In this document: one piece after another, positions 1 to 64,000 of the stretch | Layout of the letters: every line of letters starts with the position of its first letter | Position numbering within the stretch: position 1 is the stretch's first letter | Source: Oscillospiraceae bacterium | GTDB taxonomy: Bacteria; Bacillota; Clostridia; Oscillospirales; Ruminococcaceae | Reading direction: 5' to 3' | Assembly (NCBI GenBank): GCA_031551485.1 | Contig: JAVBNO010000019.1 | Coordinates: forward strand, 7,574-71,573 | DNA: 64,000 nucleotides | Notes under the pieces: model-generated | Told to the model about the DNA's origin: nothing | The model's database searches: none | Seen by the model: the letters and a program-made list of their open reading frames with translations, nothing else | Translations under genes and position numbers: made by a program

Positions 1-1
1 T

Positions 2-1114
2 TACGAAGATAAAAACGGTGTAAACGCTCTGTGCATTTCCGGCCCGAGCCTTGATAAATCGGCAGCTTATGTGTTGTATTCCACCGACGGCGAGAGCTGG
101 GAGCGGATGAGCACCGAGATGCCGGCAGGCTATAACTCGCGGGCATTTCAAATATTCAAGGGCGTGCTATACTGCGGGACAAACAATACGCTGGGCGGTG
201 AACAAGCAACGTTGCTTGCCACCGACAGCTACGCGGACGGCTTGAAAGCGGTTACACTGCCGGCGGCCGTTGTGGGAAACATTATGTCGCTTGCAGAAAT
301 GAACGGATATCTTTATATTGGAACAGCAAGCGGCAAAGGGTTTTCCGTGTGGAAATCGCAAGACCCAGCTTCTGGGGAATGGACGCTTGTTGTCGACAAC
401 GGCGCGGGCGACGCGCTTAATGAATGGGCGATGACGATGATGCCGTTTAATGGCTATCTTTATGTCGGCAGCGCAATTACCGGGGGAATCATAAGTGTTG
501 ACCCGGAAAAGCAATACGTTCCGTTCAAAGGTTTTGATTTAATCCGCATTGACGCTGACGACAACTGGGAACTCATTGTCGGCGGCGACCCGATTCACCC
601 GTCGGTGCCGTCCAAAGGAAAACGGGGTAAAAGCCGATATTCCTCCGGCTTCGGCAATGCATTCAACTGCTACTGCTGGCAGATGCACGAATATAACGGC
701 AGACTTTACCTTTCATCATGGGATGCGGCACTGTTGTATAAGGACGTTATTGTCAATGAAATTAAGAACGGCATTTTGTCCGGATTAGGCCTTGACGAGG
801 ATTCGGTTTTTGACCTTGCTTTTCTGGCCGGGCTTGTCAAGCAAATCGGCCTGACAGAGGAGCATTACAGATGGCTTGACTGGATTATCGCGGTTGCCAA
901 AAGCCTGCCGCGCTACCCAAGGGAACATGGGTTTGACCTGTATAGTACCAGGGATGGCAAGCACTTTTGCACCGAAACCCTTGATGGTTTTAGCAACCCT
1001 GAGAATTATGGCCTGCGGACGATGACTGCCGCAAGCGATGGCAAGCTGTACTTTGGCACAGCGAATGTCTACGAGGGCTGCGAGGTTTGGACTTATAAAA
1101 ACCGGGAATGCTGA
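2..1114 (+). CDS. Asp-box (BNR-like) beta-propeller repeat protein, 5'-truncated by the window edge
   Basis: The frame is open from nt 2, with no stop before the first ATG at 71. It has Asp-box-like SxDxGxxW motifs (YSTDGESWE, YSTRDGKHF) and recurring G-x-LY-x-G-T/S blade motifs (GVLYCGT, GYLYIGT, GYLYVGS, GRLYLSS, GKLYFGT). Confidence 0.6.
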   Translation, partial: YEDKNGVNALCISGPSLDKSAAYVLYSTDGESWERMSTEMPAGYNSRAFQIFKGVLYCGTNNTLGGEQATLLATDSYADGLKAVTLPAAVVGNIMSLAEMNGYLYIGTASGKGFSVWKSQDPASGEWTLVVDNGAGDALNEWAMTMMPFNGYLYVGSAITGGIISVDPEKQYVPFKGFDLIRIDADDNWELIVGGDPIHPSVPSKGKRGKSRYSSGFGNAFNCYCWQMHEYNGRLYLSSWDAALLYKDVIVNEIKNGILSGLGLDEDSVFDLAFLAGLVKQIGLTEEHYRWLDWIIAVAKSLPRYPREHGFDLYSTRDGKHFCTETLDGFSNPENYGLRTMTAASDGKLYFGTANVYEGCEVWTYKNREC

Positions 1115-1185
1115 ACTTTCAAAACATGCCGTTCGGGTTTATCCCGAACGGCATGTTTTTGTGTGGCTATTATCACAATGAACCG

Positions 1186-3048
1186 TCAGCTGGCATTGGC
1201 GAAGGCGAATTGGCTGTTGTACAGGCTGGCATAAAAGCCACCCAATTCCAGCAGTTCGCCGTGACGGCCGGTTTCCACAATATCACCTTCGTTTAAAACA
1301 ATGATGCTGTCGGCATCCCGGATGGTGGACAAGCGGTGGGCGATGACAAAGTTGGTGCGGCCTTTCATCAGGTTTTTCATGGCCTTTTGAATGAGCACCT
1401 CGGTGCGGGTGTCCACCGAGCTGGTGGCTTCGTCCAAAATAAGAATGTGCGGATTGGAAAGAATGGCCCGGGCGATGGTGAGCAGCTGCCGCTGGCCCTG
1501 GGAAATGTTGGAGGCGTCTTCGCCCAGCTCCATTTGGTAGCCGCCGGGAAGGCTGGCAATAAATTCATGGGCATGGGCGGCTTTGGCAGCCTCGATGACT
1601 TCTTCATCGGTGGCATTAAGGCGGCCATAGCGAATGTTTTCCATAATGGTGCCGTGGAAGAGCCAGGTATCCTGGAGCACCATACCGAAAAGGGAACGCA
1701 AATCCTGGCGGCGCATATCCATGATGTTCTGGCCGCCGATGGTGATGCTGCCGGACTGGGTGTCATAAAAACGGAGCATTAAGTTGACCAGGGTGGTTTT
1801 GCCCGCGCCGGTGGGGCCGACAATGGCGACCGTGCTGCCCTCGGGCACATCCAGGCTAAAGTCCTGGATAATAGGCTCGGCAGGATTGTAACCGAATTTG
1901 ACATGGCTGAAATCTACCGTGCCTTTCAAATCAGTGACGGCAACGGGGGCAGCGGCTTCGGGCATTTCTTCCGTCTCGTCAAGAAATTCGAAAATGCGCT
2001 CGGCGGCGGCAACAGTGGACTGAAGCTGGTTGGAGAGGTTGGCAATTTGGGTGATAGGTTGGGTGAAATTGCGCAAATATTGAATGAAGCTTTGGACATC
2101 GCCAACGCGCAGCCGGCCCATAATGACCAAAATGCAGCCGCCCACCGTGGCAATGACATAGCCAAGGTTGGCGAGAAAGTTGGTAAGCGGGAAGATGATG
2201 GAGGACCAGAATTGAGCGCGCCAGGCGTTGCCATAGAGTTTATCGTTAATGGCATCGAACGTTTGGGTGACCGCAGGCTCGCGGCCAAAGGCTTTGATGA
2301 CGGCCTGGCCGGTGTACATCTCCTCAATATGGCCGTTTATTTCGCCCAACGAGCTTTGCTGGCCCCGGAACAGCCCCTGCGAGCGTTTGATAATGCCGAA
2401 GGAAGAGAGGATGGTCAGAGGGATGATGAGCAGGACTACCAGCGAAAGCCAGGGGCTGACCACCAGCATCATCACCAGAATGGTGAGCAGGGTGAGCAGC
2501 GAGTTGAGAATTTGGGTTACCCCCTGTTGGAGGGTGGTGGAGACGGTGTCGACATCATTGGTAACACGGCTTAATATATCGCCGAACGTATTGCGGTCAA
2601 AGTAGGACAAAGGCAGGCGGCGCAGCTTTTGGTCAACCGACCGGCGCAGGGCGTACATTGTCTTTTGGGAGATGCCGGAGATGATGAAGCTTTGAAGATA
2701 GTTAAACAGGGCGGACAGAAGGTAGAAAATGCCCAGCCAGGTCAGGATGGTGGCAATGCGGCCAAAATCGATGCCGCCGGCGCCCTCTGTCATCCGCTTG
2801 GCGCCCTCGACAAGCTCGTTTGTGGCAAAACCGAGAATGCGGGGGCCCATATTCTGGGCCGCCACGGCAATGACGGTGAGGATGAAAACAGCCACGAGTC
2901 CCAGGCGGTAGGGCTTCATGAAAGCCAGCAGCCGCGCGACAGTGCCTTTGAAGTTTTTAGGCTTTTGGCCCACATTGGCAAAGGCGCCGGGGCCGCCGCC
3001 CATACGCATGCCGTGGGGCCTCTGGTTTTGATGTTTGTTGTCGCTCAT
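1186..3048 (-). CDS. ABC exporter, fused permease/ATPase subunit (MdlB/LmrD-like heterodimer partner)
   Basis: Six-TM N-terminal half. Walker A GPTGAGKTT, signature ISQGQRQ, Walker B ILILDEATS. I chose the start at MSDNKH (ATG 3048) because it forms an ATGA overlap with the upstream stop and follows AGGAGG. Confidence 0.9.
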   Translation of the reverse strand: MSDNKHQNQRPHGMRMGGGPGAFANVGQKPKNFKGTVARLLAFMKPYRLGLVAVFILTVIAVAAQNMGPRILGFATNELVEGAKRMTEGAGGIDFGRIATILTWLGIFYLLSALFNYLQSFIISGISQKTMYALRRSVDQKLRRLPLSYFDRNTFGDILSRVTNDVDTVSTTLQQGVTQILNSLLTLLTILVMMLVVSPWLSLVVLLIIPLTILSSFGIIKRSQGLFRGQQSSLGEINGHIEEMYTGQAVIKAFGREPAVTQTFDAINDKLYGNAWRAQFWSSIIFPLTNFLANLGYVIATVGGCILVIMGRLRVGDVQSFIQYLRNFTQPITQIANLSNQLQSTVAAAERIFEFLDETEEMPEAAAPVAVTDLKGTVDFSHVKFGYNPAEPIIQDFSLDVPEGSTVAIVGPTGAGKTTLVNLMLRFYDTQSGSITIGGQNIMDMRRQDLRSLFGMVLQDTWLFHGTIMENIRYGRLNATDEEVIEAAKAAHAHEFIASLPGGYQMELGEDASNISQGQRQLLTIARAILSNPHILILDEATSSVDTRTEVLIQKAMKNLMKGRTNFVIAHRLSTIRDADSIIVLNEGDIVETGRHGELLELGGFYASLYNSQFAFANAS

Positions 3049-4775
3049 ACGGCTGCCTCCTTGGGGGAAAGTTGGGATGAAACAATTTCGTTGTAAATGC
3101 CGCAGTTTTGGCACAGTTGGCGGTGGGTGCCAATGCCGACAATTTTGCCCGCGTCCAGCACAATAATCTGGTCGGCGTTCATAATGGTGCTGACCCGCTG
3201 CGCTACAATGATGACTGTGGCGTCGCCCGTTATGCCGGCAAGCTCGCCTCGCAACCGGGAGTCGGTCTTGAAGTCAAGGGCGGAAAAGCAATCGTCAAAG
3301 ATGTAGATTTTGGGGCGGCGCACAATGGCCCGGGCAATGGAGAGCCGCTGTTTTTGGCCGCCGGAAAGGTTTGTGGCGCCCTGGGCCAAATGGGTTTGGA
3401 AGCCCTCTTCTTTTTCTCCGATAAAATCCAGCGCCTGGGCGATGGCGGCGGCCTCCTCCAGCTGCTTATCGGTGGCGTTTGGGTTGCCGTCCCGCAGGTT
3501 GTCGGAAATGGTGCCGCTGAACAGTACAGGCTTTTGGGGGGCAAAGCCAATGATGGACCGCAGGTCGGCCTGGCGGAAGTTGGGAAGAGGTACCCCGTCC
3601 ACAGTGACGGCGCCTTTTGTCACCTCGTAAAGCCGCAGGATCATATTGACCAGCGTGGTTTTGCCGGAGCCGGTGGAGCCGATAATGGCTGTGGTTTGGC
3701 CGGGCCGGGCCGTAAAGCTGATATCCGACAGCGCCGGCCCGCTGGCGCCCTGGTAGGTAAAGCTGACGTCGTTAAACGTCACAATGCCTTTGGGGTTTGT
3801 AAGTTCCACCGGATTTTTCGGGTCGGTAATGGCGGGAACCGTATCCAACACCTCGTTAATGCGGCCGGCGGAGGTGAGCGCCCGGGGGAGCATAACAAAA
3901 ATCATCGAGAGCATCATCAGGGAACCCATAATCATGTTTACATATTCGATCAGGGCCATGAGGTCGCCCACAAGAATGCCGCTCGACGCCACCATGGGTC
4001 CGCCACGCCAGACAATGAAGATGGCAGTACCGTTGAGCACCAGGGTAAGCAGCGGCATCATCACGCTCATGATGCGAAACATTTTGAGGGAGGTGCCCGT
4101 TAAGTCTTTATTGGCCATGTCGAAGCGCTGTTCTTCAAAATCTTCGGTGCCAAAGGCGCGCATAACCCGAATGCCGGTGAGCTTTTCCCGCATGACCTGA
4201 TTCATGCGGTCAATGCGCTTTTGCATCGTTTTCGTCAGCGGCACGATAAAGCGGTTGGCCAGATAAACCACCGCGATGAGAAGGGGCATCGAGACGAAAA
4301 TGACATTGGAGAGCTGGGCGTTTTTATGATAGGCCATGATAATGCCGCCAATGGCCATCAAAGGGGACATGGCCGCAATGCGCAGGGACATGAAAATGAC
4401 CATCTGCACATTTTGGATGTCGTTGGTGGTGCGGGTGATGAGGGAAGAGGTGCTGAAGTGGTCAAATTCCGCCAGCGAAAAATTTTCCACTTTGCGAAAA
4501 ACGGCGCTGCGCAAGTCGCGGCCAAAACGCATGGAGGTTTGGGAGGCGAAATAGCCGGACAGAATGTTGACGGCAATGCCGGCAAGGGCGACCAACAACA
4601 TAAAAATGCCGGTGCGCAGCACATAGGGCAGGTCTTTTTGCATGACCCCGTTGTTAATGATCAGCGACATAAAGTTGGGCAAGAAGAGGTTGCAGAAGAC
4701 GCCCGAAAAAGTTAAGGCAAGTGAGAAAATAGCCATTTTTGTATATGGCTTCACATAACGTAACAGTTTAGTCAC
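3045..4775 (-). CDS. ABC exporter, fused permease/ATPase subunit
   Basis: TM domain plus Walker A GSTGSGKTT, signature LSGGQKQR and Walker B IYIFDDCFSALD. GTG start preceded by GGAGGAA; overlaps the MarR stop by 8 nt. Confidence 0.9.
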   Translation of the reverse strand: MTKLLRYVKPYTKMAIFSLALTFSGVFCNLFLPNFMSLIINNGVMQKDLPYVLRTGIFMLLVALAGIAVNILSGYFASQTSMRFGRDLRSAVFRKVENFSLAEFDHFSTSSLITRTTNDIQNVQMVIFMSLRIAAMSPLMAIGGIIMAYHKNAQLSNVIFVSMPLLIAVVYLANRFIVPLTKTMQKRIDRMNQVMREKLTGIRVMRAFGTEDFEEQRFDMANKDLTGTSLKMFRIMSVMMPLLTLVLNGTAIFIVWRGGPMVASSGILVGDLMALIEYVNMIMGSLMMLSMIFVMLPRALTSAGRINEVLDTVPAITDPKNPVELTNPKGIVTFNDVSFTYQGASGPALSDISFTARPGQTTAIIGSTGSGKTTLVNMILRLYEVTKGAVTVDGVPLPNFRQADLRSIIGFAPQKPVLFSGTISDNLRDGNPNATDKQLEEAAAIAQALDFIGEKEEGFQTHLAQGATNLSGGQKQRLSIARAIVRRPKIYIFDDCFSALDFKTDSRLRGELAGITGDATVIIVAQRVSTIMNADQIIVLDAGKIVGIGTHRQLCQNCGIYNEIVSSQLSPKEAAV

Positions 4776-5232
4776 GAGGATTTCCTCCGATTTGTGTGTA
4801 TTCTTTCATATAGTCCGCCACCGTTTCCAATATGCGCAGGGCGTGGGCTGTTTCCTCTTCGCCCAGGCGGTCTAATATGCCACCCAACAGTTGGGTGCGG
4901 TGTTCATCCATTTGGGCAAAGGCCTCCTCCCCCTTGGGGGTAAGATGGAGGTGCACCATCCGCCGATCGTTGGGGCAGTGGCTGCGGGTGATATAGCCGT
5001 TGTTTTCCAGCTGATTCAGGATGGGGGAAATGGTGGGCGGCTGCACCTGCAAATGGCTGCTGACGAGGGAAGGGGGCAATTTATCCTGCGCCGCTTTTTG
5101 CAGATGTATGATGGCCTCCAGTATGTTAAATTCTAATGGGCGCAGGGGCAGAACCCGGTTTGTGTGAGCCTGAAGCCTCCGCAATCGGTGAAGCGCGCTA
5201 TGTATGCGCCGAATGTCGTCGGGATTTGCCAT
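4768..5232 (-). CDS. MarR-family transcriptional regulator
   Basis: 154-aa winged-HTH pattern (ISPILNQLENNGYITRSHCPNDRRMVHLHLTPKGEE). It is the first gene of the exporter operon. Confidence 0.85.
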   Translation of the reverse strand: MANPDDIRRIHSALHRLRRLQAHTNRVLPLRPLEFNILEAIIHLQKAAQDKLPPSLVSSHLQVQPPTISPILNQLENNGYITRSHCPNDRRMVHLHLTPKGEEAFAQMDEHRTQLLGGILDRLGEEETAHALRILETVADYMKEYTQIGGNPRD

Positions 5233-5335
5233 GCATATGCCTCCTTTGGTCGGGACTGCGCCGGTAAAAGTGGGATAAGCGCTGCCCAGCTGTGAAATGG
5301 ATCCTTTCCATTTAAAGATGATTCTCCATATCGTG

Positions 5336-5372
5336 ATCTATTATACAATAGATAGTTAGGGATAACAACTAT
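5336..5372. promoter_or_regulatory. Two adjacent inverted repeats, candidate MarR operator
   Basis: ATCTATT-N4-AATAGAT (5336-5353) and ATAGTT-N9-AACTAT (5352-5372) lie about 100 nt upstream of the marR start in AT-rich DNA. Confidence 0.4.
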
Positions 5373-5708
5373 TATTTTGCCTAATATTTATGGTGTATAA
5401 CTATTTGTTTATGGGTTATTTTGACAAAATGCATCCGGCGGCCGCGGTCAAATGGGTTTGCGCAGGCAAATTGTTTGTTCTGTGCGTATCGTCAGCCAGA
5501 GTGATGCTTGCCGCCATCAATCCATTGGTCGGGCCGTTGGATAGTTGTTGTCTTTGGCAGGGGAGTGTAGTATAATCAGGGCAGACGCAACATTGTCTTT
5601 TTTTGCCGTATTATAGGCCAAAGCGCAAAAGAGAGAAGCAATTTTCGGGACAGGAAGGCTTGTTGCCGCGGCAACCTGTCAAGGGGCGGACAGCAAGGGA
5701 AAAGGAGA

Positions 5709-6341
5709 ATGGAGATGGCGCAGCGAAGAAGACACAGAGAGACGCAAAAAGTGACGACACAGAAACCGCAACAAAAACCGGCGCCCAGCAGGCGGCCGGC
5801 CAGCCCGGCCATGCGTTATTTGGCCCTGGCGCTCGGCCTTGTGGTGGCGGTGGGCATTGGTTTTTTGCTGTCCAAGCTGGCGCCCGGCGACATGACCCCG
5901 CCACAGGGCGGGGGCGCTTCCCAAAGCGGGGGTTCGCCGCTCGGGTCTATATCGGACATTGATCCCGGCGCCGTAGAGGGGCGGATACCCAACGGAGATG
6001 TGGAAATTGAAGGGGATCCCACCGGACAGCACTTTTTTTATCAGGTCAATTTGACGCCGGTTTTTCCCACCGGGGGCGAAGCGGGCACTGTGGGTGCCGA
6101 AAACCCGCCGGGTAATCTTTACAATATGCGTATCAGCTATGTGCTGGAAGGGGAGAACGCGCCGGTTTACCAATCGGGGGTGATTCCGCCGGGGTATTAC
6201 ATTGCGGGTGGTAAGCTGAACCGGACGCTGGCCAACGGCGGCTATGCCGGCATTGCCTTTATCGAGGCCATCGACCCGGCCAGCGGCGAAGTGGTGGATT
6301 CCTTTGTCGAGACGATTTTTGTACAGGTAGGACCTAAATAG
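5709..6341 (+). CDS. Hypothetical single-pass membrane protein with a basic N-terminal tail
   Basis: AAGGAGA ribosome-binding site. Arg/Lys/Gln-rich tail, one TM segment (YLALALGLVVAVGIGFLL), then a Gly/Pro-rich ectodomain. I recognise no family. The start could instead be the internal Met at MRYLAL. Confidence 0.55.
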   Translation: MEMAQRRRHRETQKVTTQKPQQKPAPSRRPASPAMRYLALALGLVVAVGIGFLLSKLAPGDMTPPQGGGASQSGGSPLGSISDIDPGAVEGRIPNGDVEIEGDPTGQHFFYQVNLTPVFPTGGEAGTVGAENPPGNLYNMRISYVLEGENAPVYQSGVIPPGYYIAGGKLNRTLANGGYAGIAFIEAIDPASGEVVDSFVETIFVQVGPK

Positions 6342-6369
6342 GCTTTTGATTTTACAGGGAGGCAAAAAG

Positions 6370-7029
6370 ATGGAATTGTCAGAGCGGGCGACATTTTTGC
6401 AGCATTGCCAAAGTGCCCTTGGGGACATTTACGATAAGATCAAGAAGCTAGAGGCCATTCCTCTTGACAGTCTGCCGCCCCAGGAGACCTTGGTGATTTC
6501 GGTAGACATGAACCGGGGTTTTTGTTATGGCGGGAATTTGTACTCCAAACGGGTGCAGGATATTTTGCCCGCCACTGGCGTTTTTTTTGACCGATGTATT
6601 GAGGGGCAATATGCGCTGCTGGCATTTTCGGACCGGCACGGGCCCGATTCCCCCGAACTGAAAAGCTACCCGGAACACTGCATGGCCGACAGCGCCGAGT
6701 GGGAGCTGGCCGACGAAATTTCCCGGCTGCGGCCCTTTACGCTTTTTAAAAATTCCTCCAACAGTTTTTTTGCGGGGCTGGAGGCAAAAATAACACCGGA
6801 GATGCGCCGTTTTGTCATTACCGGGTGCTGCACCGATATTTGCATCTACCAACTGGCGCTGACGCTGAAGACCTATTGCAATCAGCACAACCGGGAAGCA
6901 CAAGTCATTGTGCCCCTTGCTTTGGTGGAAACTTACGACGCGCCCTGGCACAGCGCCGATTTAACGAATGCCGTCTTTGTGGACAGCATGCTGGCCAACG
7001 GGGTGGAAGTCGTCAAGGATCTGCTTTAG
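6370..7029 (+). CDS. pncA: Isochorismatase-family cysteine hydrolase, probable nicotinamidase
   Basis: VISVDMNRGF (Asp) and ITGCCTDICIYQ (catalytic Cys) motifs. GGGAGG precedes the ATG at 6370. It sits immediately upstream of pncB. Confidence 0.7.
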   Translation: MELSERATFLQHCQSALGDIYDKIKKLEAIPLDSLPPQETLVISVDMNRGFCYGGNLYSKRVQDILPATGVFFDRCIEGQYALLAFSDRHGPDSPELKSYPEHCMADSAEWELADEISRLRPFTLFKNSSNSFFAGLEAKITPEMRRFVITGCCTDICIYQLALTLKTYCNQHNREAQVIVPLALVETYDAPWHSADLTNAVFVDSMLANGVEVVKDLL

Positions 7030-7117
7030 CAAAGAATGGGCGGGTTTGTCCCGGCATAGCACCGACAAAAGGAAGACAGGGTTGTTTAGGCATCCCACAA
7101 GATAAGGAGAAAAAATC

Positions 7118-8578
7118 ATGGCGCTGGATTGGCAGGACGGGCGAAATTTATCAATGCTCATTGATTATTATGAGCTGACGATGGCCAACGGGTATTTGGA
7201 AAACGGCATGGGAGACCGGGAAGCGGTGTTCGAGCTGTTTTTCCGGCGGATACCCGACGGAGGCGGTTTTGCCGTGTGCGCCGGGCTGGAGCAATTTATT
7301 GATTATATTAACGAATTGCAGTTTACCGACGCGGATATTGCTTATTTGGAAAGCAAAGGGCAATTTTCAAAAGCGTTTTTACAATATTTACGCACCATCC
7401 GCTTTGTCTGTGATGTATGGGCAGTGAAAGAGGGTACGCCGGTATTTCCCGGCGAACCGATGCTGGTTGTGAAAGGGCCGATTATTCAGGCCCAGTTGAT
7501 TGAGACAATGGCGCTTTTGACCATCAACTACCAGTCTCTTGTGGCCACCAAAGCCAACCGGCTTGTGCGGGCGGCCGAGGGGCGAACAGTGTTTGAATTT
7601 GGTTCCCGGCGGGCGCAAGGGTATGACGCCGCCATTTTGGGGGCGCGGGCGGCTTATATCGGCGGATGTGACGCCACAGCCTGCGCCATTGCCGACCGGG
7701 AATTTGGCATTCCCGCCGTGGGGACAATGGCTCACAGCTGGGTGCAAGCGTTTGACAGCGAATATGAATCTTTTGCCACCTACGCCCGGCAATACCCAAG
7801 CACATGCGCCTTGCTGGTGGACACCTACAACACCCTGCGGTCGGGTGTGCCCAACGCCATCCGCGCCTTTGACGAAATTGTGAAGCCGACTGGCCACCGG
7901 CCGGTGGGCATTCGCATTGACAGCGGCGACATCGCCTACTTATCCAAAGCGGCGCGGCAGATGCTGGACGAAGCGGGCTACCCCGATGTAAAGATTATCG
8001 CCTCCAATTCGCTGGATGAATACATCATCCGGGATTTGCTTTTGCAAGGGGCCAAAGTGGATATGTTTGGGGTGGGTGAGAACCTGATTACCAGCAAGTC
8101 CGACCCGATTTTCGGCGGGGTCTATAAAATGACCGCCATGGAGGATTCCCACGGTACGCTGACGGGTCGGATTAAACTGAGCGAGACAGAAGAGAAAATT
8201 ACGACGCCGGGCTTTAAGAATTTGTACCGGTTGTTCAGCCGGGAAAACAACAAGGCATTGGCCGATTACGTCACTTTGCGGGACGAAGTGGTGGATACGT
8301 CGACGCCGCTGACCATTTTCGACCCCATTGCCACCTGGAAACAAAAGACCCTTGTGGATTTTGAGGCCGCGTGTCTGTTGGAGCCGGTGTTTAGGCGGGG
8401 GGAACAGTGCTACCAAAGTCCCAAACTTTTGGATATCCGGGCGTTTTGCCAGGCGGAAATCGGGCGGCTGTGGGACGAGGTCAAGCGGTTTGAGTACCCC
8501 CACCGGTACTATGTGGACTTGTCGCGGACGCTTTGGCAGCTCAAGCAGGATTTGTTGCGGGGGCACAGCGGCAGCTAA
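7118..8578 (+). CDS. pncB: Nicotinate phosphoribosyltransferase
   Basis: 486 aa with the typical N-terminus LIDYYELTMANGY, plus FGSRRAQG and GTMAHSWVQ motifs. Confidence 0.9.
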   Translation: MALDWQDGRNLSMLIDYYELTMANGYLENGMGDREAVFELFFRRIPDGGGFAVCAGLEQFIDYINELQFTDADIAYLESKGQFSKAFLQYLRTIRFVCDVWAVKEGTPVFPGEPMLVVKGPIIQAQLIETMALLTINYQSLVATKANRLVRAAEGRTVFEFGSRRAQGYDAAILGARAAYIGGCDATACAIADREFGIPAVGTMAHSWVQAFDSEYESFATYARQYPSTCALLVDTYNTLRSGVPNAIRAFDEIVKPTGHRPVGIRIDSGDIAYLSKAARQMLDEAGYPDVKIIASNSLDEYIIRDLLLQGAKVDMFGVGENLITSKSDPIFGGVYKMTAMEDSHGTLTGRIKLSETEEKITTPGFKNLYRLFSRENNKALADYVTLRDEVVDTSTPLTIFDPIATWKQKTLVDFEAACLLEPVFRRGEQCYQSPKLLDIRAFCQAEIGRLWDEVKRFEYPHRYYVDLSRTLWQLKQDLLRGHSGS

Positions 8579-8648
8579 GTGCCGGATGCCGCAGAATGTG
8601 ATGGCCAAATTGGCTGTAATGCCAGCAGAATTTGGCAATTTTGCCAAA

Positions 8649-8688
8649 AAAACGCAAGAAAATGGTTAAAACCTTTCACTTGCGTTTT
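8649..8688 (+). terminator. Possible intrinsic terminator after pncB
   Basis: 10-bp stem AAAACGCAAG / CTTGCGTTTT with a 20-nt loop; the U-run is only the 3' half of the stem. Confidence 0.3.
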
Positions 8689-8779
8689 GCGGTGATGGTG
8701 ATATATTGGTATTAGACGATTTTTGGGGAAAATGGCCTCTCCAGCGCCGACCTCCATTTGAAAAGGTGATTTAGGGTTC

Positions 8780-11743
8780 ATGGAAACATTACATATCGGC
8801 TTGGATATCGGGTCGACTACCGTCAAGCTGATTGTCATTGACGAAAAAGCAAGGGTGCGCTTTCACTGCTACGAACGACATCATTCCAAAGTGCGGGAAA
8901 AAGCCCTTGAAATGTTAAAAGATGCGTTTACCCAGGTGGGCGAATGCAACGTGACCGTCGCCCTTTCAGGGTCGGCGGGCATTGGTGTGGCCAAAGAGAC
9001 GGGCATTCGCTTTTTTCAGGAAGTGTTTGCCACCAAGTTTTCTTGCCAGCGGCTGTTGGACCAAATTGACGTGGTGGTAGAGCTGGGGGGCGAAGACGCC
9101 AAGATCATCTTTCTGACCGGCGGTGGAGAAGAACGGATGAATGGCAGCTGCGCCGGCGGCACCGGCGCGTTTATCGATCAAATGGCCTCGCTGTTGTCAT
9201 TGTCCATTGACGAACTGGACGCGCTGAGCCAGCAGCACAACCAAATTTACAACATTGCGTCGCGGTGCGGCGTTTTTGCCAAAAGTGATATCCAGCCGCT
9301 GATCAACCAGGGAGCCAACAAAGCGGATATTGCCGCAAGCATTTATCAGGCCATTGTGGACCAGACCATCGCGGGATTGGCGCAAGGGCGGGAAATAAAG
9401 GGCCGGGTTGTGTTTTTGGGCGGGCCGTTGGCCTACCAAAAAGGCCTGCGGGACCGGTTTGTCGAGACCTTGCAGCTGGATGAAAAAACCGCCATATTCC
9501 CCAATTTAGCGGAATATTTTGTAGCGATGGGGGCCGCACTTTTGGGTAGTGACGGCGAGGCGCGCAGCTTTGCCGGTTTCATTGGCGACTTTGAAGAGGC
9601 TGTCCAGCACCGCCCCAACGCGGGGACATTGGCGCTGCCGCCGCTGTTTGCCGACGAGGGAGAATACGAGGTGTTCTGCAAGCGGCACCAAAGCGCTGGG
9701 GTGCGGAGCATTCCGCCGGCGGGGTACACCGGCGACGCCTACCTGGGCATTGACGCCGGGTCGACAACGACCAAACTGGCACTGATTACCCCGGAAGGGG
9801 CGCTTTTATACAGTTATTACTCCGTCAACAAAGGGGAGCCGCTGTCGATTATCCAAAACGAACTGAGCCGGATTTACGCGCTGTGCGGCGACCGTATTCG
9901 CATTTGCAGCACGGCGGTGACCGGTTACGGCGAAGAGCTGATGAAAAGCGCCTTTTCTTTGGATTTTGGCATTGTGGAAACGACTGCCCACTACTACGCC
10001 GCCCGCCGGTTTTCGCCAAAGGTGGAATTTATCCTAGACATTGGCGGCCAGGATATGAAGTGCTTTAAGTTGAAAAACGGCATTGTGGAATCGATTATGC
10101 TCAATGAAGCCTGCTCCTCCGGCTGTGGGTCGTTCATTGAGAATTTTGCCAGCGCCATGGGATATGGAACAGCCGATTTTGCCAAGGCGGGTCTTTTCGC
10201 CAAGCATCCTGTGGATTTGGGTTCCCGATGCACGGTGTTTATGAATTCCTCGGTGAAGCAGGCGCAAAAAGACGGCGCCACCGTTGCCGACATCAGCGCC
10301 GGGTTGGCGGCGTCTGTTGTCAAAAACCTGCTGTATAAAGTCATCCGGGCGGCCAATCCGGACGAACTGGGTCAATATATTGTCGTGCAGGGCGGCACCT
10401 TCCTGAATGACTGTGTGCTGCGGGCCTTTGAAATTGAAACGGGGCGGACGGTGGTGCGGCCCCAAATCGCCGGGTTGATGGGCGCTTACGGTGCGGCGCT
10501 GTATGCCATGGAAAACCGGCCCGCCCAATCCGGTTTGATTTCGAAAGCGGCGCTGGATGCGTTTACCCATACTTCCAGCACGATGGAATGCCACCGGTGT
10601 ACCAACCACTGCAAGCTCACCATCAACAAGTTCCAAAACGGACGGCATATCAGCGGCAACCGGTGCGACAAGCCGGTGCAGGCGGGCGGCATTGTAGAGC
10701 TGCCCAACGCCTATGCCTTTAAAATGGACTATCTAAACGGATTGCGGGTGGGACACAGCGCCCTTGCGCCTACGCCGCGGGGTCAAATCGGGCTGCCCAT
10801 GGGCCTTAATTTTTACGAATTGCTGCCCTTTTGGCACGCTATTTTCACCAGCCTTGGTTTCGAGGTGGTGGTATCGGGGCCTTCTTCCCGCAAGCTGTAC
10901 GCCAGCGGCCAATACACCATCCCTTCGGACACGGTGTGCTATCCGGCCAAGCTCATCCACGGGCATATGCAGCAGCTTTTGGACCAGGGCATCACAACCA
11001 TTTTTTACCCCTGCATGCCCTACAACTTTGACGAAGAGATGGGCGACAACCATTACAACTGCCCGGTGGTGGCCCATTATCCCGAGCTGCTGGCGGCCAA
11101 TATGACGGCGCTGGGGGGCGTTCGGTTTTTGTACCCCTATTTGGCGCCTCATCATCAAGAGGGTTTTGCCAAAAAAGCCGAGGCCTTTTTCAAGCGGGAG
11201 TTCGGCATTGGCCGCCGGGAAGTGGAAGCCGCCCTCCAGGCGGGCTATGCCGCCCACGACAGTTATATGGCGGCGGTGAAGCAGTTTGGGCAAGAGGCGC
11301 TTGTCCGGGCGGAAGAAGAGGGACGGACTGTGGTCATTTTGGCGGGACGGCCCTATCATGTGGATCCGGAGATCAGCCACGGCATCGACCAGCTGATTGT
11401 GGGGCTGGGGGCCGTGGTGCTTTCGGAGGACTGCGTCAGCGACGGGACCTACAACGAGAAAGTGTATGTGCTCAACCAATGGACCTATCATTCCCGGCTT
11501 TACAGCGCGGCGGAATTTGCGGGCAAGTACCGCGACGGGGTTCACAGGGCCGACATGGAGCTGGTGCAGCTGGTCTCTTTTGGCTGCGGGCTTGACGCCG
11601 TGACGTCGGATGAGGTAAAATCAATTTTGCAGCGATATGGAAAAATTTACACACAGATTAAAATAGACGAGATCAACAATTTGGGCGCGGCAAAAATCCG
11701 GCTGCGCAGTTTGTTGGAAGCATTAAAGAGAAAGGAGGCCTAA
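8780..11743 (+). CDS. Double BcrAD/BadFG-type ATPase ('CoA-substrate-specific enzyme activase') fused to a dehydratase-like C-terminal domain
   Basis: Two ASKHA phosphate-1 motifs (GLDIGSTTVK at the N-terminus, GIDAGSTTTK around aa 325). Cys cluster CHRCTNHC...GNRC at nt 10584-10680. The C-terminal roughly 400 aa resemble a 2-hydroxyacyl-CoA dehydratase component. Confidence 0.8.
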   Translation: METLHIGLDIGSTTVKLIVIDEKARVRFHCYERHHSKVREKALEMLKDAFTQVGECNVTVALSGSAGIGVAKETGIRFFQEVFATKFSCQRLLDQIDVVVELGGEDAKIIFLTGGGEERMNGSCAGGTGAFIDQMASLLSLSIDELDALSQQHNQIYNIASRCGVFAKSDIQPLINQGANKADIAASIYQAIVDQTIAGLAQGREIKGRVVFLGGPLAYQKGLRDRFVETLQLDEKTAIFPNLAEYFVAMGAALLGSDGEARSFAGFIGDFEEAVQHRPNAGTLALPPLFADEGEYEVFCKRHQSAGVRSIPPAGYTGDAYLGIDAGSTTTKLALITPEGALLYSYYSVNKGEPLSIIQNELSRIYALCGDRIRICSTAVTGYGEELMKSAFSLDFGIVETTAHYYAARRFSPKVEFILDIGGQDMKCFKLKNGIVESIMLNEACSSGCGSFIENFASAMGYGTADFAKAGLFAKHPVDLGSRCTVFMNSSVKQAQKDGATVADISAGLAASVVKNLLYKVIRAANPDELGQYIVVQGGTFLNDCVLRAFEIETGRTVVRPQIAGLMGAYGAALYAMENRPAQSGLISKAALDAFTHTSSTMECHRCTNHCKLTINKFQNGRHISGNRCDKPVQAGGIVELPNAYAFKMDYLNGLRVGHSALAPTPRGQIGLPMGLNFYELLPFWHAIFTSLGFEVVVSGPSSRKLYASGQYTIPSDTVCYPAKLIHGHMQQLLDQGITTIFYPCMPYNFDEEMGDNHYNCPVVAHYPELLAANMTALGGVRFLYPYLAPHHQEGFAKKAEAFFKREFGIGRREVEAALQAGYAAHDSYMAAVKQFGQEALVRAEEEGRTVVILAGRPYHVDPEISHGIDQLIVGLGAVVLSEDCVSDGTYNEKVYVLNQWTYHSRLYSAAEFAGKYRDGVHRADMELVQLVSFGCGLDAVTSDEVKSILQRYGKIYTQIKIDEINNLGAAKIRLRSLLEALKRKEA

Positions 11744-11749
11744 GGCGAA

Positions 11750-13141
11750 ATGGCGAAGTTGGTTTATGACGAGACAGGGCGGCTGCTTTTTACCAAGGAG
11801 ATGCAGGCGGAATATACCATTCTGATGCCCCAAATGCTGCCCATTCATCAAACGATGATGGAAGTGATTTTCCGGCGGCATGGCATTCGCATTGAACTTT
11901 TGCGCACCAATCACCAGGGCATTGTCACCGAAGGGTTGCAAAGTGTACATAATGACACCTGTTATCCGGCGCTCTTGTCTATCGGGCAATTGATGGACGC
12001 CGTCAAAAGCGGCATTTACGACACCAACCGCATTGCCGTCATGATTACCCAAACGGGCGGTGGTTGCCGGGCTTCCAATTATATTCATTTGCTGCGCAAA
12101 GCGCTCAAGCGGCATAATCTGGAGCATATTCCGGTGGTGTCGTTCAGCATTGTGGGCATGGAGAAGAATCCGGGCTTTGTCCTTACCCCCAAGCTCATTT
12201 ATGAATTGGCCTTTGCCGTCGCCTATGGCGACTTACTGATGGCGGTGTCCAACCAAATTCGGCCGTATGAGCTGGAGAAAGGGCGCACCGACGCCCTGGT
12301 GTGGGAATGGGTGGAGAAGCTGACCCGCAAGCCAATGGGTGTGACCCGGTATCGGCGGGATTTAAACGACATTATGCGCAGTTTTGCCGACATCCCCATG
12401 GAACGAACCGACAAGATCAAGGTCGGGGTTGTAGGCGAAATTTACGTGAAATATGCCCCCCTTGGCAACAACAATTTAGAGGCGTTTTTGCAAAGCGAAG
12501 GGGTCGAGGTCATTGTGCCGGGGCTTTTAAACTTTATCTTTTACAGCTGCAACGGCGGGGAAGCGGAGCGCCAAGAGCTGGGTATCCGCAACTGGGGCAA
12601 GCTTTTTACCAACGGTATTTTGCAGGCGGTGCTGCGGTGGATGGAAGCGGGCATTGTGAACTGCATGCGCCAATACAAGGACTTTACCCCGTTGGGCCGG
12701 TTCGAGGAGCTCAAGGGGTTGGTGCAAGGCTACAGCAGCCAATGCAACAAGATGGGCGAAGGATGGCTGCTGACCGCCGAGATGCTGGAGCTTTTGCACG
12801 GCGGTGTCCACAACATTGTATGTACCCAGCCGTTTGGCTGTTTGCCTAACCATATTGTGGGCAAGGGGATGATCCGCAAAATTCGTGAAACGCACCCCGA
12901 AGCGAGTATTGTGGCTATCGACTACGACCCGGGGGCCACGCGGGTGAACCAGGAAAACCGGATTAAGCTGATGTTGTCCAGCGCCACACTGTCGGCCCAG
13001 ACGCCGGAGCGCTTGTCAACCGTTTCGGTTTTGGCCGAGAGGCTGAAGACGACGGCGCAGCAGAAATTGACGGCGGCCTATGATCTTTTGGAAGGGCTGC
13101 CGGCCCAGGAGGAAAATCCTGCGGCTGCCGTGAGCAAGTAA
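11750..13141 (+). CDS. 2-hydroxyacyl-CoA dehydratase D-component-like protein (activase-associated)
   Basis: Starts 7 nt after the activase stop. Motifs CYPALLSIGQ and GGGCRASNY are typical of the HgdB/BcrB-like fold family. Confidence 0.7.
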   Translation: MAKLVYDETGRLLFTKEMQAEYTILMPQMLPIHQTMMEVIFRRHGIRIELLRTNHQGIVTEGLQSVHNDTCYPALLSIGQLMDAVKSGIYDTNRIAVMITQTGGGCRASNYIHLLRKALKRHNLEHIPVVSFSIVGMEKNPGFVLTPKLIYELAFAVAYGDLLMAVSNQIRPYELEKGRTDALVWEWVEKLTRKPMGVTRYRRDLNDIMRSFADIPMERTDKIKVGVVGEIYVKYAPLGNNNLEAFLQSEGVEVIVPGLLNFIFYSCNGGEAERQELGIRNWGKLFTNGILQAVLRWMEAGIVNCMRQYKDFTPLGRFEELKGLVQGYSSQCNKMGEGWLLTAEMLELLHGGVHNIVCTQPFGCLPNHIVGKGMIRKIRETHPEASIVAIDYDPGATRVNQENRIKLMLSSATLSAQTPERLSTVSVLAERLKTTAQQKLTAAYDLLEGLPAQEENPAAAVSK

Positions 13142-13157
13142 ATTAGAATACATATAT

Positions 13158-13197
13158 AAAACGCACATGACTTTTACAAAAGTCATGTGCGTTTTTT
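13158..13197. terminator. Bidirectional intrinsic terminator
   Basis: Perfect stem AAAACGCACATGACTTTT / AAAAGTCATGTGCGTTTT with A-run and T-run flanks, between convergent genes. Confidence 0.8.
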
Positions 13198-13486
13198 GGG
13201 CTAGGAAGATATGGGGGGCCAGGGAGCTTTCACGATAAAACAAGCCCGCCATCAATGTCGATATTTAATAGCGGTACAGCAGGGGGACAGCCGCTCTGGG
13301 AGGCATATAGCATGTCGCTCAATCCGCGACGGGCTCAACCTTTTTGGCGCAAAAAGTATGCAAAAACATTTTCTGGGGGAACCACATCCTTAGGGCGAAA
13401 ACACACATGCACAGGAAACGCCAGCCTGGCAGGAGAACGGTTTTGGGTCTGATCTGGGGTGCGAATGAAAGCGAGGCCGATGCAAT

Positions 13487-14773
13487 TTACAGAATGCGGA
13501 CGCCGCCCAAAGGACGAATGGAGAGAATATGGCAGCTGCCGGGGCCAAAGACCGATTCGATCATGCCCTGGTAGGCGTTAAGGCAGTCGGCGGGGATGAA
13601 GGCCTGAATCGTACCCGCAAAACCGCCGCCATGGACGCGGCAAGCCCCACGGCCCGCGGCTTGCCGGGACAAAAAGCGGCGGGTGAGGGCAAGCCCCACG
13701 GCGACTTCCTGGCGGGCGGGCGTGGCGGCGACGCTTACATTTTGCAGGTACATATAGGAAGAGTCGCCGGAGGCGTCCACCAGGGAAAGAAAACGGGGGA
13801 AGTCGTTTTGGCGCAAGGCGTCCGCCTCTTGGGCCGCCCTGTCGTTTTCGGCCATAAAGTGGATGGCCCGCAGCAAAGCACGGTCGCCGCACTTGGCCCG
13901 GATGGCGTTTATATTGGCGTCCAGCTGGGCGTCGGTACAATCCCGCAGCACTTCTCCCCCCATAACGGCGGCGGCGGCTTTCATTTCGCCGGGGATGGCG
14001 GCATATTCGGGGGTGAGGTTTTGGTGGTCGCCTTTGGTATCCACAATGCACAGGCAATAGCCGGTGGCGGCAAAATCGAAGTCGATTTTTTCCACGGCAG
14101 GGTCTTTGGTGCTTTGAAAGTCAATGGCCACCATGGCGCCCACAGAGGAGGCCATCTGATCCATGAGGCCGCAAGGCTTGCCAAAAAAAACATTCTCCGC
14201 CTGTTGGCCCATTTTGGCGGCTTCAACGGCAGAAAGCCGGCCCTCGTTGTAAAGATGGCTGTAAATGTTGCAGCACAGCACCTCGAAGGCGGCGCTGGAA
14301 GAAAGGCCGGAACCCTTGAGGACATTGGAGGTGGTGTAGGCGACAAAGCCGCCAATTTGGTAGCCGGCCGTCTGCATAGCGGCAGCGGTGCCCCGAATGA
14401 GGGCGGTGGACTGGCCGTATTCGTCTGCGGAAGGGGAAAGATTTCCCAAGTCCACCTGATCTTCGGGAAAGCCTTCCGACCAAAGAATGGCGGTGGCGCC
14501 GGCTGCTGGGGCCACCACGGCCAGAATATCCAGGTTGACGGCGCCGGCCAACACACGGCCGTGCTGGTGGTCGGTGTGGTTGCCGCCAATTTCGGTGCGG
14601 CCGGGGGCAGAAAGCAATATGACATCCTCCCGGTCGCCAAAGCGGGCGGTAAACTGAGCGACGGCGTTCAGGACACGCCCCTTGACGGCGGCATCGGCAC
14701 TGCCGTAAACACGGGTTAGCTGGGCGTCGGCCCCGCCGGTTTGGATGAGATGGGACAAAGCGCTTGTATTCAT
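13487..14773 (-). CDS. galK: GHMP-family sugar kinase, galactokinase-like
   Basis: Motifs APGRTEIGGNHTDHQHGRVLAGAV and GSGLSSSAAFE (GHMP motif). The start at MNTSAL is preceded by GGAGGG; the longer ORF start at 14809 lacks a ribosome-binding site. Confidence 0.8.
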   Translation of the reverse strand: MNTSALSHLIQTGGADAQLTRVYGSADAAVKGRVLNAVAQFTARFGDREDVILLSAPGRTEIGGNHTDHQHGRVLAGAVNLDILAVVAPAAGATAILWSEGFPEDQVDLGNLSPSADEYGQSTALIRGTAAAMQTAGYQIGGFVAYTTSNVLKGSGLSSSAAFEVLCCNIYSHLYNEGRLSAVEAAKMGQQAENVFFGKPCGLMDQMASSVGAMVAIDFQSTKDPAVEKIDFDFAATGYCLCIVDTKGDHQNLTPEYAAIPGEMKAAAAVMGGEVLRDCTDAQLDANINAIRAKCGDRALLRAIHFMAENDRAAQEADALRQNDFPRFLSLVDASGDSSYMYLQNVSVAATPARQEVAVGLALTRRFLSRQAAGRGACRVHGGGFAGTIQAFIPADCLNAYQGMIESVFGPGSCHILSIRPLGGVRIL

Positions 14774-15020
14774 AAAACACCCTCCATTGCAGCCGATTTT
14801 GGGCTGCATCTGGCATTATTATAGTACAAGAACCGGCGGGGGGGCAACTGTTTCCCATGACTGTAAAGAATTTTAAGGGTATGTCACATAAAAATCTATC
14901 GTATTTTGACAAAAGAAGGGCTATGATAAAAATGCCTATTGGAAAGGATTGGATTGGTAAGCGGGTGAAGGAGGGCACGGAACTGAAATGCCCCATAGTA
15001 GCCCTTAGGAGGAATCTTTA

Positions 15021-16043
15021 ATGAAAAGATGGTTTGCAATTGCGATGGTTGTAGTTCTGGTTTTCTCGCTGGCTGCTTGCGGCAGCGGCAGCCCCGCCCC
15101 CTCTTCGCCCTCGGAAGTTGCCAGTATTTCCGAAGTTGTTCCCAAAGTGATCAAAATCGGTGTTTGCATCTACAAATTTGACGACAATTTTATGGCCATC
15201 TACCGCAGCGAGTTGGAGAAGTACATCAAGAGCCTTGAGACCGATGCCGTTCAATACGATATTACAATTGTTGACGGTAAAAACGACCAGGCCGAGCAAA
15301 TCAGCCAGATCCAGGCCTTTATTGCCGACAAAGTGGATGTTCTCTTCGTCAACCTGGTGCATCGTGGCTCCGCTGCCGATGTGATCGCTCTTGTGAAAGC
15401 CGCGAACATCCCCACCGTTTTCATTAACCGCGAGCCTTCCGAAGAAGACATGGGTCTGTGGGACCGCATCAGCCATGTTGGCGCCGATGCACGCCAGTCC
15501 GCCATCTTCCAGGGCGAAATGATCAATGCGTTGCCCGACAAAGGTGACATCAACGGCGACGGCGTTGTCGGCTGTATGCTGGTCAGGTGTTTTCAAGACA
15601 GCGGGTTAGATCCCATGATCTATGATCGCACCATCACAACAGTCACCGATTCCGGCATGCAGGTGAACATATTTGATGTTCTGCGCGGCGTGGACACACA
15701 AGACAAATCCAGAGAGGCCGTTGCCTTGGTGCTGGCCAAGTATGGCAAAGCCGTTGAGGTTGTTTTTTGCGACAATGATTTGAGCGCGTTGGGCGCCAAA
15801 GAGGCTATTGACGATGCCGGCCGTATTGTCGGCAAAGACATCTACCTTGTCGGTATTGACGCACTTGACGAAGCTGTCGAGCTTGTCCAGAATGGCGACA
15901 TGACCGGTACCATAAAAAACGATCTTGAAGGCCAGGTGCATCAAGCGGCTGAGACAGCTCTTATGATGGTCGATGGCCGCCCTTTTGAAAAATATTATTG
16001 GATTGACTATATTAAAATTACACCATCAAGCTCGGCTGCATGA
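15021..16043 (+). CDS. Galactose/glucose-binding-protein-like lipoprotein, paralog 1 (divergent ligand pocket)
   Basis: LAAC lipobox. Conserved CIYKFDDNFM, VNLV, FINREPS and DINGDG (Ca loop) motifs. The central segment is rewritten (VRCFQDSGLDPMIYDR) and the stacking Trp is lost (LRGVDTQD). Confidence 0.8.
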   Translation: MKRWFAIAMVVVLVFSLAACGSGSPAPSSPSEVASISEVVPKVIKIGVCIYKFDDNFMAIYRSELEKYIKSLETDAVQYDITIVDGKNDQAEQISQIQAFIADKVDVLFVNLVHRGSAADVIALVKAANIPTVFINREPSEEDMGLWDRISHVGADARQSAIFQGEMINALPDKGDINGDGVVGCMLVRCFQDSGLDPMIYDRTITTVTDSGMQVNIFDVLRGVDTQDKSREAVALVLAKYGKAVEVVFCDNDLSALGAKEAIDDAGRIVGKDIYLVGIDALDEAVELVQNGDMTGTIKNDLEGQVHQAAETALMMVDGRPFEKYYWIDYIKITPSSSAA

Positions 16044-16145
16044 AAAGCGGTGGAAGCGCTTATTGGAAAGGGTTGAATTGGTAAGCGGATGACGGAGGGC
16101 ACGGAACTGAATGTCCCCATAGTAGCCTTTCAGGAGGAATCTTTG

Positions 16146-17168
16146 ATGAAAAGCCTGCTTGCGATTGCGATGGCTGCGGTTCTGGTTTTCTCGCTGGCTG
16201 CCTGTGGAGGCAGCAGCCCCGCACCATCTCCGTCTTCGGAAGTTGCCAGTATTTCCGAAGTTGTTCCCAAAGTGATCAAAATCGGTGTTTGCATCTACAA
16301 ATTTGACGACAATTTTATGACCGTCTACCGCAGCGAGTTGGAGAAGTACATCAAGGGCCTTGAGACCGATGCCGTTCAATACGATATTACAATTGTTGAC
16401 GGTAAAAACGACCAGGCCGAGCAAACCAGCCAGATCCAGGCCTTTATTGCCGACAAAGTGGATGCTCTCATCGTCAACCTGGTGCAAGTCAGTGCAGCCG
16501 GTGATGTGATTGCTCTTGTGAAAGCCGCGAACATCCCCACCGTTTTCATTAACCGCGAGCCTTCCGAAGAAGACATGGGTCTGTGGGACCGCATCAGCCA
16601 TGTTGGCACACAATGGCAGCAAAGTGGGGCTTTTCAAGGTGAAATGATCAACGGGCTGCCCGACAAAGGGGACATCAACGGCGACGGTGTTGTCAGCTAC
16701 CTTGTTGTCCGGGGTACGCCTGAAAGCACGGACGATCCGACGCGTCATGAATGGGCGATCCACGTTGTTGCCTCTTCCGGTATGCCGGTGCGGGAACTTG
16801 CTGTTGTACGCGGGGAGTGGGTTCAAAGCACAGCCCAGGAAGCCGCTGCGTCAGCGCTGGCCCGGTACGGCAAAGACATTGAAGTTATTTTTTGCGACAA
16901 TGATGAAATGGCTCTGGGCGCCAAACAGGCAATCGACGATGTCGGCCGTGTTGTCGGCCAGGATATCTACCTTGTCGGCGCTGACGCCCTTGACGAAGCT
17001 GTCGAGCTTGTCCACAATGGCGGCATGACCGGTACCGTGAAGAATGATATTGAAGGTCAGGCGTGTAAAGCGGTGGATATTGCCCTGCTGATGGTCGATG
17101 GCCGCTCTTTCGAAAAGTATTATATGATTGACCAAATCAAAATCGTGAACGCAAGCCCGGTTTCATGA
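16146..17168 (+). CDS. Galactose/glucose-binding-protein-like lipoprotein, paralog 2
   Basis: AGGAGGAA ribosome-binding site 7 nt upstream of ATG 16146 and a LAAC lipobox. Pocket positions are partly retained (GTPESTDDPTR, GEW, CDND, GTVKND). Confidence 0.85.
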   Translation: MKSLLAIAMAAVLVFSLAACGGSSPAPSPSSEVASISEVVPKVIKIGVCIYKFDDNFMTVYRSELEKYIKGLETDAVQYDITIVDGKNDQAEQTSQIQAFIADKVDALIVNLVQVSAAGDVIALVKAANIPTVFINREPSEEDMGLWDRISHVGTQWQQSGAFQGEMINGLPDKGDINGDGVVSYLVVRGTPESTDDPTRHEWAIHVVASSGMPVRELAVVRGEWVQSTAQEAAASALARYGKDIEVIFCDNDEMALGAKQAIDDVGRVVGQDIYLVGADALDEAVELVHNGGMTGTVKNDIEGQACKAVDIALLMVDGRSFEKYYMIDQIKIVNASPVS

Positions 17169-17473
17169 AAGCACAGTTTTCCATTGGGTGAGCCTGATCA
17201 TCCAAATGGGTCTGGAAACATGTTTCACCACGGAAAAGTTACAAAAGTATAACCTAAACGTTACTTTTTTGCATGATTTATGCGCATTTTGAATAATTTA
17301 CAGACATGTTTTTTTACATCGGCATAGAAATGCAAAGAAATTTTGAGCTTGATCGGAGAAAATTATATAGAGTTTCATTTTGCGAAAAGCTATAATCGTG
17401 TCGATGGCAACTGCGGCACAAGGTCGTTGTTGCGTGTCATTTGGTACTTCAAATTATAGGAGGAATTTTTAGC

Positions 17474-18493
17474 ATGAAAAAACTGCTTGCGATTGCTATG
17501 ATCGCGGTCCTGGTTCTCTCGCTGGCTGCTTGCGGCGGCACCACCCCTCCCGCCAGCACCCCCGACGCTTCTACCGCTTCCGAAGCTGCTCCCACCGCTG
17601 ATGCTAAAACCGTTAAAGTTGGCGTCTGCATTTACAAATTCGACGACAACTTCATGACTGTTTACCGCAACGAGCTGGAGAAGTACATGAAGAGCCTTGA
17701 GACCGATGCCGTTAAATACGATATTACGATCGTTGACGGCAAAGGCGACCAAGCCGAGCAAACCAACCAGATCAACACCTTCATTGCTGACAAAGTTGAT
17801 GTTCTGATCATCAACCTGGTGCAATCCACCTCTGCTGGCGCTGTGATTGATCTTGTCAAAGCTGCTAACATCCCCACCGTTTTCATTAACCGCGAGCCCT
17901 CTGAAGAAGACATGGGCCTGTGGGACAAAATCACCTATGTTGGCGCCGATGCACGTCAGTCCGGCACCTTCCAGGGCGAAATCATCAACGAGCTGCCTGA
18001 CAAAGGCGACCTCAATGGCGACGGCACCATCAACTATGTTATGGTTATCGGCGATCCCGAGAACGTTGATGCCCAATACCGTACCGAGTTCTCCATCAAA
18101 GCTGTTACCGATTCCGGCATGAAAGTGAAAGAGCTTGTTGCCCAACGTGGTGACTGGGCTCAGGAAAAAGGCCAGGAAATCGTTGCCAGCGCATTGGCCC
18201 AATACGGCAAAGACGTTGAAGTTGTATTCTGCAACAACGATGCTATGGCTCTGGGTGCCAAACAGGCGATTGATGCTGCCGGCCGCACCGTTGGCCAGGA
18301 CATCTACCTTGTTGGCGTTGACGCCCTTGACGAAGCTGTTGAGCTTGTTAACGGCGGCGGCATGACCGGTACCGTTCTGAACGATGCCAATGGTCAGTCC
18401 CACACTGCTGTTGACGTTGCCATCAAGATGGTGAACGGCGAAGCATTTGACAAAAAATACGTCGTTGACTACGTTAAAGTTGTCAAGAAATAA
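17474..18493 (+). CDS. mglB: Galactose/methyl-galactoside ABC transporter substrate-binding lipoprotein, paralog 3 (closest of the three tandem copies to canonical)
   Basis: AGGAGGAA ribosome-binding site and LAAC lipobox. Motifs YKFDDNFM, INLV, GDPENVDAQYR, GDW, CNNDAMALGA, GVDAL and GTVLNDAN align with E. coli GGBP binding positions. Confidence 0.9.
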   Translation: MKKLLAIAMIAVLVLSLAACGGTTPPASTPDASTASEAAPTADAKTVKVGVCIYKFDDNFMTVYRNELEKYMKSLETDAVKYDITIVDGKGDQAEQTNQINTFIADKVDVLIINLVQSTSAGAVIDLVKAANIPTVFINREPSEEDMGLWDKITYVGADARQSGTFQGEIINELPDKGDLNGDGTINYVMVIGDPENVDAQYRTEFSIKAVTDSGMKVKELVAQRGDWAQEKGQEIVASALAQYGKDVEVVFCNNDAMALGAKQAIDAAGRTVGQDIYLVGVDALDEAVELVNGGGMTGTVLNDANGQSHTAVDVAIKMVNGEAFDKKYVVDYVKVVKK

Positions 18494-18522
18494 AGCTTTT
18501 TTCTCCTTTTAAGTTTATTCCG

Positions 18523-18558
18523 AAAATTGCGTGTGCGCTAAGTGCACACGCAATTTTT
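18523..18558 (+). terminator. Strong intrinsic terminator or attenuator after mglB paralog 3
   Basis: 14-bp stem AAAATTGCGTGTGC / GCACACGCAATTTT followed by T-rich sequence. This matches the classic mglB-|-mglAC polarity arrangement. Confidence 0.8.
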
Positions 18559-18649
18559 GGAATCCATTGATTTTCGTTTTGACTTATGGCACAATGTGGT
18601 TATTCAAACACGGCGTGCATTCCCTGATTACGGTATGGGGGGCAAGTGA

Positions 18650-20164
18650 ATGGCAGCGGATTACATATTGGAAATGCAACATGTCTCGAAAGAATTTCCC
18701 GGCGTAAAAGCGCTTGACAATGTGACATTGAAGGTGCGGCCCGGTACGGTGCATGCGCTCATGGGTGAGAACGGCGCGGGTAAATCTACGCTGATGAAAT
18801 GCCTGTTTGGCGTATACAGAATGGATTCGGGCGTTATCTTGTTGGACGGAAAACCGGTGCACATCGACAATCCTTTAGACGCGCTGAAAAAAGGAATTGC
18901 CATGGTACACCAGGAACTGCAGCCGATTCCCGAGCGGAGTATCGGCGAGAATATTTTTTGCGGCCGTTATCCCATGAAAAGAGCATTGGGCGTGTTTCCC
19001 ATTGTGGATCACGACAAAATGTATAATGAAACGGCACGGCTTTTAAAAGAAGTGCATATGAATTTTGACCCCAAGGCGAAGTTGCGAAGCTTATCGGTTT
19101 CCCAAATGCAGTCAGTGGAAATTGCCAAGGCAGTTTCGGCCAGCGCCAAAATTGTGATTATGGACGAGCCGACGTCTTCGCTGACAGAGCACGAGGTGCA
19201 GACGCTGTTTACCATTATTCGTGATTTGCAGAAAAAGGGCTGCTCTATCATCTATATTTCTCACAAGATGGAGGAGATCCTTCAGATATCCGACGACGTA
19301 AGCATTATGCGAGACGGACAATATATTGGCACGTGGCCGGCCAAAGAGCTGACCACCGACACGATCATTACCCGGATGGTGGGCCGGGAGCTGACAAACC
19401 TGTATCCGCCCAAAAGCAATGTGCCGGGCGAAGTGGTTTTGGAAGTCAAGGATTTTACTTCCATCTCTGAAAAAAGCTTTAAAAATGTGAATTTTAATTT
19501 GCGCAAGGGCGAGATTTTGGGCCTTAGCGGCCTTGTGGGTGCCCAGCGCACCGAGCTTGTGGAGGCTATATTCGGCATTCGCGGGTCGGTGGGCGGCGAG
19601 ATTACATATCGTGGGCAAAGGCTGAAGATTAACCGGCCTCATGACGCCATCACCAAGGGCATTGCCCTTTTGACCGAAGATAGGCGGGCAACCGGTATTT
19701 TCGGCGTGCTTTCAGTAGAGGACAATGTATCCATTGCCTCGCTGGACCAGTACATCAAATTTCATTTGATGCTGGACGCCAAAAAGATTGATAAACTTGT
19801 AAAAGACAATATTTCCAAATTGAACATTAAAACCCCCAGCAGCAAGACAAGGATGCAGTCGCTGTCGGGTGGTAATCAGCAAAAGGCGATTATCAGCCGG
19901 TGGCTGGCCAACGACCCGGACATTTTGATTTTGGACGAACCCACCCGCGGCATCGACGTGGGCGCGAAATATGAGATTTATACCATCATTGCCAACTTGG
20001 CCAAAGAAGGCAAAAGCATTATTATGATATCGTCGGAAATGCCGGAGCTGATTGGCATGTCCGACAGGATTATGGTCATGTGCGATGGGCGTGTGACAGG
20101 ATTTGTGGAAAGCGCCGATATGACCCAGGAGAAAATTATGGGCCTGGCCACCCAATTTTCGTAA
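18650..20164 (+). CDS. mglA: Galactose/methyl-galactoside ABC transporter ATP-binding protein (duplicated ATPase)
   Basis: 504 aa with two ABC cassettes (GENGAGKST, SVSQMQ, IVIMDEPTS; second signature LSGGNQQK, ILILDEPTRGID). Confidence 0.9.
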   Translation: MAADYILEMQHVSKEFPGVKALDNVTLKVRPGTVHALMGENGAGKSTLMKCLFGVYRMDSGVILLDGKPVHIDNPLDALKKGIAMVHQELQPIPERSIGENIFCGRYPMKRALGVFPIVDHDKMYNETARLLKEVHMNFDPKAKLRSLSVSQMQSVEIAKAVSASAKIVIMDEPTSSLTEHEVQTLFTIIRDLQKKGCSIIYISHKMEEILQISDDVSIMRDGQYIGTWPAKELTTDTIITRMVGRELTNLYPPKSNVPGEVVLEVKDFTSISEKSFKNVNFNLRKGEILGLSGLVGAQRTELVEAIFGIRGSVGGEITYRGQRLKINRPHDAITKGIALLTEDRRATGIFGVLSVEDNVSIASLDQYIKFHLMLDAKKIDKLVKDNISKLNIKTPSSKTRMQSLSGGNQQKAIISRWLANDPDILILDEPTRGIDVGAKYEIYTIIANLAKEGKSIIMISSEMPELIGMSDRIMVMCDGRVTGFVESADMTQEKIMGLATQFS

Positions 20165-20226
20165 TGCCGGCTGGCGTGTATTTTGCATATTGATGCCGGT
20201 GTGCGGCAGAATGGAGTGTAGCGAAT

Positions 20227-21291
20227 ATGGAGCAATCCAAGTCTTCCCCTGAATTTGACAGCAAGGCCATCGGGCACTTTTTAGAGAATAACGCCATTAT
20301 TCTGCTAATGGTGCTTGTAGCTGTGTTTGTCGGCATTGCCCGGCCAACTTTTGTCTCTTTTGCCAATATCCGCAATCTGGCCATGAACACCTCGGTGCGG
20401 TTTGTTATTGCATTGGGTGTGTCGGGCTGCTTGATTACCAAGGGTACCGACCTTTCCGCCGGCCGTGTGGTGGGATTGGCCGCCTGCCTGTCCGCCACCC
20501 TTTTGCAGAAGGCGGATTACAGCGCCAAAGTACTTAAGAATGTGGGCGAACTTAACATCCTGCTGGTTTTGGGCGCAGTCGTTTTCATTTGTGCCTTTGT
20601 CGGCTTTTTGAACGGTGCGGTCATCTCTTGGCTGAAGGTACCGCCCTTCCTTTCTTCGCTGGGTATGCAGACACTGGTGTATGGTATCTGTCTTGTTTTG
20701 ACCGGAGCACAGCCTATTGGCGGCCTGCGCAGCAACTATACCCATATCTCCAGCGGACAGCTGAAAGATATGGTTGGCGCCATTATCGGCAAGCCACTGA
20801 CCGGCTTTTTTGCTTCTGTTTTAAGCATCCCCTATTTGTTCCTAATTGCCCTTGGGCTCGGTTTGTTTATGTGGTTCCTTTACAATAAAACAAAGCACGG
20901 CAAATATATGTACGCCATTGGCGGCAACGAAAACGCGGCCGAAGTCAGCGGCGTTAACACCAGCAAAACGAAAATTTTGATTTATATGCTGGCGGCCTCG
21001 CTGTATGCGGTGGCAGGCTTTTTGCTGGCCGCCAAAGCGGGCGGCGCTTCGGTTAATACCGGCATGGGTTATGAGCTGGAGGCCATTGCCGCCTGTACCA
21101 TCGGCGGCGTTTCCACCAACGGCGGCGTGGGCCGGGTGTCCGGCATTCTCATTGGCGTGCTGTTGTTCGAGCTTTTGAAAATTTCCTTGCTCTTTATGGG
21201 TGTGGAGACATCCTACACCTACATTGTGCAGGGCCTTGTCATCATCATCGCGGTTGCGCTGGATTTGCGGAAATATCTGGCCAAACGCTAA
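20227..21291 (+). CDS. mglC: Galactose/methyl-galactoside ABC transporter permease
   Basis: 354-aa polytopic protein with the ribose/galactose permease family motif TKGTDLSAGRVVGL. Confidence 0.85.
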   Translation: MEQSKSSPEFDSKAIGHFLENNAIILLMVLVAVFVGIARPTFVSFANIRNLAMNTSVRFVIALGVSGCLITKGTDLSAGRVVGLAACLSATLLQKADYSAKVLKNVGELNILLVLGAVVFICAFVGFLNGAVISWLKVPPFLSSLGMQTLVYGICLVLTGAQPIGGLRSNYTHISSGQLKDMVGAIIGKPLTGFFASVLSIPYLFLIALGLGLFMWFLYNKTKHGKYMYAIGGNENAAEVSGVNTSKTKILIYMLAASLYAVAGFLLAAKAGGASVNTGMGYELEAIAACTIGGVSTNGGVGRVSGILIGVLLFELLKISLLFMGVETSYTYIVQGLVIIIAVALDLRKYLAKR

Positions 21292-21406
21292 TAGTAGAGG
21301 GGAGCCTTTCATTATATCGGAATATTGATGGAGGGCAGAAATGTTCCGGAGCGCGCGGGTGGACAATTTGTCCGCCCGCGTGGTCTATGGAGGAAAGGTG
21401 AGAACG

Positions 21407-21610
21407 ATGGACAAAGGACCAATGGAGGACAAGAAAGACCAAGGGCCGCAGGGCGAAGAAGGCACCCCAGTGGACGAGCGCAACTGGAAAGAAAAGTTGT
21501 ATGATAAAATTCCGGTTTCGATGGCGACGCTGGATAAAATTATCATAGGGCTGTTTATTTTGTTGGGTTTGGCGCTTGTCATCGGCATCATCAGGGGGCA
21601 CGGCGGATAG
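21407..21610 (+). CDS. Small tail-anchored membrane protein (67 aa), hypothetical
   Basis: GGAGGAAAGG ribosome-binding site before ATG 21407. Acidic N-terminal half, then a single C-terminal TM segment (IIIGLFILLGLALVIGII). I recognise no family. Confidence 0.45.
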   Translation: MDKGPMEDKKDQGPQGEEGTPVDERNWKEKLYDKIPVSMATLDKIIIGLFILLGLALVIGIIRGHGG

Positions 21611-21715
21611 GCTTCCCTTTGGTCGGCGGTTTCGGATAATCAAATTGCGCAAAAGGACAAAAAGTGATACAATTCTTGGGAAAGAGCAATAACGGCAACG
21701 CAGAAATGGAGACAT

Positions 21716-23332
21716 GTGCCTATGAGCTTGTATCGTGTGCTTTTGGTGGATGACGAAGAAGAAATCCGGGAAGGGATTATTCAAAAAATTGATTGGGAGG
21801 GTTGCGGTTTTCAGCTGGTTGGCGGCGCTGAAAACGGCAAAGAAGCCCTGGAGATGGCGGAGCGGCTGCGCCCCGACTTGGTGATGGCGGATATTAAAAT
21901 GCCGTTTATGGATGGGCTGGAGCTTTGCAGAATTTTGGCGGAGCGAATGCCTACCATGAAACGCGTTATTTTTTCCGGCTTTGACGATTTTGAATATGCC
22001 CAACAGGCTATCAAAATGAATGTAACCGAGTACATTCTCAAGCCCATTAATGCGGCCGAACTGACCGAAATGCTGGGGCGGCTGCGGGCGCAAATGGACC
22101 GGGAAATTGACGAGCGGCGCAATGTGGAGCGTCTGGAGGAATACTACCGCCAAAGCCTGCCGATTTTGCGGGAGCAGTTTTTGAATGGACTTGTGGAAAG
22201 CCGCTTTGCCACCGAAAGCGCCAAGGATATCATCGCCCGGGCGACGCGGTATGGTTTGCAGATTGACGCCGGCTGCTGGAGCGTGGCTGTGGCGCGGGCC
22301 GACGATGTCGGCGAAGGGTCGCCCCTTGCGGTCCGGGAACTGAGGCTGTTGTCGGCGCAGAAAGTCATTGAAGAGCATTTGGAACGGTTTGGCCGTTTTT
22401 ACAGCTTTTTATACGGGGACAGCGTGACGGTGGTGGCAATGCTGCCCAGCCCGCATCTGATCTTGGAATTTGTGGAGCGGCTGGACCAAGTGTGCAAAAT
22501 AGCCCAGCGGCTGCTGGGGTTTCATTTGGCCGTGGGGGTCGGGCCGGTCTGCCACGAGCTGCCCGGTCTGCACAGCGCCTATTTGGGGGCGCTGCGGGCG
22601 GTGGATTACCGGGTGCTGACCGGGACGGACCAGGCCATTTACATTGATGATATGGAGCCTAGCACCACCGCGCCCCTGAATTTTGAGGAACAGGACGAGC
22701 GGCGGCTTTCGGGCGCCATCAAGCTGGGGACACCGGAGGAAATTAAGGAAGTGGTGGATAGCCTAATCGGCCGTTTTGGGGAACATTCCGGCGCAGGGCT
22801 TTCCTTTAACCAATATCAAATTTACCTGATGGAAATGTTGGCGGTGCTGATCAATTTGGCGCGCGCCTACCGGCTGGAACTGGATGAAGTGTTTGGAGAA
22901 GGGTTCCAGGGGTATGCCCATCTGGCGGATTTTGACTCGCTGAAAAGTTTGTCGGCATGGTTTTATGACAGTTGTCTGCATATATCCACCTTCATCAAGC
23001 GAGAGCGGCTGGACGCCGCCAAGCTGACGGTGGAGAAAGCAAAGGCGTTTGTGCAGGAAAACTACCACAATACGGACATTTCGGTGGAGATGCTGTGCAA
23101 CCATTTGCATATGAGCCCGGCGTATTTTTCGACGGTATTTAAGCGGGAAGCGGGGGTAAGCTTTATCAACTACCTGACCGATGTGCGGATGGACCAGGCG
23201 GTGAAGCTTCTCAATTCCACCGAGGAAAAAACCTACGCCATTTCGGCGCTGGTGGGCTACACCGAGCCCAATTATTTTAGTTATGTGTTTAAAAAGCGGT
23301 TTGGCGTTTCACCCTCCAAGTATAGAAAGTGA
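21716..23332 (+). CDS. Response regulator, CheY receiver plus AraC-type HTH (YesN-like)
   Basis: Receiver motifs VLLVDDEEEIREG and DLVMADIKMPFMDG. C-terminal AraC HTH (YFSTVFKREAGVSFINYL … GYTEPNYFSYVFKKRFG). Confidence 0.9.
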   Translation: MPMSLYRVLLVDDEEEIREGIIQKIDWEGCGFQLVGGAENGKEALEMAERLRPDLVMADIKMPFMDGLELCRILAERMPTMKRVIFSGFDDFEYAQQAIKMNVTEYILKPINAAELTEMLGRLRAQMDREIDERRNVERLEEYYRQSLPILREQFLNGLVESRFATESAKDIIARATRYGLQIDAGCWSVAVARADDVGEGSPLAVRELRLLSAQKVIEEHLERFGRFYSFLYGDSVTVVAMLPSPHLILEFVERLDQVCKIAQRLLGFHLAVGVGPVCHELPGLHSAYLGALRAVDYRVLTGTDQAIYIDDMEPSTTAPLNFEEQDERRLSGAIKLGTPEEIKEVVDSLIGRFGEHSGAGLSFNQYQIYLMEMLAVLINLARAYRLELDEVFGEGFQGYAHLADFDSLKSLSAWFYDSCLHISTFIKRERLDAAKLTVEKAKAFVQENYHNTDISVEMLCNHLHMSPAYFSTVFKREAGVSFINYLTDVRMDQAVKLLNSTEEKTYAISALVGYTEPNYFSYVFKKRFGVSPSKYRK

Positions 23333-23344
23333 CGGAGCAGCCCC

Positions 23345-25159
23345 ATGAGCCTTTTATCGAGAATTTCCAACATCTATCGCAATCGAAGTCTCCAACTGGT
23401 CATTTCCATCTCGTTTACGATTGTGACGCTGATGGGCATGGTCTTTATGGGCATGTCACTTTTTTTGCGTTTTACCATGTCCACCGAGGCAATGGTTTCG
23501 GAGGAGAGCCGACGGGTAATCGACCAGGTGAACCTGAATATGGACGCCTATTTGCGCAATATGATGCGGGTGTCCGACTCAATGTATTACCGGGTGATCA
23601 AAAACACCGATTTGGCTACAGAGACGCTGGACGACGAGATGAACCTTTTATATGAGACCAACCGGGATGTGGTCGTCAGCATTGCTGTTTTTTCGCGCCA
23701 GGGCGCCCTTGTAACAGCCACGCCGCTGAACAACAGCAAAGTGGGTGTGACGCCGGAAACGACGGACTGGTTCCAAAACGCGATGGGCAAAATTGAAAAT
23801 TTTCATTTTTCCACTCCGCATGTACAAAACTTGTTTGAGGATCCGGACTACCGGTATCGGTGGGTGATTTCGCTGAGCCGGGCGGTTGAATTGACCACCG
23901 ACGGCAACACCCAAAACGGTGTATTGCTGGTGGATATGAACTTTAGCGGCATTGAGCAAATCTGCAAAGATGTGAGTATTGGCACCGGCGGTTATTTATA
24001 TTTAATTGACAGCGAGGGTGAGATTATTTATCATCCCCGCCAACAGTTGTTATTTTCGAATTTAATTAAAGAGAACAACAAGGCGGCAGCCAAGTACGAG
24101 GACGGCGCCCACGATGAAGTGTTTGAAGGGGAAAGTCGCCTGGTAACGGTAAAAACGGTGGGATATACCGGTTGGAAAATTGTGGGCGTTATCCCCCAGC
24201 AAAATGTGATGCAAAACGCGGCGCAAATTCGCTTGTTCGTCATATTCATCGCCTTTTTCACCATGTTCCTTATGACGTTTATCAATATGTTTGTGTCCTA
24301 TATTATCGCCAATCCCATTCGGGCGCTGGATGAATCGGTGAAGCAGCTGGAGGCAGGGGCCAAGGACGTAAACATTGCGGTGGGCGGTTCGTACGAAATC
24401 GAGCATTTGGGCCAGAGCATTCGATCGATGGTGGCGCAGATGCGCCAATTAATGGACGATGTGGTAAAAGAACACGAGGCCAAACGAAAGAGCGAGCTAG
24501 ATGCGCTGCAGTCCCAAATTAATCCCCATTTCTTATATAACACCCTGGATTCGATTATCTGGATGGTGGAGAACGGACGATATCCCGACGCCATTGCCAT
24601 GGTCACATCGCTGGCGCGCTTGTTCCGCATCGGGTTGAGCAAGGGCAAAAATATCATTACGGTGGAGGAAGAGCTGGAGCACGCCCGACACTATATGACC
24701 ATTCAGCAGATGCGGTATAAAAACAAATTTGAAGTGCGTTTTCACGCGGCGCCCGAGACGCTGGGCTTGGCGACAATTAAGCTGACAATCCAGCCAATTT
24801 TGGAAAATGCCATCTATCACGGCATGGAATTTATGAGCGGCGATGGGCTGATTGAAGTGAATACCTACCTGCAAGACGACGATTTGTACATCGACGTCAT
24901 CGACAACGGGCTGGGTATGCCGGCGGACAAAGTAATCCAGCTTTTAACATCGGGGGCGGGAAGCAGTTCCAGCGGTGGCAGCGGCATCGGCGTTAAAAAC
25001 GTGCTGGATCGGATTCAGCTGTATTTTGGACCGGAGTATGGGTTGGATATTGAAAGCGAGCCGGATGTGGGCACAACGGTGCGTATTCACCTGCCCCAAA
25101 CAACGCCGGACGCGGCCGGGGAGCAGGACGGCGTTCGCGAAGGGGGAAGCGGCCGATGA
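23345..25159 (+). CDS. Sensor histidine kinase, LytS/YesM type (two TM segments, extracytoplasmic domain, HAMP, His_kinase, HATPase)
   Basis: H-box region LQSQINPHFLYNTLDSI; N-box and G-box NAIYHG … DNGLGM … GSGIGVKNV. Confidence 0.9.
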   Translation: MSLLSRISNIYRNRSLQLVISISFTIVTLMGMVFMGMSLFLRFTMSTEAMVSEESRRVIDQVNLNMDAYLRNMMRVSDSMYYRVIKNTDLATETLDDEMNLLYETNRDVVVSIAVFSRQGALVTATPLNNSKVGVTPETTDWFQNAMGKIENFHFSTPHVQNLFEDPDYRYRWVISLSRAVELTTDGNTQNGVLLVDMNFSGIEQICKDVSIGTGGYLYLIDSEGEIIYHPRQQLLFSNLIKENNKAAAKYEDGAHDEVFEGESRLVTVKTVGYTGWKIVGVIPQQNVMQNAAQIRLFVIFIAFFTMFLMTFINMFVSYIIANPIRALDESVKQLEAGAKDVNIAVGGSYEIEHLGQSIRSMVAQMRQLMDDVVKEHEAKRKSELDALQSQINPHFLYNTLDSIIWMVENGRYPDAIAMVTSLARLFRIGLSKGKNIITVEEELEHARHYMTIQQMRYKNKFEVRFHAAPETLGLATIKLTIQPILENAIYHGMEFMSGDGLIEVNTYLQDDDLYIDVIDNGLGMPADKVIQLLTSGAGSSSSGGSGIGVKNVLDRIQLYFGPEYGLDIESEPDVGTTVRIHLPQTTPDAAGEQDGVREGGSGR

Positions 25160-26145
25160 AAAGAAAAAACGTACTCATTTTCCTTTTGCTGTTTACGCTG
25201 TTTATTGTATTGTATTATGTTTTTGCAGTGGATTTGCCCCGGATGGAAAGCCAGCGGGAGCTGATCAGCATTTCGGTGATTGTGCGGGGCGCCACCGATA
25301 ATAACTGGGCTACCGTGAAGCAGGGGATTGACCAGGCGGCGTTGGACTTACATGTGGATGTGAGCTTTATCACATTGGCCAACGAAAACGACAGGATGGA
25401 ACAGCAGTCGCTTTTGGAACGTGAAGTGGCCAACGGCGCGGACGCTGTGCTGGTGGCCGCGGCAGATTCCCAATGGATGGCGCCAGTGGTGGCTTCACTG
25501 GCGTCGCGGGTGCCGGTGGTAACCATTGAATGCCCAACCGATTCGCCCAAGGAGTCGGCGTATATCAGCGGCGATAACCGGCAAATGGGCATTATGCTGG
25601 CCGAGGAGATCATACGCAGGGGGCTGGGCCGAAGCGGCCAGCGGGTGGCAGTGATCGCCGCGGCCAACCAATGCGACAATGTACTGGAACGGCAGCAAGG
25701 CATTGTGGATACGCTGGAGATACAAAGCGAGGCCCATGTGGATGTGCTGCCGGCGGCGGATGATTTGTCCGACGTGGCCGACATTATGGAAGAAATCATT
25801 GAAAATAAAAGTGCCGATGTGGTGGTCGGGCCCGATTTGGCGGCGTTGCAGTTGGCAGCGCAGGTGCTGGGGGCGCGACAGCCGGTGCGGACGGCAGGGC
25901 CTAAAATCCTTTTGTTCGGGGTGGGGGGAACCGGTGTTATTGCACCTCATCTGGAAAAAGGCGTTGTGACGGCCACGGTGGTGCAAAATGACTTTAATAT
26001 CGGCTATTTGGGGCTGCAGGCGGCGGTGGCGGCGGTGAACGGCACCGGCGAAAAAATGGACACAACGGTGGCGTTTCATTTGATCACCCGGGAAAACATG
26101 TTTGAGCCGGACAGCCAAAAGCTGCTGTTCCCCTTTGTGCGATAG
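25156..26145 (+). CDS. Membrane-tethered periplasmic-binding-protein-fold sugar sensor (third component of the two-component system)
   Basis: ATGA overlap with the kinase stop. N-terminal TM segment (VLIFLLLFTLFIVLYYVF) followed by a PBP type-I domain. No lipobox and no transporter partner. Confidence 0.7.
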   Translation: MKRKNVLIFLLLFTLFIVLYYVFAVDLPRMESQRELISISVIVRGATDNNWATVKQGIDQAALDLHVDVSFITLANENDRMEQQSLLEREVANGADAVLVAAADSQWMAPVVASLASRVPVVTIECPTDSPKESAYISGDNRQMGIMLAEEIIRRGLGRSGQRVAVIAAANQCDNVLERQQGIVDTLEIQSEAHVDVLPAADDLSDVADIMEEIIENKSADVVVGPDLAALQLAAQVLGARQPVRTAGPKILLFGVGGTGVIAPHLEKGVVTATVVQNDFNIGYLGLQAAVAAVNGTGEKMDTTVAFHLITRENMFEPDSQKLLFPFVR

Positions 26146-26185
26146 ACGCAGCGATGAAGACAGTACAACAAAAGGCGGTGGATTT

Positions 26186-27241
26186 GTGAAACTAGTTTTT
26201 TGGAGCCGATTGCTTTGTATCATGCTTGTCATACCCGTCATCCTGTCTGGCTGCGGCTTGGCCGGACGAGGCAACACGCCGCCACCGGCGGTGACGCGCA
26301 TTAAAATTGGTGTCGCCCTCTATAAACAGGACGACACCTTTATCAGCACAATGTTTTCGTCTTTTCAGGCGGCTGCCAAAGCGTTGGAGGCCCAAAAAGG
26401 CATTACCATCACATTGAATGCGGTGGATGGCAAGGGAAGCCAAACGCTGCAAAATGAGCAAGTGGATCGCTTTTTGGTGCAGGATTATGATGTGATCTGC
26501 GTAAACATGGTGGATCGCACGGCGGCATCTGTGATCATCGACAAAGCCAAAAACGCTAACATTCCGGTGGTGTTTTTCAACAGGGAACCGGTGGAGGAGG
26601 ATATGCAGCGGTGGAGCCAGCTGTATTATGTGGGCGCGGACGCCAAACAATCGGGTGTAATGCAGGGCCAGCTGGTCATAGACTGTTACAACAACAACCC
26701 GGACGCCATTGACAAAAACGGAGATGGCAAGTTGCAGTATGTGATGCTGGAGGGAGAGCCGGGACATCAGGACGCGCTGTTGCGAACCGAGTATGCCATT
26801 AAGACGGTGGCTGCGGCGGGTATTAAAATTGAAAAACTGGCCAATGATACGGCCAACTGGCAAAGGGGACAAGCGACCACCAAAATGGCCCAATGGATTG
26901 AAAGTTTCGGCAACCAGATTGAAGTGGTGTTTTCGAACAATGACGACATGGCGCTTGGGGCAATTGACGCTTTTAAAGCGGCGGGCATTGAAGAGATGCC
27001 ACCGGTTTTCGGGGTAGATGCGACGCCGCCGGCCGTGGAGGCGGTGCGGGCCGGCCATTTGACCGGAACGGTCTTCAACGACGGAAAGAACCAGGCGAAA
27101 GTGATGTTGGATTTGTGCTATGCATTGGCGCTGCACCAAGATGCGGAAACATCGGTACCGCTGGTCGAGGATAAATATGTGTGGGTGCCTTACGCGCCCG
27201 TAACCCCGAAAACGCTGGAAACCAGCGTACCGGAGGCATAG
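26186..27241 (+). CDS. Galactose/glucose-binding lipoprotein, fourth MglB-family member (canonical pocket)
   Basis: GTG start gives the signal peptide VKLVFWSRLLCIMLVIPVILSGC (LSGC lipobox). Motifs YKQDDTF, VNMVD, FFNREP, DKNGDGKLQYVMLEGEPGHQDALLR, ANW, SNNDDMALGA, GVDA. Confidence 0.85.
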   Translation: MKLVFWSRLLCIMLVIPVILSGCGLAGRGNTPPPAVTRIKIGVALYKQDDTFISTMFSSFQAAAKALEAQKGITITLNAVDGKGSQTLQNEQVDRFLVQDYDVICVNMVDRTAASVIIDKAKNANIPVVFFNREPVEEDMQRWSQLYYVGADAKQSGVMQGQLVIDCYNNNPDAIDKNGDGKLQYVMLEGEPGHQDALLRTEYAIKTVAAAGIKIEKLANDTANWQRGQATTKMAQWIESFGNQIEVVFSNNDDMALGAIDAFKAAGIEEMPPVFGVDATPPAVEAVRAGHLTGTVFNDGKNQAKVMLDLCYALALHQDAETSVPLVEDKYVWVPYAPVTPKTLETSVPEA

Positions 27242-27277
27242 AAGTTGAGAACCATCAAAGCTGGGAGGAATGGAAAA

Positions 27278-28324
27278 ATGGTAGACAAGAGATTGTTTGG
27301 CAAAACAAGCGCCGGAGAAGAGGTGTACTTGTTCGAGATGGTGAACCAAAAGGGCGCCGTTGTGAATGTCATTGGTTATGGATGTACCGTGCAATCCATT
27401 GTTGTGCCGGACAAAAACGGCAACATGGTGGATGTCTGTCTTGGCTATAACAGCATGGAAGCCTATGAAAAAGAAGGGGCCTATATTGGCGCCGTGTGTG
27501 GCCGGGTGGCCAACCGTATTCGCAACGCATCCTTCAGCCTTGGGGGCGTGACATATCAGCTGACAGCCAATGAGGGGGCAAACCAATTGCACGGCGGTAC
27601 CAGCGGCTTCAGCCTGCGGGTATGGGACGGGTGCATTGAAGGGGAAGATGTGGTGTTCCGCCGCATTTCCGCTGATGGCGAGGACGGATTCCCGGGGAAT
27701 TTGGATGTGACGGTGCGGTACAGCTGGAGCGACGACAACCGCCTTGGGGTGCATTATACTGCCGTCAGCGATAAAGACACCCTGTTTAACCCAACCCATC
27801 ATGCCTATTTTAATCTGGCGGGAGAGGCCAGCGGGGATGTGCTTGATCAAGAGATTATGATTGCGGCCGAGGCGTATTTGCATACCGATTATGAATGGAT
27901 TGCAGACGGCGTTATCGAAACGGTAGAAGGTACACCCTTTGACTTCAGGCAGGAAAAAGCCATTGGCCGGGATATTCACGCGGATTTTGAGCAGGTGAAG
28001 AAGAGCAAAGGGTATGACCACAGTTTCATTTTGCACGGCGGACCCAAGGCGGTGGCGGCAACGGCCCGGTGCCGGGAAAACGGCATCCAGCTGGCGGTGT
28101 ATACCGATATGCCGCAAGTGCAACTTTACACCGCCAGCGGGTTTCAAAACCGGGTGGTACCGGGCAAGGGCGGCCAGCCTTACAACATGTATGCAGGCTT
28201 TTGTTTTGAGACACAGTATCCGCCGGATGCCATTAACACCCCCCAATTGACCCCAGTGCCGATTTTGAAGGCGGGAGAGCAATTTACATCGACCACTGTT
28301 TTTGCCTTTGGTCTTTCAGATTGA
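27278..28324 (+). CDS. galM: Aldose 1-epimerase (galactose mutarotase)
   Basis: GGGAGGAA ribosome-binding site. Motifs GRVANRI, LHGG, NPTHHAYFNL and FCFETQ are typical of GalM. Confidence 0.9.
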   Translation: MVDKRLFGKTSAGEEVYLFEMVNQKGAVVNVIGYGCTVQSIVVPDKNGNMVDVCLGYNSMEAYEKEGAYIGAVCGRVANRIRNASFSLGGVTYQLTANEGANQLHGGTSGFSLRVWDGCIEGEDVVFRRISADGEDGFPGNLDVTVRYSWSDDNRLGVHYTAVSDKDTLFNPTHHAYFNLAGEASGDVLDQEIMIAAEAYLHTDYEWIADGVIETVEGTPFDFRQEKAIGRDIHADFEQVKKSKGYDHSFILHGGPKAVAATARCRENGIQLAVYTDMPQVQLYTASGFQNRVVPGKGGQPYNMYAGFCFETQYPPDAINTPQLTPVPILKAGEQFTSTTVFAFGLSD

Positions 28325-28351
28325 AATATTAACGGGTTGGAGAGTTTGTAT

Positions 28352-29050
28352 ATGACACTGGAGGAAAAGGTAAGGCTGCCCCAAAACCCAAGAGGCAATC
28401 TTACACTGAAACTGCATCTTGAGGGCAACCGGGTGCGTATTGTCTACAGACCGGCTATCTATTTTAGCGGCGGGTTTGAGGGACGCGCCCAAATGCTGCT
28501 GCCGCTGATGCTAAAGGGCTTTCAGCAGTGGGCAGGCGAATATGAAGTGTTCGGCGTTCCGGCCACGGTGGAAGTGGCAGTGCAGCACCGGATACAGCCC
28601 CATGTGCTGGGGGCGGATATTTTTGTCAACAGCTTTAAGGGGGCGTGCTCGCGGGTGCCGACCGCCTCATTGTGGCGGCCGGGTATCCGCCAGCGGATGA
28701 TTCTTAATTTTGGCTGGGATGCCTTTGGGCACCAGCGGTGCGCTGCCCATTGGCAAGAGAATGTGGTGAATTTGACAGCCCATGAGTTTGGACATGTGCT
28801 GGGTTTGTTCGACGCCTACGGCTACCGCCAGCACTGGCAAAAAGTCGGGTTGGGATGGGCGGCGGACGTGCTGCTGCCGGCGGCGCGGCCTTCGCTGGCG
28901 GCCCCAGACGGCATTATGCGCAGTCCTTATCACAAGCCTGCCGTGGTGACCGGCCGGGAGATTGAGATGATGCTGACAGCCTGGAAAACGGGCCGGTTAC
29001 AGCTATATGAAAACTGTATTTTGCGGCTTGTGGGCGCCCAAAAATTTTAA
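28352..29050 (+). CDS. Hypothetical metzincin-like zinc metalloprotease
   Basis: HEFGHVLGLFD matches HExxHxxGxxD (a snapalysin-type third ligand, Asp). No obvious signal peptide. GGAGAG ribosome-binding site before ATG 28352. Confidence 0.5.
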   Translation: MTLEEKVRLPQNPRGNLTLKLHLEGNRVRIVYRPAIYFSGGFEGRAQMLLPLMLKGFQQWAGEYEVFGVPATVEVAVQHRIQPHVLGADIFVNSFKGACSRVPTASLWRPGIRQRMILNFGWDAFGHQRCAAHWQENVVNLTAHEFGHVLGLFDAYGYRQHWQKVGLGWAADVLLPAARPSLAAPDGIMRSPYHKPAVVTGREIEMMLTAWKTGRLQLYENCILRLVGAQKF

Positions 29051-29173
29051 TGGGATTTTATCTGATTTTTATGAAGTCGGCCCCTTTGTGGTATTGCATT
29101 TGATGTACACATATGCTACAATGTTACGGCGGCCAATCGATGGGACATTGTAGGCTGCGAATCAATTGGTATC

Positions 29174-29250
29174 CGGGTGTGGCGCAGATTGGTAGCGCGC
29201 TACCTTGGGGTGGTAGAGGCCGTGGGTTCAACTCCCGCCACTCGGACCAT
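29174..29250 (+). tRNA. tRNA-Pro (anticodon GGG), CCA encoded
   Basis: Manual cloverleaf: acceptor CCGGGTG/CACTCGG (one G-U), D stem GCGC/GCGC, anticodon stem CTACC/GGTAG with loop TTGGGGT, T arm GTGGG-TTCAACT-CCCGC, discriminator A plus CCA. Confidence 0.85.
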
Positions 29251-29259
29251 AGAAAGATC

Positions 29260-29305
29260 CCGCTAAACCGCTATACAATGCGGCTGGCGGGTTTTCTTCT
29301 TTTTA
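29260..29305 (+). terminator. Intrinsic terminator after tRNA-Pro
   Basis: Stem CCCGC..CCGC / GCGG..GCGGG followed by TTTTCTTCTTTTT. Confidence 0.7.
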
Positions 29306-29444
29306 TAGCACCTCTCGTTTTATCCCTCGAAAAACTGCAAAATCCCGATATAATGCAATTCAAAACATAAATGCATACACCTAAAATTTGCTTGTCTTTT
29401 GCCTGGAAGCCGTGTACAATAGGGTTCACTGAGGAGGTGTGGGC

Positions 29445-29666
29445 ATGGCATTAACACAGGAAGATTTACAGGCAATCGGCGCTTTGATGGATCGTAAGCT
29501 AACGGGTGCATTAGAGCCGATTATGGCGGATATAGCGGCTATGAAAGAAGATGTCGAGCAAATCAGGGAGGATACCGCTGTCATGCGGGAAGCCGTCAAC
29601 AGTTTGGGCGAATGGACGGAGATCGCCTCCGATGTGCTGAAAATTAAATATCCTGTTGAAAAATAA
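29445..29666 (+). CDS. Small (73 aa) predicted coiled-coil protein, hypothetical, monocistronic
   Basis: GGAGG lies 7 nt before ATG 29445. The sequence is helical and acidic (MADIAAMKEDVEQIREDTAVMREAVNSL). It has its own terminator. Confidence 0.55.
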   Translation: MALTQEDLQAIGALMDRKLTGALEPIMADIAAMKEDVEQIREDTAVMREAVNSLGEWTEIASDVLKIKYPVEK

Positions 29667-29671
29667 AAGTA

Positions 29672-29713
29672 GCGGGCTACCTCCACAACGGAAGCGGCCC
29701 GCGCTTTCTTTTT
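29672..29713 (+). terminator. Intrinsic terminator
   Basis: Stem GCGGGC … GCCCGC followed by GCTTTCTTTTT. Confidence 0.65.
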
Positions 29714-30031
29714 GAACGATCAAATTTCCGCGGGCTTTTCAGCCTCATTCGCGGGGTATATCTATATCATTGTCAAAAAGCAAAGACCTTGTAAAAACGC
29801 TATTTTATGAATAGGACACACCACAGTCTACACTGTGCTTGCCTGATTGCCCATAAAGCCTTTGTTTATATCCAAAAAGCTATACACTACAATAAAAATG
29901 CAATCATCTTTCGGGCGATATTGGGAGTCAACCGTCTGCTTATTTTGCGATATGATATTGGCATGTTGCAGCACAGGGCGTTGGTGAACGATCTATCTGT
30001 CTATGGCTATGCAACGATGAGGTGAAATGTC

Positions 30032-30151
30032 ATGAGTAAGCAAAACCTGGAAAAGGCATTGCGTTTGGCTGCGAAAAAAAGTTGGCGAAAACGTTATATA
30101 ATCGGCCGGGTGCATATCATTGCTAAATATTCGAGCAGTTCTAAAATGTAG
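30032..30151 (+). CDS. Possible 39-aa basic small ORF (speculative)
   Basis: GAGGTGA lies 6 nt upstream of the ATG. Product MSKQNLEKALRLAAKKSWRKRYIIGRVHIIAKYSSSSKM. It is below the ORF-track size cutoff and has no other support. Confidence 0.2.
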   Translation: MSKQNLEKALRLAAKKSWRKRYIIGRVHIIAKYSSSSKM

Positions 30152-30193
30152 TTTTCTTCTTTCCAGCAGCGAAAAATCCAGCGTATTTGAGAA

Positions 30194-30222
30194 TTGATTA
30201 TATTCCCCAAAAGGAATATAAT
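30194..30222 (+). promoter_or_regulatory. Sigma-70-type promoter for the HTH / membrane-LuxR transcription unit
   Basis: TTGATT-17 nt-TATAAT. The spacer contains the palindrome ATTCC-N6-GGAAT, a possible operator. Confidence 0.45.
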
Positions 30223-30244
30223 ATTGGTAATTGGAGGCTGCCAT

Positions 30245-30418
30245 ATGCAAACGTACATTTCAACATCAGAAGCCGCCGAAAAGTGGAGAATCCCACAACG
30301 CCGGGTGAAAGTCCTCTGTGCCCACAACAGGATTATCGGGGTTATGAGAGTGGGCAGAGTTTGGGCTATTCCCGCCAATGCCGAAAAACCCCCAGACGCG
30401 CGGAAGAAGAAGGACTGA
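30245..30418 (+). CDS. Small helix-turn-helix DNA-binding protein (57 aa)
   Basis: GGAGG ribosome-binding site. ISTSEAAEKWRIPQRRVKVLCAHNRIIGVMRVGRVWAIP is a typical short MerR/excisionase-like HTH. Lys-rich tail. Confidence 0.65.
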   Translation: MQTYISTSEAAEKWRIPQRRVKVLCAHNRIIGVMRVGRVWAIPANAEKPPDARKKKD

Positions 30419-30438
30419 ATATAGACCAAGAGGTGGGC

Positions 30439-31893
30439 ATGATGGAGGAAGAATCCAGCCATAGCCGCAATTACATATCCCATTTGCTATCATCCATCGG
30501 GAGACTTTGGAATGCACAGGAAACGCTGAATGTCAGAAACGTTCGGCTCAGCCATTTGCCATACTTTCTTGCGTTTCCGCTGGCGATGATCTTTGTCAAC
30601 ACGCAGGAGCACCTGTTTGCGGAGCAGGCGGGGCTGTTCAGCCTTAGCGGCGGATCAGTCGCCTTTATCGGGTACTGCCTCGGCGCCGCCCTGCTGTTTG
30701 TGTTCGCGCATACCGGGAACATGTCTAAGTTGTCAAAAGGATTTTCCGTTCTGGCACTGATCGGGTTCGTTTTGTGGCTCATCATGCCGGGCGGTATGCT
30801 TGGGCTGCTGTTCGCGTTTCTGTTCATGTTTGGTGTCGGCGGCTGCATGTCCAGCGGTACTTTCTCCTTTTGCTTTATTTTGAATAATGCTGAACGGTTT
30901 TGGGGGAGCGCCGCCGTCCTGCTTTTTCAGGGCCTCGCATTCGCGAACTCAGGAGGGACATTTGTGCCTTCCGCATTGATGAAGGTGTTCCTGATCATTA
31001 TAATCGCCGGCATAGTCATCTGCGCGTTTGCCTGCCGGACAGAGAGCTTTACCGAAGCGGGAAAACGGCCGAAAGGCCAGTTCGGCCCCGCCGTGTGGCT
31101 GATGTATTTTCTCTTTATGGCCTATTTCTACATCGAGTTCATCATAAGCCCTGTTCCCATTTTTCAAGGTGCCGGCGCCTTACTGTGGCGTGGCATGTTC
31201 TCGGTAACTGCGGTTTTTTTATGTGCCATTATCCAGGTATTATTGCGGCGCAGCCTTTGGACGTTGTGGAATCTGTCGTTTATCGCCGCCATCGGGTGCG
31301 TCGCTATAGCGCTTGCCAGCCAGCCGGAGGCTGCCAACGCGCTTCGCGGCCTGAAATCCGTCGGTTATTTCGCGTCATTTTACCTGATCGGGTGCGTCTC
31401 CAACCGGTTTTGCGATTTCCGCATGTTCAAGCGCCTGATATTCCTTGTGATGATGTCGTGCATCCCCATCTATATCGTGCCGGAACTCCTGTCCGGTACC
31501 GCTTACATGATACCTGCGGCAATAGGCCTGTCGAGCGCCCTGTTTGTCGTGTTCCTGATGCTGTCGCCGGCTTTCGCGAAACATCTGTTCTTCGCGGAAT
31601 GGTCGGAAAATCTGCGTATGCTCACCATGTCGGAAGCGCAGGCGCACGTCGAGAAAGCCGATTCGTTTGAAAAATTGAACCTCACACAGCGCGAAAAAGA
31701 AATAGCGGCATTGCTGCTACAGGGAATGGCAGTAAAAGAGCTTGCCGCCGAACTTGACATATCGTTTGACACAGCCAGATTTCACAACAAGAACCTGTAC
31801 AAAAAACTCGGTATCGTAAGCCGCTCGGAACTGTTTGCCCGCTTTGGTGCGGAAGCTAAAAATGCGGTTGAACAAACGCCGCGCCCCCAATAA
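30439..31893 (+). CDS. Polytopic membrane protein (~10-12 TM) with a C-terminal LuxR/FixJ-type HTH
   Basis: About 400 aa of hydrophobic helices, then LTQREKEIAALLLQGMAVKELAAELDISFDTARFHNKNLYKKLGI. The start at MMEEESS (ATG 30439, ribosome-binding site AGAGGTGGG) was chosen because the upstream part of the long ORF is occupied by the HTH gene in another frame. Confidence 0.8.
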   Translation: MMEEESSHSRNYISHLLSSIGRLWNAQETLNVRNVRLSHLPYFLAFPLAMIFVNTQEHLFAEQAGLFSLSGGSVAFIGYCLGAALLFVFAHTGNMSKLSKGFSVLALIGFVLWLIMPGGMLGLLFAFLFMFGVGGCMSSGTFSFCFILNNAERFWGSAAVLLFQGLAFANSGGTFVPSALMKVFLIIIIAGIVICAFACRTESFTEAGKRPKGQFGPAVWLMYFLFMAYFYIEFIISPVPIFQGAGALLWRGMFSVTAVFLCAIIQVLLRRSLWTLWNLSFIAAIGCVAIALASQPEAANALRGLKSVGYFASFYLIGCVSNRFCDFRMFKRLIFLVMMSCIPIYIVPELLSGTAYMIPAAIGLSSALFVVFLMLSPAFAKHLFFAEWSENLRMLTMSEAQAHVEKADSFEKLNLTQREKEIAALLLQGMAVKELAAELDISFDTARFHNKNLYKKLGIVSRSELFARFGAEAKNAVEQTPRPQ

Positions 31894-31926
31894 ACAGCAT
31901 CTCAAGATATAATCACACTGAGGATG

Positions 31927-31960
31927 ATACCCTGCCGCACCCAGGCAGGGTATTTTTTTT
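31927..31960 (+). terminator. Strong intrinsic terminator
   Basis: Stem ATACCCTGCC / GGCAGGGTAT followed by T8. Confidence 0.85.
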
Positions 31961-32034
31961 GCCCACCTACCCAAAGATGTAGCTATACAAATCGGTACTC
32001 CGCAGGTAAAAATGGAATTACGAGGAGGTGCCGT

Positions 32035-32271
32035 ATGGATATTTTGAAAAACGCTTCCGGGGAAAGCGTCACCTTGACACCGCGGGAGCGAGAGGTCTTT
32101 CAGCTTCTACTTAAAGGCATGAAGGAGAAAGAAATTGCGGGCGCGCTCCATATCAGCCGGTCGGGGGTCGGCTTCTTCACCAAAAGAATCTATAAGAAGC
32201 TCGACGTCAATTCAAAACCCGAGCTGATATTGCGCTACTACAATTTCGGCGGATCTAAAGAGGGGGAATAA
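32035..32271 (+). CDS. LuxR-family HTH 'solo' (78 aa; no receiver or ligand domain)
   Basis: GAGGAGG ribosome-binding site. LTPREREVFQLLLKGMKEKEIAGALHISRSGVGFFTKRIYKKLDV. The stop lies 2 nt before the giant ORF start. Confidence 0.8.
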   Translation: MDILKNASGESVTLTPREREVFQLLLKGMKEKEIAGALHISRSGVGFFTKRIYKKLDVNSKPELILRYYNFGGSKEGE

Positions 32272-32273
32272 TC

Positions 32274-35200
32274 GTGAAACAGTTGACAGGAGCCTGGAAC
32301 TGGATCCAAAAGCAATTCAAAGTACATACGACCAGATCATTGCTCATATCCATACCTGCCGCCGCACTCATCACAGCCGGGGTTTTATGGGCCTGCGGCA
32401 TTTTATCACTGGAATCGTGGAGCTATCTGCCTAATCGTGAATACATCCTCGCGCCGACGGAACCAGCAGAACCGCAGACACTGAATGAGCTGCTACACAG
32501 CGACATGCCTAGCATGGATACCCTTTTGCAAAACCCCTCCATTGCGCAGGAGCTGCTCAATGCCAAAACGCTAACCGACGTTGTGGATTCGCGGCTGGCC
32601 CTAAACAATCTTCATGATCTGGATGTTCAGCTTGCGGCCCAGCTTGCGGAGGATCCAGAAACCATTGATGTGGTCGATATGGAATCGGCACAGATCAATG
32701 CAGTATCGGCGAGCCATTCCGAGAAAGCTGTCATTACCTCTCTTGTGTATACACCGGGTGATCACAGCGCCGAGCAGCTTGCCACAACCAATGCCTTGCA
32801 AAATCAATACCAGACTATGGCGACGCTCAAAGCGGCCACCGGCCAGCTGCTCGCCCCCAAGGAATACGACGACCTTGTCGTGATGCCTATCGCCATGAAT
32901 ATGAAGGGTATCGTCGACGACGGTGAGGCGATGATTCACCTGCTCCCGGCGGGCGACTGGCTGCCGACAGATGGATATAAACTTTACCGCGAGGTAGACG
33001 GGCAAAGCGTACTGATCGCCGAAAATGTCGCATCGCCCAGTGCCGCGCTCGCCGGCGGCGTCGGGGGGGAACATGCTTTGAAGGTTCAGGCGCTATACAA
33101 GCAGGCCGAGCTTTCCGACGCCAAGCTCTCACAGCTCGGCATGACGGCCTCCCAGTTCCGCGAGACGGCCTACCGCATGGACACGGCGGAGAGCAAAACC
33201 CGTATCAGTGGCCAGAATAACTTTATGAGAATGCACGAACTGCTCATCACTGAGCCCAACGGCAATGAGCAGAAAATTCCCGAGACCGACCTGATGCTCG
33301 GCTCACCCGTTGTTGTAATGGGCAGGCAGGCAAACGGACTCTATCAAAGTGCCGCCGTTCAAAGCAGGATTTGGAAACAGTTCTCACTCATTCCCTCAGC
33401 GCTGCCTTCCGGCATTGACAGTATCCAGACACTGCCTAATGGCCAAGCAAAGTATAGGCTTGCCGCAGAGATCATGGCGGCGCGGCAGCAAATTTCCACC
33501 CTCAGCTTTGTGGACGATGCGTTTGCCGAGGAAGCCGGCTTTTTGATTCGCGACGATCTTTCGACGCTTGGCCTTGACGACGGAACAACGGTCACCTATC
33601 GCGTCGAAACGCCAGATCATCAAACCTCAACGCTCGAAATCGCCTACGGATATACCAATACACTGACAAAGCCGCAAGGCCTGATGGGCTACGGCATTGA
33701 CGGCAAGGTACCGCTGCGCTGGAATGCGGCGGAAAACCCGCAGGAGCGCGGCATCATCAGCGGGTATATGATCGAACGAAAACTCGACGGCGAAAGCAAG
33801 TTCACGGTGGTTAATGGGGAACCGGTCGCCATCACATACATACTCAACGAAAACGACATCTATTTCGAAACGCTGTCCTTTTACGAAGACGCCGTGGAAA
33901 ATGGAAGAACCGCCGAGTACCGCATCCGTTCTCTGGACATCTTCGGCCGCATGAGCAAGCCGTCGGATGTCATCAAGTTTAAAGTAGAGCAGGTCACCCC
34001 GCCTAACGCGCCGACGGTGAGCGCTCCGGTATTTTCCAGGGACGGCAGCAGCGCGTCCATCGGCGAAATGATAGCGGTACAAAATGCAATTAACCAAAAC
34101 AAAGGAAAAACGGGTATCGTGCTGCCGGTGTTCACCGATTCAGCGGACACTGTGCGCTTCACCATTTACCGTGCCGAAGCCGTGGGCGCGCGGCCCTTTG
34201 GTAAGCCGGTACCCATTGCCAACCTTTCGTATGACAACCCCAAACCAAAAGCGGAAGCAACTGCGTCTTCCGAGCCCTTGACGGAGCCCGTGCCGCAGGA
34301 GCAGGCGCAGACCGGGATTAAGAGGGTAAACGGCACGCAACAGACGCTGCTGCAGAACGCCGCGGCAAGCTATCCCGACCTGGTGTATTATGACGCGGAC
34401 ATCAAGGAAGGTGTCACCTACAAATACTGGGTTTCGGTTTGGGATAGCTGGAACAACGAGAGCGCGTGGTCGCAGTCGGTTTCGTATGGCGTAAGGACCG
34501 GGGCGGAACCCGCAACTCCCGCGGCGCTTAACGCCGCCATGCTCGTTCGGGAGCTCCCCGATCGCTCAAACGATCCGCCCGGATTGGTGAACGATTCCAC
34601 CGTGACGCTCGCCAATCTGGCGCAAATGCCGACAATGCCCGTTCGGAAGATCCCCGGCACCGATGCCGATACGGTCAAGCGGGCTGACGAGAGCGGTATC
34701 GCCATCGGCCATTTCATGAGTGTTGCCGGTATGCCGGATGTGATTGACAAGCAATTCGACAACCTGCCCGAGCAGAAGTATATCCATATGCTGGTGGCCG
34801 TGCGCGGCGAGGATGTGCAGCCTAACGGCGGCGCGTGGCTCCAGTGGCCCGCCTATTCCGGCGAAGGGCTGGGCGGATACGCGGTATACAGGCCCGTCTT
34901 TCCCGTAGGCGCATTACCCGATTTACAGCAGATGAGCCGCAGCGAGCTGATTCAGCTGGGCACATGGAAAAAAACGACAAGCAACACGGTTACGCAGAAT
35001 CAGCTCTTCGTCACCGGCCTGGACAAAACGCCGGGGAAAATCCATCTGTTTCTGATCTGCTTGCTTCCGGAAACGGAAGGAACGACAGCGTCGATAGAAA
35101 CTGATGGAAAAAAAGAAACCATTTTCGTTCCCGAGGGGCTGCAGCACGCGCAAGCGCCGATCTATTCCCCGCATCAAATCATTTTTGCTGAGGATTTGTA

Positions 35201-38200
35201 CTCCTATCGGGATTACTATCATGAAATCGAGGGACTTGAGTTAACGTGGGAGGCCGCGGCGGGAAATCCGGAATATGCCGTCTTCATGATTGAAGTTCCG
35301 CGAGAGTTGCCTTCATTAAGCATCGATAAATACAAACAAATGTCCGTTGAGGAGCTTTGGAACCTGGGCGGCTGGAAGCGAATGTTGACCACCTCCAAAA
35401 CAAACGCCGTGATCAGCGAAACCTCCTATTCGCATTTAGTGGATACGATGCCGATCATCGCCGTATGCGTACAGACGGGCAGTAAAAACATCACCGATAT
35501 CACGCGTGAGCAATCTGTCGACTTGAGTATTGACTTATTAACATCAAAGACTGCCCAAGAGATTCACGCGGGTTTTGTTTCGCTGGATTGGGATATTCCC
35601 GACGACCCGCAGGTGCAGTTCTACCGCGTCTACCGCGCGGAAGTGAACTCCTTCAAGACCCCGGTGGACGAATCAGCACTTGCGTGGACGCTGGTGGGGG
35701 ACCGGCTGAGTTCTCCCCAGTACACCGACCCGGTGGAGCAGAGCCGCGCACACTTCTATTACTACAAAGTCACATCGGTTTCACCTTGGGGCGTGGAGGC
35801 TGCGGCGGGAACGGTAAAACCGTTTCGCGTGCCGGCCACCAAGCCGCCGCAGACGCCTAATCTGCTTACGCCGCTGCAGAGTAAGGACGGCATAAAAGTC
35901 AACTTTGCCGCCGTGCCGTACTGCGATAAATATGTGATTTATCGGACAGCCATTACGAACGTAAGCGATGAGTATCTAACCAGGCTGAACAGCAATGTAA
36001 AGACCGCGTTATTTTCCAGCCCTTCGTTGGAGGATGAATTCCTCACCTCTCTATTGGGCAGCTCCATTAAGCTCAGCGGAAAGCCGGGGCTGCAAACACC
36101 GCTCAATGCCGCCAGCCGGTTCAAAACGCTACATTACGGAGACGCCAGCCGGGTATCGGGGCTTGATACCGGCACAAAGCTATCCACATACCAACAAATC
36201 CTCAATGACCTCGGCCCGCTTGCCCTGGCCGATTACCGCGATCTTTCGATTGAGATGATGAAACGGGTCACGTGGGAAAATATAGGTGAACTGCGCGTTG
36301 ATTATGAAACCGGCGCGGTGCTCGACCCGAATACTGGCAATCCTGTCGACCCAGTTGATCCCGCCACAGGTTTGCTCAAGCCGCTCTATTTCATTGATCC
36401 AACGCCCCAATACGGCATCATGTACTTATACACTGTGCAGGCCTGGAACGACGACGGCCTTGGTTCCACGCGGCCGGAACCCATTGAGGCGACACCAAGG
36501 CGAAGCGGGCCGTTCGATCCCATCAAGAATCTGAAAGGGGAGTGGGTGAACAAGCAGCCCCTGCTGACGTGGAACACGCCCAGGATGTCCACTCTCACGC
36601 CGGAGCGCTGCCTTGAGGAGACAGTCGGCTATATTGTCTACCGTTCCGACACCAAGAACGGCGAATACTATCAGGCAAGCCCCATGGTATTCGCGCCTAC
36701 ATGGACGGACAAAAATGCCGACCCGTATGCGTATAACTGGTATCGCATCAAGGTGTTGGATACCGGTGGCTACCTCAGCGAGTTTTCCGATCCGATACTG
36801 ATGCAAATGAATTTCGTCAGCACGGTAAAGCCCAAAATTCCGCATTTTTCGCTCGACCCTCTGCAGGCGCCGACAATTGCCTTTGAACGTAACCGCTATA
36901 CGGTCGCCTTGCGTATACCTTTTGAGGCGAGCTATACGCTTACAGGCACGGAGCCGATAGAGGTGACTGTTACGGCGGTGGATGCCAACGGATCGCCGGT
37001 GACAGGATTCACAGTGGACGCAACGGCGAAGAAGGTGCTTGCGGGGCCGGCATTGGGCGTCGGCACTTACAGCGTCACGGTCCAGGCAGAGAACGCGGCG
37101 GGCACGGACCAAAAGGATTTTGTGCTCACCGTTGGCGAACCGGAGGCGCGCACGCCACCGAAGCTGGCGACGCGCGACGATCAGTATACCTTTGTCTTTT
37201 CGCGCCCGGCCAGGCCGACGGGCACATTTGAAGAGCAGCTTGCCGCCACAGGCAGCATACCGCTGACCTGGTCGCTGGAGCCGTATGTGGAAGCCACGGG
37301 AATGCCAAGTACGGTGCCGGAAACGGTGAGCATAGATCAAAACGGCTTATTAAGCATCGAGCAGCAAACTGCCGCCGGCAGTTACTTCTTCTACGTCGTC
37401 GTCAGCAACGCTATGGGCAGCGACAAGCAGCTCATCCATATGGAAATCGCGAATGCTTCCGCGCTATCCCAAACATTCAGGCCAAGAGGGGTCTCTGTGT
37501 CAAGTGGGCGAAGTGAAGGAACGATGCCGCTGGTACAGCTTGTCGTGTCGGAACAGAAGCCAGCAGATAAAGGCGGCTATTACAGCGACAGCGCGGATTG
37601 CGCAGGCTTTACGCTGGCCGATGTCAGCCTTATCCCTTCCTCTGCAAGTGCGCCGCACTCGCCAGGCTATGTCGGCACCGCAACGCTGAACCTGGAAGGC
37701 GTGGAGCCAATCCCGGTGCACATTTACGGCGCGACCATGCAGACCACGTCGGACGGGGAAGTGATGACCGTCGGGACGGTCTATCTTGATCAGCCGGTGG
37801 TACTGAAGGCCACCGGTGTCACACTGGTCAGCATGGACATTAACCCGAAAAACGAGAAGCAGACCGTAAGCGGATATGTAAAAAGCACCAAGCCCAATCA
37901 AAACGTGATGGGCAGCACCTACGCCGTGGCGTTTACCGATGCCGTCCTGTCGCCGCAAGGCACTGTAAACGCCGCCGTCACGATACCCACGCTCAAGTAT
38001 GAACAATTCGTGTTGCACAACATCGACAACGTTCAGATCAGGCTGCCGAGCACGGCTTCAGATACGTTCTTCCTGATGGCCTCCTGCAAGCAAGTGACGA
38101 TGAAAGCGCCGCTGGAGACGCTCAGTAACGAGGGCATCACTTTTGGCGCAGGCTCGTACGGCTTTGACTTGGACGGCAAAATAAGCGGCACCATGGTGGC

Positions 38201-41200
38201 GGTGGAGCAGGAGCAATTCCTGCAACTGCTGGTGCCCGGCGGATCGGGCCTGCGCGTCAAGGCGAAGCTGACCTTCACGCACGGCGTGGCGCAGTCCGAC
38301 AGCTATATCCGTGGGCGGCTGATTCTGCCCTTCGAGCGGGCGGACGCAGTGGGCAGCGGCGTGCCTGGGGTCTATGCGGGTGTGCACCCCAAGACCAGCC
38401 TGATGGATGCGCTCGCCGATGTCAATCTGGGTGACGTACAGAGGGTTAAAGACCATCTGGCGCAGGGCGACCTTTCCATTCTCGACAGCCTCATACTCAA
38501 ATTTGGGCAAAATGTTCAGGAAAACGCGCTGCTCATCGTGCCGGGCGACAAGGCATTGCAGGATGAGTGCGGGTACGTGGACTTTAACGTCAAAAACTGG
38601 AGCGGTAAGGGCTTTATGGTGGAGTCCGCCGCGATGACGCCGACGCGCATGGCCGAGCGCGCCATGTCCATCAATCTGCAACGCAGTCAGGCCATCGTCA
38701 TCGCTCCTACCTCCGTCTCGATTGATCTCGATCGGGAGAAATTCCACCCCGTTGCGGGTGGCGGTGAGAACCCTCTCATACAGACACCCAAGGAGACGGA
38801 AAAACCATTCTGGGTCGGTTTGGTGATGAAAGGTGGTACGGTGGCGCTGCCGCCGGACTTTGTCGAGACGGCGGAGGGCGGCTCCATCCTCTTCGGCCTG
38901 GCCGAGGGCGAAATGATCTACGACCTCAACGGCTTTAGCTACCAAAACTATCTGTACAGCGATGACAAGGACGGCGTGCCGGCGCAGTTTGGAGACAGCC
39001 TGGGTGGTTTTGAGGATGTGCGCGTGTTCGACTGCCTGCTTGACATGTATGCCAACCGTGTCAACCTTGAGATCAATGCCAAGGTCAGGCTGGATCTATT
39101 CAACAACAACTGGGTCAATGCCAGGCTCTACACCAACAAGGAGAACAATGACGACGGCCAAAAAGGATCGTTCCTCTGCTCCGTCGCGCCCACGGTGATT
39201 GAAGGCGCCAACGGTGCGGGCGTCGATCTGAACATCGACGGCGGGTTTTTAAAGCCCGACGGGCTACACATTAACGGCAATATAATGGTGGACACCCCAG
39301 AAGTGCAAACCGACTCCGAAGAGCCGCTTGCCTTTATCGACATGATCGTGCCGTCCAAAGCCGAAATGACCAATCGCGAGAATAACAGGGAAAATATATG
39401 GGCCAACGTTACGCTCGACAAGCCGACCCCCATTACCTTTCAAGGCTTTTCCATGGAAATTCGGGCACTGGATTTGGAATACTCGGAAGCCAAGACAATT
39501 GAGCAGAAAAAAGCGGCCGGCACCGTCATCGCCCTTCCGCAGAGCGGCTATCCGACCTATTTATCGCTGCATGGGTCGACAGTATTGTCGGAAAACATAG
39601 CAATGGGGCAAGACACGACCGACACCGTCAAACTGGAATGCCGAAAATCGGACATTGTCCCGGTTGTGCTGTACGAAGAGTGCGCTTCGGTGCTGGACGC
39701 GAATTTCGACGACTGCATCAGCGTCAAGGGCAAACTGGTACCCAAGCTCACCGGGTCGGACTTGACCGTTCCAGGCGGCGCGAGTAATATGAGCGCCAAC
39801 ACAAAGGACACTGCCCCACATATCATGCTATTGTCCGCCGGAACTGCGCCCGCCGTCCCGGCCCTGCCGCAAATCCCCGCGCTCCCCAACGCCGAGAGCA
39901 TTTTGAAGGATGCGAAGGCCACTGCCGAAGAAAAGCTTGCGGCCTACAAAAAAGCGCTGAAAGACGAGATTGACCAGTACAAGAAAGCGGTTGAGGCAGA
40001 GCTGGCCAAATACAAGGACATGACGGAGGCGGAGGCGAAGAAGTATCGCGAAGCGGCCGAAAAACAGCTTGAGGAATATAAAGGCAAAGCTGTCGACGAG
40101 CTGGAAAAATACCTGGACATCACCCAGGAGGAACTTAAACAATACAAGGAAGAGCTGGAAAAAGAGCTCGGCGAGTACATCGATTTGGGCAAGCTTGGTG
40201 CGGGGCTCATTGAGTTTAACACAGAGCAGTTGGATCTGAACTACCTCAGCCAGCTCAAGTCGCTGCCGGTTGTGACCAAAACGCGCTTTGGGTATGACAT
40301 GGACAACGAGCGTTGCTATTTCGCTGTGGGCCTTATGCCCAAGAATAAGCCAGGAAGCAACAAGGAGACTATAGCAATCAACTTTGGCGCAGGCGATATC
40401 CGCAATTTCACCGGCATCGTCACCTATAACATGGTCGTAAAGCGCGACGCGCAGGGCAGACATGAGTTCCCTGCCCAGCCGGGAGAAATCGCCGCATTCA
40501 TCAAGAACATGTCGGTTTACAGGGAATCGGGCAGTACCTTCGCCGCCGGCATCCGGGGCACAATGAAAATCATCGGCTTTTGCGAGATCCGCGAGCTGTA
40601 CTTCGGCTTTGAGAAAGGCCCTATCATTAACGCAGACGGCGGTATCTACATTCCGCTGGATGTGGCAGGGATGATCAGTGGCGACGGCATGGAAAAGGTC
40701 GGTACGGTCGCTATCCTTTACGACCACCCCAACCGCTATTTCTCCTTCAGCATGACGCTTGACGGCATCGATCTAGTCGCGGCGAAAGTCAGCGGCAGTA
40801 TGGGATTTGAGTTCAGCCCGCACATGTTCGGCGTCTCGCTGGGCTATCCGGAGACCATGGCCGGCAACATTTCCATCTTCCGGTTCGGTGTTGGCATCGG
40901 GTTCCGCATCGACAGCGAGGAAGGCAACTACATCAGAGCCAAGCTGGAGGTCGGACTGCAAAAAGATGTGAAGGTCGCCATCGTCTACCTCAGCGGATAC
41001 CTCTACGCCGGAGCCGATGGAGGGTATTATTGGGGTGGCACGGATAAAGGCAATGGATTTTATCTGACTATTTACCTGAAAGGCGGCATAAAGGGCGGCA
41101 TTATGCTGGGCGAAGCTCGCTGGGATATCATCAAACTGATGCTCGACGCGCGGGGTACCATTAGCTCGCTTCCCCCGAGCAAAGACTGGAATCTGCACTG

Positions 41201-41303
41201 CTCGGCCAAGGTCAGCTACTGTCTCGACTTGTTCCTCTTCTCAATCGACGGCTCGGTCGAGGCCTCGTTTGATACGACAATAGCGGCGCCGCAGATAGTG
41301 TAA
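32274..41303 (+). CDS. Giant (3,009 aa) N-terminally anchored modular protein: FN3-like and Ig-like repeats, a large unassigned region, an 11-mer helical array and a beta-rich C-terminal domain
   Basis: Uninterrupted 9,030-nt ORF with a GTG start after AAAGAGGGGG. One N-terminal TM segment (SLLISIPAAALITAGVLWACGIL). Six FN3-type signature pairs (x-Y-R 'YRVYRAE'-like strand plus 'YxYxVxAxD..G..S' strand). Two Ig-like modules (36870-37450). Confidence 0.9.
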   Translation: MKQLTGAWNWIQKQFKVHTTRSLLISIPAAALITAGVLWACGILSLESWSYLPNREYILAPTEPAEPQTLNELLHSDMPSMDTLLQNPSIAQELLNAKTLTDVVDSRLALNNLHDLDVQLAAQLAEDPETIDVVDMESAQINAVSASHSEKAVITSLVYTPGDHSAEQLATTNALQNQYQTMATLKAATGQLLAPKEYDDLVVMPIAMNMKGIVDDGEAMIHLLPAGDWLPTDGYKLYREVDGQSVLIAENVASPSAALAGGVGGEHALKVQALYKQAELSDAKLSQLGMTASQFRETAYRMDTAESKTRISGQNNFMRMHELLITEPNGNEQKIPETDLMLGSPVVVMGRQANGLYQSAAVQSRIWKQFSLIPSALPSGIDSIQTLPNGQAKYRLAAEIMAARQQISTLSFVDDAFAEEAGFLIRDDLSTLGLDDGTTVTYRVETPDHQTSTLEIAYGYTNTLTKPQGLMGYGIDGKVPLRWNAAENPQERGIISGYMIERKLDGESKFTVVNGEPVAITYILNENDIYFETLSFYEDAVENGRTAEYRIRSLDIFGRMSKPSDVIKFKVEQVTPPNAPTVSAPVFSRDGSSASIGEMIAVQNAINQNKGKTGIVLPVFTDSADTVRFTIYRAEAVGARPFGKPVPIANLSYDNPKPKAEATASSEPLTEPVPQEQAQTGIKRVNGTQQTLLQNAAASYPDLVYYDADIKEGVTYKYWVSVWDSWNNESAWSQSVSYGVRTGAEPATPAALNAAMLVRELPDRSNDPPGLVNDSTVTLANLAQMPTMPVRKIPGTDADTVKRADESGIAIGHFMSVAGMPDVIDKQFDNLPEQKYIHMLVAVRGEDVQPNGGAWLQWPAYSGEGLGGYAVYRPVFPVGALPDLQQMSRSELIQLGTWKKTTSNTVTQNQLFVTGLDKTPGKIHLFLICLLPETEGTTASIETDGKKETIFVPEGLQHAQAPIYSPHQIIFAEDLYSYRDYYHEIEGLELTWEAAAGNPEYAVFMIEVPRELPSLSIDKYKQMSVEELWNLGGWKRMLTTSKTNAVISETSYSHLVDTMPIIAVCVQTGSKNITDITREQSVDLSIDLLTSKTAQEIHAGFVSLDWDIPDDPQVQFYRVYRAEVNSFKTPVDESALAWTLVGDRLSSPQYTDPVEQSRAHFYYYKVTSVSPWGVEAAAGTVKPFRVPATKPPQTPNLLTPLQSKDGIKVNFAAVPYCDKYVIYRTAITNVSDEYLTRLNSNVKTALFSSPSLEDEFLTSLLGSSIKLSGKPGLQTPLNAASRFKTLHYGDASRVSGLDTGTKLSTYQQILNDLGPLALADYRDLSIEMMKRVTWENIGELRVDYETGAVLDPNTGNPVDPVDPATGLLKPLYFIDPTPQYGIMYLYTVQAWNDDGLGSTRPEPIEATPRRSGPFDPIKNLKGEWVNKQPLLTWNTPRMSTLTPERCLEETVGYIVYRSDTKNGEYYQASPMVFAPTWTDKNADPYAYNWYRIKVLDTGGYLSEFSDPILMQMNFVSTVKPKIPHFSLDPLQAPTIAFERNRYTVALRIPFEASYTLTGTEPIEVTVTAVDANGSPVTGFTVDATAKKVLAGPALGVGTYSVTVQAENAAGTDQKDFVLTVGEPEARTPPKLATRDDQYTFVFSRPARPTGTFEEQLAATGSIPLTWSLEPYVEATGMPSTVPETVSIDQNGLLSIEQQTAAGSYFFYVVVSNAMGSDKQLIHMEIANASALSQTFRPRGVSVSSGRSEGTMPLVQLVVSEQKPADKGGYYSDSADCAGFTLADVSLIPSSASAPHSPGYVGTATLNLEGVEPIPVHIYGATMQTTSDGEVMTVGTVYLDQPVVLKATGVTLVSMDINPKNEKQTVSGYVKSTKPNQNVMGSTYAVAFTDAVLSPQGTVNAAVTIPTLKYEQFVLHNIDNVQIRLPSTASDTFFLMASCKQVTMKAPLETLSNEGITFGAGSYGFDLDGKISGTMVAVEQEQFLQLLVPGGSGLRVKAKLTFTHGVAQSDSYIRGRLILPFERADAVGSGVPGVYAGVHPKTSLMDALADVNLGDVQRVKDHLAQGDLSILDSLILKFGQNVQENALLIVPGDKALQDECGYVDFNVKNWSGKGFMVESAAMTPTRMAERAMSINLQRSQAIVIAPTSVSIDLDREKFHPVAGGGENPLIQTPKETEKPFWVGLVMKGGTVALPPDFVETAEGGSILFGLAEGEMIYDLNGFSYQNYLYSDDKDGVPAQFGDSLGGFEDVRVFDCLLDMYANRVNLEINAKVRLDLFNNNWVNARLYTNKENNDDGQKGSFLCSVAPTVIEGANGAGVDLNIDGGFLKPDGLHINGNIMVDTPEVQTDSEEPLAFIDMIVPSKAEMTNRENNRENIWANVTLDKPTPITFQGFSMEIRALDLEYSEAKTIEQKKAAGTVIALPQSGYPTYLSLHGSTVLSENIAMGQDTTDTVKLECRKSDIVPVVLYEECASVLDANFDDCISVKGKLVPKLTGSDLTVPGGASNMSANTKDTAPHIMLLSAGTAPAVPALPQIPALPNAESILKDAKATAEEKLAAYKKALKDEIDQYKKAVEAELAKYKDMTEAEAKKYREAAEKQLEEYKGKAVDELEKYLDITQEELKQYKEELEKELGEYIDLGKLGAGLIEFNTEQLDLNYLSQLKSLPVVTKTRFGYDMDNERCYFAVGLMPKNKPGSNKETIAINFGAGDIRNFTGIVTYNMVVKRDAQGRHEFPAQPGEIAAFIKNMSVYRESGSTFAAGIRGTMKIIGFCEIRELYFGFEKGPIINADGGIYIPLDVAGMISGDGMEKVGTVAILYDHPNRYFSFSMTLDGIDLVAAKVSGSMGFEFSPHMFGVSLGYPETMAGNISIFRFGVGIGFRIDSEEGNYIRAKLEVGLQKDVKVAIVYLSGYLYAGADGGYYWGGTDKGNGFYLTIYLKGGIKGGIMLGEARWDIIKLMLDARGTISSLPPSKDWNLHCSAKVSYCLDLFLFSIDGSVEASFDTTIAAPQIV
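39945..40178 (+). repeat. Seven exact 33-nt (11-codon) periods marked by eight Tyr codons inside the giant ORF
   Basis: TAC/TAT codons fall at 39945, 39978, 40011, 40044, 40077, 40110, 40143 and 40176. Units are Y-KKALKDEIDQ / Y-KKAVEAELAK / Y-KDMTEAEAKK / Y-REAAEKQLEE / Y-KGKAVDELEK / Y-LDITQEELKQ / Y-KEELEKELGE / Y. Confidence 0.95.
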
Positions 41304-41349
41304 AATAAAGGCCTTTCTGCAAGGAGAATGATAAAATACGAAAAGGTAT

Positions 41350-41382
41350 GCGGGGCATGTAGATGGGTACTGCACGCCCCGC
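41350..41382. terminator. Hairpin downstream of the giant ORF (weak terminator candidate)
   Basis: Stem GCGGGGC / GCCCCGC with a 19-nt loop. There is no clean U-run on the plus strand. Confidence 0.3.
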
Positions 41383-41703
41383 TGTTCTAAAAATCGATTA
41401 TTGCATGAAAGATTTATTGGTTGCCATCGTGCTTTTCGCCTATTTAGGCTGGCTGTAACGGCAATGGGATTTTATGTTCAGCGCAAGCGTAACATGTCAC
41501 TGCGGGGAACGTGCTGATTCTGATCAATATCGGCTCTGGTATAATGGTTTTGGTGCCGTTATGGGGGTTTGCATGTGGCTTGCTTAACAGAAAAGGAAAG
41601 GGTCGCTGACGCTGTATGCCAACCTTTGGCGCTTGTAGCTTGACGGTAAAATCCCCCGTTGCTGTCGGGTGAATACATTATGATTGCGTTTTATGTCAGA
41701 TGT

Positions 41704-41758
41704 GGGAAAAACATAAGGAGAATGGCCTCTCATCGAAAATAGAGAGGTCATTCTCCTT
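41704..41758 (-). terminator. Intrinsic terminator of the rubredoxin-cupin unit
   Basis: 17-bp stem AAGGAGAATGGCCTCTC / GAGAGGTCATTCTCCTT (one mismatch), followed on the minus strand by ATGTTTTTCCC. Confidence 0.75.
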
Positions 41759-41802
41759 ATGACATTAAAACGAGCGTTTTCAACTGCACAATAGAGGCAT
41801 GA

Positions 41803-42276
41803 TTACTCGTGATGTTCGGCAGCTTCCGCATCCAACTTTGTTTTATGTACCGTACCGTGCGGATGCTGAACAGGTGCATAGATCGAATACAACTTAATCG
41901 GCACATTTCCGGTATTGACAAGATTGTGCCATATGCCGGCTGGAACAAAAACCGCCGAGCCGTCGCGCACCTGTTTTTGAAAGTTCAAGATGTCCTTGTT
42001 GCTTCCCATCATGGCAATGCCGTGCCCGGCCTCGACACGCAGGAACTGGTCCAGATAAGGATGAGACTCCAGGCCAATTTCACCGCCTACAGGTATACTC
42101 ATGAGCGTTAATTGCAAATGATTGCCAGTCCACAAGGCTGTTCTGAAATTTGGGTTTTGCTGGGTTTTCCTGCTGATATCTACGACAAACGGCTCCGGCC
42201 CGTAATCCACTGTGCGCTGTTTGTAATATGGATCCATATATCCCGCACAATTGTTGCTTCTAGGCATTTTTTTCAC
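41803..42276 (-). CDS. Cupin-domain protein
   Basis: Cupin motifs GGEIGLESHPYLDQFLRVEAGHG and AVFVPAGIWHNLVNTG. Confidence 0.8.
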   Translation of the reverse strand: MKKMPRSNNCAGYMDPYYKQRTVDYGPEPFVVDISRKTQQNPNFRTALWTGNHLQLTLMSIPVGGEIGLESHPYLDQFLRVEAGHGIAMMGSNKDILNFQKQVRDGSAVFVPAGIWHNLVNTGNVPIKLYSIYAPVQHPHGTVHKTKLDAEAAEHHE

Positions 42277-42406
42277 CCTTTCGCTTTTTATGGTTTCCCA
42301 TTACACCATATTATGCCGAAATTCCGTTTTTTGCTTGTCAACGGCAGGACACTAGAAGCCTGCCAATAACGCTTCGACAACCTCCACGGGGAAATCTGGC
42401 GGTGGG

Positions 42407-42601
42407 TCAATCAGAAGCGAATGTAAAAAGCTTTGGGTGTTTTGCCTTGTGGCACCATAAATCCGACTTTGCTGTTTTACACTGGGGGCATATCCATTTG
42501 CTGGAAAGCTGCTCCCACGGTGTACCCGGCGCAACCCCGGCGGCGGGCATTCCTTCCGTTTCATTGTAACCATAGCCGCAAAAAGGGCATATGTATTTCA
42601 C
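42407..42601 (-). CDS. Rubredoxin (with a C-terminal extension)
   Basis: Two CxxC knuckles (YICPFCGY … WICPQCKTAK) with the intervening GVAPGTPWEQL. A GTG start after GAAGGAGA is preferred to the upstream ATG at 42634. Confidence 0.75.
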   Translation of the reverse strand: MKYICPFCGYGYNETEGMPAAGVAPGTPWEQLSSKWICPQCKTAKSDLWCHKAKHPKLFTFASD

Positions 42602-42777
42602 AATCTCATCTCCTTCGACTGCCACCGATGCCACATAATTTCATATTCAATTAATATATGTCGCAAGGTAAAACGATATGATCTATTGTGCCGACTATTT
42701 GGTTAGCGGCAACTGTCGAAAAAGCTTTTGCCTATCAGAAATTTGTGCAGTCCCAGCATTTTATCCGAGGTGTTTCA

Positions 42778-42806
42778 TTTGTGAGACGCCGGGATTGTGA
42801 TATAAT
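42778..42806 (+). promoter_or_regulatory. Extended -10 promoter upstream of the MFS gene
   Basis: TGATATAAT (TGnTATAAT) at 42798-42806. The -35 is weak (TTTGTG). Confidence 0.35.
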
Positions 42807-42880
42807 CAAGTAACATATAATGATATAGTGATACCATGCTTGCTCCGATCCAATGAATCGTACGAAAAGAGGGTTGACCG

Positions 42881-44032
42881 GTGAAACATAATTCCCGCAA
42901 CATCGTAACAATATCTTTGCTGTCAATCCCACTTTCCGCGGGAGTCGCTTTAGTGCCCGTGTTGTCCAACATTGCCGCCGCTTTTCCGAATCAAAAAGAA
43001 TCCATGCAGCTGCTGCTCACCATGCCATCTTTATTTATGATGTTTTCGTCCCTGCTCACCAATACATTCGCTCAGAAGAGTTCATTAAAATTAATTGTGA
43101 TCATAAGCATTTCAATGATTGCTTTTGCGGGTTTATCTCCCTACTGGATCATCGGTTTTACTTATTTGTTATTTTCCCGCGGCCTGATGGGAATAGGGCT
43201 GGGACTGCTTCATACAGCAATTGTAAGTTTGCCAGCACTTTATTTTAATGACAGTCAAACGCGGGATCATGCCGTCGGCATTCAGTCCGCTTTTGTGTGC
43301 GCCGGGGCAATACTATTTCATCTTTTAAGTGGTATCCTTGCAAAATATAACTGGAGATATGTTTTTTTAGTCCAGTTTTTAAATGTCATTCCTTTGCTGG
43401 CGGCCATTTTTTTAATGCCGAAAACAGCAAACGATAGAAAGACAGAATCAAAGCATCAGAGAATATTTGTCAAACACGCCATACCTATAGTCGGGATTAC
43501 TTTTATTGGCATTGTACTCACCTGCACTTATCCTTTAAATCTATCGTTGTTTGTTGAAAAGCAGGGTTTGGGTGATTCACAATTTGTAGGTCTGCTGACG
43601 AGTATCAACTCCGCCATTGGTTTTTTCATTGGCTTGATTTTCGGTAAAGTATACGCAAAAGTGAGAGAGTATACTTTGTCCCTTGGATTTATATTATCGG
43701 CGGTTGCTTTGCTGATTGTTGCCTTCTTACCCAATCCAGCCATGTTATTGTTGGGCAGTATTTGTTTTGGCATAGGCACAAGTTTTATATCGCCGTCCCT
43801 ATATTCAATATTGTATAAACGGGTAAAACCGGAGGAAGTCGTTTCGTCTGTCGCAATGCTGGCGATAGCGGGCAACGTGTCCCAATTTATTTCACCCTTT
43901 GTTATCAATCCCATCGCAAAAATCATCGATGGTACCAGTGCAGAGGGTACAAGGTTTGTTGTTGCAGGTGCTGCCATATTTCTTTTGGCCATTTTTCTCT
44001 ATTGGCAAAACCATAAAAAGGCAGGCATATAA
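42881..44032 (+). CDS. MFS transporter (about 12 TM)
   Basis: 383-aa polytopic protein, markedly more AT-rich than the surrounding genes. GTG start after AAAAGAGGG. Confidence 0.75.
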   Translation: MKHNSRNIVTISLLSIPLSAGVALVPVLSNIAAAFPNQKESMQLLLTMPSLFMMFSSLLTNTFAQKSSLKLIVIISISMIAFAGLSPYWIIGFTYLLFSRGLMGIGLGLLHTAIVSLPALYFNDSQTRDHAVGIQSAFVCAGAILFHLLSGILAKYNWRYVFLVQFLNVIPLLAAIFLMPKTANDRKTESKHQRIFVKHAIPIVGITFIGIVLTCTYPLNLSLFVEKQGLGDSQFVGLLTSINSAIGFFIGLIFGKVYAKVREYTLSLGFILSAVALLIVAFLPNPAMLLLGSICFGIGTSFISPSLYSILYKRVKPEEVVSSVAMLAIAGNVSQFISPFVINPIAKIIDGTSAEGTRFVVAGAAIFLLAIFLYWQNHKKAGI

Positions 44033-44076
44033 TATACAAAGCGATTGGGCAAGGTGAAAATAACTTTCGGCCGATA

Positions 44077-44111
44077 TAAAAGAAGAGACTCCCTAAGGAG
44101 TCTCTTCTTTT
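44077..44111. terminator. Bidirectional intrinsic terminator
   Basis: Perfect stem AAAAGAAGAGACTCC / GGAGTCTCTTCTTTT between convergent genes. It overlaps the carbamate kinase stop codon. Confidence 0.85.
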
Positions 44112-45048
44112 ATCGTGCGCAGAACAGAGTGCCGGCGGTGCCTTGCAAGGCGGCGGAGGCCTCCTCCAGGGCGCCGATGATGGCCACTTTTTCTGCTTGG
44201 TCTTCCACAAAATTGACACAGGCCTCCACTTTGGGCAGCATGCTGCCGGGGGCGAAATGGCCTTCGGCAATGTACCGGCGGGCCTCGTCGACATTGACGC
44301 GGTCCAGCGTGCGCTGGAGCGGCGTGCCCCAGTGGATGGCCACCTTGGGCACTGCCGTCAGAAGAAAGAGGCAGTCGGCGTCTATGGTTTGGGCCAGCCG
44401 GGCCGCGGTCAGGTCTTTGTCAATGACGGCAGCCACCGGCGCAAGGCTTTGGCCTTCCCGGCAGACAGGAATGCCGCCGCCCCCGCCCGCAATGACCGTA
44501 TATCCCTGGTTCATCAGGGCTTTCAGGATGTCTTTTTCCACAATATCGACGGGGAGGGGGGAGGGCACAACCCGGCGATACCCCCGTCCCGCATCGTCCA
44601 CCATCGACCAGCTCATGGTGCGGGCCAGCTCGTCGCTTTCTTCTTTTGTATAGTAGCGGCCGATAGGTTTGGTGGGATTTTGAAAAGCGGGGTCGGTTTT
44701 GTCGACAACCACCTGGGTGACTACAGTCGCAAACTTGGCGTCCAGGTGTTGGGCGGCGGCTTCCTCATACAGGCTTTTTTGAATATGAAAGCCCATATAC
44801 CCCTGGCTCATGGCGCCGCATTCGGCCAGGGGCATGGCAGGGGTGCCGATGCCGGCGCGATAGGCGTAATCCATGGCCATATACAAAGCGCCAACCTGGG
44901 GGCCGTTGCCGTGCACGATCACAAGGGTGTGGCCCTCTTTCATCATTTGCACCACCGGAACCACCAACCCCTTCAGCAGCCGGAGCTGCTCTTCAGGCGA
45001 AGTACCCAGGGCATTGCCGCCAATGGCAATCACAACTTTAGACAACAC
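44110..45048 (-). CDS. arcC: Carbamate kinase
   Basis: VVIAIGGNALG, VIVHGNGPQVG and VIAGGGGGIPV motifs. GTG or TTG start at about 45045-45048 after GGAGGTGA, overlapping the upstream stop. Confidence 0.85.
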   Translation of the reverse strand: MLSKVVIAIGGNALGTSPEEQLRLLKGLVVPVVQMMKEGHTLVIVHGNGPQVGALYMAMDYAYRAGIGTPAMPLAECGAMSQGYMGFHIQKSLYEEAAAQHLDAKFATVVTQVVVDKTDPAFQNPTKPIGRYYTKEESDELARTMSWSMVDDAGRGYRRVVPSPLPVDIVEKDILKALMNQGYTVIAGGGGGIPVCREGQSLAPVAAVIDKDLTAARLAQTIDADCLFLLTAVPKVAIHWGTPLQRTLDRVNVDEARRYIAEGHFAPGSMLPKVEACVNFVEDQAEKVAIIGALEEASAALQGTAGTLFCAR

Positions 45049-46456
45049 CCTCACCTCCGGTGGCTGTGTGCGCTTCGGACAATGCTGCCAGCGCTTTCTC
45101 AAAGCATTCTGCGGGTGGGTTCACCAGACCGGCGCCCACCTGGCCAATGCCAGGCTTTTTGTGGGCGATGCCGGTATTAATGATAGGCAATACGCCGGTG
45201 GCAATCACTTTGCGCACATCAATGCCAATGGGACTGCCGCGAAAATCCAGCGGCGGAACCGAGTAAGCATTGTTTTCACCGGTCGTGATTTGATACATAG
45301 AAGTGGTGTAGGCATAGGCGTCGGAAACCGTGCCGCCCACAAATTGGACGATAGCGGGGGAGGCCGCCATCGAAAAGCCGCCAATGCCCATTGTTTCGGT
45401 GATGGCGCTGTCGCCAATGTCGGGGTTGCAGTCGTCGTCAGAAAAGCCGGGGAATAAAAGCCCCCGCACCATCTGGGCCGGGCCGGTAAACCATTTGTCG
45501 GGCAAGCCGCTGATGCGCAGGCCAAATTCCACGCCGTTGCGGGCCATGGCGGTAACCAATGTGGAACCTGCAATGCCGTTGGCTGTATCAAGGGCACATT
45601 TGCAGGCTGCCATGGAAAGGTTGAGGAAGTAATGTTCGTTGGCGGCGATAAAAGTCAATGTGGCGGCCGCGGCGTCCCGGTCTTCATCGGCCATCAGGCG
45701 GCCAGCCCATTCCCGCAGCAAAAGGGCAGTGGCCGCTTTGTTGCGGTTGTGGCATTCGTCACCCATATGCAGCGCCTGGGCCGTCATGGTTTTGAGCTCG
45801 ATGGGGCGGCCCTTTAAAATACGCTTAAGGGTGGGGGCAATTGTATTTTGGATTTTTACCAGCCGCTCGAGCACTTCTGCATCGTTGGCGCCGTAACGCA
45901 ACACTTTGCCCAACCCCTCGTTAATGGTGGCAAAAGAACGGCCTGTTCCGGCGGCGTCCTCTACCACATGTACCGGCATAGAGGCCGAAATGATACCGGC
46001 CATCGGCCCGACAGCCCCGAACTCGTGGCAAGGGGCGAAGCGGATTTTGCCGGACAACGCCAGCGTATGCGCTTCCGCGGTATCTTTGGCCAGCCCTTCA
46101 TAGACCAAAGCGCCCATGACAGCGCCCTGCATGGCGCCGCACATATCGGCGTAGGCAATGGGGGGGCCGGCATGCAGAATTGTCTCTTTGGTCATGCCGG
46201 GAATGACGTCACCGGCTGTGACCACATCGACCAGCAGGGGATTGGCCCCTAATATATTGCTTAGGGCTTTTTGGTTTGCTTTTTCCACGGCGTCACTGTC
46301 TAATTGGCCAAGCATGGCCAAAAGACGCAGGTCGCCCCCCGCGGGGGGTGTCCACTGTAGCTGGATGGCATTGGCCCCCTGGGCCAGCATATCATCATAA
46401 AAGGTAGGCACGCCGACATTGATGGCGTGAAGCGGTTCTGCAAACAGATGGTTCAT
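45038..46456 (-). CDS. DUF1116-like protein (YlbE-like, FdrA-associated)
   Basis: ATGA overlap with the fdrA stop. The assignment rests mainly on the conserved fdrA-ylbE-(ylbF)-carbamate kinase synteny and on length (~470 aa). Confidence 0.6.
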   Translation of the reverse strand: MNHLFAEPLHAINVGVPTFYDDMLAQGANAIQLQWTPPAGGDLRLLAMLGQLDSDAVEKANQKALSNILGANPLLVDVVTAGDVIPGMTKETILHAGPPIAYADMCGAMQGAVMGALVYEGLAKDTAEAHTLALSGKIRFAPCHEFGAVGPMAGIISASMPVHVVEDAAGTGRSFATINEGLGKVLRYGANDAEVLERLVKIQNTIAPTLKRILKGRPIELKTMTAQALHMGDECHNRNKAATALLLREWAGRLMADEDRDAAAATLTFIAANEHYFLNLSMAACKCALDTANGIAGSTLVTAMARNGVEFGLRISGLPDKWFTGPAQMVRGLLFPGFSDDDCNPDIGDSAITETMGIGGFSMAASPAIVQFVGGTVSDAYAYTTSMYQITTGENNAYSVPPLDFRGSPIGIDVRKVIATGVLPIINTGIAHKKPGIGQVGAGLVNPPAECFEKALAALSEAHTATGGEGVV

Positions 46457-48000
46457 CCTTGCGCCCTCCCTGCCGCAACGGCTACGGCCATGTTGACCGC
46501 CTGCCAGTTGCTTTCTGCCACCATGACGCCCAGCTCTTGTAATTTTTGCACTTGGCCGGCCCAATTTTGGGGGTCGCCCCGGGTGCCCAGCACATAGCCG
46601 ATCAGGGCAAGGCGGCGGCCGGCTGCTTTGGCAATTTCCTGCGCTTTGCGAATGGCGTCTGCTGTGGCGCCAACGGGGTCTTCGTGGGAGCCATAGCCCA
46701 ATTCAAAATCCAGCAGCAAGACCGCGGTTTCCTCGTCTTCGGCCTCTTTGACAAGGCGGCCCAGCCGCACGGTGGGGTCGATCATGGGGTGGGCGCGGCC
46801 GGCGGTGAATATATCGTCGCCCAAATCGACAATGGCATGTTTTTCACTGTGCATCGCGTCTTTCAGCCGATACTCCGGCTTTTTGCTGATGTTGCTGTAA
46901 ACGGGGGCATTCAGCCAGTTGCGCATGATGTGTTCGGCTTCGGCCGCCAGCGTGCCGCCGCAATACAGCGCCCGGATATATTTTTGTGTGGGCGCCAGCG
47001 CCAAAGCAGCCGCTTTCAGCGCCTCTTCGTCCATCCGTTCGCCGGTGTTGACCGCGGTGCCGGTGGCGCTTTTCACCGCCAGCTCAGCGGCGTGGGCCAG
47101 GCTGGAAGCAAAAAGGATATTGTCGTGATTTTCGTCATGGTCGCCTACAAAACAGACGACAACCTTTTTGGGTATCTCTTGGGCGCAGGCAAGAATGCGG
47201 CTGCGCACTTCGGGATAAGGCGGCTTGGAAATAATGACAATGACATTCGTCTTCTCATCCTCGCCAAGCAGCTTGAGGCCGTCCAACATCATCAGGCCGC
47301 CCACATCGGCGGAAAGGTCGCGGCCGCCCACGCCAATGGCCTGGGAAATGCCGCCGCCTAAGCGGTCGATGAGGGTAGACACTTCCTGAAGACCGGTGCC
47401 CGCCGCCGCCACAAGGCCAATGTCGCCTCGCCCCACCACATTGGCAAAGCACAGGCCGACGCCGCCAATGATGGCGGTGCCGCAGTCGGGCCCCATTATC
47501 AGCAGGCCTTTTTCGTGGGCATATTGCTTAAGGCGGATTTCCTCTTCCAAGGATACATTGTCGGAAAACAGCATGACATGCAGCCCGGCTTTCAGAGCTT
47601 CCATGGCTTCGTGGGCTGCAAACTGCCCGGCAGTGGAGATGACCGCCATTTGGGTTTGGGGGTTGGCGCGGGCCGCTGCTCCAATGGTTTTGTACTGGGT
47701 GGCGGCGGATTTGGCGCCGACATCCGCTTTGCGCTGCAGCAGGGCAAACGCTTGCTGAACAGCGCTTTCGCAAAGGGCGTCGTCGGCCGCCTGTATGGCG
47801 ACCAGCAGATCGTTGCCGCCTGCCTCTTCCGCCTGGGGCGTAAGCATGCCCACTCCGGCCAGCAGTTCTTTGTTCATGGGGGTGGCCATGGAGACAATGG
47901 CTTGCTGAACCCCTTCCAGCGCCAGCAGCTTTTTGGAAAGCATCATTAAAGAGACAGAGTCATGATAGCTGTTTTTCTTGATGGTTACAATTTGGGCCAA
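46453..48000 (-). CDS. fdrA: FdrA-family protein (succinyl-CoA-synthetase-alpha-like CoA-binding/ligase fold)
   Basis: Motifs KKNSYHDSVSLMMLSKKL, GPDCGTAIIGGVGLCFANVV and GLVAAAGTGLQEV…GVGGRDL. A TTG start at 48000 after GAGGTGA is preferred; the ATG at 48114 lacks a ribosome-binding site. Confidence 0.8.
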   Translation of the reverse strand: MAQIVTIKKNSYHDSVSLMMLSKKLLALEGVQQAIVSMATPMNKELLAGVGMLTPQAEEAGGNDLLVAIQAADDALCESAVQQAFALLQRKADVGAKSAATQYKTIGAAARANPQTQMAVISTAGQFAAHEAMEALKAGLHVMLFSDNVSLEEEIRLKQYAHEKGLLIMGPDCGTAIIGGVGLCFANVVGRGDIGLVAAAGTGLQEVSTLIDRLGGGISQAIGVGGRDLSADVGGLMMLDGLKLLGEDEKTNVIVIISKPPYPEVRSRILACAQEIPKKVVVCFVGDHDENHDNILFASSLAHAAELAVKSATGTAVNTGERMDEEALKAAALALAPTQKYIRALYCGGTLAAEAEHIMRNWLNAPVYSNISKKPEYRLKDAMHSEKHAIVDLGDDIFTAGRAHPMIDPTVRLGRLVKEAEDEETAVLLLDFELGYGSHEDPVGATADAIRKAQEIAKAAGRRLALIGYVLGTRGDPQNWAGQVQKLQELGVMVAESNWQAVNMAVAVAAGRAQG

Positions 48001-48159
48001 GTTGTTCACCTCGTAACGTTTACCGATTGCTGTGGGCAAGCTCCCTTTTAGGGAGGTGGGTCTGGCAGCGGCCGAAAGCCGTTGCCAGACCGCGTGTTTG
48101 GGATGTAGCATCATAAAAGAAAATGGTTGAAAATAATCATGCGGGGTGTTGCAATTGCC

Positions 48160-49749
48160 CTATTCTTCGGTCAGCACGTTTTCCTCTTTGCGATAGATGG
48201 ACATCAGGAAGAGAACGACGGCCATGCCCACGTAACCAAGCCAAACCTGAGGCGACATGTTGATGCCGAAGGAGGAAGAATGGATGATGCCGAAGAAGGA
48301 GAGAGCGGCGCAGATGACGGCGTAGATGGAGGCGCGTTTGTAGTTTCTATCCAAGATGTAGATGGCAATGGCCGCCAGCATCATAGCGATAAGAATGTCG
48401 CCCTGGCCCAACCGCAGCCAACCCAGGAAGGGCACGCCGTTTTGGGACAGAAGGGCGTTGCTGACCACAACAGAACCGGGGCCGCCGTTCAGAAGAGAAA
48501 CGGACACCGCCTGGCCGGCCTCGGCCAGCGCCGCGTTAATGGCGCCCACAGCCGAGTTTACTTTCAGGGCTACAATGCTGCCGATAAAAGGCATAAAGGA
48601 AAAGATAATGGCGGGGTAGTGGTGCTTTTTCGCCGTTTGGAAGGCCTGGGTGCCAATCACGATGCCGATATAAACCAAAATCGGCAACAGGGCGACCAGC
48701 GGAATGACGGCGGAAACCAGGCGAAGCAGGCCGGTAAAGGCAAGAATGATAATGGCGATACCGGTGAGCAGCGCATAGCCAATGCGGGCGCCGGTGGCTT
48801 TCCAGCCGGGATGGCCGATGTAAATGATGGTCGGGAACGGGCTGCCCAGCAGGGAACCGATAATGGTCATGGCAGCGGGAACGGCCATCGCTTTGGCGAC
48901 CGGATATTTTTCACCGGCAGCGTCGGCACTTTCCAGGTTATCAAGGCTTTCTAAAAAGTCGTAAATGGCAAGAGGGATGGCGGCGGGCAGGAAGGGGGCG
49001 ATGACGGAGAAACCTTTGCCCAGCAGGCCGACTGCCAGATAGGGCAGCGGAATGTTAAACGCCTGAACAGCAGAAGCAACGGCGTCGGGCTTCAGGTAGC
49101 CGGTGGCCCAGGCAATAATGGTGCCGATGAGAATGGCGAAAGCGCCGGCGGGCATGCCAAAGGGCATTTTTTTGCCGGAAAGCCAGCCCACCAACAGAAT
49201 GGCCAGGCAGACGAGGCCGATGTAAGGCACCGTGAAAACTTCGCCGATGGGGTTACCGGAAATGAGGGTGATGGCCAAACCGGCCAGGGCGCCCAACATG
49301 GCGGAGCGGGGGATGTATTTTTTGAGGGTAGGGCCGACAAAAGCGCCTATCATCATCACAATGCCCTGAATCAGGTTCCAGGCAATGCCGGCGGCCCAGG
49401 CGGTAAGCCAATCCTGGGTGGCGATGTAAACCGGCAGGATGACGCCCAAAGCGACCGCAAAATAGTGGGGTACGCTTAAGCCGTAAGGCATGGCCGTCAC
49501 ATCGCTACGGTTTTCGCGCTTGGAAAGGCTTTTGGCCATAATGGCCAGGATGATGTTGCCCACGCCAATGGAAATGGCGACACCGGGCACAATTTTGCCG
49601 TAAACCATGTCGGCAGGCATGGCGATGGCGAATGCCAGCAGGCCAATGGCCGTTAAGAAATTGGCGAGGGAGTTGGAAAACAGACCGAAAAATCCGTTGA
49701 TGTCGCCGGAGACCCACCAGGGGGTGCCGGCAGTCGATTTACTACTCAT
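48160..49749 (-). CDS. Polytopic permease, NCS2-superfamily-like (purine/nucleobase-type), paralog A
   Basis: The ATG at 49749 follows GAGGAGG. About 13 TM segments. Shares the motifs DINGFFGLF.N..AN, P.G.SVPH and IYIGHPGWK..GAR.GY with paralog B. Confidence 0.6.
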   Translation of the reverse strand: MSSKSTAGTPWWVSGDINGFFGLFSNSLANFLTAIGLLAFAIAMPADMVYGKIVPGVAISIGVGNIILAIMAKSLSKRENRSDVTAMPYGLSVPHYFAVALGVILPVYIATQDWLTAWAAGIAWNLIQGIVMMIGAFVGPTLKKYIPRSAMLGALAGLAITLISGNPIGEVFTVPYIGLVCLAILLVGWLSGKKMPFGMPAGAFAILIGTIIAWATGYLKPDAVASAVQAFNIPLPYLAVGLLGKGFSVIAPFLPAAIPLAIYDFLESLDNLESADAAGEKYPVAKAMAVPAAMTIIGSLLGSPFPTIIYIGHPGWKATGARIGYALLTGIAIIILAFTGLLRLVSAVIPLVALLPILVYIGIVIGTQAFQTAKKHHYPAIIFSFMPFIGSIVALKVNSAVGAINAALAEAGQAVSVSLLNGGPGSVVVSNALLSQNGVPFLGWLRLGQGDILIAMMLAAIAIYILDRNYKRASIYAVICAALSFFGIIHSSSFGINMSPQVWLGYVGMAVVLFLMSIYRKEENVLTEE

Positions 49750-49856
49750 CGTGTTAATTTCCTCCTCGAAATATGATTTTTGGATACAAAAAACCAGGCC
49801 CTGGCTTATTGCCACATTGACCAGGGCGGTTTGACAAAGAAAAGAGGGGGCGCTGT

Positions 49857-50528
49857 TTATTTCTGCATGGCTTCCATTACTTTGGCCGAAGTGGACACCC
49901 AACCGAAGATGCCGCCCTGCTGGTATACCATACGGGCCGCGTCGTCGTGGTCCTTTTTATCGAAAGCGGCGCAGCAGTCGTCCAGCATCAAACACTCAAA
50001 GCCCCTGTCATTGGCTTCGCGGAGCGTTGTGGTGACGCAGACATGGGTGGTGACGCCGCAAAAAAGCATGTGCGTAATACCTTTGTTGCGCAAAATCAGC
50101 TCAAGGTCAGTGGAATAAAAGGCGCCTTTGCCAGGTTTGTCAATGATGGGCTCGCCGTCAATGGGATACAGTTCTTCCACAATGTCGTGGCCCAGTTCGC
50201 CCCGCACCAAAATGCGTCCCATGGGGCCGCAGTCGCCAATGCCGGCACCCTGGCGTTTGCCACGGGCCAGTTTGTTGGGCGGGCAATCGCTTAAATCGGG
50301 GCGGTGGCCTTCGCGGGTATGAAGAATGAACATGCCTTTTTCGCGGGCAAAGTGCAACATCTTTTGGACAACGGGAATGATGCTGGCCGTGGGGGTAATG
50401 TCGTTGCCCAGCTTTTCGCCAAAGCCGCCGGGGGCGCAAAAATCGCGCTGCATGTCAATGAGGATGAGGGCGGTGGTCTCCAGCGGGAATTCAAACGCGT
50501 AGGGTTCGGCATCAACAGAGTATTTCAT
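49857..50528 (-). CDS. Isochorismatase-family cysteine hydrolase (RutB / N-carbamoyl-amide amidohydrolase-like)
   Basis: ALILIDMQRDFCAPGG (Asp), conserved Lys region, FCGVTTHVCVTTTLREANDRG (catalytic Cys). Confidence 0.8.
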   Translation of the reverse strand: MKYSVDAEPYAFEFPLETTALILIDMQRDFCAPGGFGEKLGNDITPTASIIPVVQKMLHFAREKGMFILHTREGHRPDLSDCPPNKLARGKRQGAGIGDCGPMGRILVRGELGHDIVEELYPIDGEPIIDKPGKGAFYSTDLELILRNKGITHMLFCGVTTHVCVTTTLREANDRGFECLMLDDCCAAFDKKDHDDAARMVYQQGGIFGWVSTSAKVMEAMQK

Positions 50529-50558
50529 AGGGGGGCGCTCCTCTCGTCAATATAAAAT

Positions 50559-52076
50559 TTAAAGGGATTCTTCTATGTATTCCTGTTTAAAGAACAGCAA
50601 AATCAAAGCAGCCAACAGCAGGTAGCCAATGCTGACCTCCAGGGCGGCCGCAAAACCGACCTGGGCCGCGTGAATGATGCCAAAAAAGGATAATGCAGCG
50701 GCAATGCAGGAGGTGACAATGGCTTGTTTTTGCTTGCGCTCGATTAAAAATACGGTAATGGTGGCCCAAATGATGCCTACCACAATGGCGCCGCTGCCCA
50801 ACGTTGTCAGCCCGCCGAAGTAAATGCCGTTGGCGGCAAATGTTTCGGGGGCAATGGCGCCGGGGTTGCTCCCCGCCGAGACGACCGCGTTGGACACCAT
50901 CGTTTTACACCAGTCCGCCAAAGAGGGTAAAATGGCCATCACAACGGCCGGCGTGTGGGATTTTGGGATATTTTCGAAAGCCTGGGAGCCGATGACGACA
51001 CCGATATAAATTAAAATGGGCAGCAGGGCCGCAATGGGAATGGCGCTTAGCAGCACCGATTCAATGCCCAAAAGGGTCAGCAACAGAACACCCAAACCGG
51101 TCATCCAGCCGTAACCCAGCCGCGCACCGACGCTTTTCCAGCCGGGATGTCCAATATAAACAGCAGTGGGTACCGGATTGCCCAGACAGCCGCCAATGAA
51201 GCTGGTGATGCCGTCAAAGAGCATAATTTGGGTTGTATTGTATTTGTCGCCCGCCACTTCGGCACTTTCCAGGTTATCCATGGTTTCAATAAAATTGTAA
51301 ATGCCGAAGGGAATAGCGATAAGCAAATAGGGCAGGACGACGGTAAAATGTTGCAGCGTAACGCCCAAGGTGACGCCCGGCAACGCAAAACCAACGCTGG
51401 AGAAAGATTGCACCAGCGCCGATGCGCTCATCCGGCCGCTACCCCAACCAATGGCTGTGCCTACCACAATGGCCACCAGGCCCGCGGGCATGCCCCAGGG
51501 CATTTTCTTTTTGGCAATCCAGCCCATCAGCAGTACGCCCAGGCAGACGATGGTGATGGCCGGCATCCCCCAGGCCTGCGCCGCCGAATTGGTCATGATG
51601 TAGGGGATGGAGACGCCCGCCAAAGAACCCAGCAGCGCGGCGCGGGGTACAAATTCACGCACTTTTTTGCCAATGACCGCACCCAGGCACTCAATCACCG
51701 CTTCGATCAGGCACCAAGCCAAGCCCGCGTACCAGGCAATCATGGGGTCACCTGTTTGCAGTTTAATGGGCAGCATGACGCCAAATACAATGATAAACAT
51801 ATGGGGTACGCTGATGCCTGTGGGCAGCGCGGTGACAGTATCTCGCTTTTCTACTTTGGACAGCTTATACCCAGCATAAAAATAGCACAGACAGCTGATA
51901 AAAATAGCGATGCCCACGCCGGGTAAAATCCGCCGGAAAACAATGTCGGCCGGGAGCTCGATCACATACAAAAGCAAGCTTGTCAGGACAAGAATGTTTG
52001 CGATGTTGTTGGTAAAGAGCCCAAAAAAACCATTGATGTCAGATTTTTGCCAAACTTTAACCTTTTCTGTTTGCAT
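50559..52076 (-). CDS. Polytopic permease, NCS2-superfamily-like, paralog B
   Basis: GGAGGTGGG ribosome-binding site. Same motif set as paralog A. It is the first gene of the minus-strand operon. Confidence 0.6.
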   Translation of the reverse strand: MQTEKVKVWQKSDINGFFGLFTNNIANILVLTSLLLYVIELPADIVFRRILPGVGIAIFISCLCYFYAGYKLSKVEKRDTVTALPTGISVPHMFIIVFGVMLPIKLQTGDPMIAWYAGLAWCLIEAVIECLGAVIGKKVREFVPRAALLGSLAGVSIPYIMTNSAAQAWGMPAITIVCLGVLLMGWIAKKKMPWGMPAGLVAIVVGTAIGWGSGRMSASALVQSFSSVGFALPGVTLGVTLQHFTVVLPYLLIAIPFGIYNFIETMDNLESAEVAGDKYNTTQIMLFDGITSFIGGCLGNPVPTAVYIGHPGWKSVGARLGYGWMTGLGVLLLTLLGIESVLLSAIPIAALLPILIYIGVVIGSQAFENIPKSHTPAVVMAILPSLADWCKTMVSNAVVSAGSNPGAIAPETFAANGIYFGGLTTLGSGAIVVGIIWATITVFLIERKQKQAIVTSCIAAALSFFGIIHAAQVGFAAALEVSIGYLLLAALILLFFKQEYIEESL

Positions 52077-52402
52077 TTACCCACCTCCAAGTCAAACACG
52101 CTTTATGATTGGCCATATATTCAGGAACCGGAAAGGGCATTGCCTGTGGCAAAGGCGCCGCCGGTGTCCGTTCCCTGCCTACGAAAGTATTATCAAATCG
52201 CTTCAAAGCGACAACATCCTCACTGTTATGTTAACAAATAAAAACTAAAACGACATCGTGTTCAAGACATAAGAAACTGCAGTGTAATTTGTCATCCAGT
52301 GACAAATGGGTTGAATTTTGATCAAAGATTTACGGCGTTTTTAGTGGAATAGTGCCATATGGTGTGATATAATAACAAAAACATCTGCAAAAGGGAGGGG
52401 GA

Positions 52403-54004
52403 ATGGGGTTGACGCTGGACGAATTGCTGACCATTGGGCCGTTAAAAGGCGCCATAGTGCTGACCGGCGGGCAAAGTCTGCACTGCGAAGTGGGAGACAT
52501 TGCCGTCATGGAAGTGCCGGATATTGAGGACTACGTCAAAAAAGACGATTTTTTGCTGACCACCTTTTTCCCCATTCATAAAGATCCCCAGCGGCTGGAA
52601 AGAATCATCCCTGCTCTCCACCGCTTGGGGCTTTGCGGCATCGGCATCAAATCCAACCGCTATTTGGGCCGAATACCCGACAAAATGCTGGAACAAGCCA
52701 ACGAGCTGGGTTTTCCCATTGTGGCAGTGCCCGAAAATGTCAATTTTTCCGATGTGATCACCAACTATTTGCGGGACAAATTGCGTATACGCAATAGCGA
52801 GCTGGAGTATCGGGACAGTCTGCACAGCATTACAATGGAAATGCTGATGCAGGGTTACGGTTTTCAGGAACTGGCGGATACCATCCAAAAGACAATGGGC
52901 CGCAACGTTTTGCTATTGTCCAGCGACGGGCTGTCCCTTACGCCCAACGAGGGAGAGCTGATTGGTGAAGAGGACTTTGCGCTGTTGACCCAAGCAGTGG
53001 GTGCGCTCGCGCCCGGCAACCATATACAGTCGGTTTTTGTAGGCCATATCGAGTGGTTCATCTTTCCGGTTGTCCACGGTTTTCACACAACCGGGTACAT
53101 TTTACTGGAGGGTGTAGGCGAACCATTGCGAGAGGCCGACCGCATTACTATTGAGCAGTATGCCGCTGTCTTCACCGTCATCCGGCAAAAAAACCTGTCC
53201 ATTGTGGAATTGGAAAAGCGTTATTCCAACGAGTTTGCCTACGACCTGCTGCTGCGGGAACCGCCAACACTGGCGACGGCGGTGAACCGGGCCCGAACCA
53301 TCGGCTGGCATCTGTCTTTTCCCTCTGTGGTTGTGGTGGTGGAGATGCCGGTTCGCGGACAGGACGACTACAGCTATCGCGACCAGTTTGCCATTCGGCT
53401 TAGGCACGAAGCGCTGCTGCGATACGGGGTGGGGCACGAGCAGTTCTTCATCGCCAACATCGGCGACGAAATCACCCTTTTGCTCAACCGCGAAGCCGTC
53501 AAAAAACAAAGCGAACTTGTGGATTTAATTTACCAGTGCGCCAACCGGAACGCCGAGCAACAATATTTTATCGGGGTTTCCAACCCGGTGTCGCAGATGA
53601 ACTTGTTTCAGCGCCGGTTTCACGAAGGCCAAAAGGCCATTCAAATTGCCAGGCTGATTGGGCACACGCGGCCGCTGTGTTTTCGGGACGCGGGTATTTA
53701 CCGGGTGTTGCATCACCAGCATATCCGGGATGAGCTGCTTTCTTTTTGCAAAGATACCATCGGCGCGGTCATCCAATACGACAACAGTCACAATTCCAAT
53801 TATTTAGAAACGATGGAAACGATTTTTACCTGCGAAGGCAATTACAAAAAAGCGGCTGCCGCGCTGTACTTGCACTACAACACCCTGCGGTACCGGGTGC
53901 GGGTGATTGCCGAACTGTTGGGCATCGAACCGGCTTCACTGCATTTTCGACAGGACATCTATCTGGCGGTAAAAGCATACAAATTGTTTGACGAGGCTGT
54001 ATAG
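52403..54004 (+). CDS. pucR: PucR-family transcriptional regulator (purine catabolism regulator-like)
   Basis: 533 aa with a PucR-type N-terminal sensor domain and a C-terminal HTH (AAAALYLHYNTLRYRVRVIAELLG). Divergent from the catabolic operon. Confidence 0.8.
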   Translation: MGLTLDELLTIGPLKGAIVLTGGQSLHCEVGDIAVMEVPDIEDYVKKDDFLLTTFFPIHKDPQRLERIIPALHRLGLCGIGIKSNRYLGRIPDKMLEQANELGFPIVAVPENVNFSDVITNYLRDKLRIRNSELEYRDSLHSITMEMLMQGYGFQELADTIQKTMGRNVLLLSSDGLSLTPNEGELIGEEDFALLTQAVGALAPGNHIQSVFVGHIEWFIFPVVHGFHTTGYILLEGVGEPLREADRITIEQYAAVFTVIRQKNLSIVELEKRYSNEFAYDLLLREPPTLATAVNRARTIGWHLSFPSVVVVVEMPVRGQDDYSYRDQFAIRLRHEALLRYGVGHEQFFIANIGDEITLLLNREAVKKQSELVDLIYQCANRNAEQQYFIGVSNPVSQMNLFQRRFHEGQKAIQIARLIGHTRPLCFRDAGIYRVLHHQHIRDELLSFCKDTIGAVIQYDNSHNSNYLETMETIFTCEGNYKKAAAALYLHYNTLRYRVRVIAELLGIEPASLHFRQDIYLAVKAYKLFDEAV

Positions 54005-54051
54005 AGTGGTACAATCGACAGGCAGAAAACAGTCTGAAAGGGGGAGGGGCT

Positions 54052-54963
54052 ATGATTTTTCCGGCGCTTTCATGCCATGATCTTTTGAAAGAGCGTTTGG
54101 CAGGCGGCCCCAAAACCGGCGTGGTGCACAGCGTTTTTCGACATGTTGTAAACTTGTATTTTGCAGAAGACGATTTCGAAGATTTTTTGGTCTGCCTGGC
54201 GGCCAAAAGTGTGGACGACGCCCCTTTCACCCTGCGGGCCGACTTTGGCGGCTACAACGACTCTTTGGATGCGCTGGTGGCAAAGGGGATTGCGGTTGCT
54301 GCCAGCCCAATGGGCATTGAGTTGGGCCGCCATGTCTTCGTCGACTGGCGGCAGGCCGTTTTATGGCATCCGGTTTTACCGGTGCTGAACACCGGCTCGC
54401 CGACAGTTGGATCCAATCTTTCGGCGCTGGGGCACGCCCTTGCAGCAGCGGGCGAAAAGTGCGGGTTTGTGGGCCTTTTTGGCAAGCAACCCCTTGACCT
54501 CTTCCAGCAGGCGTTGGCCGACCGCAGCCGGGCGCTGCTGGGGGCGCTTGTGGCCCGAAACCCAAAAGACATTGCCGAAGCGGCGTTCCCATTGCTGGGG
54601 CTGGGGCCGGGGCTTACCCCGTCGGGGGACGACTTTTTGTTGGGGCTTATGGCTTGTCTGTCCTTGGCGGGACATCCTGATCAAGAGGTACTGCCTGTGT
54701 TACAATCCATCGTAACACAAGGCAAAGCGCAAACCAATCTCATCAGCTACGCGGCTCTTTTCCATGCCGCCCAAGGGCAGGTGCGGGCGTGTATCTGCGC
54801 GCTGTTGCAGGCGCTTGCGGGGGCGGAGCCGGCGGATGTGTTGCCGGGCGCCATCCGGCAGGTCATGGAAATTGGCGGTACAAGCGGATGTGACATCTGC
54901 GCCGGTATTTACGCCGGTTTGGCGCTGGCGCTGCCCGGCGGCGGATGGTTAGGCGGGCTGTGA
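54052..54963 (+). CDS. DUF2877-like protein (YlbF-like, FdrA-associated)
   Basis: About 300 aa and Ala/Gly/Leu-rich, with the SVFRHVVNL motif near the N-terminus. Assignment is by context with fdrA/DUF1116. Confidence 0.55.
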   Translation: MIFPALSCHDLLKERLAGGPKTGVVHSVFRHVVNLYFAEDDFEDFLVCLAAKSVDDAPFTLRADFGGYNDSLDALVAKGIAVAASPMGIELGRHVFVDWRQAVLWHPVLPVLNTGSPTVGSNLSALGHALAAAGEKCGFVGLFGKQPLDLFQQALADRSRALLGALVARNPKDIAEAAFPLLGLGPGLTPSGDDFLLGLMACLSLAGHPDQEVLPVLQSIVTQGKAQTNLISYAALFHAAQGQVRACICALLQALAGAEPADVLPGAIRQVMEIGGTSGCDICAGIYAGLALALPGGGWLGGL

Positions 54964-55037
54964 AGGCGGAATAACCGGGGGATACCTATCGTCTAACCTA
55001 TCATCACAACTGATTATACAAAGAATTTTGCCTACAC

Positions 55038-55076
55038 AAAAAGCCCGCCGGCCTCATTATGCCGGCGGACTTTTTA
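55038..55076. terminator. Bidirectional intrinsic terminator
   Basis: A-run, stem GCCCGCCGGC / GCCGGCGGAC, then TTTTT. Confidence 0.75.
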
Positions 55077-55110
55077 TATGGGGGTTTTATGGGGATATCG
55101 AAATGCAGCA

Positions 55111-55465
55111 TTATACGAGTCCGCCGTTGCTTTCGGCGACTTTTTGGTACCAGTAGAAACTTTTTTTCGGATACCGCTTCAGGCCGTCTTCATAATCGAC
55201 ATAAACAAGGCCGTAACGTTTTTGGTGACCGTTAATCCAGCTGTACAGATCCATGGTGGACCAGACGAAAAAGCCGCGCAAATCCACGCCTTTTTGAAGG
55301 GCTTCTTTCATCGCCACCACCGACTCCCGTAAAAAGTCAATGCGGATGTCATCGTTGACGGTGCCGTTCTCCAGAGTTTCCGCCACGCCAATGCCGTTTT
55401 CGGTGATGTAAATGGGAATGTCACCATAGCCGTGTATTCGGGCGAGGCCAGCACGAAGCGGTTAA
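55111..55465 (-). pseudogene. GH1 (beta-glucosidase / 6-phospho-beta-glucosidase) C-terminal fragment
   Basis: Encodes …YGDIPIYITENGIG (nucleophile motif) … FFVWSTMDLYSWINGHQKRYGLVYVDY… to a stop at 55111. About 350 N-terminal codons are missing. The upstream limit is approximate (+/-20 nt). Confidence 0.8.
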
Positions 55466-55943
55466 ACGCTTTGCGAAAGTCGCGCTCATCCCCCTCTAGC
55501 TTGATGCCGTAGTGGGACTTGGACTGAAGCGTTAAATGATAACCACGCAAATATTCCCGCAGCTCGGGCAGGTCGTTGACCAATGTGGCACGACTGACAT
55601 CGATAAGTTCTGATATGGTTTGCAGGGGGATGTAGTCGGTTTGCTGAAGCAAAAAATATAAGATAAGGGGGATACGATGGGTTTTATCACCCGCGTTTTC
55701 AGCCATGCCGGCGTCCAGTTGGCGGGCGAAAGCGGTATATTTGCCCTCGTCGGTAATTTGCAGGCTGTAGCCCTTGTTGCGAATGGTAATCACATCAAAT
55801 CCGTTTTTGATAGCGTCATTGCGAATGGATTTGATGTGCTCCCTGACCATGCGTTCCGATATTTTTAAATGCGCCGTTAACTGTTCCAGCGAAACGGACG
55901 GTTCCTGCACCAGCAATGCCAAAATATCACTTTCCCTGATCAT
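55466..55943 (-). pseudogene. LicR/MtlR-like (HTH-Mga, PRD-family) transcriptional activator, N-terminal fragment only
   Basis: GGGGGGAG ribosome-binding site and an ATG at 55943. Two N-terminal HTH/Mga-like domains (ILALLVQEPSVSLEQLTAHLKISERMVREHI…; LQTISELIDVSRATLVNDLPELREYL). The reading frame then runs out-of-frame into the GH1 fragment. No PRD or EII domains are present. Confidence 0.75.
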
Positions 55944-56362
55944 GCTCCCCCCTTTTCGCCTTTTCCGCCGCATTTTCTTTCCCCATTATACTGCCACCCA
56001 TCCAGCATTAACAGCATAGAAATTGCCAACTTCGTTGGCAGCATTTTGACAATAGTGACATGGCGGGGGATGGGCGCGGTTTATGGGTAAAGAAGGGACG
56101 CCTGCCCGGGCCGCGGGGAGAAGCAGCGCCTGGGCGGGGAACATATCGCACATATCTTGGCCACGATTTTGTGTGAGTTTGTCCATTTTGAAGAAAGCTT
56201 TGCGACGAAAAATGTGGTACAATAGTCCGTGGGATCAAAATGGCGTTCCCGCTTTTTGGCCGGTGGGCCATTCAAATTTTAGAAAGGGCCGCTTGATTCC
56301 CGTTTTCCTTTATTGTATTATTAGTTTAAACAGATAAAAATTGATTGCATGGAGGGTGCGCT

Positions 56363-56860
56363 TTGAAACGTGTGGCGGTCATCATGGGCAGCGACAGCGA
56401 CTGGCCGGTGGTGGAAAAAGCAGTAAAGCAACTGAAAGCTTTGAATATTCCGGTGGAGGCGCATGTGATGAGCGCCCACCGCACGCCGGCGGAGGCGGCG
56501 GCATTTGCCGAAGGCGCCAAAGGGGCCGGCGTCGGCGTCGTGATTGCGGCGGCGGGCAAGGCGGCGCATTTGGCGGGGGTTTTGGCGGGGCACACCACCC
56601 TGCCGGTCATCGGCATTCCCATTCAAAGTACGGCGCTGGACGGGTTGGACGCGCTGTTGGCCACTGTGCAGATGCCGGGGGGTATTCCGGTGGCGACCGT
56701 TGCCATTGACGGGGCGCAAAACGCCGCTTTGCTGGCGGCGCAGATTTTGGCGGTTGAGGACAATACGCTGGCACAGAAATTGGCCGATATGAAAGAAAAA
56801 ATGCGGCAGGATGTGCTGGCCAAAGATAAAGCTTTAAATGAAAAAATGGGGGAATTGTAA
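56363..56860 (+). CDS. purE: N5-carboxyaminoimidazole ribonucleotide mutase (class I PurE signature)
   Basis: Motifs [18 protein letters not shown] and [18 protein letters not shown] start at 56363, 6 nt after GGAGGG, is preferred to the TTG at 56345. Confidence 0.85.
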
Positions 56861-57570
56861 TGGAAAAGCGGGCGCAGCTTTACGAAGGCAAGGCCAAAAA
56901 GGTGTTCGCCACCGATGATCCGAATTTGTGCATTGTGGATTACAAGGACGACGCAACAGCTTTTAACGGCGAGAAAAAGGGAACCATTGCGGGCAAGGGC
57001 GTTGTGAACAACCGGGTAACCAACCATATGATGAAGCTGCTGGAAGCGCAGGGAATTCCCACCCATTTTGTGAAGGAGCTGTCGGAGCGGGAGACGCTTG
57101 TCAAAAAGGTGACCATTGTTCCGCTGGAGGTCATTGTGCGCAACATTGCGGCGGGATCGTTGGCCAAGCGGTTGGGCCTTGCCGAAGGGGTGCGGATGGG
57201 CGAGACTGTGCTGGAATACTGTTACAAGGACGACGCACTGGGCGACCCGATGGTGAATGAATACCACATTGCCGCCATGGGCTGGGCCACCAAGGAAGAG
57301 GTGGCGCTGATTGCCGACTATTCGCTGCGTGTCAACGCATTTATGACATCCTATTTGAAGGATTTGGGCATTGAACTGATTGATTTTAAATTGGAATTTG
57401 GGAAGCTTCCGGACGGTACCATCGTTTTGGCCGATGAGATATCGCCGGATACTTGTCGTTTTTGGGATAGTAAGACGGGTGAAAAGCTGGATAAAGACCG
57501 CTTCCGCCGGGATATGGGTGGGGTTGAGGACGCCTACCGGGAAATTTTAAAACGATTGATGGGTGAGTAA
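56860..57570 (+). CDS. purC: SAICAR synthetase
   Basis: [18 protein letters not shown] and [12 protein letters not shown] motifs. TAATG overlap with purE. Confidence 0.95.
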
Positions 57571-58995
57571 ATGTTTGGTACAATTCACGAGGAATGCGGC
57601 GTATTTGGCATCTATGGTTCAGAACATGACGATGTTATTTCTGACACCTATCACGCGCTACACGCCCTGCAACATCGGGGGCAGGAAAGCTGTGGCATCG
57701 CTGTCAACAATGACGGCGTTATTTCGGGCTTTAAGGATTTGGGGCTGGTGGACGATGTATTTACACCGGCGCGGCTGCACCGGATGGAAAACGGTACAAT
57801 GGCGCTGGGCCATTGCCGCTATGGCACCACCGGCAACCAATCCCGCAACAATGCCCAACCCCTTGTGGTGCAGCATGTAAAGGGTGGGCTGGCCCTTTGC
57901 CACAACGGCAACCTGACCAACGCGGCCGAACTGCGGGAGGAAATGGAACTGGGCGGCGCGATCTTTCACACCACATCGGACAGTGAAGTAATCGCTTACA
58001 CCATCACCCGAGAGCGGTTAACGGCCCCCACCATTCAGGCAGCGGTATCCAGCGCCATGGACAAGCTGCGGGGCGCTTACTCCATGGTGATCATGAGCCC
58101 CAAAAAGCTGATTGCGGCCCGGGATCCCTTTGGCTTTCGGCCCTTGTGCTTGGGCAAGCGGGGGGAGAGTTATATCTTCGCCAGCGAAACCTGTGTGCTG
58201 GATATTTTGGAGGCCGATTTTGTCTGTGACATCCGCCCGGGGGAAATTGTCACCATTTCGGAAAAAGGTATTGAGAGGGATACCTCCCATTGCCAGGAAG
58301 AAAGCCGCCTTTGCGTATTTGAATTTATTTATTTCGCCCGCCCCGACTCCGTGATTGAACAGTCCAGTGTACATCTGGCACGGCAAAGGGCAGGCGCTTT
58401 TTTGGCCCTGACACATCCGGTGCAGGCCGACATTGTCATCGGCGTGCCCGACTCCGGCCTGGACGCGGCACTGGGTTATGCCAAACAAAGCGGCATCCCC
58501 TATGGCGTGGGTTTTATCAAGAATAAATATATTGGCCGGACCTTCATTAAGCCGACCCAGCGGGAACGGGAAAGCGCTTTGCGCATTAAGCTCAATACCG
58601 TCGCCGCCTCCATTAAGGGCAAGCGGGTCGTATTGGTGGACGACAGCATTGTACGGGGGACGACTTCGGCTCGCATTGTCAAACTGGTGCGGGAAGCGGG
58701 CGCGACCGAGGTGCATATGCGGCTGAGCGCGCCGCCCTTTTTGCATCCCTGCTGGTTTGGCACCGACATCGATTCCCGGGAGCATTTGATTGCCCACAAC
58801 CACAGCGTTGAGGAAATTCGCAAAATTATTGATGTGGACAGCATCGGCTATCTGCCCATTGACGCGCTGGACAAGCTGGCGGAAAACAGTCACTGCGGTT
58901 TTTGCACCGCCTGCTTTACAGGCGAGTATCCCGTGACGCCGCCGGAAAAGACCCTCAATTCCAAGTTTGACAGAGGTATTCATGATGAGCCATAA
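57571..58995 (+). CDS. purF: Amidophosphoribosyltransferase
   Basis: N-terminal ECGVFG (Cys nucleophile), [21 protein letters not shown] and a C-terminal Cys cluster. Confidence 0.95.
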
Positions 58996-59995
58996 AGAAA
59001 GTGCAAGCGAAAGTTACAAGGCCTCCGGCGTGGATATTACGGCGGGGTACAAAGCGGTGGAGCTGATGAAAGAGCATGTAGCCCGGACGACGACGCCCGG
59101 CGTGCTGGAAGGGCTGGGCGGCTTTGGCGGCCTGTTTAAACCCGAGCTGGGCGGCATGGCGGAGCCGGTATTGGTAAGCGGCACCGACGGCGTGGGCACC
59201 AAGCTGAAGCTGGCATTTTTGCTGGGCAAGCACAACACCATCGGCATCGACTGTGTGGCCATGTGCGTCAACGACATTATCTGCTGCGGGGCGGTGCCTT
59301 TGTTTTTTCTCGATTACCTGGCGGTGGGCAAAAATGTGCCCGAGCGGGTGGCGGAAATTGTGGGCGGTGTGGCCGAAGGCTGTGTGCAGGCGGGGTGCGC
59401 CCTTATCGGCGGCGAAACAGCCGAGATGCCCGGTTTTTATCCCGAGGATGAATACGACCTGGCGGGCTTTGCCGTGGGCATGGTGGACCGGCCGAAAATG
59501 GTGGACCGCAGCCGGATGGCGGCAGGGGATATGATCATTGCGCTGCCTTCTTCCGGTGTGCACAGCAACGGCTTTTCGCTGGTGCGCAGCGTGCTGGATA
59601 TGAGCGATAAGGCGTTGTTGGAAAAGCTGCTGACCCCCACGAAAATTTATGTCAAGCCCATTTTAAAACTGCTTGGGGAGGTGGCGGTAAGCGGGATTTC
59701 CCATATTACCGGCGGCGGCTTTTACGAAAATATTCCCCGGATGCTGGGCGAGGGATTATCGGCCCGTATTGCCAAAAGCGCCGTGAAAGTGCCGGAAGTT
59801 TTCGGGCAGATTCAAAAGACCGGCGCCATTCCCGAGCGGGATATGTGGAACACCTTTAACATGGGTGTGGGCATGGCGGTGGTGGTGCAAGCGGCCGACG
59901 CCGACAAAGCCGTCTCACTTTTGCGGGAAGCGGGCGAGGACGCTTATGTTCTGGGCGAGATTGTTCCCGGGGACAACGAGGTCTTGTTATGGTAA
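58982..59995 (+). CDS. purM: AIR synthetase
   Basis: [23 protein letters not shown] and [11 protein letters not shown] motifs. The start is ambiguous (58967, 58982 or 58985). Confidence 0.92.
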
Positions 59996-60609
59996 GGATC
60001 GGGGTGCTGGTAAGCGGTGGCGGTACAAATTTGCAGGCCCTGATCAACGCCAAAAACCGGGGCGCGCTGCCGGACGGCGAACTGGCGGTGGTGATTTCCA
60101 GCAAGGAAGGGGCCTTTGCTTTAGAGCGGGCGCAAAAGGCGGGCATTGCCACGGCGGTGGTGGCGCGCCAAGCCTACGCCAGCCGGGAGGCCTTTGACCA
60201 CGCCCTTTTGGAAACGCTTGCAGCCTATCGCATTCAGCTGGTGATTTTGGCAGGCTTTATGTGTATTTTAAGCCCCCAGGTCATCGAGGCTTACCGCGAC
60301 CGGATCATCAATGTGCACCCCAGCCTGATTCCTTCTTTTTGCGGAGAGGGGTACTATGGTCTGCGCGTGCACGAGGCGGCGCTGGGTTACGGCGTGAAAG
60401 TGACAGGGGCCACGGTGCACCTTGTGAACGAAGTGCCCGACGGGGGGCGAATTCTGCTGCAAAAAGCGGTGGACGTCCAAAAGGGCGACACACCGCAGAC
60501 GCTGCAACAACGGGTGATGGAGGAAGCGGAGTGGATTTTGCTGCCCCAGGCGGCGGCAGAGCTGTGTAAAGTGATCAGAAAAGAGGAGGCGGCCCATGGA
60601 GCGCATTGA
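59989..60609 (+). CDS. purN: GAR formyltransferase
   Basis: [25 protein letters not shown] and GATVHLV motifs. Confidence 0.92.
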
Positions 60610-61318
60610 GGATTTATTAAAGGAAAATGCCTACCCCGGCCGGGGCATTCTGGTGGGGCGAAGCAGCGACGGGAGGTCGGCTGTCATTGCCTATTTCATC
60701 ATGGGGCGAAGCGAGAACAGCCGCAATCGCGTTTTTGCGCTGACCGACGACGGCATTGTGACAAAAGCGCATGATGAATCGAAAATGGTGGATCCGTCGC
60801 TGATTATATACGCCCCGGTGCGCAAAGCGGGGGGCCAAACCATTGTGACCAACGGCGACCAGACGGACACCATTTACGATTATCTGACACAGGGGAAAAG
60901 CTTTGAGGCGGCGCTTTTAACCCGCACGTTTGAGCCGGACGCCCCCAATTTTACCCCCCGCATTTCGGCGCTTGTGACGCCGGAGGGCGGAGGCTTCTCT
61001 TTTGAGATGGGCATTTTGCGAACCGTTGACGGCGACCCCAATAAGCCTTATCGGGCGTTTTGGCACTATGATATGCCCGCCAAAGGAACGGGCCGCTTTT
61101 TGCATACCTACGCCGGCGATGGCGCACCGCGCATCCCCTCTTTTGAGGAGGAGCCGGAGGAGGTCTTGCTGGAGGGGGACATTGACACGGTGACGGGCAA
61201 CCTTTGGGAAAGCCTGAACAAGGACAACCGGGTGTCGCTGTTTACCCGGTTTATCGACTTGGCGACCGGCGAAGAGACGACCTGGGTGACCAACAAAAAC
61301 GAACCCAAAGATAAATAA
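60596..61318 (+). CDS. IMP cyclohydrolase, PurO-like (archaeal-type) stand-alone enzyme
   Basis: N-terminus YPGRGILVGRSSDGRSAVIAYFIMGRSENSRNRVF is typical of PurO-family proteins. It is positioned directly before a purH that lacks the cyclohydrolase domain. Confidence 0.75.
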   Translation: MERIEDLLKENAYPGRGILVGRSSDGRSAVIAYFIMGRSENSRNRVFALTDDGIVTKAHDESKMVDPSLIIYAPVRKAGGQTIVTNGDQTDTIYDYLTQGKSFEAALLTRTFEPDAPNFTPRISALVTPEGGGFSFEMGILRTVDGDPNKPYRAFWHYDMPAKGTGRFLHTYAGDGAPRIPSFEEEPEEVLLEGDIDTVTGNLWESLNKDNRVSLFTRFIDLATGEETTWVTNKNEPKDK

Positions 61319-61343
61319 AAAATCCTGCAATGGGGGTAGTGAT

Positions 61344-62459
61344 ATGGCAAGGGAACTGGAGCTGAAATACGGGTGCAACCCCAACCAAAAGCCGTCGCGG
61401 ATATGGATGGCGGAAGGGGAACTGCCCATTCGGGTATTAAACGGCAAGCCGGGGTATATCAATTTTTTGGATGCCCTGAACAGCTGGCAGCTGGTGCGGG
61501 AGCTGAAAGCGGCCACGGGGCTGCCGTCGGCCGCTTCTTTCAAACACGTAAGCCCGGCGGGGGCCGCTGTGGGGCTGCCTTTGGATGCAACGCTGCGGCG
61601 CATTTATTTTACCGGCGAAGGCGCGCTTTCGCCCCTTGCCTGCGCCTATGCCCGGGCACGGGGCGCCGACCGAATGAGCTCTTTTGGGGACTGGATTGCG
61701 CTGTCGGACATTTGCGATGTGGCAACGGCGGAGCTGATTGCAAAGGAAGTGTCCGACGGCATTATTGCGCCGGGGTACGAGCCGGCGGCTTTGCAAATTC
61801 TGTGCGGCAAGCGCAAGGGCGGCTACAATGTTGTGGAGATTGACCCCCACTACACCCCCGCGGCCATTGAACGCAAGGACGTATTTGGCATCACTTTTGA
61901 GCAGGGGCGCAACGATATGACAATTGACGCCGGCATGCTGCAAAACATTCCCACCGCCAACAAGGCGCTGCCCCAAGAGGCGGCGCGGGATCTAATCATC
62001 GCCCTCATCACCCTGAAATACACCCAGTCCAACTCGGTGTGCTATGTGAAAGGCGGCCAGGTGATTGGGGTGGGGGCCGGGCAACAAAGCCGGATTCACT
62101 GTACCCGTTTGGCGGGGAATAAAGCGGACATCTGGTGGCTGCGGCAACATCCGGATGTACTGGATCTTGCCATTCCCGAGGGAATGGGCCGGCCGGACCG
62201 GGACAATTTCATCGATGTCTATATCAACGAGCAGATGGATCCGGCTGTGAAAGCCGCCTGGCTGCGGGAGCTTACAGGGGTTGCGCTGGGCAGTGACGCC
62301 TTCTTTCCATTTGGGGATAACATTGAGCGCGCTGTCCAAAGCGGCGTCCAATATATTGCCCAGCCGGGGGGCTCCATACGGGATGATCAGGTTATTGAGA
62401 CGTGTGATAAATATGGAATTTGCATGGCGTTTACCGGCGTCAGGCTGTTCCATCATTGA
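61344..62459 (+). CDS. purH: AICAR formyltransferase (PurH transformylase domain only)
   Basis: 371 aa with LKYGCNPNQ, SFKHVSPAGAA, GQQSRIH and IAQPGGSIRD motifs. No N-terminal MGS-like IMP cyclohydrolase domain. Confidence 0.85.
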   Translation: MARELELKYGCNPNQKPSRIWMAEGELPIRVLNGKPGYINFLDALNSWQLVRELKAATGLPSAASFKHVSPAGAAVGLPLDATLRRIYFTGEGALSPLACAYARARGADRMSSFGDWIALSDICDVATAELIAKEVSDGIIAPGYEPAALQILCGKRKGGYNVVEIDPHYTPAAIERKDVFGITFEQGRNDMTIDAGMLQNIPTANKALPQEAARDLIIALITLKYTQSNSVCYVKGGQVIGVGAGQQSRIHCTRLAGNKADIWWLRQHPDVLDLAIPEGMGRPDRDNFIDVYINEQMDPAVKAAWLRELTGVALGSDAFFPFGDNIERAVQSGVQYIAQPGGSIRDDQVIETCDKYGICMAFTGVRLFHH

Positions 62460-62468
62460 GGTGGATAG

Positions 62469-63746
62469 ATGAAAATCATGGTGGTTGGTTCAGGAGGGCG
62501 GGAACACGCCCTAATTCAAAAGCTGGCGCAAAGCCCAAAGGTTACGACTATTTACGCCCTGCCGGGCAACGGCGGGATGACAAGCGACGCCGTTTGTGTG
62601 CCGATTGGCGCCACGGACTTGGATGCGATTGTCGACTTTTCCCAAACAGAAGGAATTGATTTTGCTGTGGTGGCCCCCGACGATCCTTTGTGCCTCGGGC
62701 TTGTGGACAGGTTGGAGGCGGTGGGCATCCGGGCCTTTGGGCCGCGGAAAAACGCCGCCATTCTTGAGGGCAGCAAGGCTTTCGCCAAAGATTTAATGCG
62801 GCGCTACCACATTCCTACGGCGGAATATGCCGTCTATACCCGTGCGGCCGACGCGCTGGAGGCGGTGTGTGCCAAGGGCTTTCGGTTTCCCTGCGTCATC
62901 AAGGCGGACGGGCTGGCGCTGGGCAAAGGGGTGTTAATCTGCGAAAATCTCTCCGACGCCAAGGCTGCCATCGCCGATATCATGGAAACCAAAGTGTTTG
63001 GCGCGGCGGGGGAGAAAATTGTCATTGAGGAATTTTTGACAGGGCCGGAAGTTAGTGTATTGTGTTTCACCGACAGCGAAACACTCAAACCGATGGTGAG
63101 CAGCATGGATCACAAACGGGCGCTGGACAACGACCAAGGGCTTAATACGGGGGGGATGGGTACGATTGCGCCCAATCCTTTCTACACCCCCACGGTGGCG
63201 GAACGCTGCATGGAAAGTATTTTCTTGCCTACCATCCGGGCGATGCAGGCAGAGGGAAGGCCTTTTAACGGCTGCTTATATTTTGGCCTGATGCTGACGC
63301 CGGACGGGCCCAAAGTAATTGAATATAACTGCCGGTTTGGCGACCCGGAAACCCAGGTGGTGTTGCCCCTTTTGGAAAGCGATCTTCTGGCCATTATGGA
63401 GGCGTGTGTGGACAGCACGCTGGCAGAGACGCCAGTCGTCTTTTCGACGGGGTGCGCCTGCTGTGTGATCGCGGCGTCGGGCGGATACCCCGAGGCCTAT
63501 GAAAAAGGGCTCCCCATTTCGATTAAGCCTTGCGACGGCGACCTCTTTTTTGCGGGGGTGGCGCTGGAAAACGACGCGCTTGTGACGGCGGGGGGGCGTG
63601 TACTGGGGGTGGCCGCAACGGCAGAAACGCTGCCACAGGCCATTGAAAAAGCATATAAAGCGGTGACGAGCGTCTCTTTTGCGGGGATGCATTACCGCCG
63701 GGATATTGGCAAACGAGCCATGGAAGCGATGGAGAAACAGGTATGA
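62469..63746 (+). CDS. purD: GAR synthetase
   Basis: KIMVVGSGGREHAL, ADGLALGKGV and CRFGDPETQ motifs. Confidence 0.95.
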   Translation: MKIMVVGSGGREHALIQKLAQSPKVTTIYALPGNGGMTSDAVCVPIGATDLDAIVDFSQTEGIDFAVVAPDDPLCLGLVDRLEAVGIRAFGPRKNAAILEGSKAFAKDLMRRYHIPTAEYAVYTRAADALEAVCAKGFRFPCVIKADGLALGKGVLICENLSDAKAAIADIMETKVFGAAGEKIVIEEFLTGPEVSVLCFTDSETLKPMVSSMDHKRALDNDQGLNTGGMGTIAPNPFYTPTVAERCMESIFLPTIRAMQAEGRPFNGCLYFGLMLTPDGPKVIEYNCRFGDPETQVVLPLLESDLLAIMEACVDSTLAETPVVFSTGCACCVIAASGGYPEAYEKGLPISIKPCDGDLFFAGVALENDALVTAGGRVLGVAATAETLPQAIEKAYKAVTSVSFAGMHYRRDIGKRAMEAMEKQV

Positions 63747-64000
63747 GTGTGACGCGTATTTTTGTGGAAAAGAAAAAGCCTTATGACATTGAGGCCATGG
63801 GGCTTTTGCACGAGCTACAGGATTTGGTGGGCATTACCTCCCTTCGGGCGCTGCGGCTGCTGAACCGTTACGATGTGGAGGGCATTGGCGCAGACCTTTT
63901 TGCGGCCTGCCGGAATGTGGTTTTTGCCGAGCCCCAGGTGGACAACACCTATGACGAGCTGCCCGTCTTCGACGGCGTCATTTTTGCCGTGGAATATTTG
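63743..64000 (+). CDS. purL: FGAM synthase (single-chain large PurL type), 3'-truncated by the window edge
   Basis: ATGA overlap with purD. The N-terminus RIFVEKKKPYDIEA…LNRYDVEG is typical of the clostridial large PurL N-domain. The frame is open to nt 64000. Confidence 0.75.
   Translation, partial: MSVTRIFVEKKKPYDIEAMGLLHELQDLVGITSLRALRLLNRYDVEGIGADLFAACRNVVFAEPQVDNTYDELPVFDGVIFAVEYL

Follow-up and report, generated by a model that had tools for sequence, protein, structure and literature searches.

The eight-gene module described here, found in a window of 64,000 nt from Oscillospiraceae bacterium GCA_031551485.1 (contig JAVBNO010000019.1, positions 7,574-71,573 of the forward strand), is a real, widely conserved operon. 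It combines two paralogous permeases and a cysteine hydrolase with AllF, AllG, AllH, a carbamate kinase and a PucR-family regulator. By analogy with characterised systems, we propose, at a probability of about 45%, that imported triuret or a similar ureide is hydrolysed to an N-carboxy-ureide, from which AllHFG would release carbamoyl phosphate by phosphorolysis for ATP formation by carbamate kinase. The substrate would most likely be triuret (carbonyldiurea), or possibly biuret or a close analogue.

Family profiles and inspection of the junctions reconfirmed the eight genes in the order and with the junctions first described. Permease B is the first gene of the minus-strand operon, and pucR is oriented divergently from it across a shared control region (52077..52402). 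The regulator (533 aa, 52403..54004, plus strand) matches PF07905 (96 bits), PF17853 (40 bits) and PF13556 (62 bits). A strong terminator hairpin directly 3′ of the carbamate kinase stop (44077..44111) closes the minus-strand operon; its perfect stem of 16 bp runs into UUUUAU (−25 kcal/mol, z = −6.75, 0/200 shuffles as stable). On the plus strand, a terminator-like hairpin of 8 G-C pairs followed by ACTTTTTATA lies 3′ of allH (55045..55068). Between the hydrolase gene and permease A, a minus-strand hairpin with a T-run (49791..49830) looks like a terminator or attenuator; the terminator-like site at 49807-49791 has a TTTGTATCC tail, and folding of 49755-49850 gave z = −2.3. The stem-loop claimed earlier at the permease A/allF junction (48061..48090, minus strand) proved to be real. 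It has a 9+5 bp stem without a U-tract and, together with a small neighbour, reaches −34.1 kcal/mol (z = −5.8, 0/200 shuffles as stable). Unrelated long hairpins were also observed at this junction in three other loci (L005, L011 and L072), and the stem-loop may plausibly affect mRNA stability or processing, or act as a partial stop. A search of 43800-56900 against Rfam for riboswitches gave zero matches at E ≤ 1, and the leader 52080-52215 folds no better than shuffled sequence (z = 0.16).

AllF, AllG and AllH are predicted to be the subunits of an AllFGH-type carbamoyltransferase. AllF (FdrA, ~515 aa, 46453..48000, minus strand; ORF 46453-48114) scores 515 bits with NF004760 (cut-off 433) and contains the succinyl-CoA-synthetase-alpha-like CoA_binding (PF02629) and Ligase_CoA (PF00549) domains; its start was refined from 48114 to TTG 48000 behind GAGGTG. 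The DUF1116 and DUF2877 assignments of the first-pass annotation held when checked against Pfam. AllG (DUF1116, 472 aa, 45038..46456, minus strand; ORF 45038-46564) matches PF06545 with 296 bits and PDB 3clq with E = 2.8e-131, while AllH (DUF2877, 303 aa, 54052..54963, plus strand) matches PF11392 with 95 bits (cut-off 25). The claimed gene overlaps were also found: the AllG start, refined to ATG 46456, forms an ATGA overlap with the AllF stop (46453-46456), and the carbamate kinase start, TTG 45045 or GTG 45048 behind GGAGGTGAGG, overlaps the AllG stop by 8-11 nt. The kinase itself (catabolic type, AllK/ArcC family, ~311 aa, 44110..45045, minus strand; ORF 44110-45102) scores 342 bits with NF009007 (cut-off 266) and 355 bits with TIGR00746, just under the cut-off of 358. 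It is single-copy in its genome, with one tblastn match.

The FdrA/YlbE/YlbF block, described at first as a genetic orphan, lost that status in 2024, when these E. coli proteins were demonstrated to be the oxamic transcarbamylase AllFGH (PMC11326118). YbcF is the catabolic carbamate kinase AllK (PMC9843812), and AllFGH and AllK together carry out oxalurate phosphorolysis and then ATP formation (PMC11326118, PMC9843812). The present locus resembles E. coli allFGHK in having FdrA, DUF1116/PF06545, DUF2877/PF11392 and a catabolic carbamate kinase in one operon, and the expected chemistry, from N-acylurea to carbamoyl phosphate to ATP, would be the same. Nevertheless, the identities to the E. coli proteins are only 40% for AllF, 45% for AllG, 39% for the kinase and 31% for AllH, the last across the C-terminal 108 aa. 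In the AllG tree, the module proteins form a separate clade (47 rows, SH-aLRT 93), from which E. coli AllG is distant on a branch of length 1.45. The gene order is F-G-H-K in E. coli, in contrast to H-F-G-K in the module elsewhere, where allH lies between permease and allF (P-H-F-G-K), and to F-G-K here with allH relocated behind pucR, as also found in L005. Residues 43-88 of the long AllG ORF align to E. coli AllF 509-554, and the N-terminal ~50 aa of AllG is the counterpart of the E. coli AllF C-terminal tail, which is thus encoded at the AllG start in the present locus. The regulator is PucR instead of AllS/AllR, and the module additionally incorporates two permeases and a hydrolase of the TrtA type.

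Permease A (529 aa, 48160..49749, minus strand; start refined from 49902 to ATG 49749 behind GAGGAGGAA) and permease B (505 aa, 50559..52076, minus strand) share ~40% identity, in agreement with the paralogy noted earlier. Both gave zero matches to Pfam and NCBIfam even at E = 10. The permease profile, however, aligned with Xan_ur_permease in hhalign at 94% probability (E = 1e-7), and the predicted model of permease B (pLDDT 84.9, pTM 0.80) retrieved SLC26Dg, SVCT1, UraA, UapA and AZG1 in Foldseek with E values from 1e-8 to 1e-5. Despite the silence of Pfam, profile and model indicate that both are transporters. They would have the 7+7-TM inverted repeat (UraA fold) of the NCS2/AzgA nucleobase permeases and SLC26 anion carriers, though, unlike these, they match neither PF00860 nor any other Pfam model. 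With 4374 homologues of permease B at E ≤ 0.001 among 8000 candidates, and a transporter Pfam domain in none of the 120 homologues listed, the family appears to be a distinct one of thousands of proteins, in which no characterised member was found. A few sources label the homologues AGZA or xanthine permease-like.

The hydrolase (223 aa, 49857..50528, minus strand) is an isochorismatase-family cysteine hydrolase which the first reading had called RutB-like. That label has to be replaced, as the RutB model gave 111 bits against a cut-off of 378, and structure matches to 6xix (TrtA, E = 2e-78) and 6azo (BiuH, E = 2.5e-78) far exceed that to RutB (7e-27); sequence comparison places the protein in the TrtA/BiuH clade. 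Its identity to the solved triuret (TrtA) and biuret (BiuH) hydrolases of the Herbaspirillum sp. BH-1/Rhizobium leguminosarum pathway of TrtA, TrtB, BiuH and AtzF (PMC7948467, PMC5806882) is 56-60%, and it scores 307.7 bits with the BiuH equivalog model, under the 370 cut-off. Aligned to TrtA, the residues are D24, F29, F35, N41, E72, K129, K132, A134, V157, T158, H160, C162, F187, Q202 and I205. The protein has the catalytic triad D-K-C and the V-T cis-peptide pair, and F35, N41, A134, V157 and I205 are of the TrtA-type signature. Phe replaces Tyr187 of TrtA, and position 160, Glu in TrtA and Asp in BiuH, is His in 65 of the 75 members of the hydrolase clade. In TrtA, E160 positions a water that touches triuret at its far end (PMC7948467), so the actual substrate may be unlike triuret in that part of the molecule. 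Two loci (L071 and L075) have a second hydrolase paralogue alongside with the BiuH signature (412.7 bits, over the cut-off), and these couples mirror the TrtA/BiuH pairs of PMC7948467.

Eighty related loci were recovered via the hydrolase. The hydrolase was counted in 69, permeases in 66 (117 copies), PucR, AllF and AllG in 52 each, carbamate kinase in 50 and AllH in 46, and no further family occurs in more than 18. The commonest order is R< P> B> P> H> F> G> K> (R, PucR; P, permease; B, hydrolase; H, F and G, AllH, AllF and AllG; K, carbamate kinase), and about 50 of the 80 loci, from six bacterial groups, have it. What had been taken for an unusual combination is therefore a widespread conserved cassette. 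Carriers include Bacilli, Clostridia, Erysipelotrichia, Acholeplasmataceae, Eggerthellaceae, spirochaetes and Chloroflexota. The finding of this set in dozens of unrelated genomes makes the association more than chance, and the module is a single selected unit. In a phylum sample, the hydrolase was present in 7 genomes, 5 of which also have AllG, with the genes adjacent in 3. Of the 57 AllG genomes in this sample, 52 lack the hydrolase, and AllHFG there mostly lies beside xanthine-dehydrogenase-type genes, so it is clear that members of this enzyme family also act on other substrates.

The detachment of the module from allantoin and purine-degradation genes, proposed at first for the window, extends to the genome and the family. 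No homologue of AllB, AllC, AllD, AllE or AllW was found in the 80 loci, with no allantoin gene within 10 kb. The host genome (95.8% complete) contains no AllC, AllD or xanthine dehydrogenase Mo-domain, and its best allantoinase match, 242 bits, is under the 358 cut-off; allECD and allB, present in E. coli, are missing here. An endogenous oxalurate source is thus not apparent from the gene content. These results bear on the suggestion that oxalurate, a product of urate/parabanate oxidation, is imported and split by AllHFG, as a true oxamic transcarbamylase, into carbamoyl phosphate and oxamate, while the hydrolase forms oxalate by deamidation of oxamate, or supplies oxalurate from a precursor amide, and the second permease exports the end product. 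We consider it unlikely, though the sole characterised AllFGH acts on oxalurate (PMC11326118), the module has the kinase along with the full set of subunits, and one of the two permeases could serve for import and the other for export. A carboxylate could be bound by the His160 typical of the clade, and among the best structure matches of the permease are anion carriers of the SLC26 type, a group in which some carry oxalate. Nevertheless, the hydrolase retains the full triuret/biuret binding set (D24, F29, F35, N41, E72, K132, Q202 and I205), the oxalurate branch of E. coli works without such a hydrolase, and the module AllG clade is distant from E. coli AllG. Moreover, the partners of the hydrolase in variant loci, namely cyanuric acid hydrolase, AtzF and true BiuH, belong to the ureide chain and not to oxalate metabolism.

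The host genome also has no BiuH paralogue, TrtB, amidase-signature/allophanate hydrolase match or urease, and on this gene inventory the classical hydrolytic route cannot run in it. AllHFG and carbamate kinase stand here where the Herbaspirillum/Rhizobium pathway has TrtB, BiuH and AtzF, and the hosts are anaerobic/fermentative Firmicutes and relatives as opposed to plant-associated Proteobacteria. Clusters with a BiuH/TrtA-family hydrolase beside allFGHK were described in comammox Nitrospira and ammonia-oxidising archaea, likewise in genomes without upstream purine-degradation genes, and were interpreted by the authors as independent biuret and oxalurate pathways (PMC12625717). They differ in that their transporters are of the ABC (BmpA-NupABC) or CodB type and in that they frequently also carry AtzF or a gatA-like amidase, whereas the present locus intermingles the genes within a single operon, together with PucR and two permeases that Pfam does not cover. 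Applied to our module, such independence would mean that the hydrolase scavenges triuret/biuret nitrogen with spontaneous decay of the products, and that AllHFGK handles oxalurate separately. Three Lachnospiraceae loci, with the TrtA-like hydrolase, BiuH and a split AtzF beside AllHFGK, agree with this and imply that AllHFG is not simply replacing allophanate hydrolase. We regard such a division as quite unlikely, however, as the two halves are interleaved (P-B-P-H-F-G-K) and occur together across the six groups, with the co-occurrence in the phylum sample pointing the same way. Among 50 other carrier genomes, true BiuH was found in only 3, an AtzF-like gene in only the same 3 and urease in only 2; in the remaining 47 and 48, respectively, spontaneous decay would leave unusable biuret or urea. 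The module is, moreover, retained in Acholeplasmataceae genomes of only 0.8-1 Mb.

Cyanuric acid hydrolase (AtzD) is a further partner. In 6 loci it lies within the module or next to it, and in 5 more, from Clostridia, it directly adjoins AllG where the cysteine hydrolase is absent. These neighbours score 543 and 568 bits with the equivalog model NF052395 (cut-off 360), a pass that is not claimed to exclude barbiturase. Sequences of AllG linked to the cysteine hydrolase and to AtzD are sisters at two places in the AllG tree (SH-aLRT 99 each). Cyanuric acid hydrolase and TrtA yield the same product, 1-carboxybiuret. The same logic could serve a different compound of the N-carbamoyl or acylurea kind. 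Candidates would be ureides derived from pyrimidines or purines, such as ureidomalonate, fragments of oxidised purines, and carbamoylated metabolites; the His160 clade would then have a specificity that neither TrtA nor BiuH has yet shown. His160 and Phe187 set the clade apart from both enzymes, which are ~50% identical yet exclusive in substrate (PMC7948467). A PucR-type regulator, permeases remotely akin to nucleobase carriers, a upp-like gene 3′ of the operon in 18 Acholeplasmataceae loci and a cytosine-deaminase-like amidohydrolase beside AtzD in some loci would fit as well. We hold this to be very unlikely: the AtzD neighbours pass their model, the true-BiuH and AtzF partners of variant loci indicate a urea-chain series, and the module conserves no further enzyme that could act as a feeder.

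An N-acylurea with a terminal carboxylate is what oxalurate, allophanate and 1-carboxybiuret have in common. In the triuret-type route that we favour, PucR would turn the operon on and one or both 7+7-TM permeases would take up the ureide. The TrtA-type hydrolase would strip one terminal ammonia from the neutral ureide, giving an N-carboxy-ureide, which would be 1-carboxybiuret in the case of triuret and allophanate in that of biuret. AllH-AllF-AllG, a paralogue of oxamic transcarbamylase, would then split the terminal carbamoyl group from the N-carboxy anion with phosphate, as modelled on the E. coli enzyme and oxalurate, to give carbamoyl phosphate and an N-carboxy compound one step shorter; a further round, with carbamate as the final product, may follow. 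Since 1-carboxybiuret is chemically unstable, this route would need a direct enzyme-to-enzyme hand-over. We infer the specificity of AllHFG for carboxybiuret/allophanate. Carbamate kinase would finally convert carbamoyl phosphate and ADP to ATP, NH3 and CO2. The outline of uptake, amide/ureide hydrolysis, carbamoyl transfer and ATP formation via carbamate kinase, as first suggested, is consistent with all the findings, and the purpose of the module would be its ATP yield.

The locus is a Firmicute variant of a cassette, undescribed but widespread, in which a hydrolase of the triuret hydrolase (TrtA) type is combined with the AllH-AllF-AllG subunits (AllHFG) and a carbamate kinase; two Pfam-less permeases, PucR control and a relocated allH characterize the variant. 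Judging from the sequences, we read the whole module, with a probability of about 0.45, as a route from a triuret-type ureide through an N-carboxy anion and carbamoyl transfer to ATP, the broader class being carbamoyl-phosphate-yielding ureide catabolism. The imported ureide would be triuret, biuret or a close analogue; the hydrolase would convert it to the N-carboxy anion, AllHFG would transfer the carbamoyl group(s) to phosphate, and carbamate kinase would yield ATP. The outline of uptake, hydrolysis, carbamoyl transfer and ATP formation had been proposed in the first-pass annotation and is supported by the gene identities and linkage, while three of its details had to be corrected.

The minus-strand operon starts with permease B (50559-52076), followed by an isochorismatase-family cysteine hydrolase (49857-50528), permease A (48160-49749), AllF/FdrA (46453-48000; NF004760, 515 bits), AllG/DUF1116 (45038-46456; PF06545, 296 bits) and carbamate kinase (44110-45045; NF009007, 342 bits), and is closed by a very strong terminator (44077-44111). 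The divergent plus-strand genes are pucR (52403-54004) and AllH/DUF2877 (54052-54963; PF11392, 95 bits), with a terminator-like hairpin at 55045-55068. The regulator belongs to the PucR family, as both the N-terminal PucR domain (PF07905, 96 bits) and the C-terminal HTH_30 (PF13556, 62 bits) are present. The gene assignments, originally made by eye, were all confirmed by Pfam and NCBIfam, DUF1116 and DUF2877 included. Three open reading frames were shortened once their start codons and ribosome-binding sites had been inspected: permease A now begins at ATG 49749, AllF at TTG 48000 and AllG at ATG 46456. The junctions, too, are as first described, allF and allG sharing an ATGA and the kinase gene reaching 8-11 nt into the end of allG.

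The hairpin noticed earlier at 48061-48090 is real, with a folding energy of −34.1 kcal/mol including a small neighbour and z = −5.8. It has no U-tract, and long hairpins unrelated to it were found at the permease-allF junction in three relatives, where its sequence homologues were sought and not found. The missing U-tract and the unrelated hairpins at the same junction make it a reasonable candidate for an intercistronic element of mRNA stability or processing, or for a partial stop. A second minus-strand hairpin with a T-run, at 49791-49830 between the hydrolase and permease A, is possibly an internal terminator or attenuator which would uncouple expression of the first two genes from the rest. 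A riboswitch or structured leader upstream of permease B was considered and rejected, with no Rfam match at E ≤ 1 and a folding z of 0.16 against shuffles. The upstream flank of the module holds an MFS gene and a giant surface-protein gene. Immediately downstream there is a purine biosynthesis operon (56860-63746, plus strand) with purC, purF, purM, purN, an archaeal-type IMP cyclohydrolase, the AICARFT part of purH, and purD. In E. coli, similarly, the allFGHK genes adjoin purK-purE.

The hydrolase had been called RutB-like, an assignment which was discarded, as it scores 111.5 bits with TIGR03614 against a cut-off of 378 and matches RutB structures only at E ~1e-26 (7e-27), far behind TrtA (6xix, E = 2e-78) and biuret hydrolase (BiuH; 6azo, E = 2.5e-78). 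Identity with BiuH was rejected too, the equivalog NF050097 giving 307.7 bits, below its cut-off of 370; none of the BiuH-specific residues Y35, Y41, I157, D160, T187 and V205 (TrtA numbering) is found in the window hydrolase. The triad D24-K129-C162 and the V157-T158 cis-peptide pair of the isochorismatase fold are intact, and the substrate-binding and catalytic residues D24, F29, E72, K129, K132, C162 and Q202 are all retained. Discriminating positions, F35, N41, A134, E160, Y187 and I205 in TrtA, were defined by Tassoulas et al. (PMC7948467). The window hydrolase is TrtA-like at F35, N41, A134, V157 and I205; F35, N41, V157 and I205 are shared by almost all relatives and A134 by most. Position 160, Glu in TrtA and Asp in BiuH, is His in 65 of 75 sequences, and position 187, Tyr in TrtA and Thr in BiuH, is Phe in 62 of 75, the window hydrolase being included in both cases. 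Five loci (L036, L070, L071, L073 and L075) carry two paralogues, of which the second has the complete BiuH signature; in L075 the BiuH-type paralogue passes the BiuH equivalog cut-off with 412.7 bits and its His160 neighbour fails with 272 bits. Taken together, these residue patterns suggest that the hydrolase belongs to a TrtA-like clade of its own. Since TrtA uses E160 to place a water near the distal end of triuret (PMC7948467), His160 casts some doubt on the exact substrate. A module of the same logic that works on a different ureide would accommodate this histidine; we consider it unlikely.

FdrA-YlbE-YlbF, treated in the first-pass annotation as a suspected orphan, is now the oxamic transcarbamylase AllF-AllG-AllH, purified from E. 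coli by Kim and Kim in 2024 (PMC11326118), and YbcF is AllK, a catabolic carbamate kinase (PMC9843812). The current Pfam names of DUF1116 and DUF2877 are accordingly AllG and AllH. All three OXTCase subunit families occur in the window, each above its cut-off (NF004760, PF06545 and PF11392), and their operon partner is a catabolic carbamate kinase that is the sole copy in the genome. Identity to the E. coli K-12 proteins amounts to 40% for AllF, 45% for AllG, 31% for AllH (C-terminal part) and 39% for the kinase. The boundary between AllF and AllG is shifted: the C-terminal ~50 residues of E. coli AllF (509-554) correspond to the N-terminus of the window AllG (residues 43-88 of the long reading frame), and the median lengths in relatives are ~517 aa for AllF and ~473 aa for AllG compared with 555 and 419 aa in E. 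coli. Such a shift fits a predicted tight AllF-AllG complex. The phosphohistidine loop (GHAG) of succinyl-CoA synthetase alpha is absent from AllF of the window, of E. coli and of 85 out of 86 homologues, so it was dropped as a mechanistic lead.

The E. coli enzyme reversibly cleaves the terminal carbamoyl group of oxalurate with phosphate, the products being carbamoyl phosphate and oxamate (PMC11326118), and a plain oxalurate module, with the hydrolase acting on oxamate, was considered as a rival. A genomic link of AllFGH to the oxalurate-producing enzymes (allantoinase, AllC, AllE and AllD) was found neither in the window genome nor in 80 related loci, none of which contains homologues of E. 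coli AllB, AllC, AllD, AllE, AllW or YbbY, and the oxalurate reading appears rather unlikely to us.

These 80 loci were collected by a hydrolase search, at 56-75% identity and with one genome per species. Among the carriers are Virgibacillus, Lysinibacillus, Exiguobacterium, Roseburia, Oscillibacter, Tissierella, Slackia/Eggerthellaceae, Erysipelotrichaceae, Acholeplasmataceae, Brachyspira/Brevinema and Chloroflexota. Some of them are cultured: Virgibacillus proomii N4, Lysinibacillus mangiferihumi M-GX18, Exiguobacterium sp. TNDT2, Tissierella creatinophila DSM 6911 and Slackia equolifaciens DSM 24851. By tblastn and ORF clustering, the hydrolase was counted in 69 of the 80 loci, the permease in 66 (117 copies), PucR, AllF and AllG in 52 each, carbamate kinase in 50 and AllH in 46, all of them lower bounds because the greedy ORF caller dropped some true genes for longer antisense reading frames. 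Among the dropped genes are the window carbamate kinase and the hydrolases of L006, L022 and L043, which were seen by tblastn; for AllH, tblastn at E = 1e-10 missed all loci and the 46 come from clustering. Many loci outside these family counts are short contigs. Mining of the gene neighbourhoods recovered the module gene set as a recurrent, conserved cassette, and the combination is not the unusual one that it had been taken for. Canonically, a divergent PucR is followed by permease, hydrolase, permease, AllH, AllF, AllG and kinase; allH of the window and of L005 is relocated behind pucR. No additional family is common to more than 18 loci, the next being an upp-like gene and then cyanuric acid hydrolase (6 loci). 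The upp-like gene, for a uracil-phosphoribosyltransferase-like protein of ~207 aa, lies directly 3′ of the kinase or hydrolase gene in 18 loci between L035 and L060, mostly from Acholeplasmataceae; synteny within the lineage could explain this, or a connection with pyrimidines.

The window genome (2.18 Mb, 95.8% complete) was searched for the enzymes of the alternative routes. No second hydrolase paralogue was found in it, no BiuH, nor allophanate hydrolase (AtzF) or any amidase-signature match, nor urease, so that the TrtA-style clustering with biuH and atzF/trtB is absent. AllC, an AllD-type dehydrogenase and the xanthine-dehydrogenase Mo-domain are likewise missing from this genome, and its best allantoinase match, 242 bits against a cut-off of 358, is probably a dihydroorotase. 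A standard cluster whose remaining allantoin or purine-degradation genes lie just outside the window was rejected on these genome-wide searches; the downstream flank is purine biosynthesis. The allophanate-hydrolase model had matches in 13 of 14 control genomes (one over the cut-off) and nothing in the window genome, which may be devoid of amidase-signature enzymes altogether, GatA included. Among 50 other carriers, true BiuH was found in three, all Lachnospiraceae, and an AtzF-like gene in two pieces, amidase and AH_C, in the same three; urease occurs in two and cyanuric acid hydrolase in six. Because BiuH and AtzF are absent from most carrier genomes, the hydrolytic route TrtA → BiuH → AtzF is predicted to be unable to run in the great majority of carriers, and the only conserved partners that could process the hydrolase product appear to be AllHFG and carbamate kinase.

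Clustering with biuH and atzF was seen only in the variant loci L071, L075 and L080 of Lachnospiraceae/Roseburia, which comprise PucR, a Bmp-type ABC importer, true BiuH, a TrtA-like hydrolase with His160, an allophanate hydrolase encoded by separate AH_C and amidase genes, and then AllH-AllF-AllG-kinase. Here the hydrolytic and the putative phosphorolytic routes would stand side by side. Similar clusters of nitrifiers have been read as two independent pathways that are merely co-located (PMC12625717), and the variant loci would suit such a description; it would also have to cover the many carriers in which BiuH and AtzF are missing and AllHFG is kept, and we judge it improbable. Apart from that paper, our full-text literature search turned up no pathway that connects biuret or carboxybiuret to carbamate kinase or carbamoyl phosphate.

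A further connection was provided by cyanuric acid hydrolase (AtzD). AtzD-family genes lie inside or beside the module in L012, L018, L030, L031, L047 and L056, and the module-linked AtzD scores 543 bits with the NCBIfam equivalog for cyanuric acid amidohydrolase, well over its cut-off of 360. 1-Carboxybiuret is the product of both TrtA and cyanuric acid hydrolase (PMC7948467). In a sample of 401 genomes of the window's phylum, AllG was present in 57 and the hydrolase (E ≤ 1e-50) in 7, of which 5 also have AllG, the two genes being adjacent in 3. Forty AllG loci were fetched from this sample. The commonest context (18 of the 40, within L114-L150) is of another, uncharacterised type, PucR-AllH-AllF-AllG followed by a cyclase/arylformamidase-family gene (PF04199), frequently with carbamate kinase, xanthine-dehydrogenase-type Mo/FeS/FAD subunits, Xan_ur_permease and CN-hydrolase. 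In five clostridial loci (L127, L131, L134, L151 and L153), cyanuric acid hydrolase (in L151 PF09663, and 568 bits with NF052395) stands directly beside AllG-AllF-AllH, with no TrtA-like gene. From its gene context, cyanuric acid hydrolase appears to be a second feeder enzyme for the AllHFG carbamoyltransferase family. The AllG tree, a quick maximum-likelihood tree of 92 sequences with a short search, SH-aLRT values only and relatives that are not independent, offers supporting evidence, short of proof, for the link between hydrolase, AtzD and AllG. Its main hydrolase-linked clade has 47 rows including the window (SH-aLRT 93), the unlabelled ones being mostly loci where the hydrolase was found by tblastn and missed by the ORF caller; hydrolase-linked and AtzD-linked AllG are sisters in two further places (SH-aLRT 99 each), and E. 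coli AllG is on a long separate branch.

Permeases A and B gave no Pfam or NCBIfam match even at E = 10, membership in PF00860 (NCS2/Xan_ur_permease) included. Among 8000 candidates scored, 4374 homologues of permease B were found with E ≤ 0.001, for which a few sources give the label "AGZA family xanthine/uracil permease-like". A profile of 22 permease members aligned with that of Xan_ur_permease (hhalign) at 94% probability and E = 1e-7. The AlphaFold model of permease B (pLDDT 84.9, pTM 0.80) matches the 7+7 TM inverted-repeat carriers SLC26Dg, BicA, SVCT1, UraA, UapA and AZG1. From the profile alignment and the fold match, both permeases are therefore predicted to be real secondary transporters of an uncharacterised family, and the modelled fold would be equally compatible with nucleobase-like and anionic substrates. 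The two are ~40% identical and both are retained in most related loci, which speaks for a different task of each. A polytopic membrane protein of 413 aa without Pfam or NCBIfam match (L031:5433-6674; also L030, L047 and L056) always accompanies the module-linked cyanuric acid hydrolase and may transport a triazine- or pyrimidine-like precursor. A cytosine-deaminase-like amidohydrolase is present as well in two loci.

Oxalurate (H2N-CO-NH-CO-COO−), allophanate (H2N-CO-NH-COO−) and 1-carboxybiuret (H2N-CO-NH-CO-NH-COO−) share the structure of an N-acylurea with a terminal carboxylate. Gene identities, linkage and the missing alternatives are observations; for the triuret-type reading, we infer the substrate and a new specificity of AllHFG. 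We tentatively propose, going beyond the module, that AllHFG-type enzymes form a phosphorolytic N-acylurea carbamoyltransferase family with several substrate classes, those of the module clade being 1-carboxybiuret and/or allophanate. On this scheme, triuret, and in the presence of AtzD also cyanuric acid, would be fermented to NH3 and CO2 at a yield of up to 2 ATP per molecule, and none of biuret hydrolase, allophanate hydrolase and urease would be needed. The module is kept in wall-less bacteria whose genomes measure 0.8-1 Mb, which would be in keeping with a role in energy supply like that of the arginine deiminase pathway.

If this is true, triuret, biuret and cyanuric acid would have a second, energy-conserving route of breakdown, where phosphorolysis and carbamate kinase replace the textbook BiuH, AtzF and urease. 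These compounds arise as impurities of fertiliser and feed, as residues of chlorine stabilisers and in the oxidation of urate. It would also give the AllFGH family its first non-oxalurate substrate and a family of thousands of unannotated permeases a role, and would account for the BiuH/TrtA genes beside allFGHK in nitrifiers (PMC12625717). The products of urea condensation and urate oxidation would thereby become energy substrates for gut, sediment and tiny-genome wall-less bacteria.
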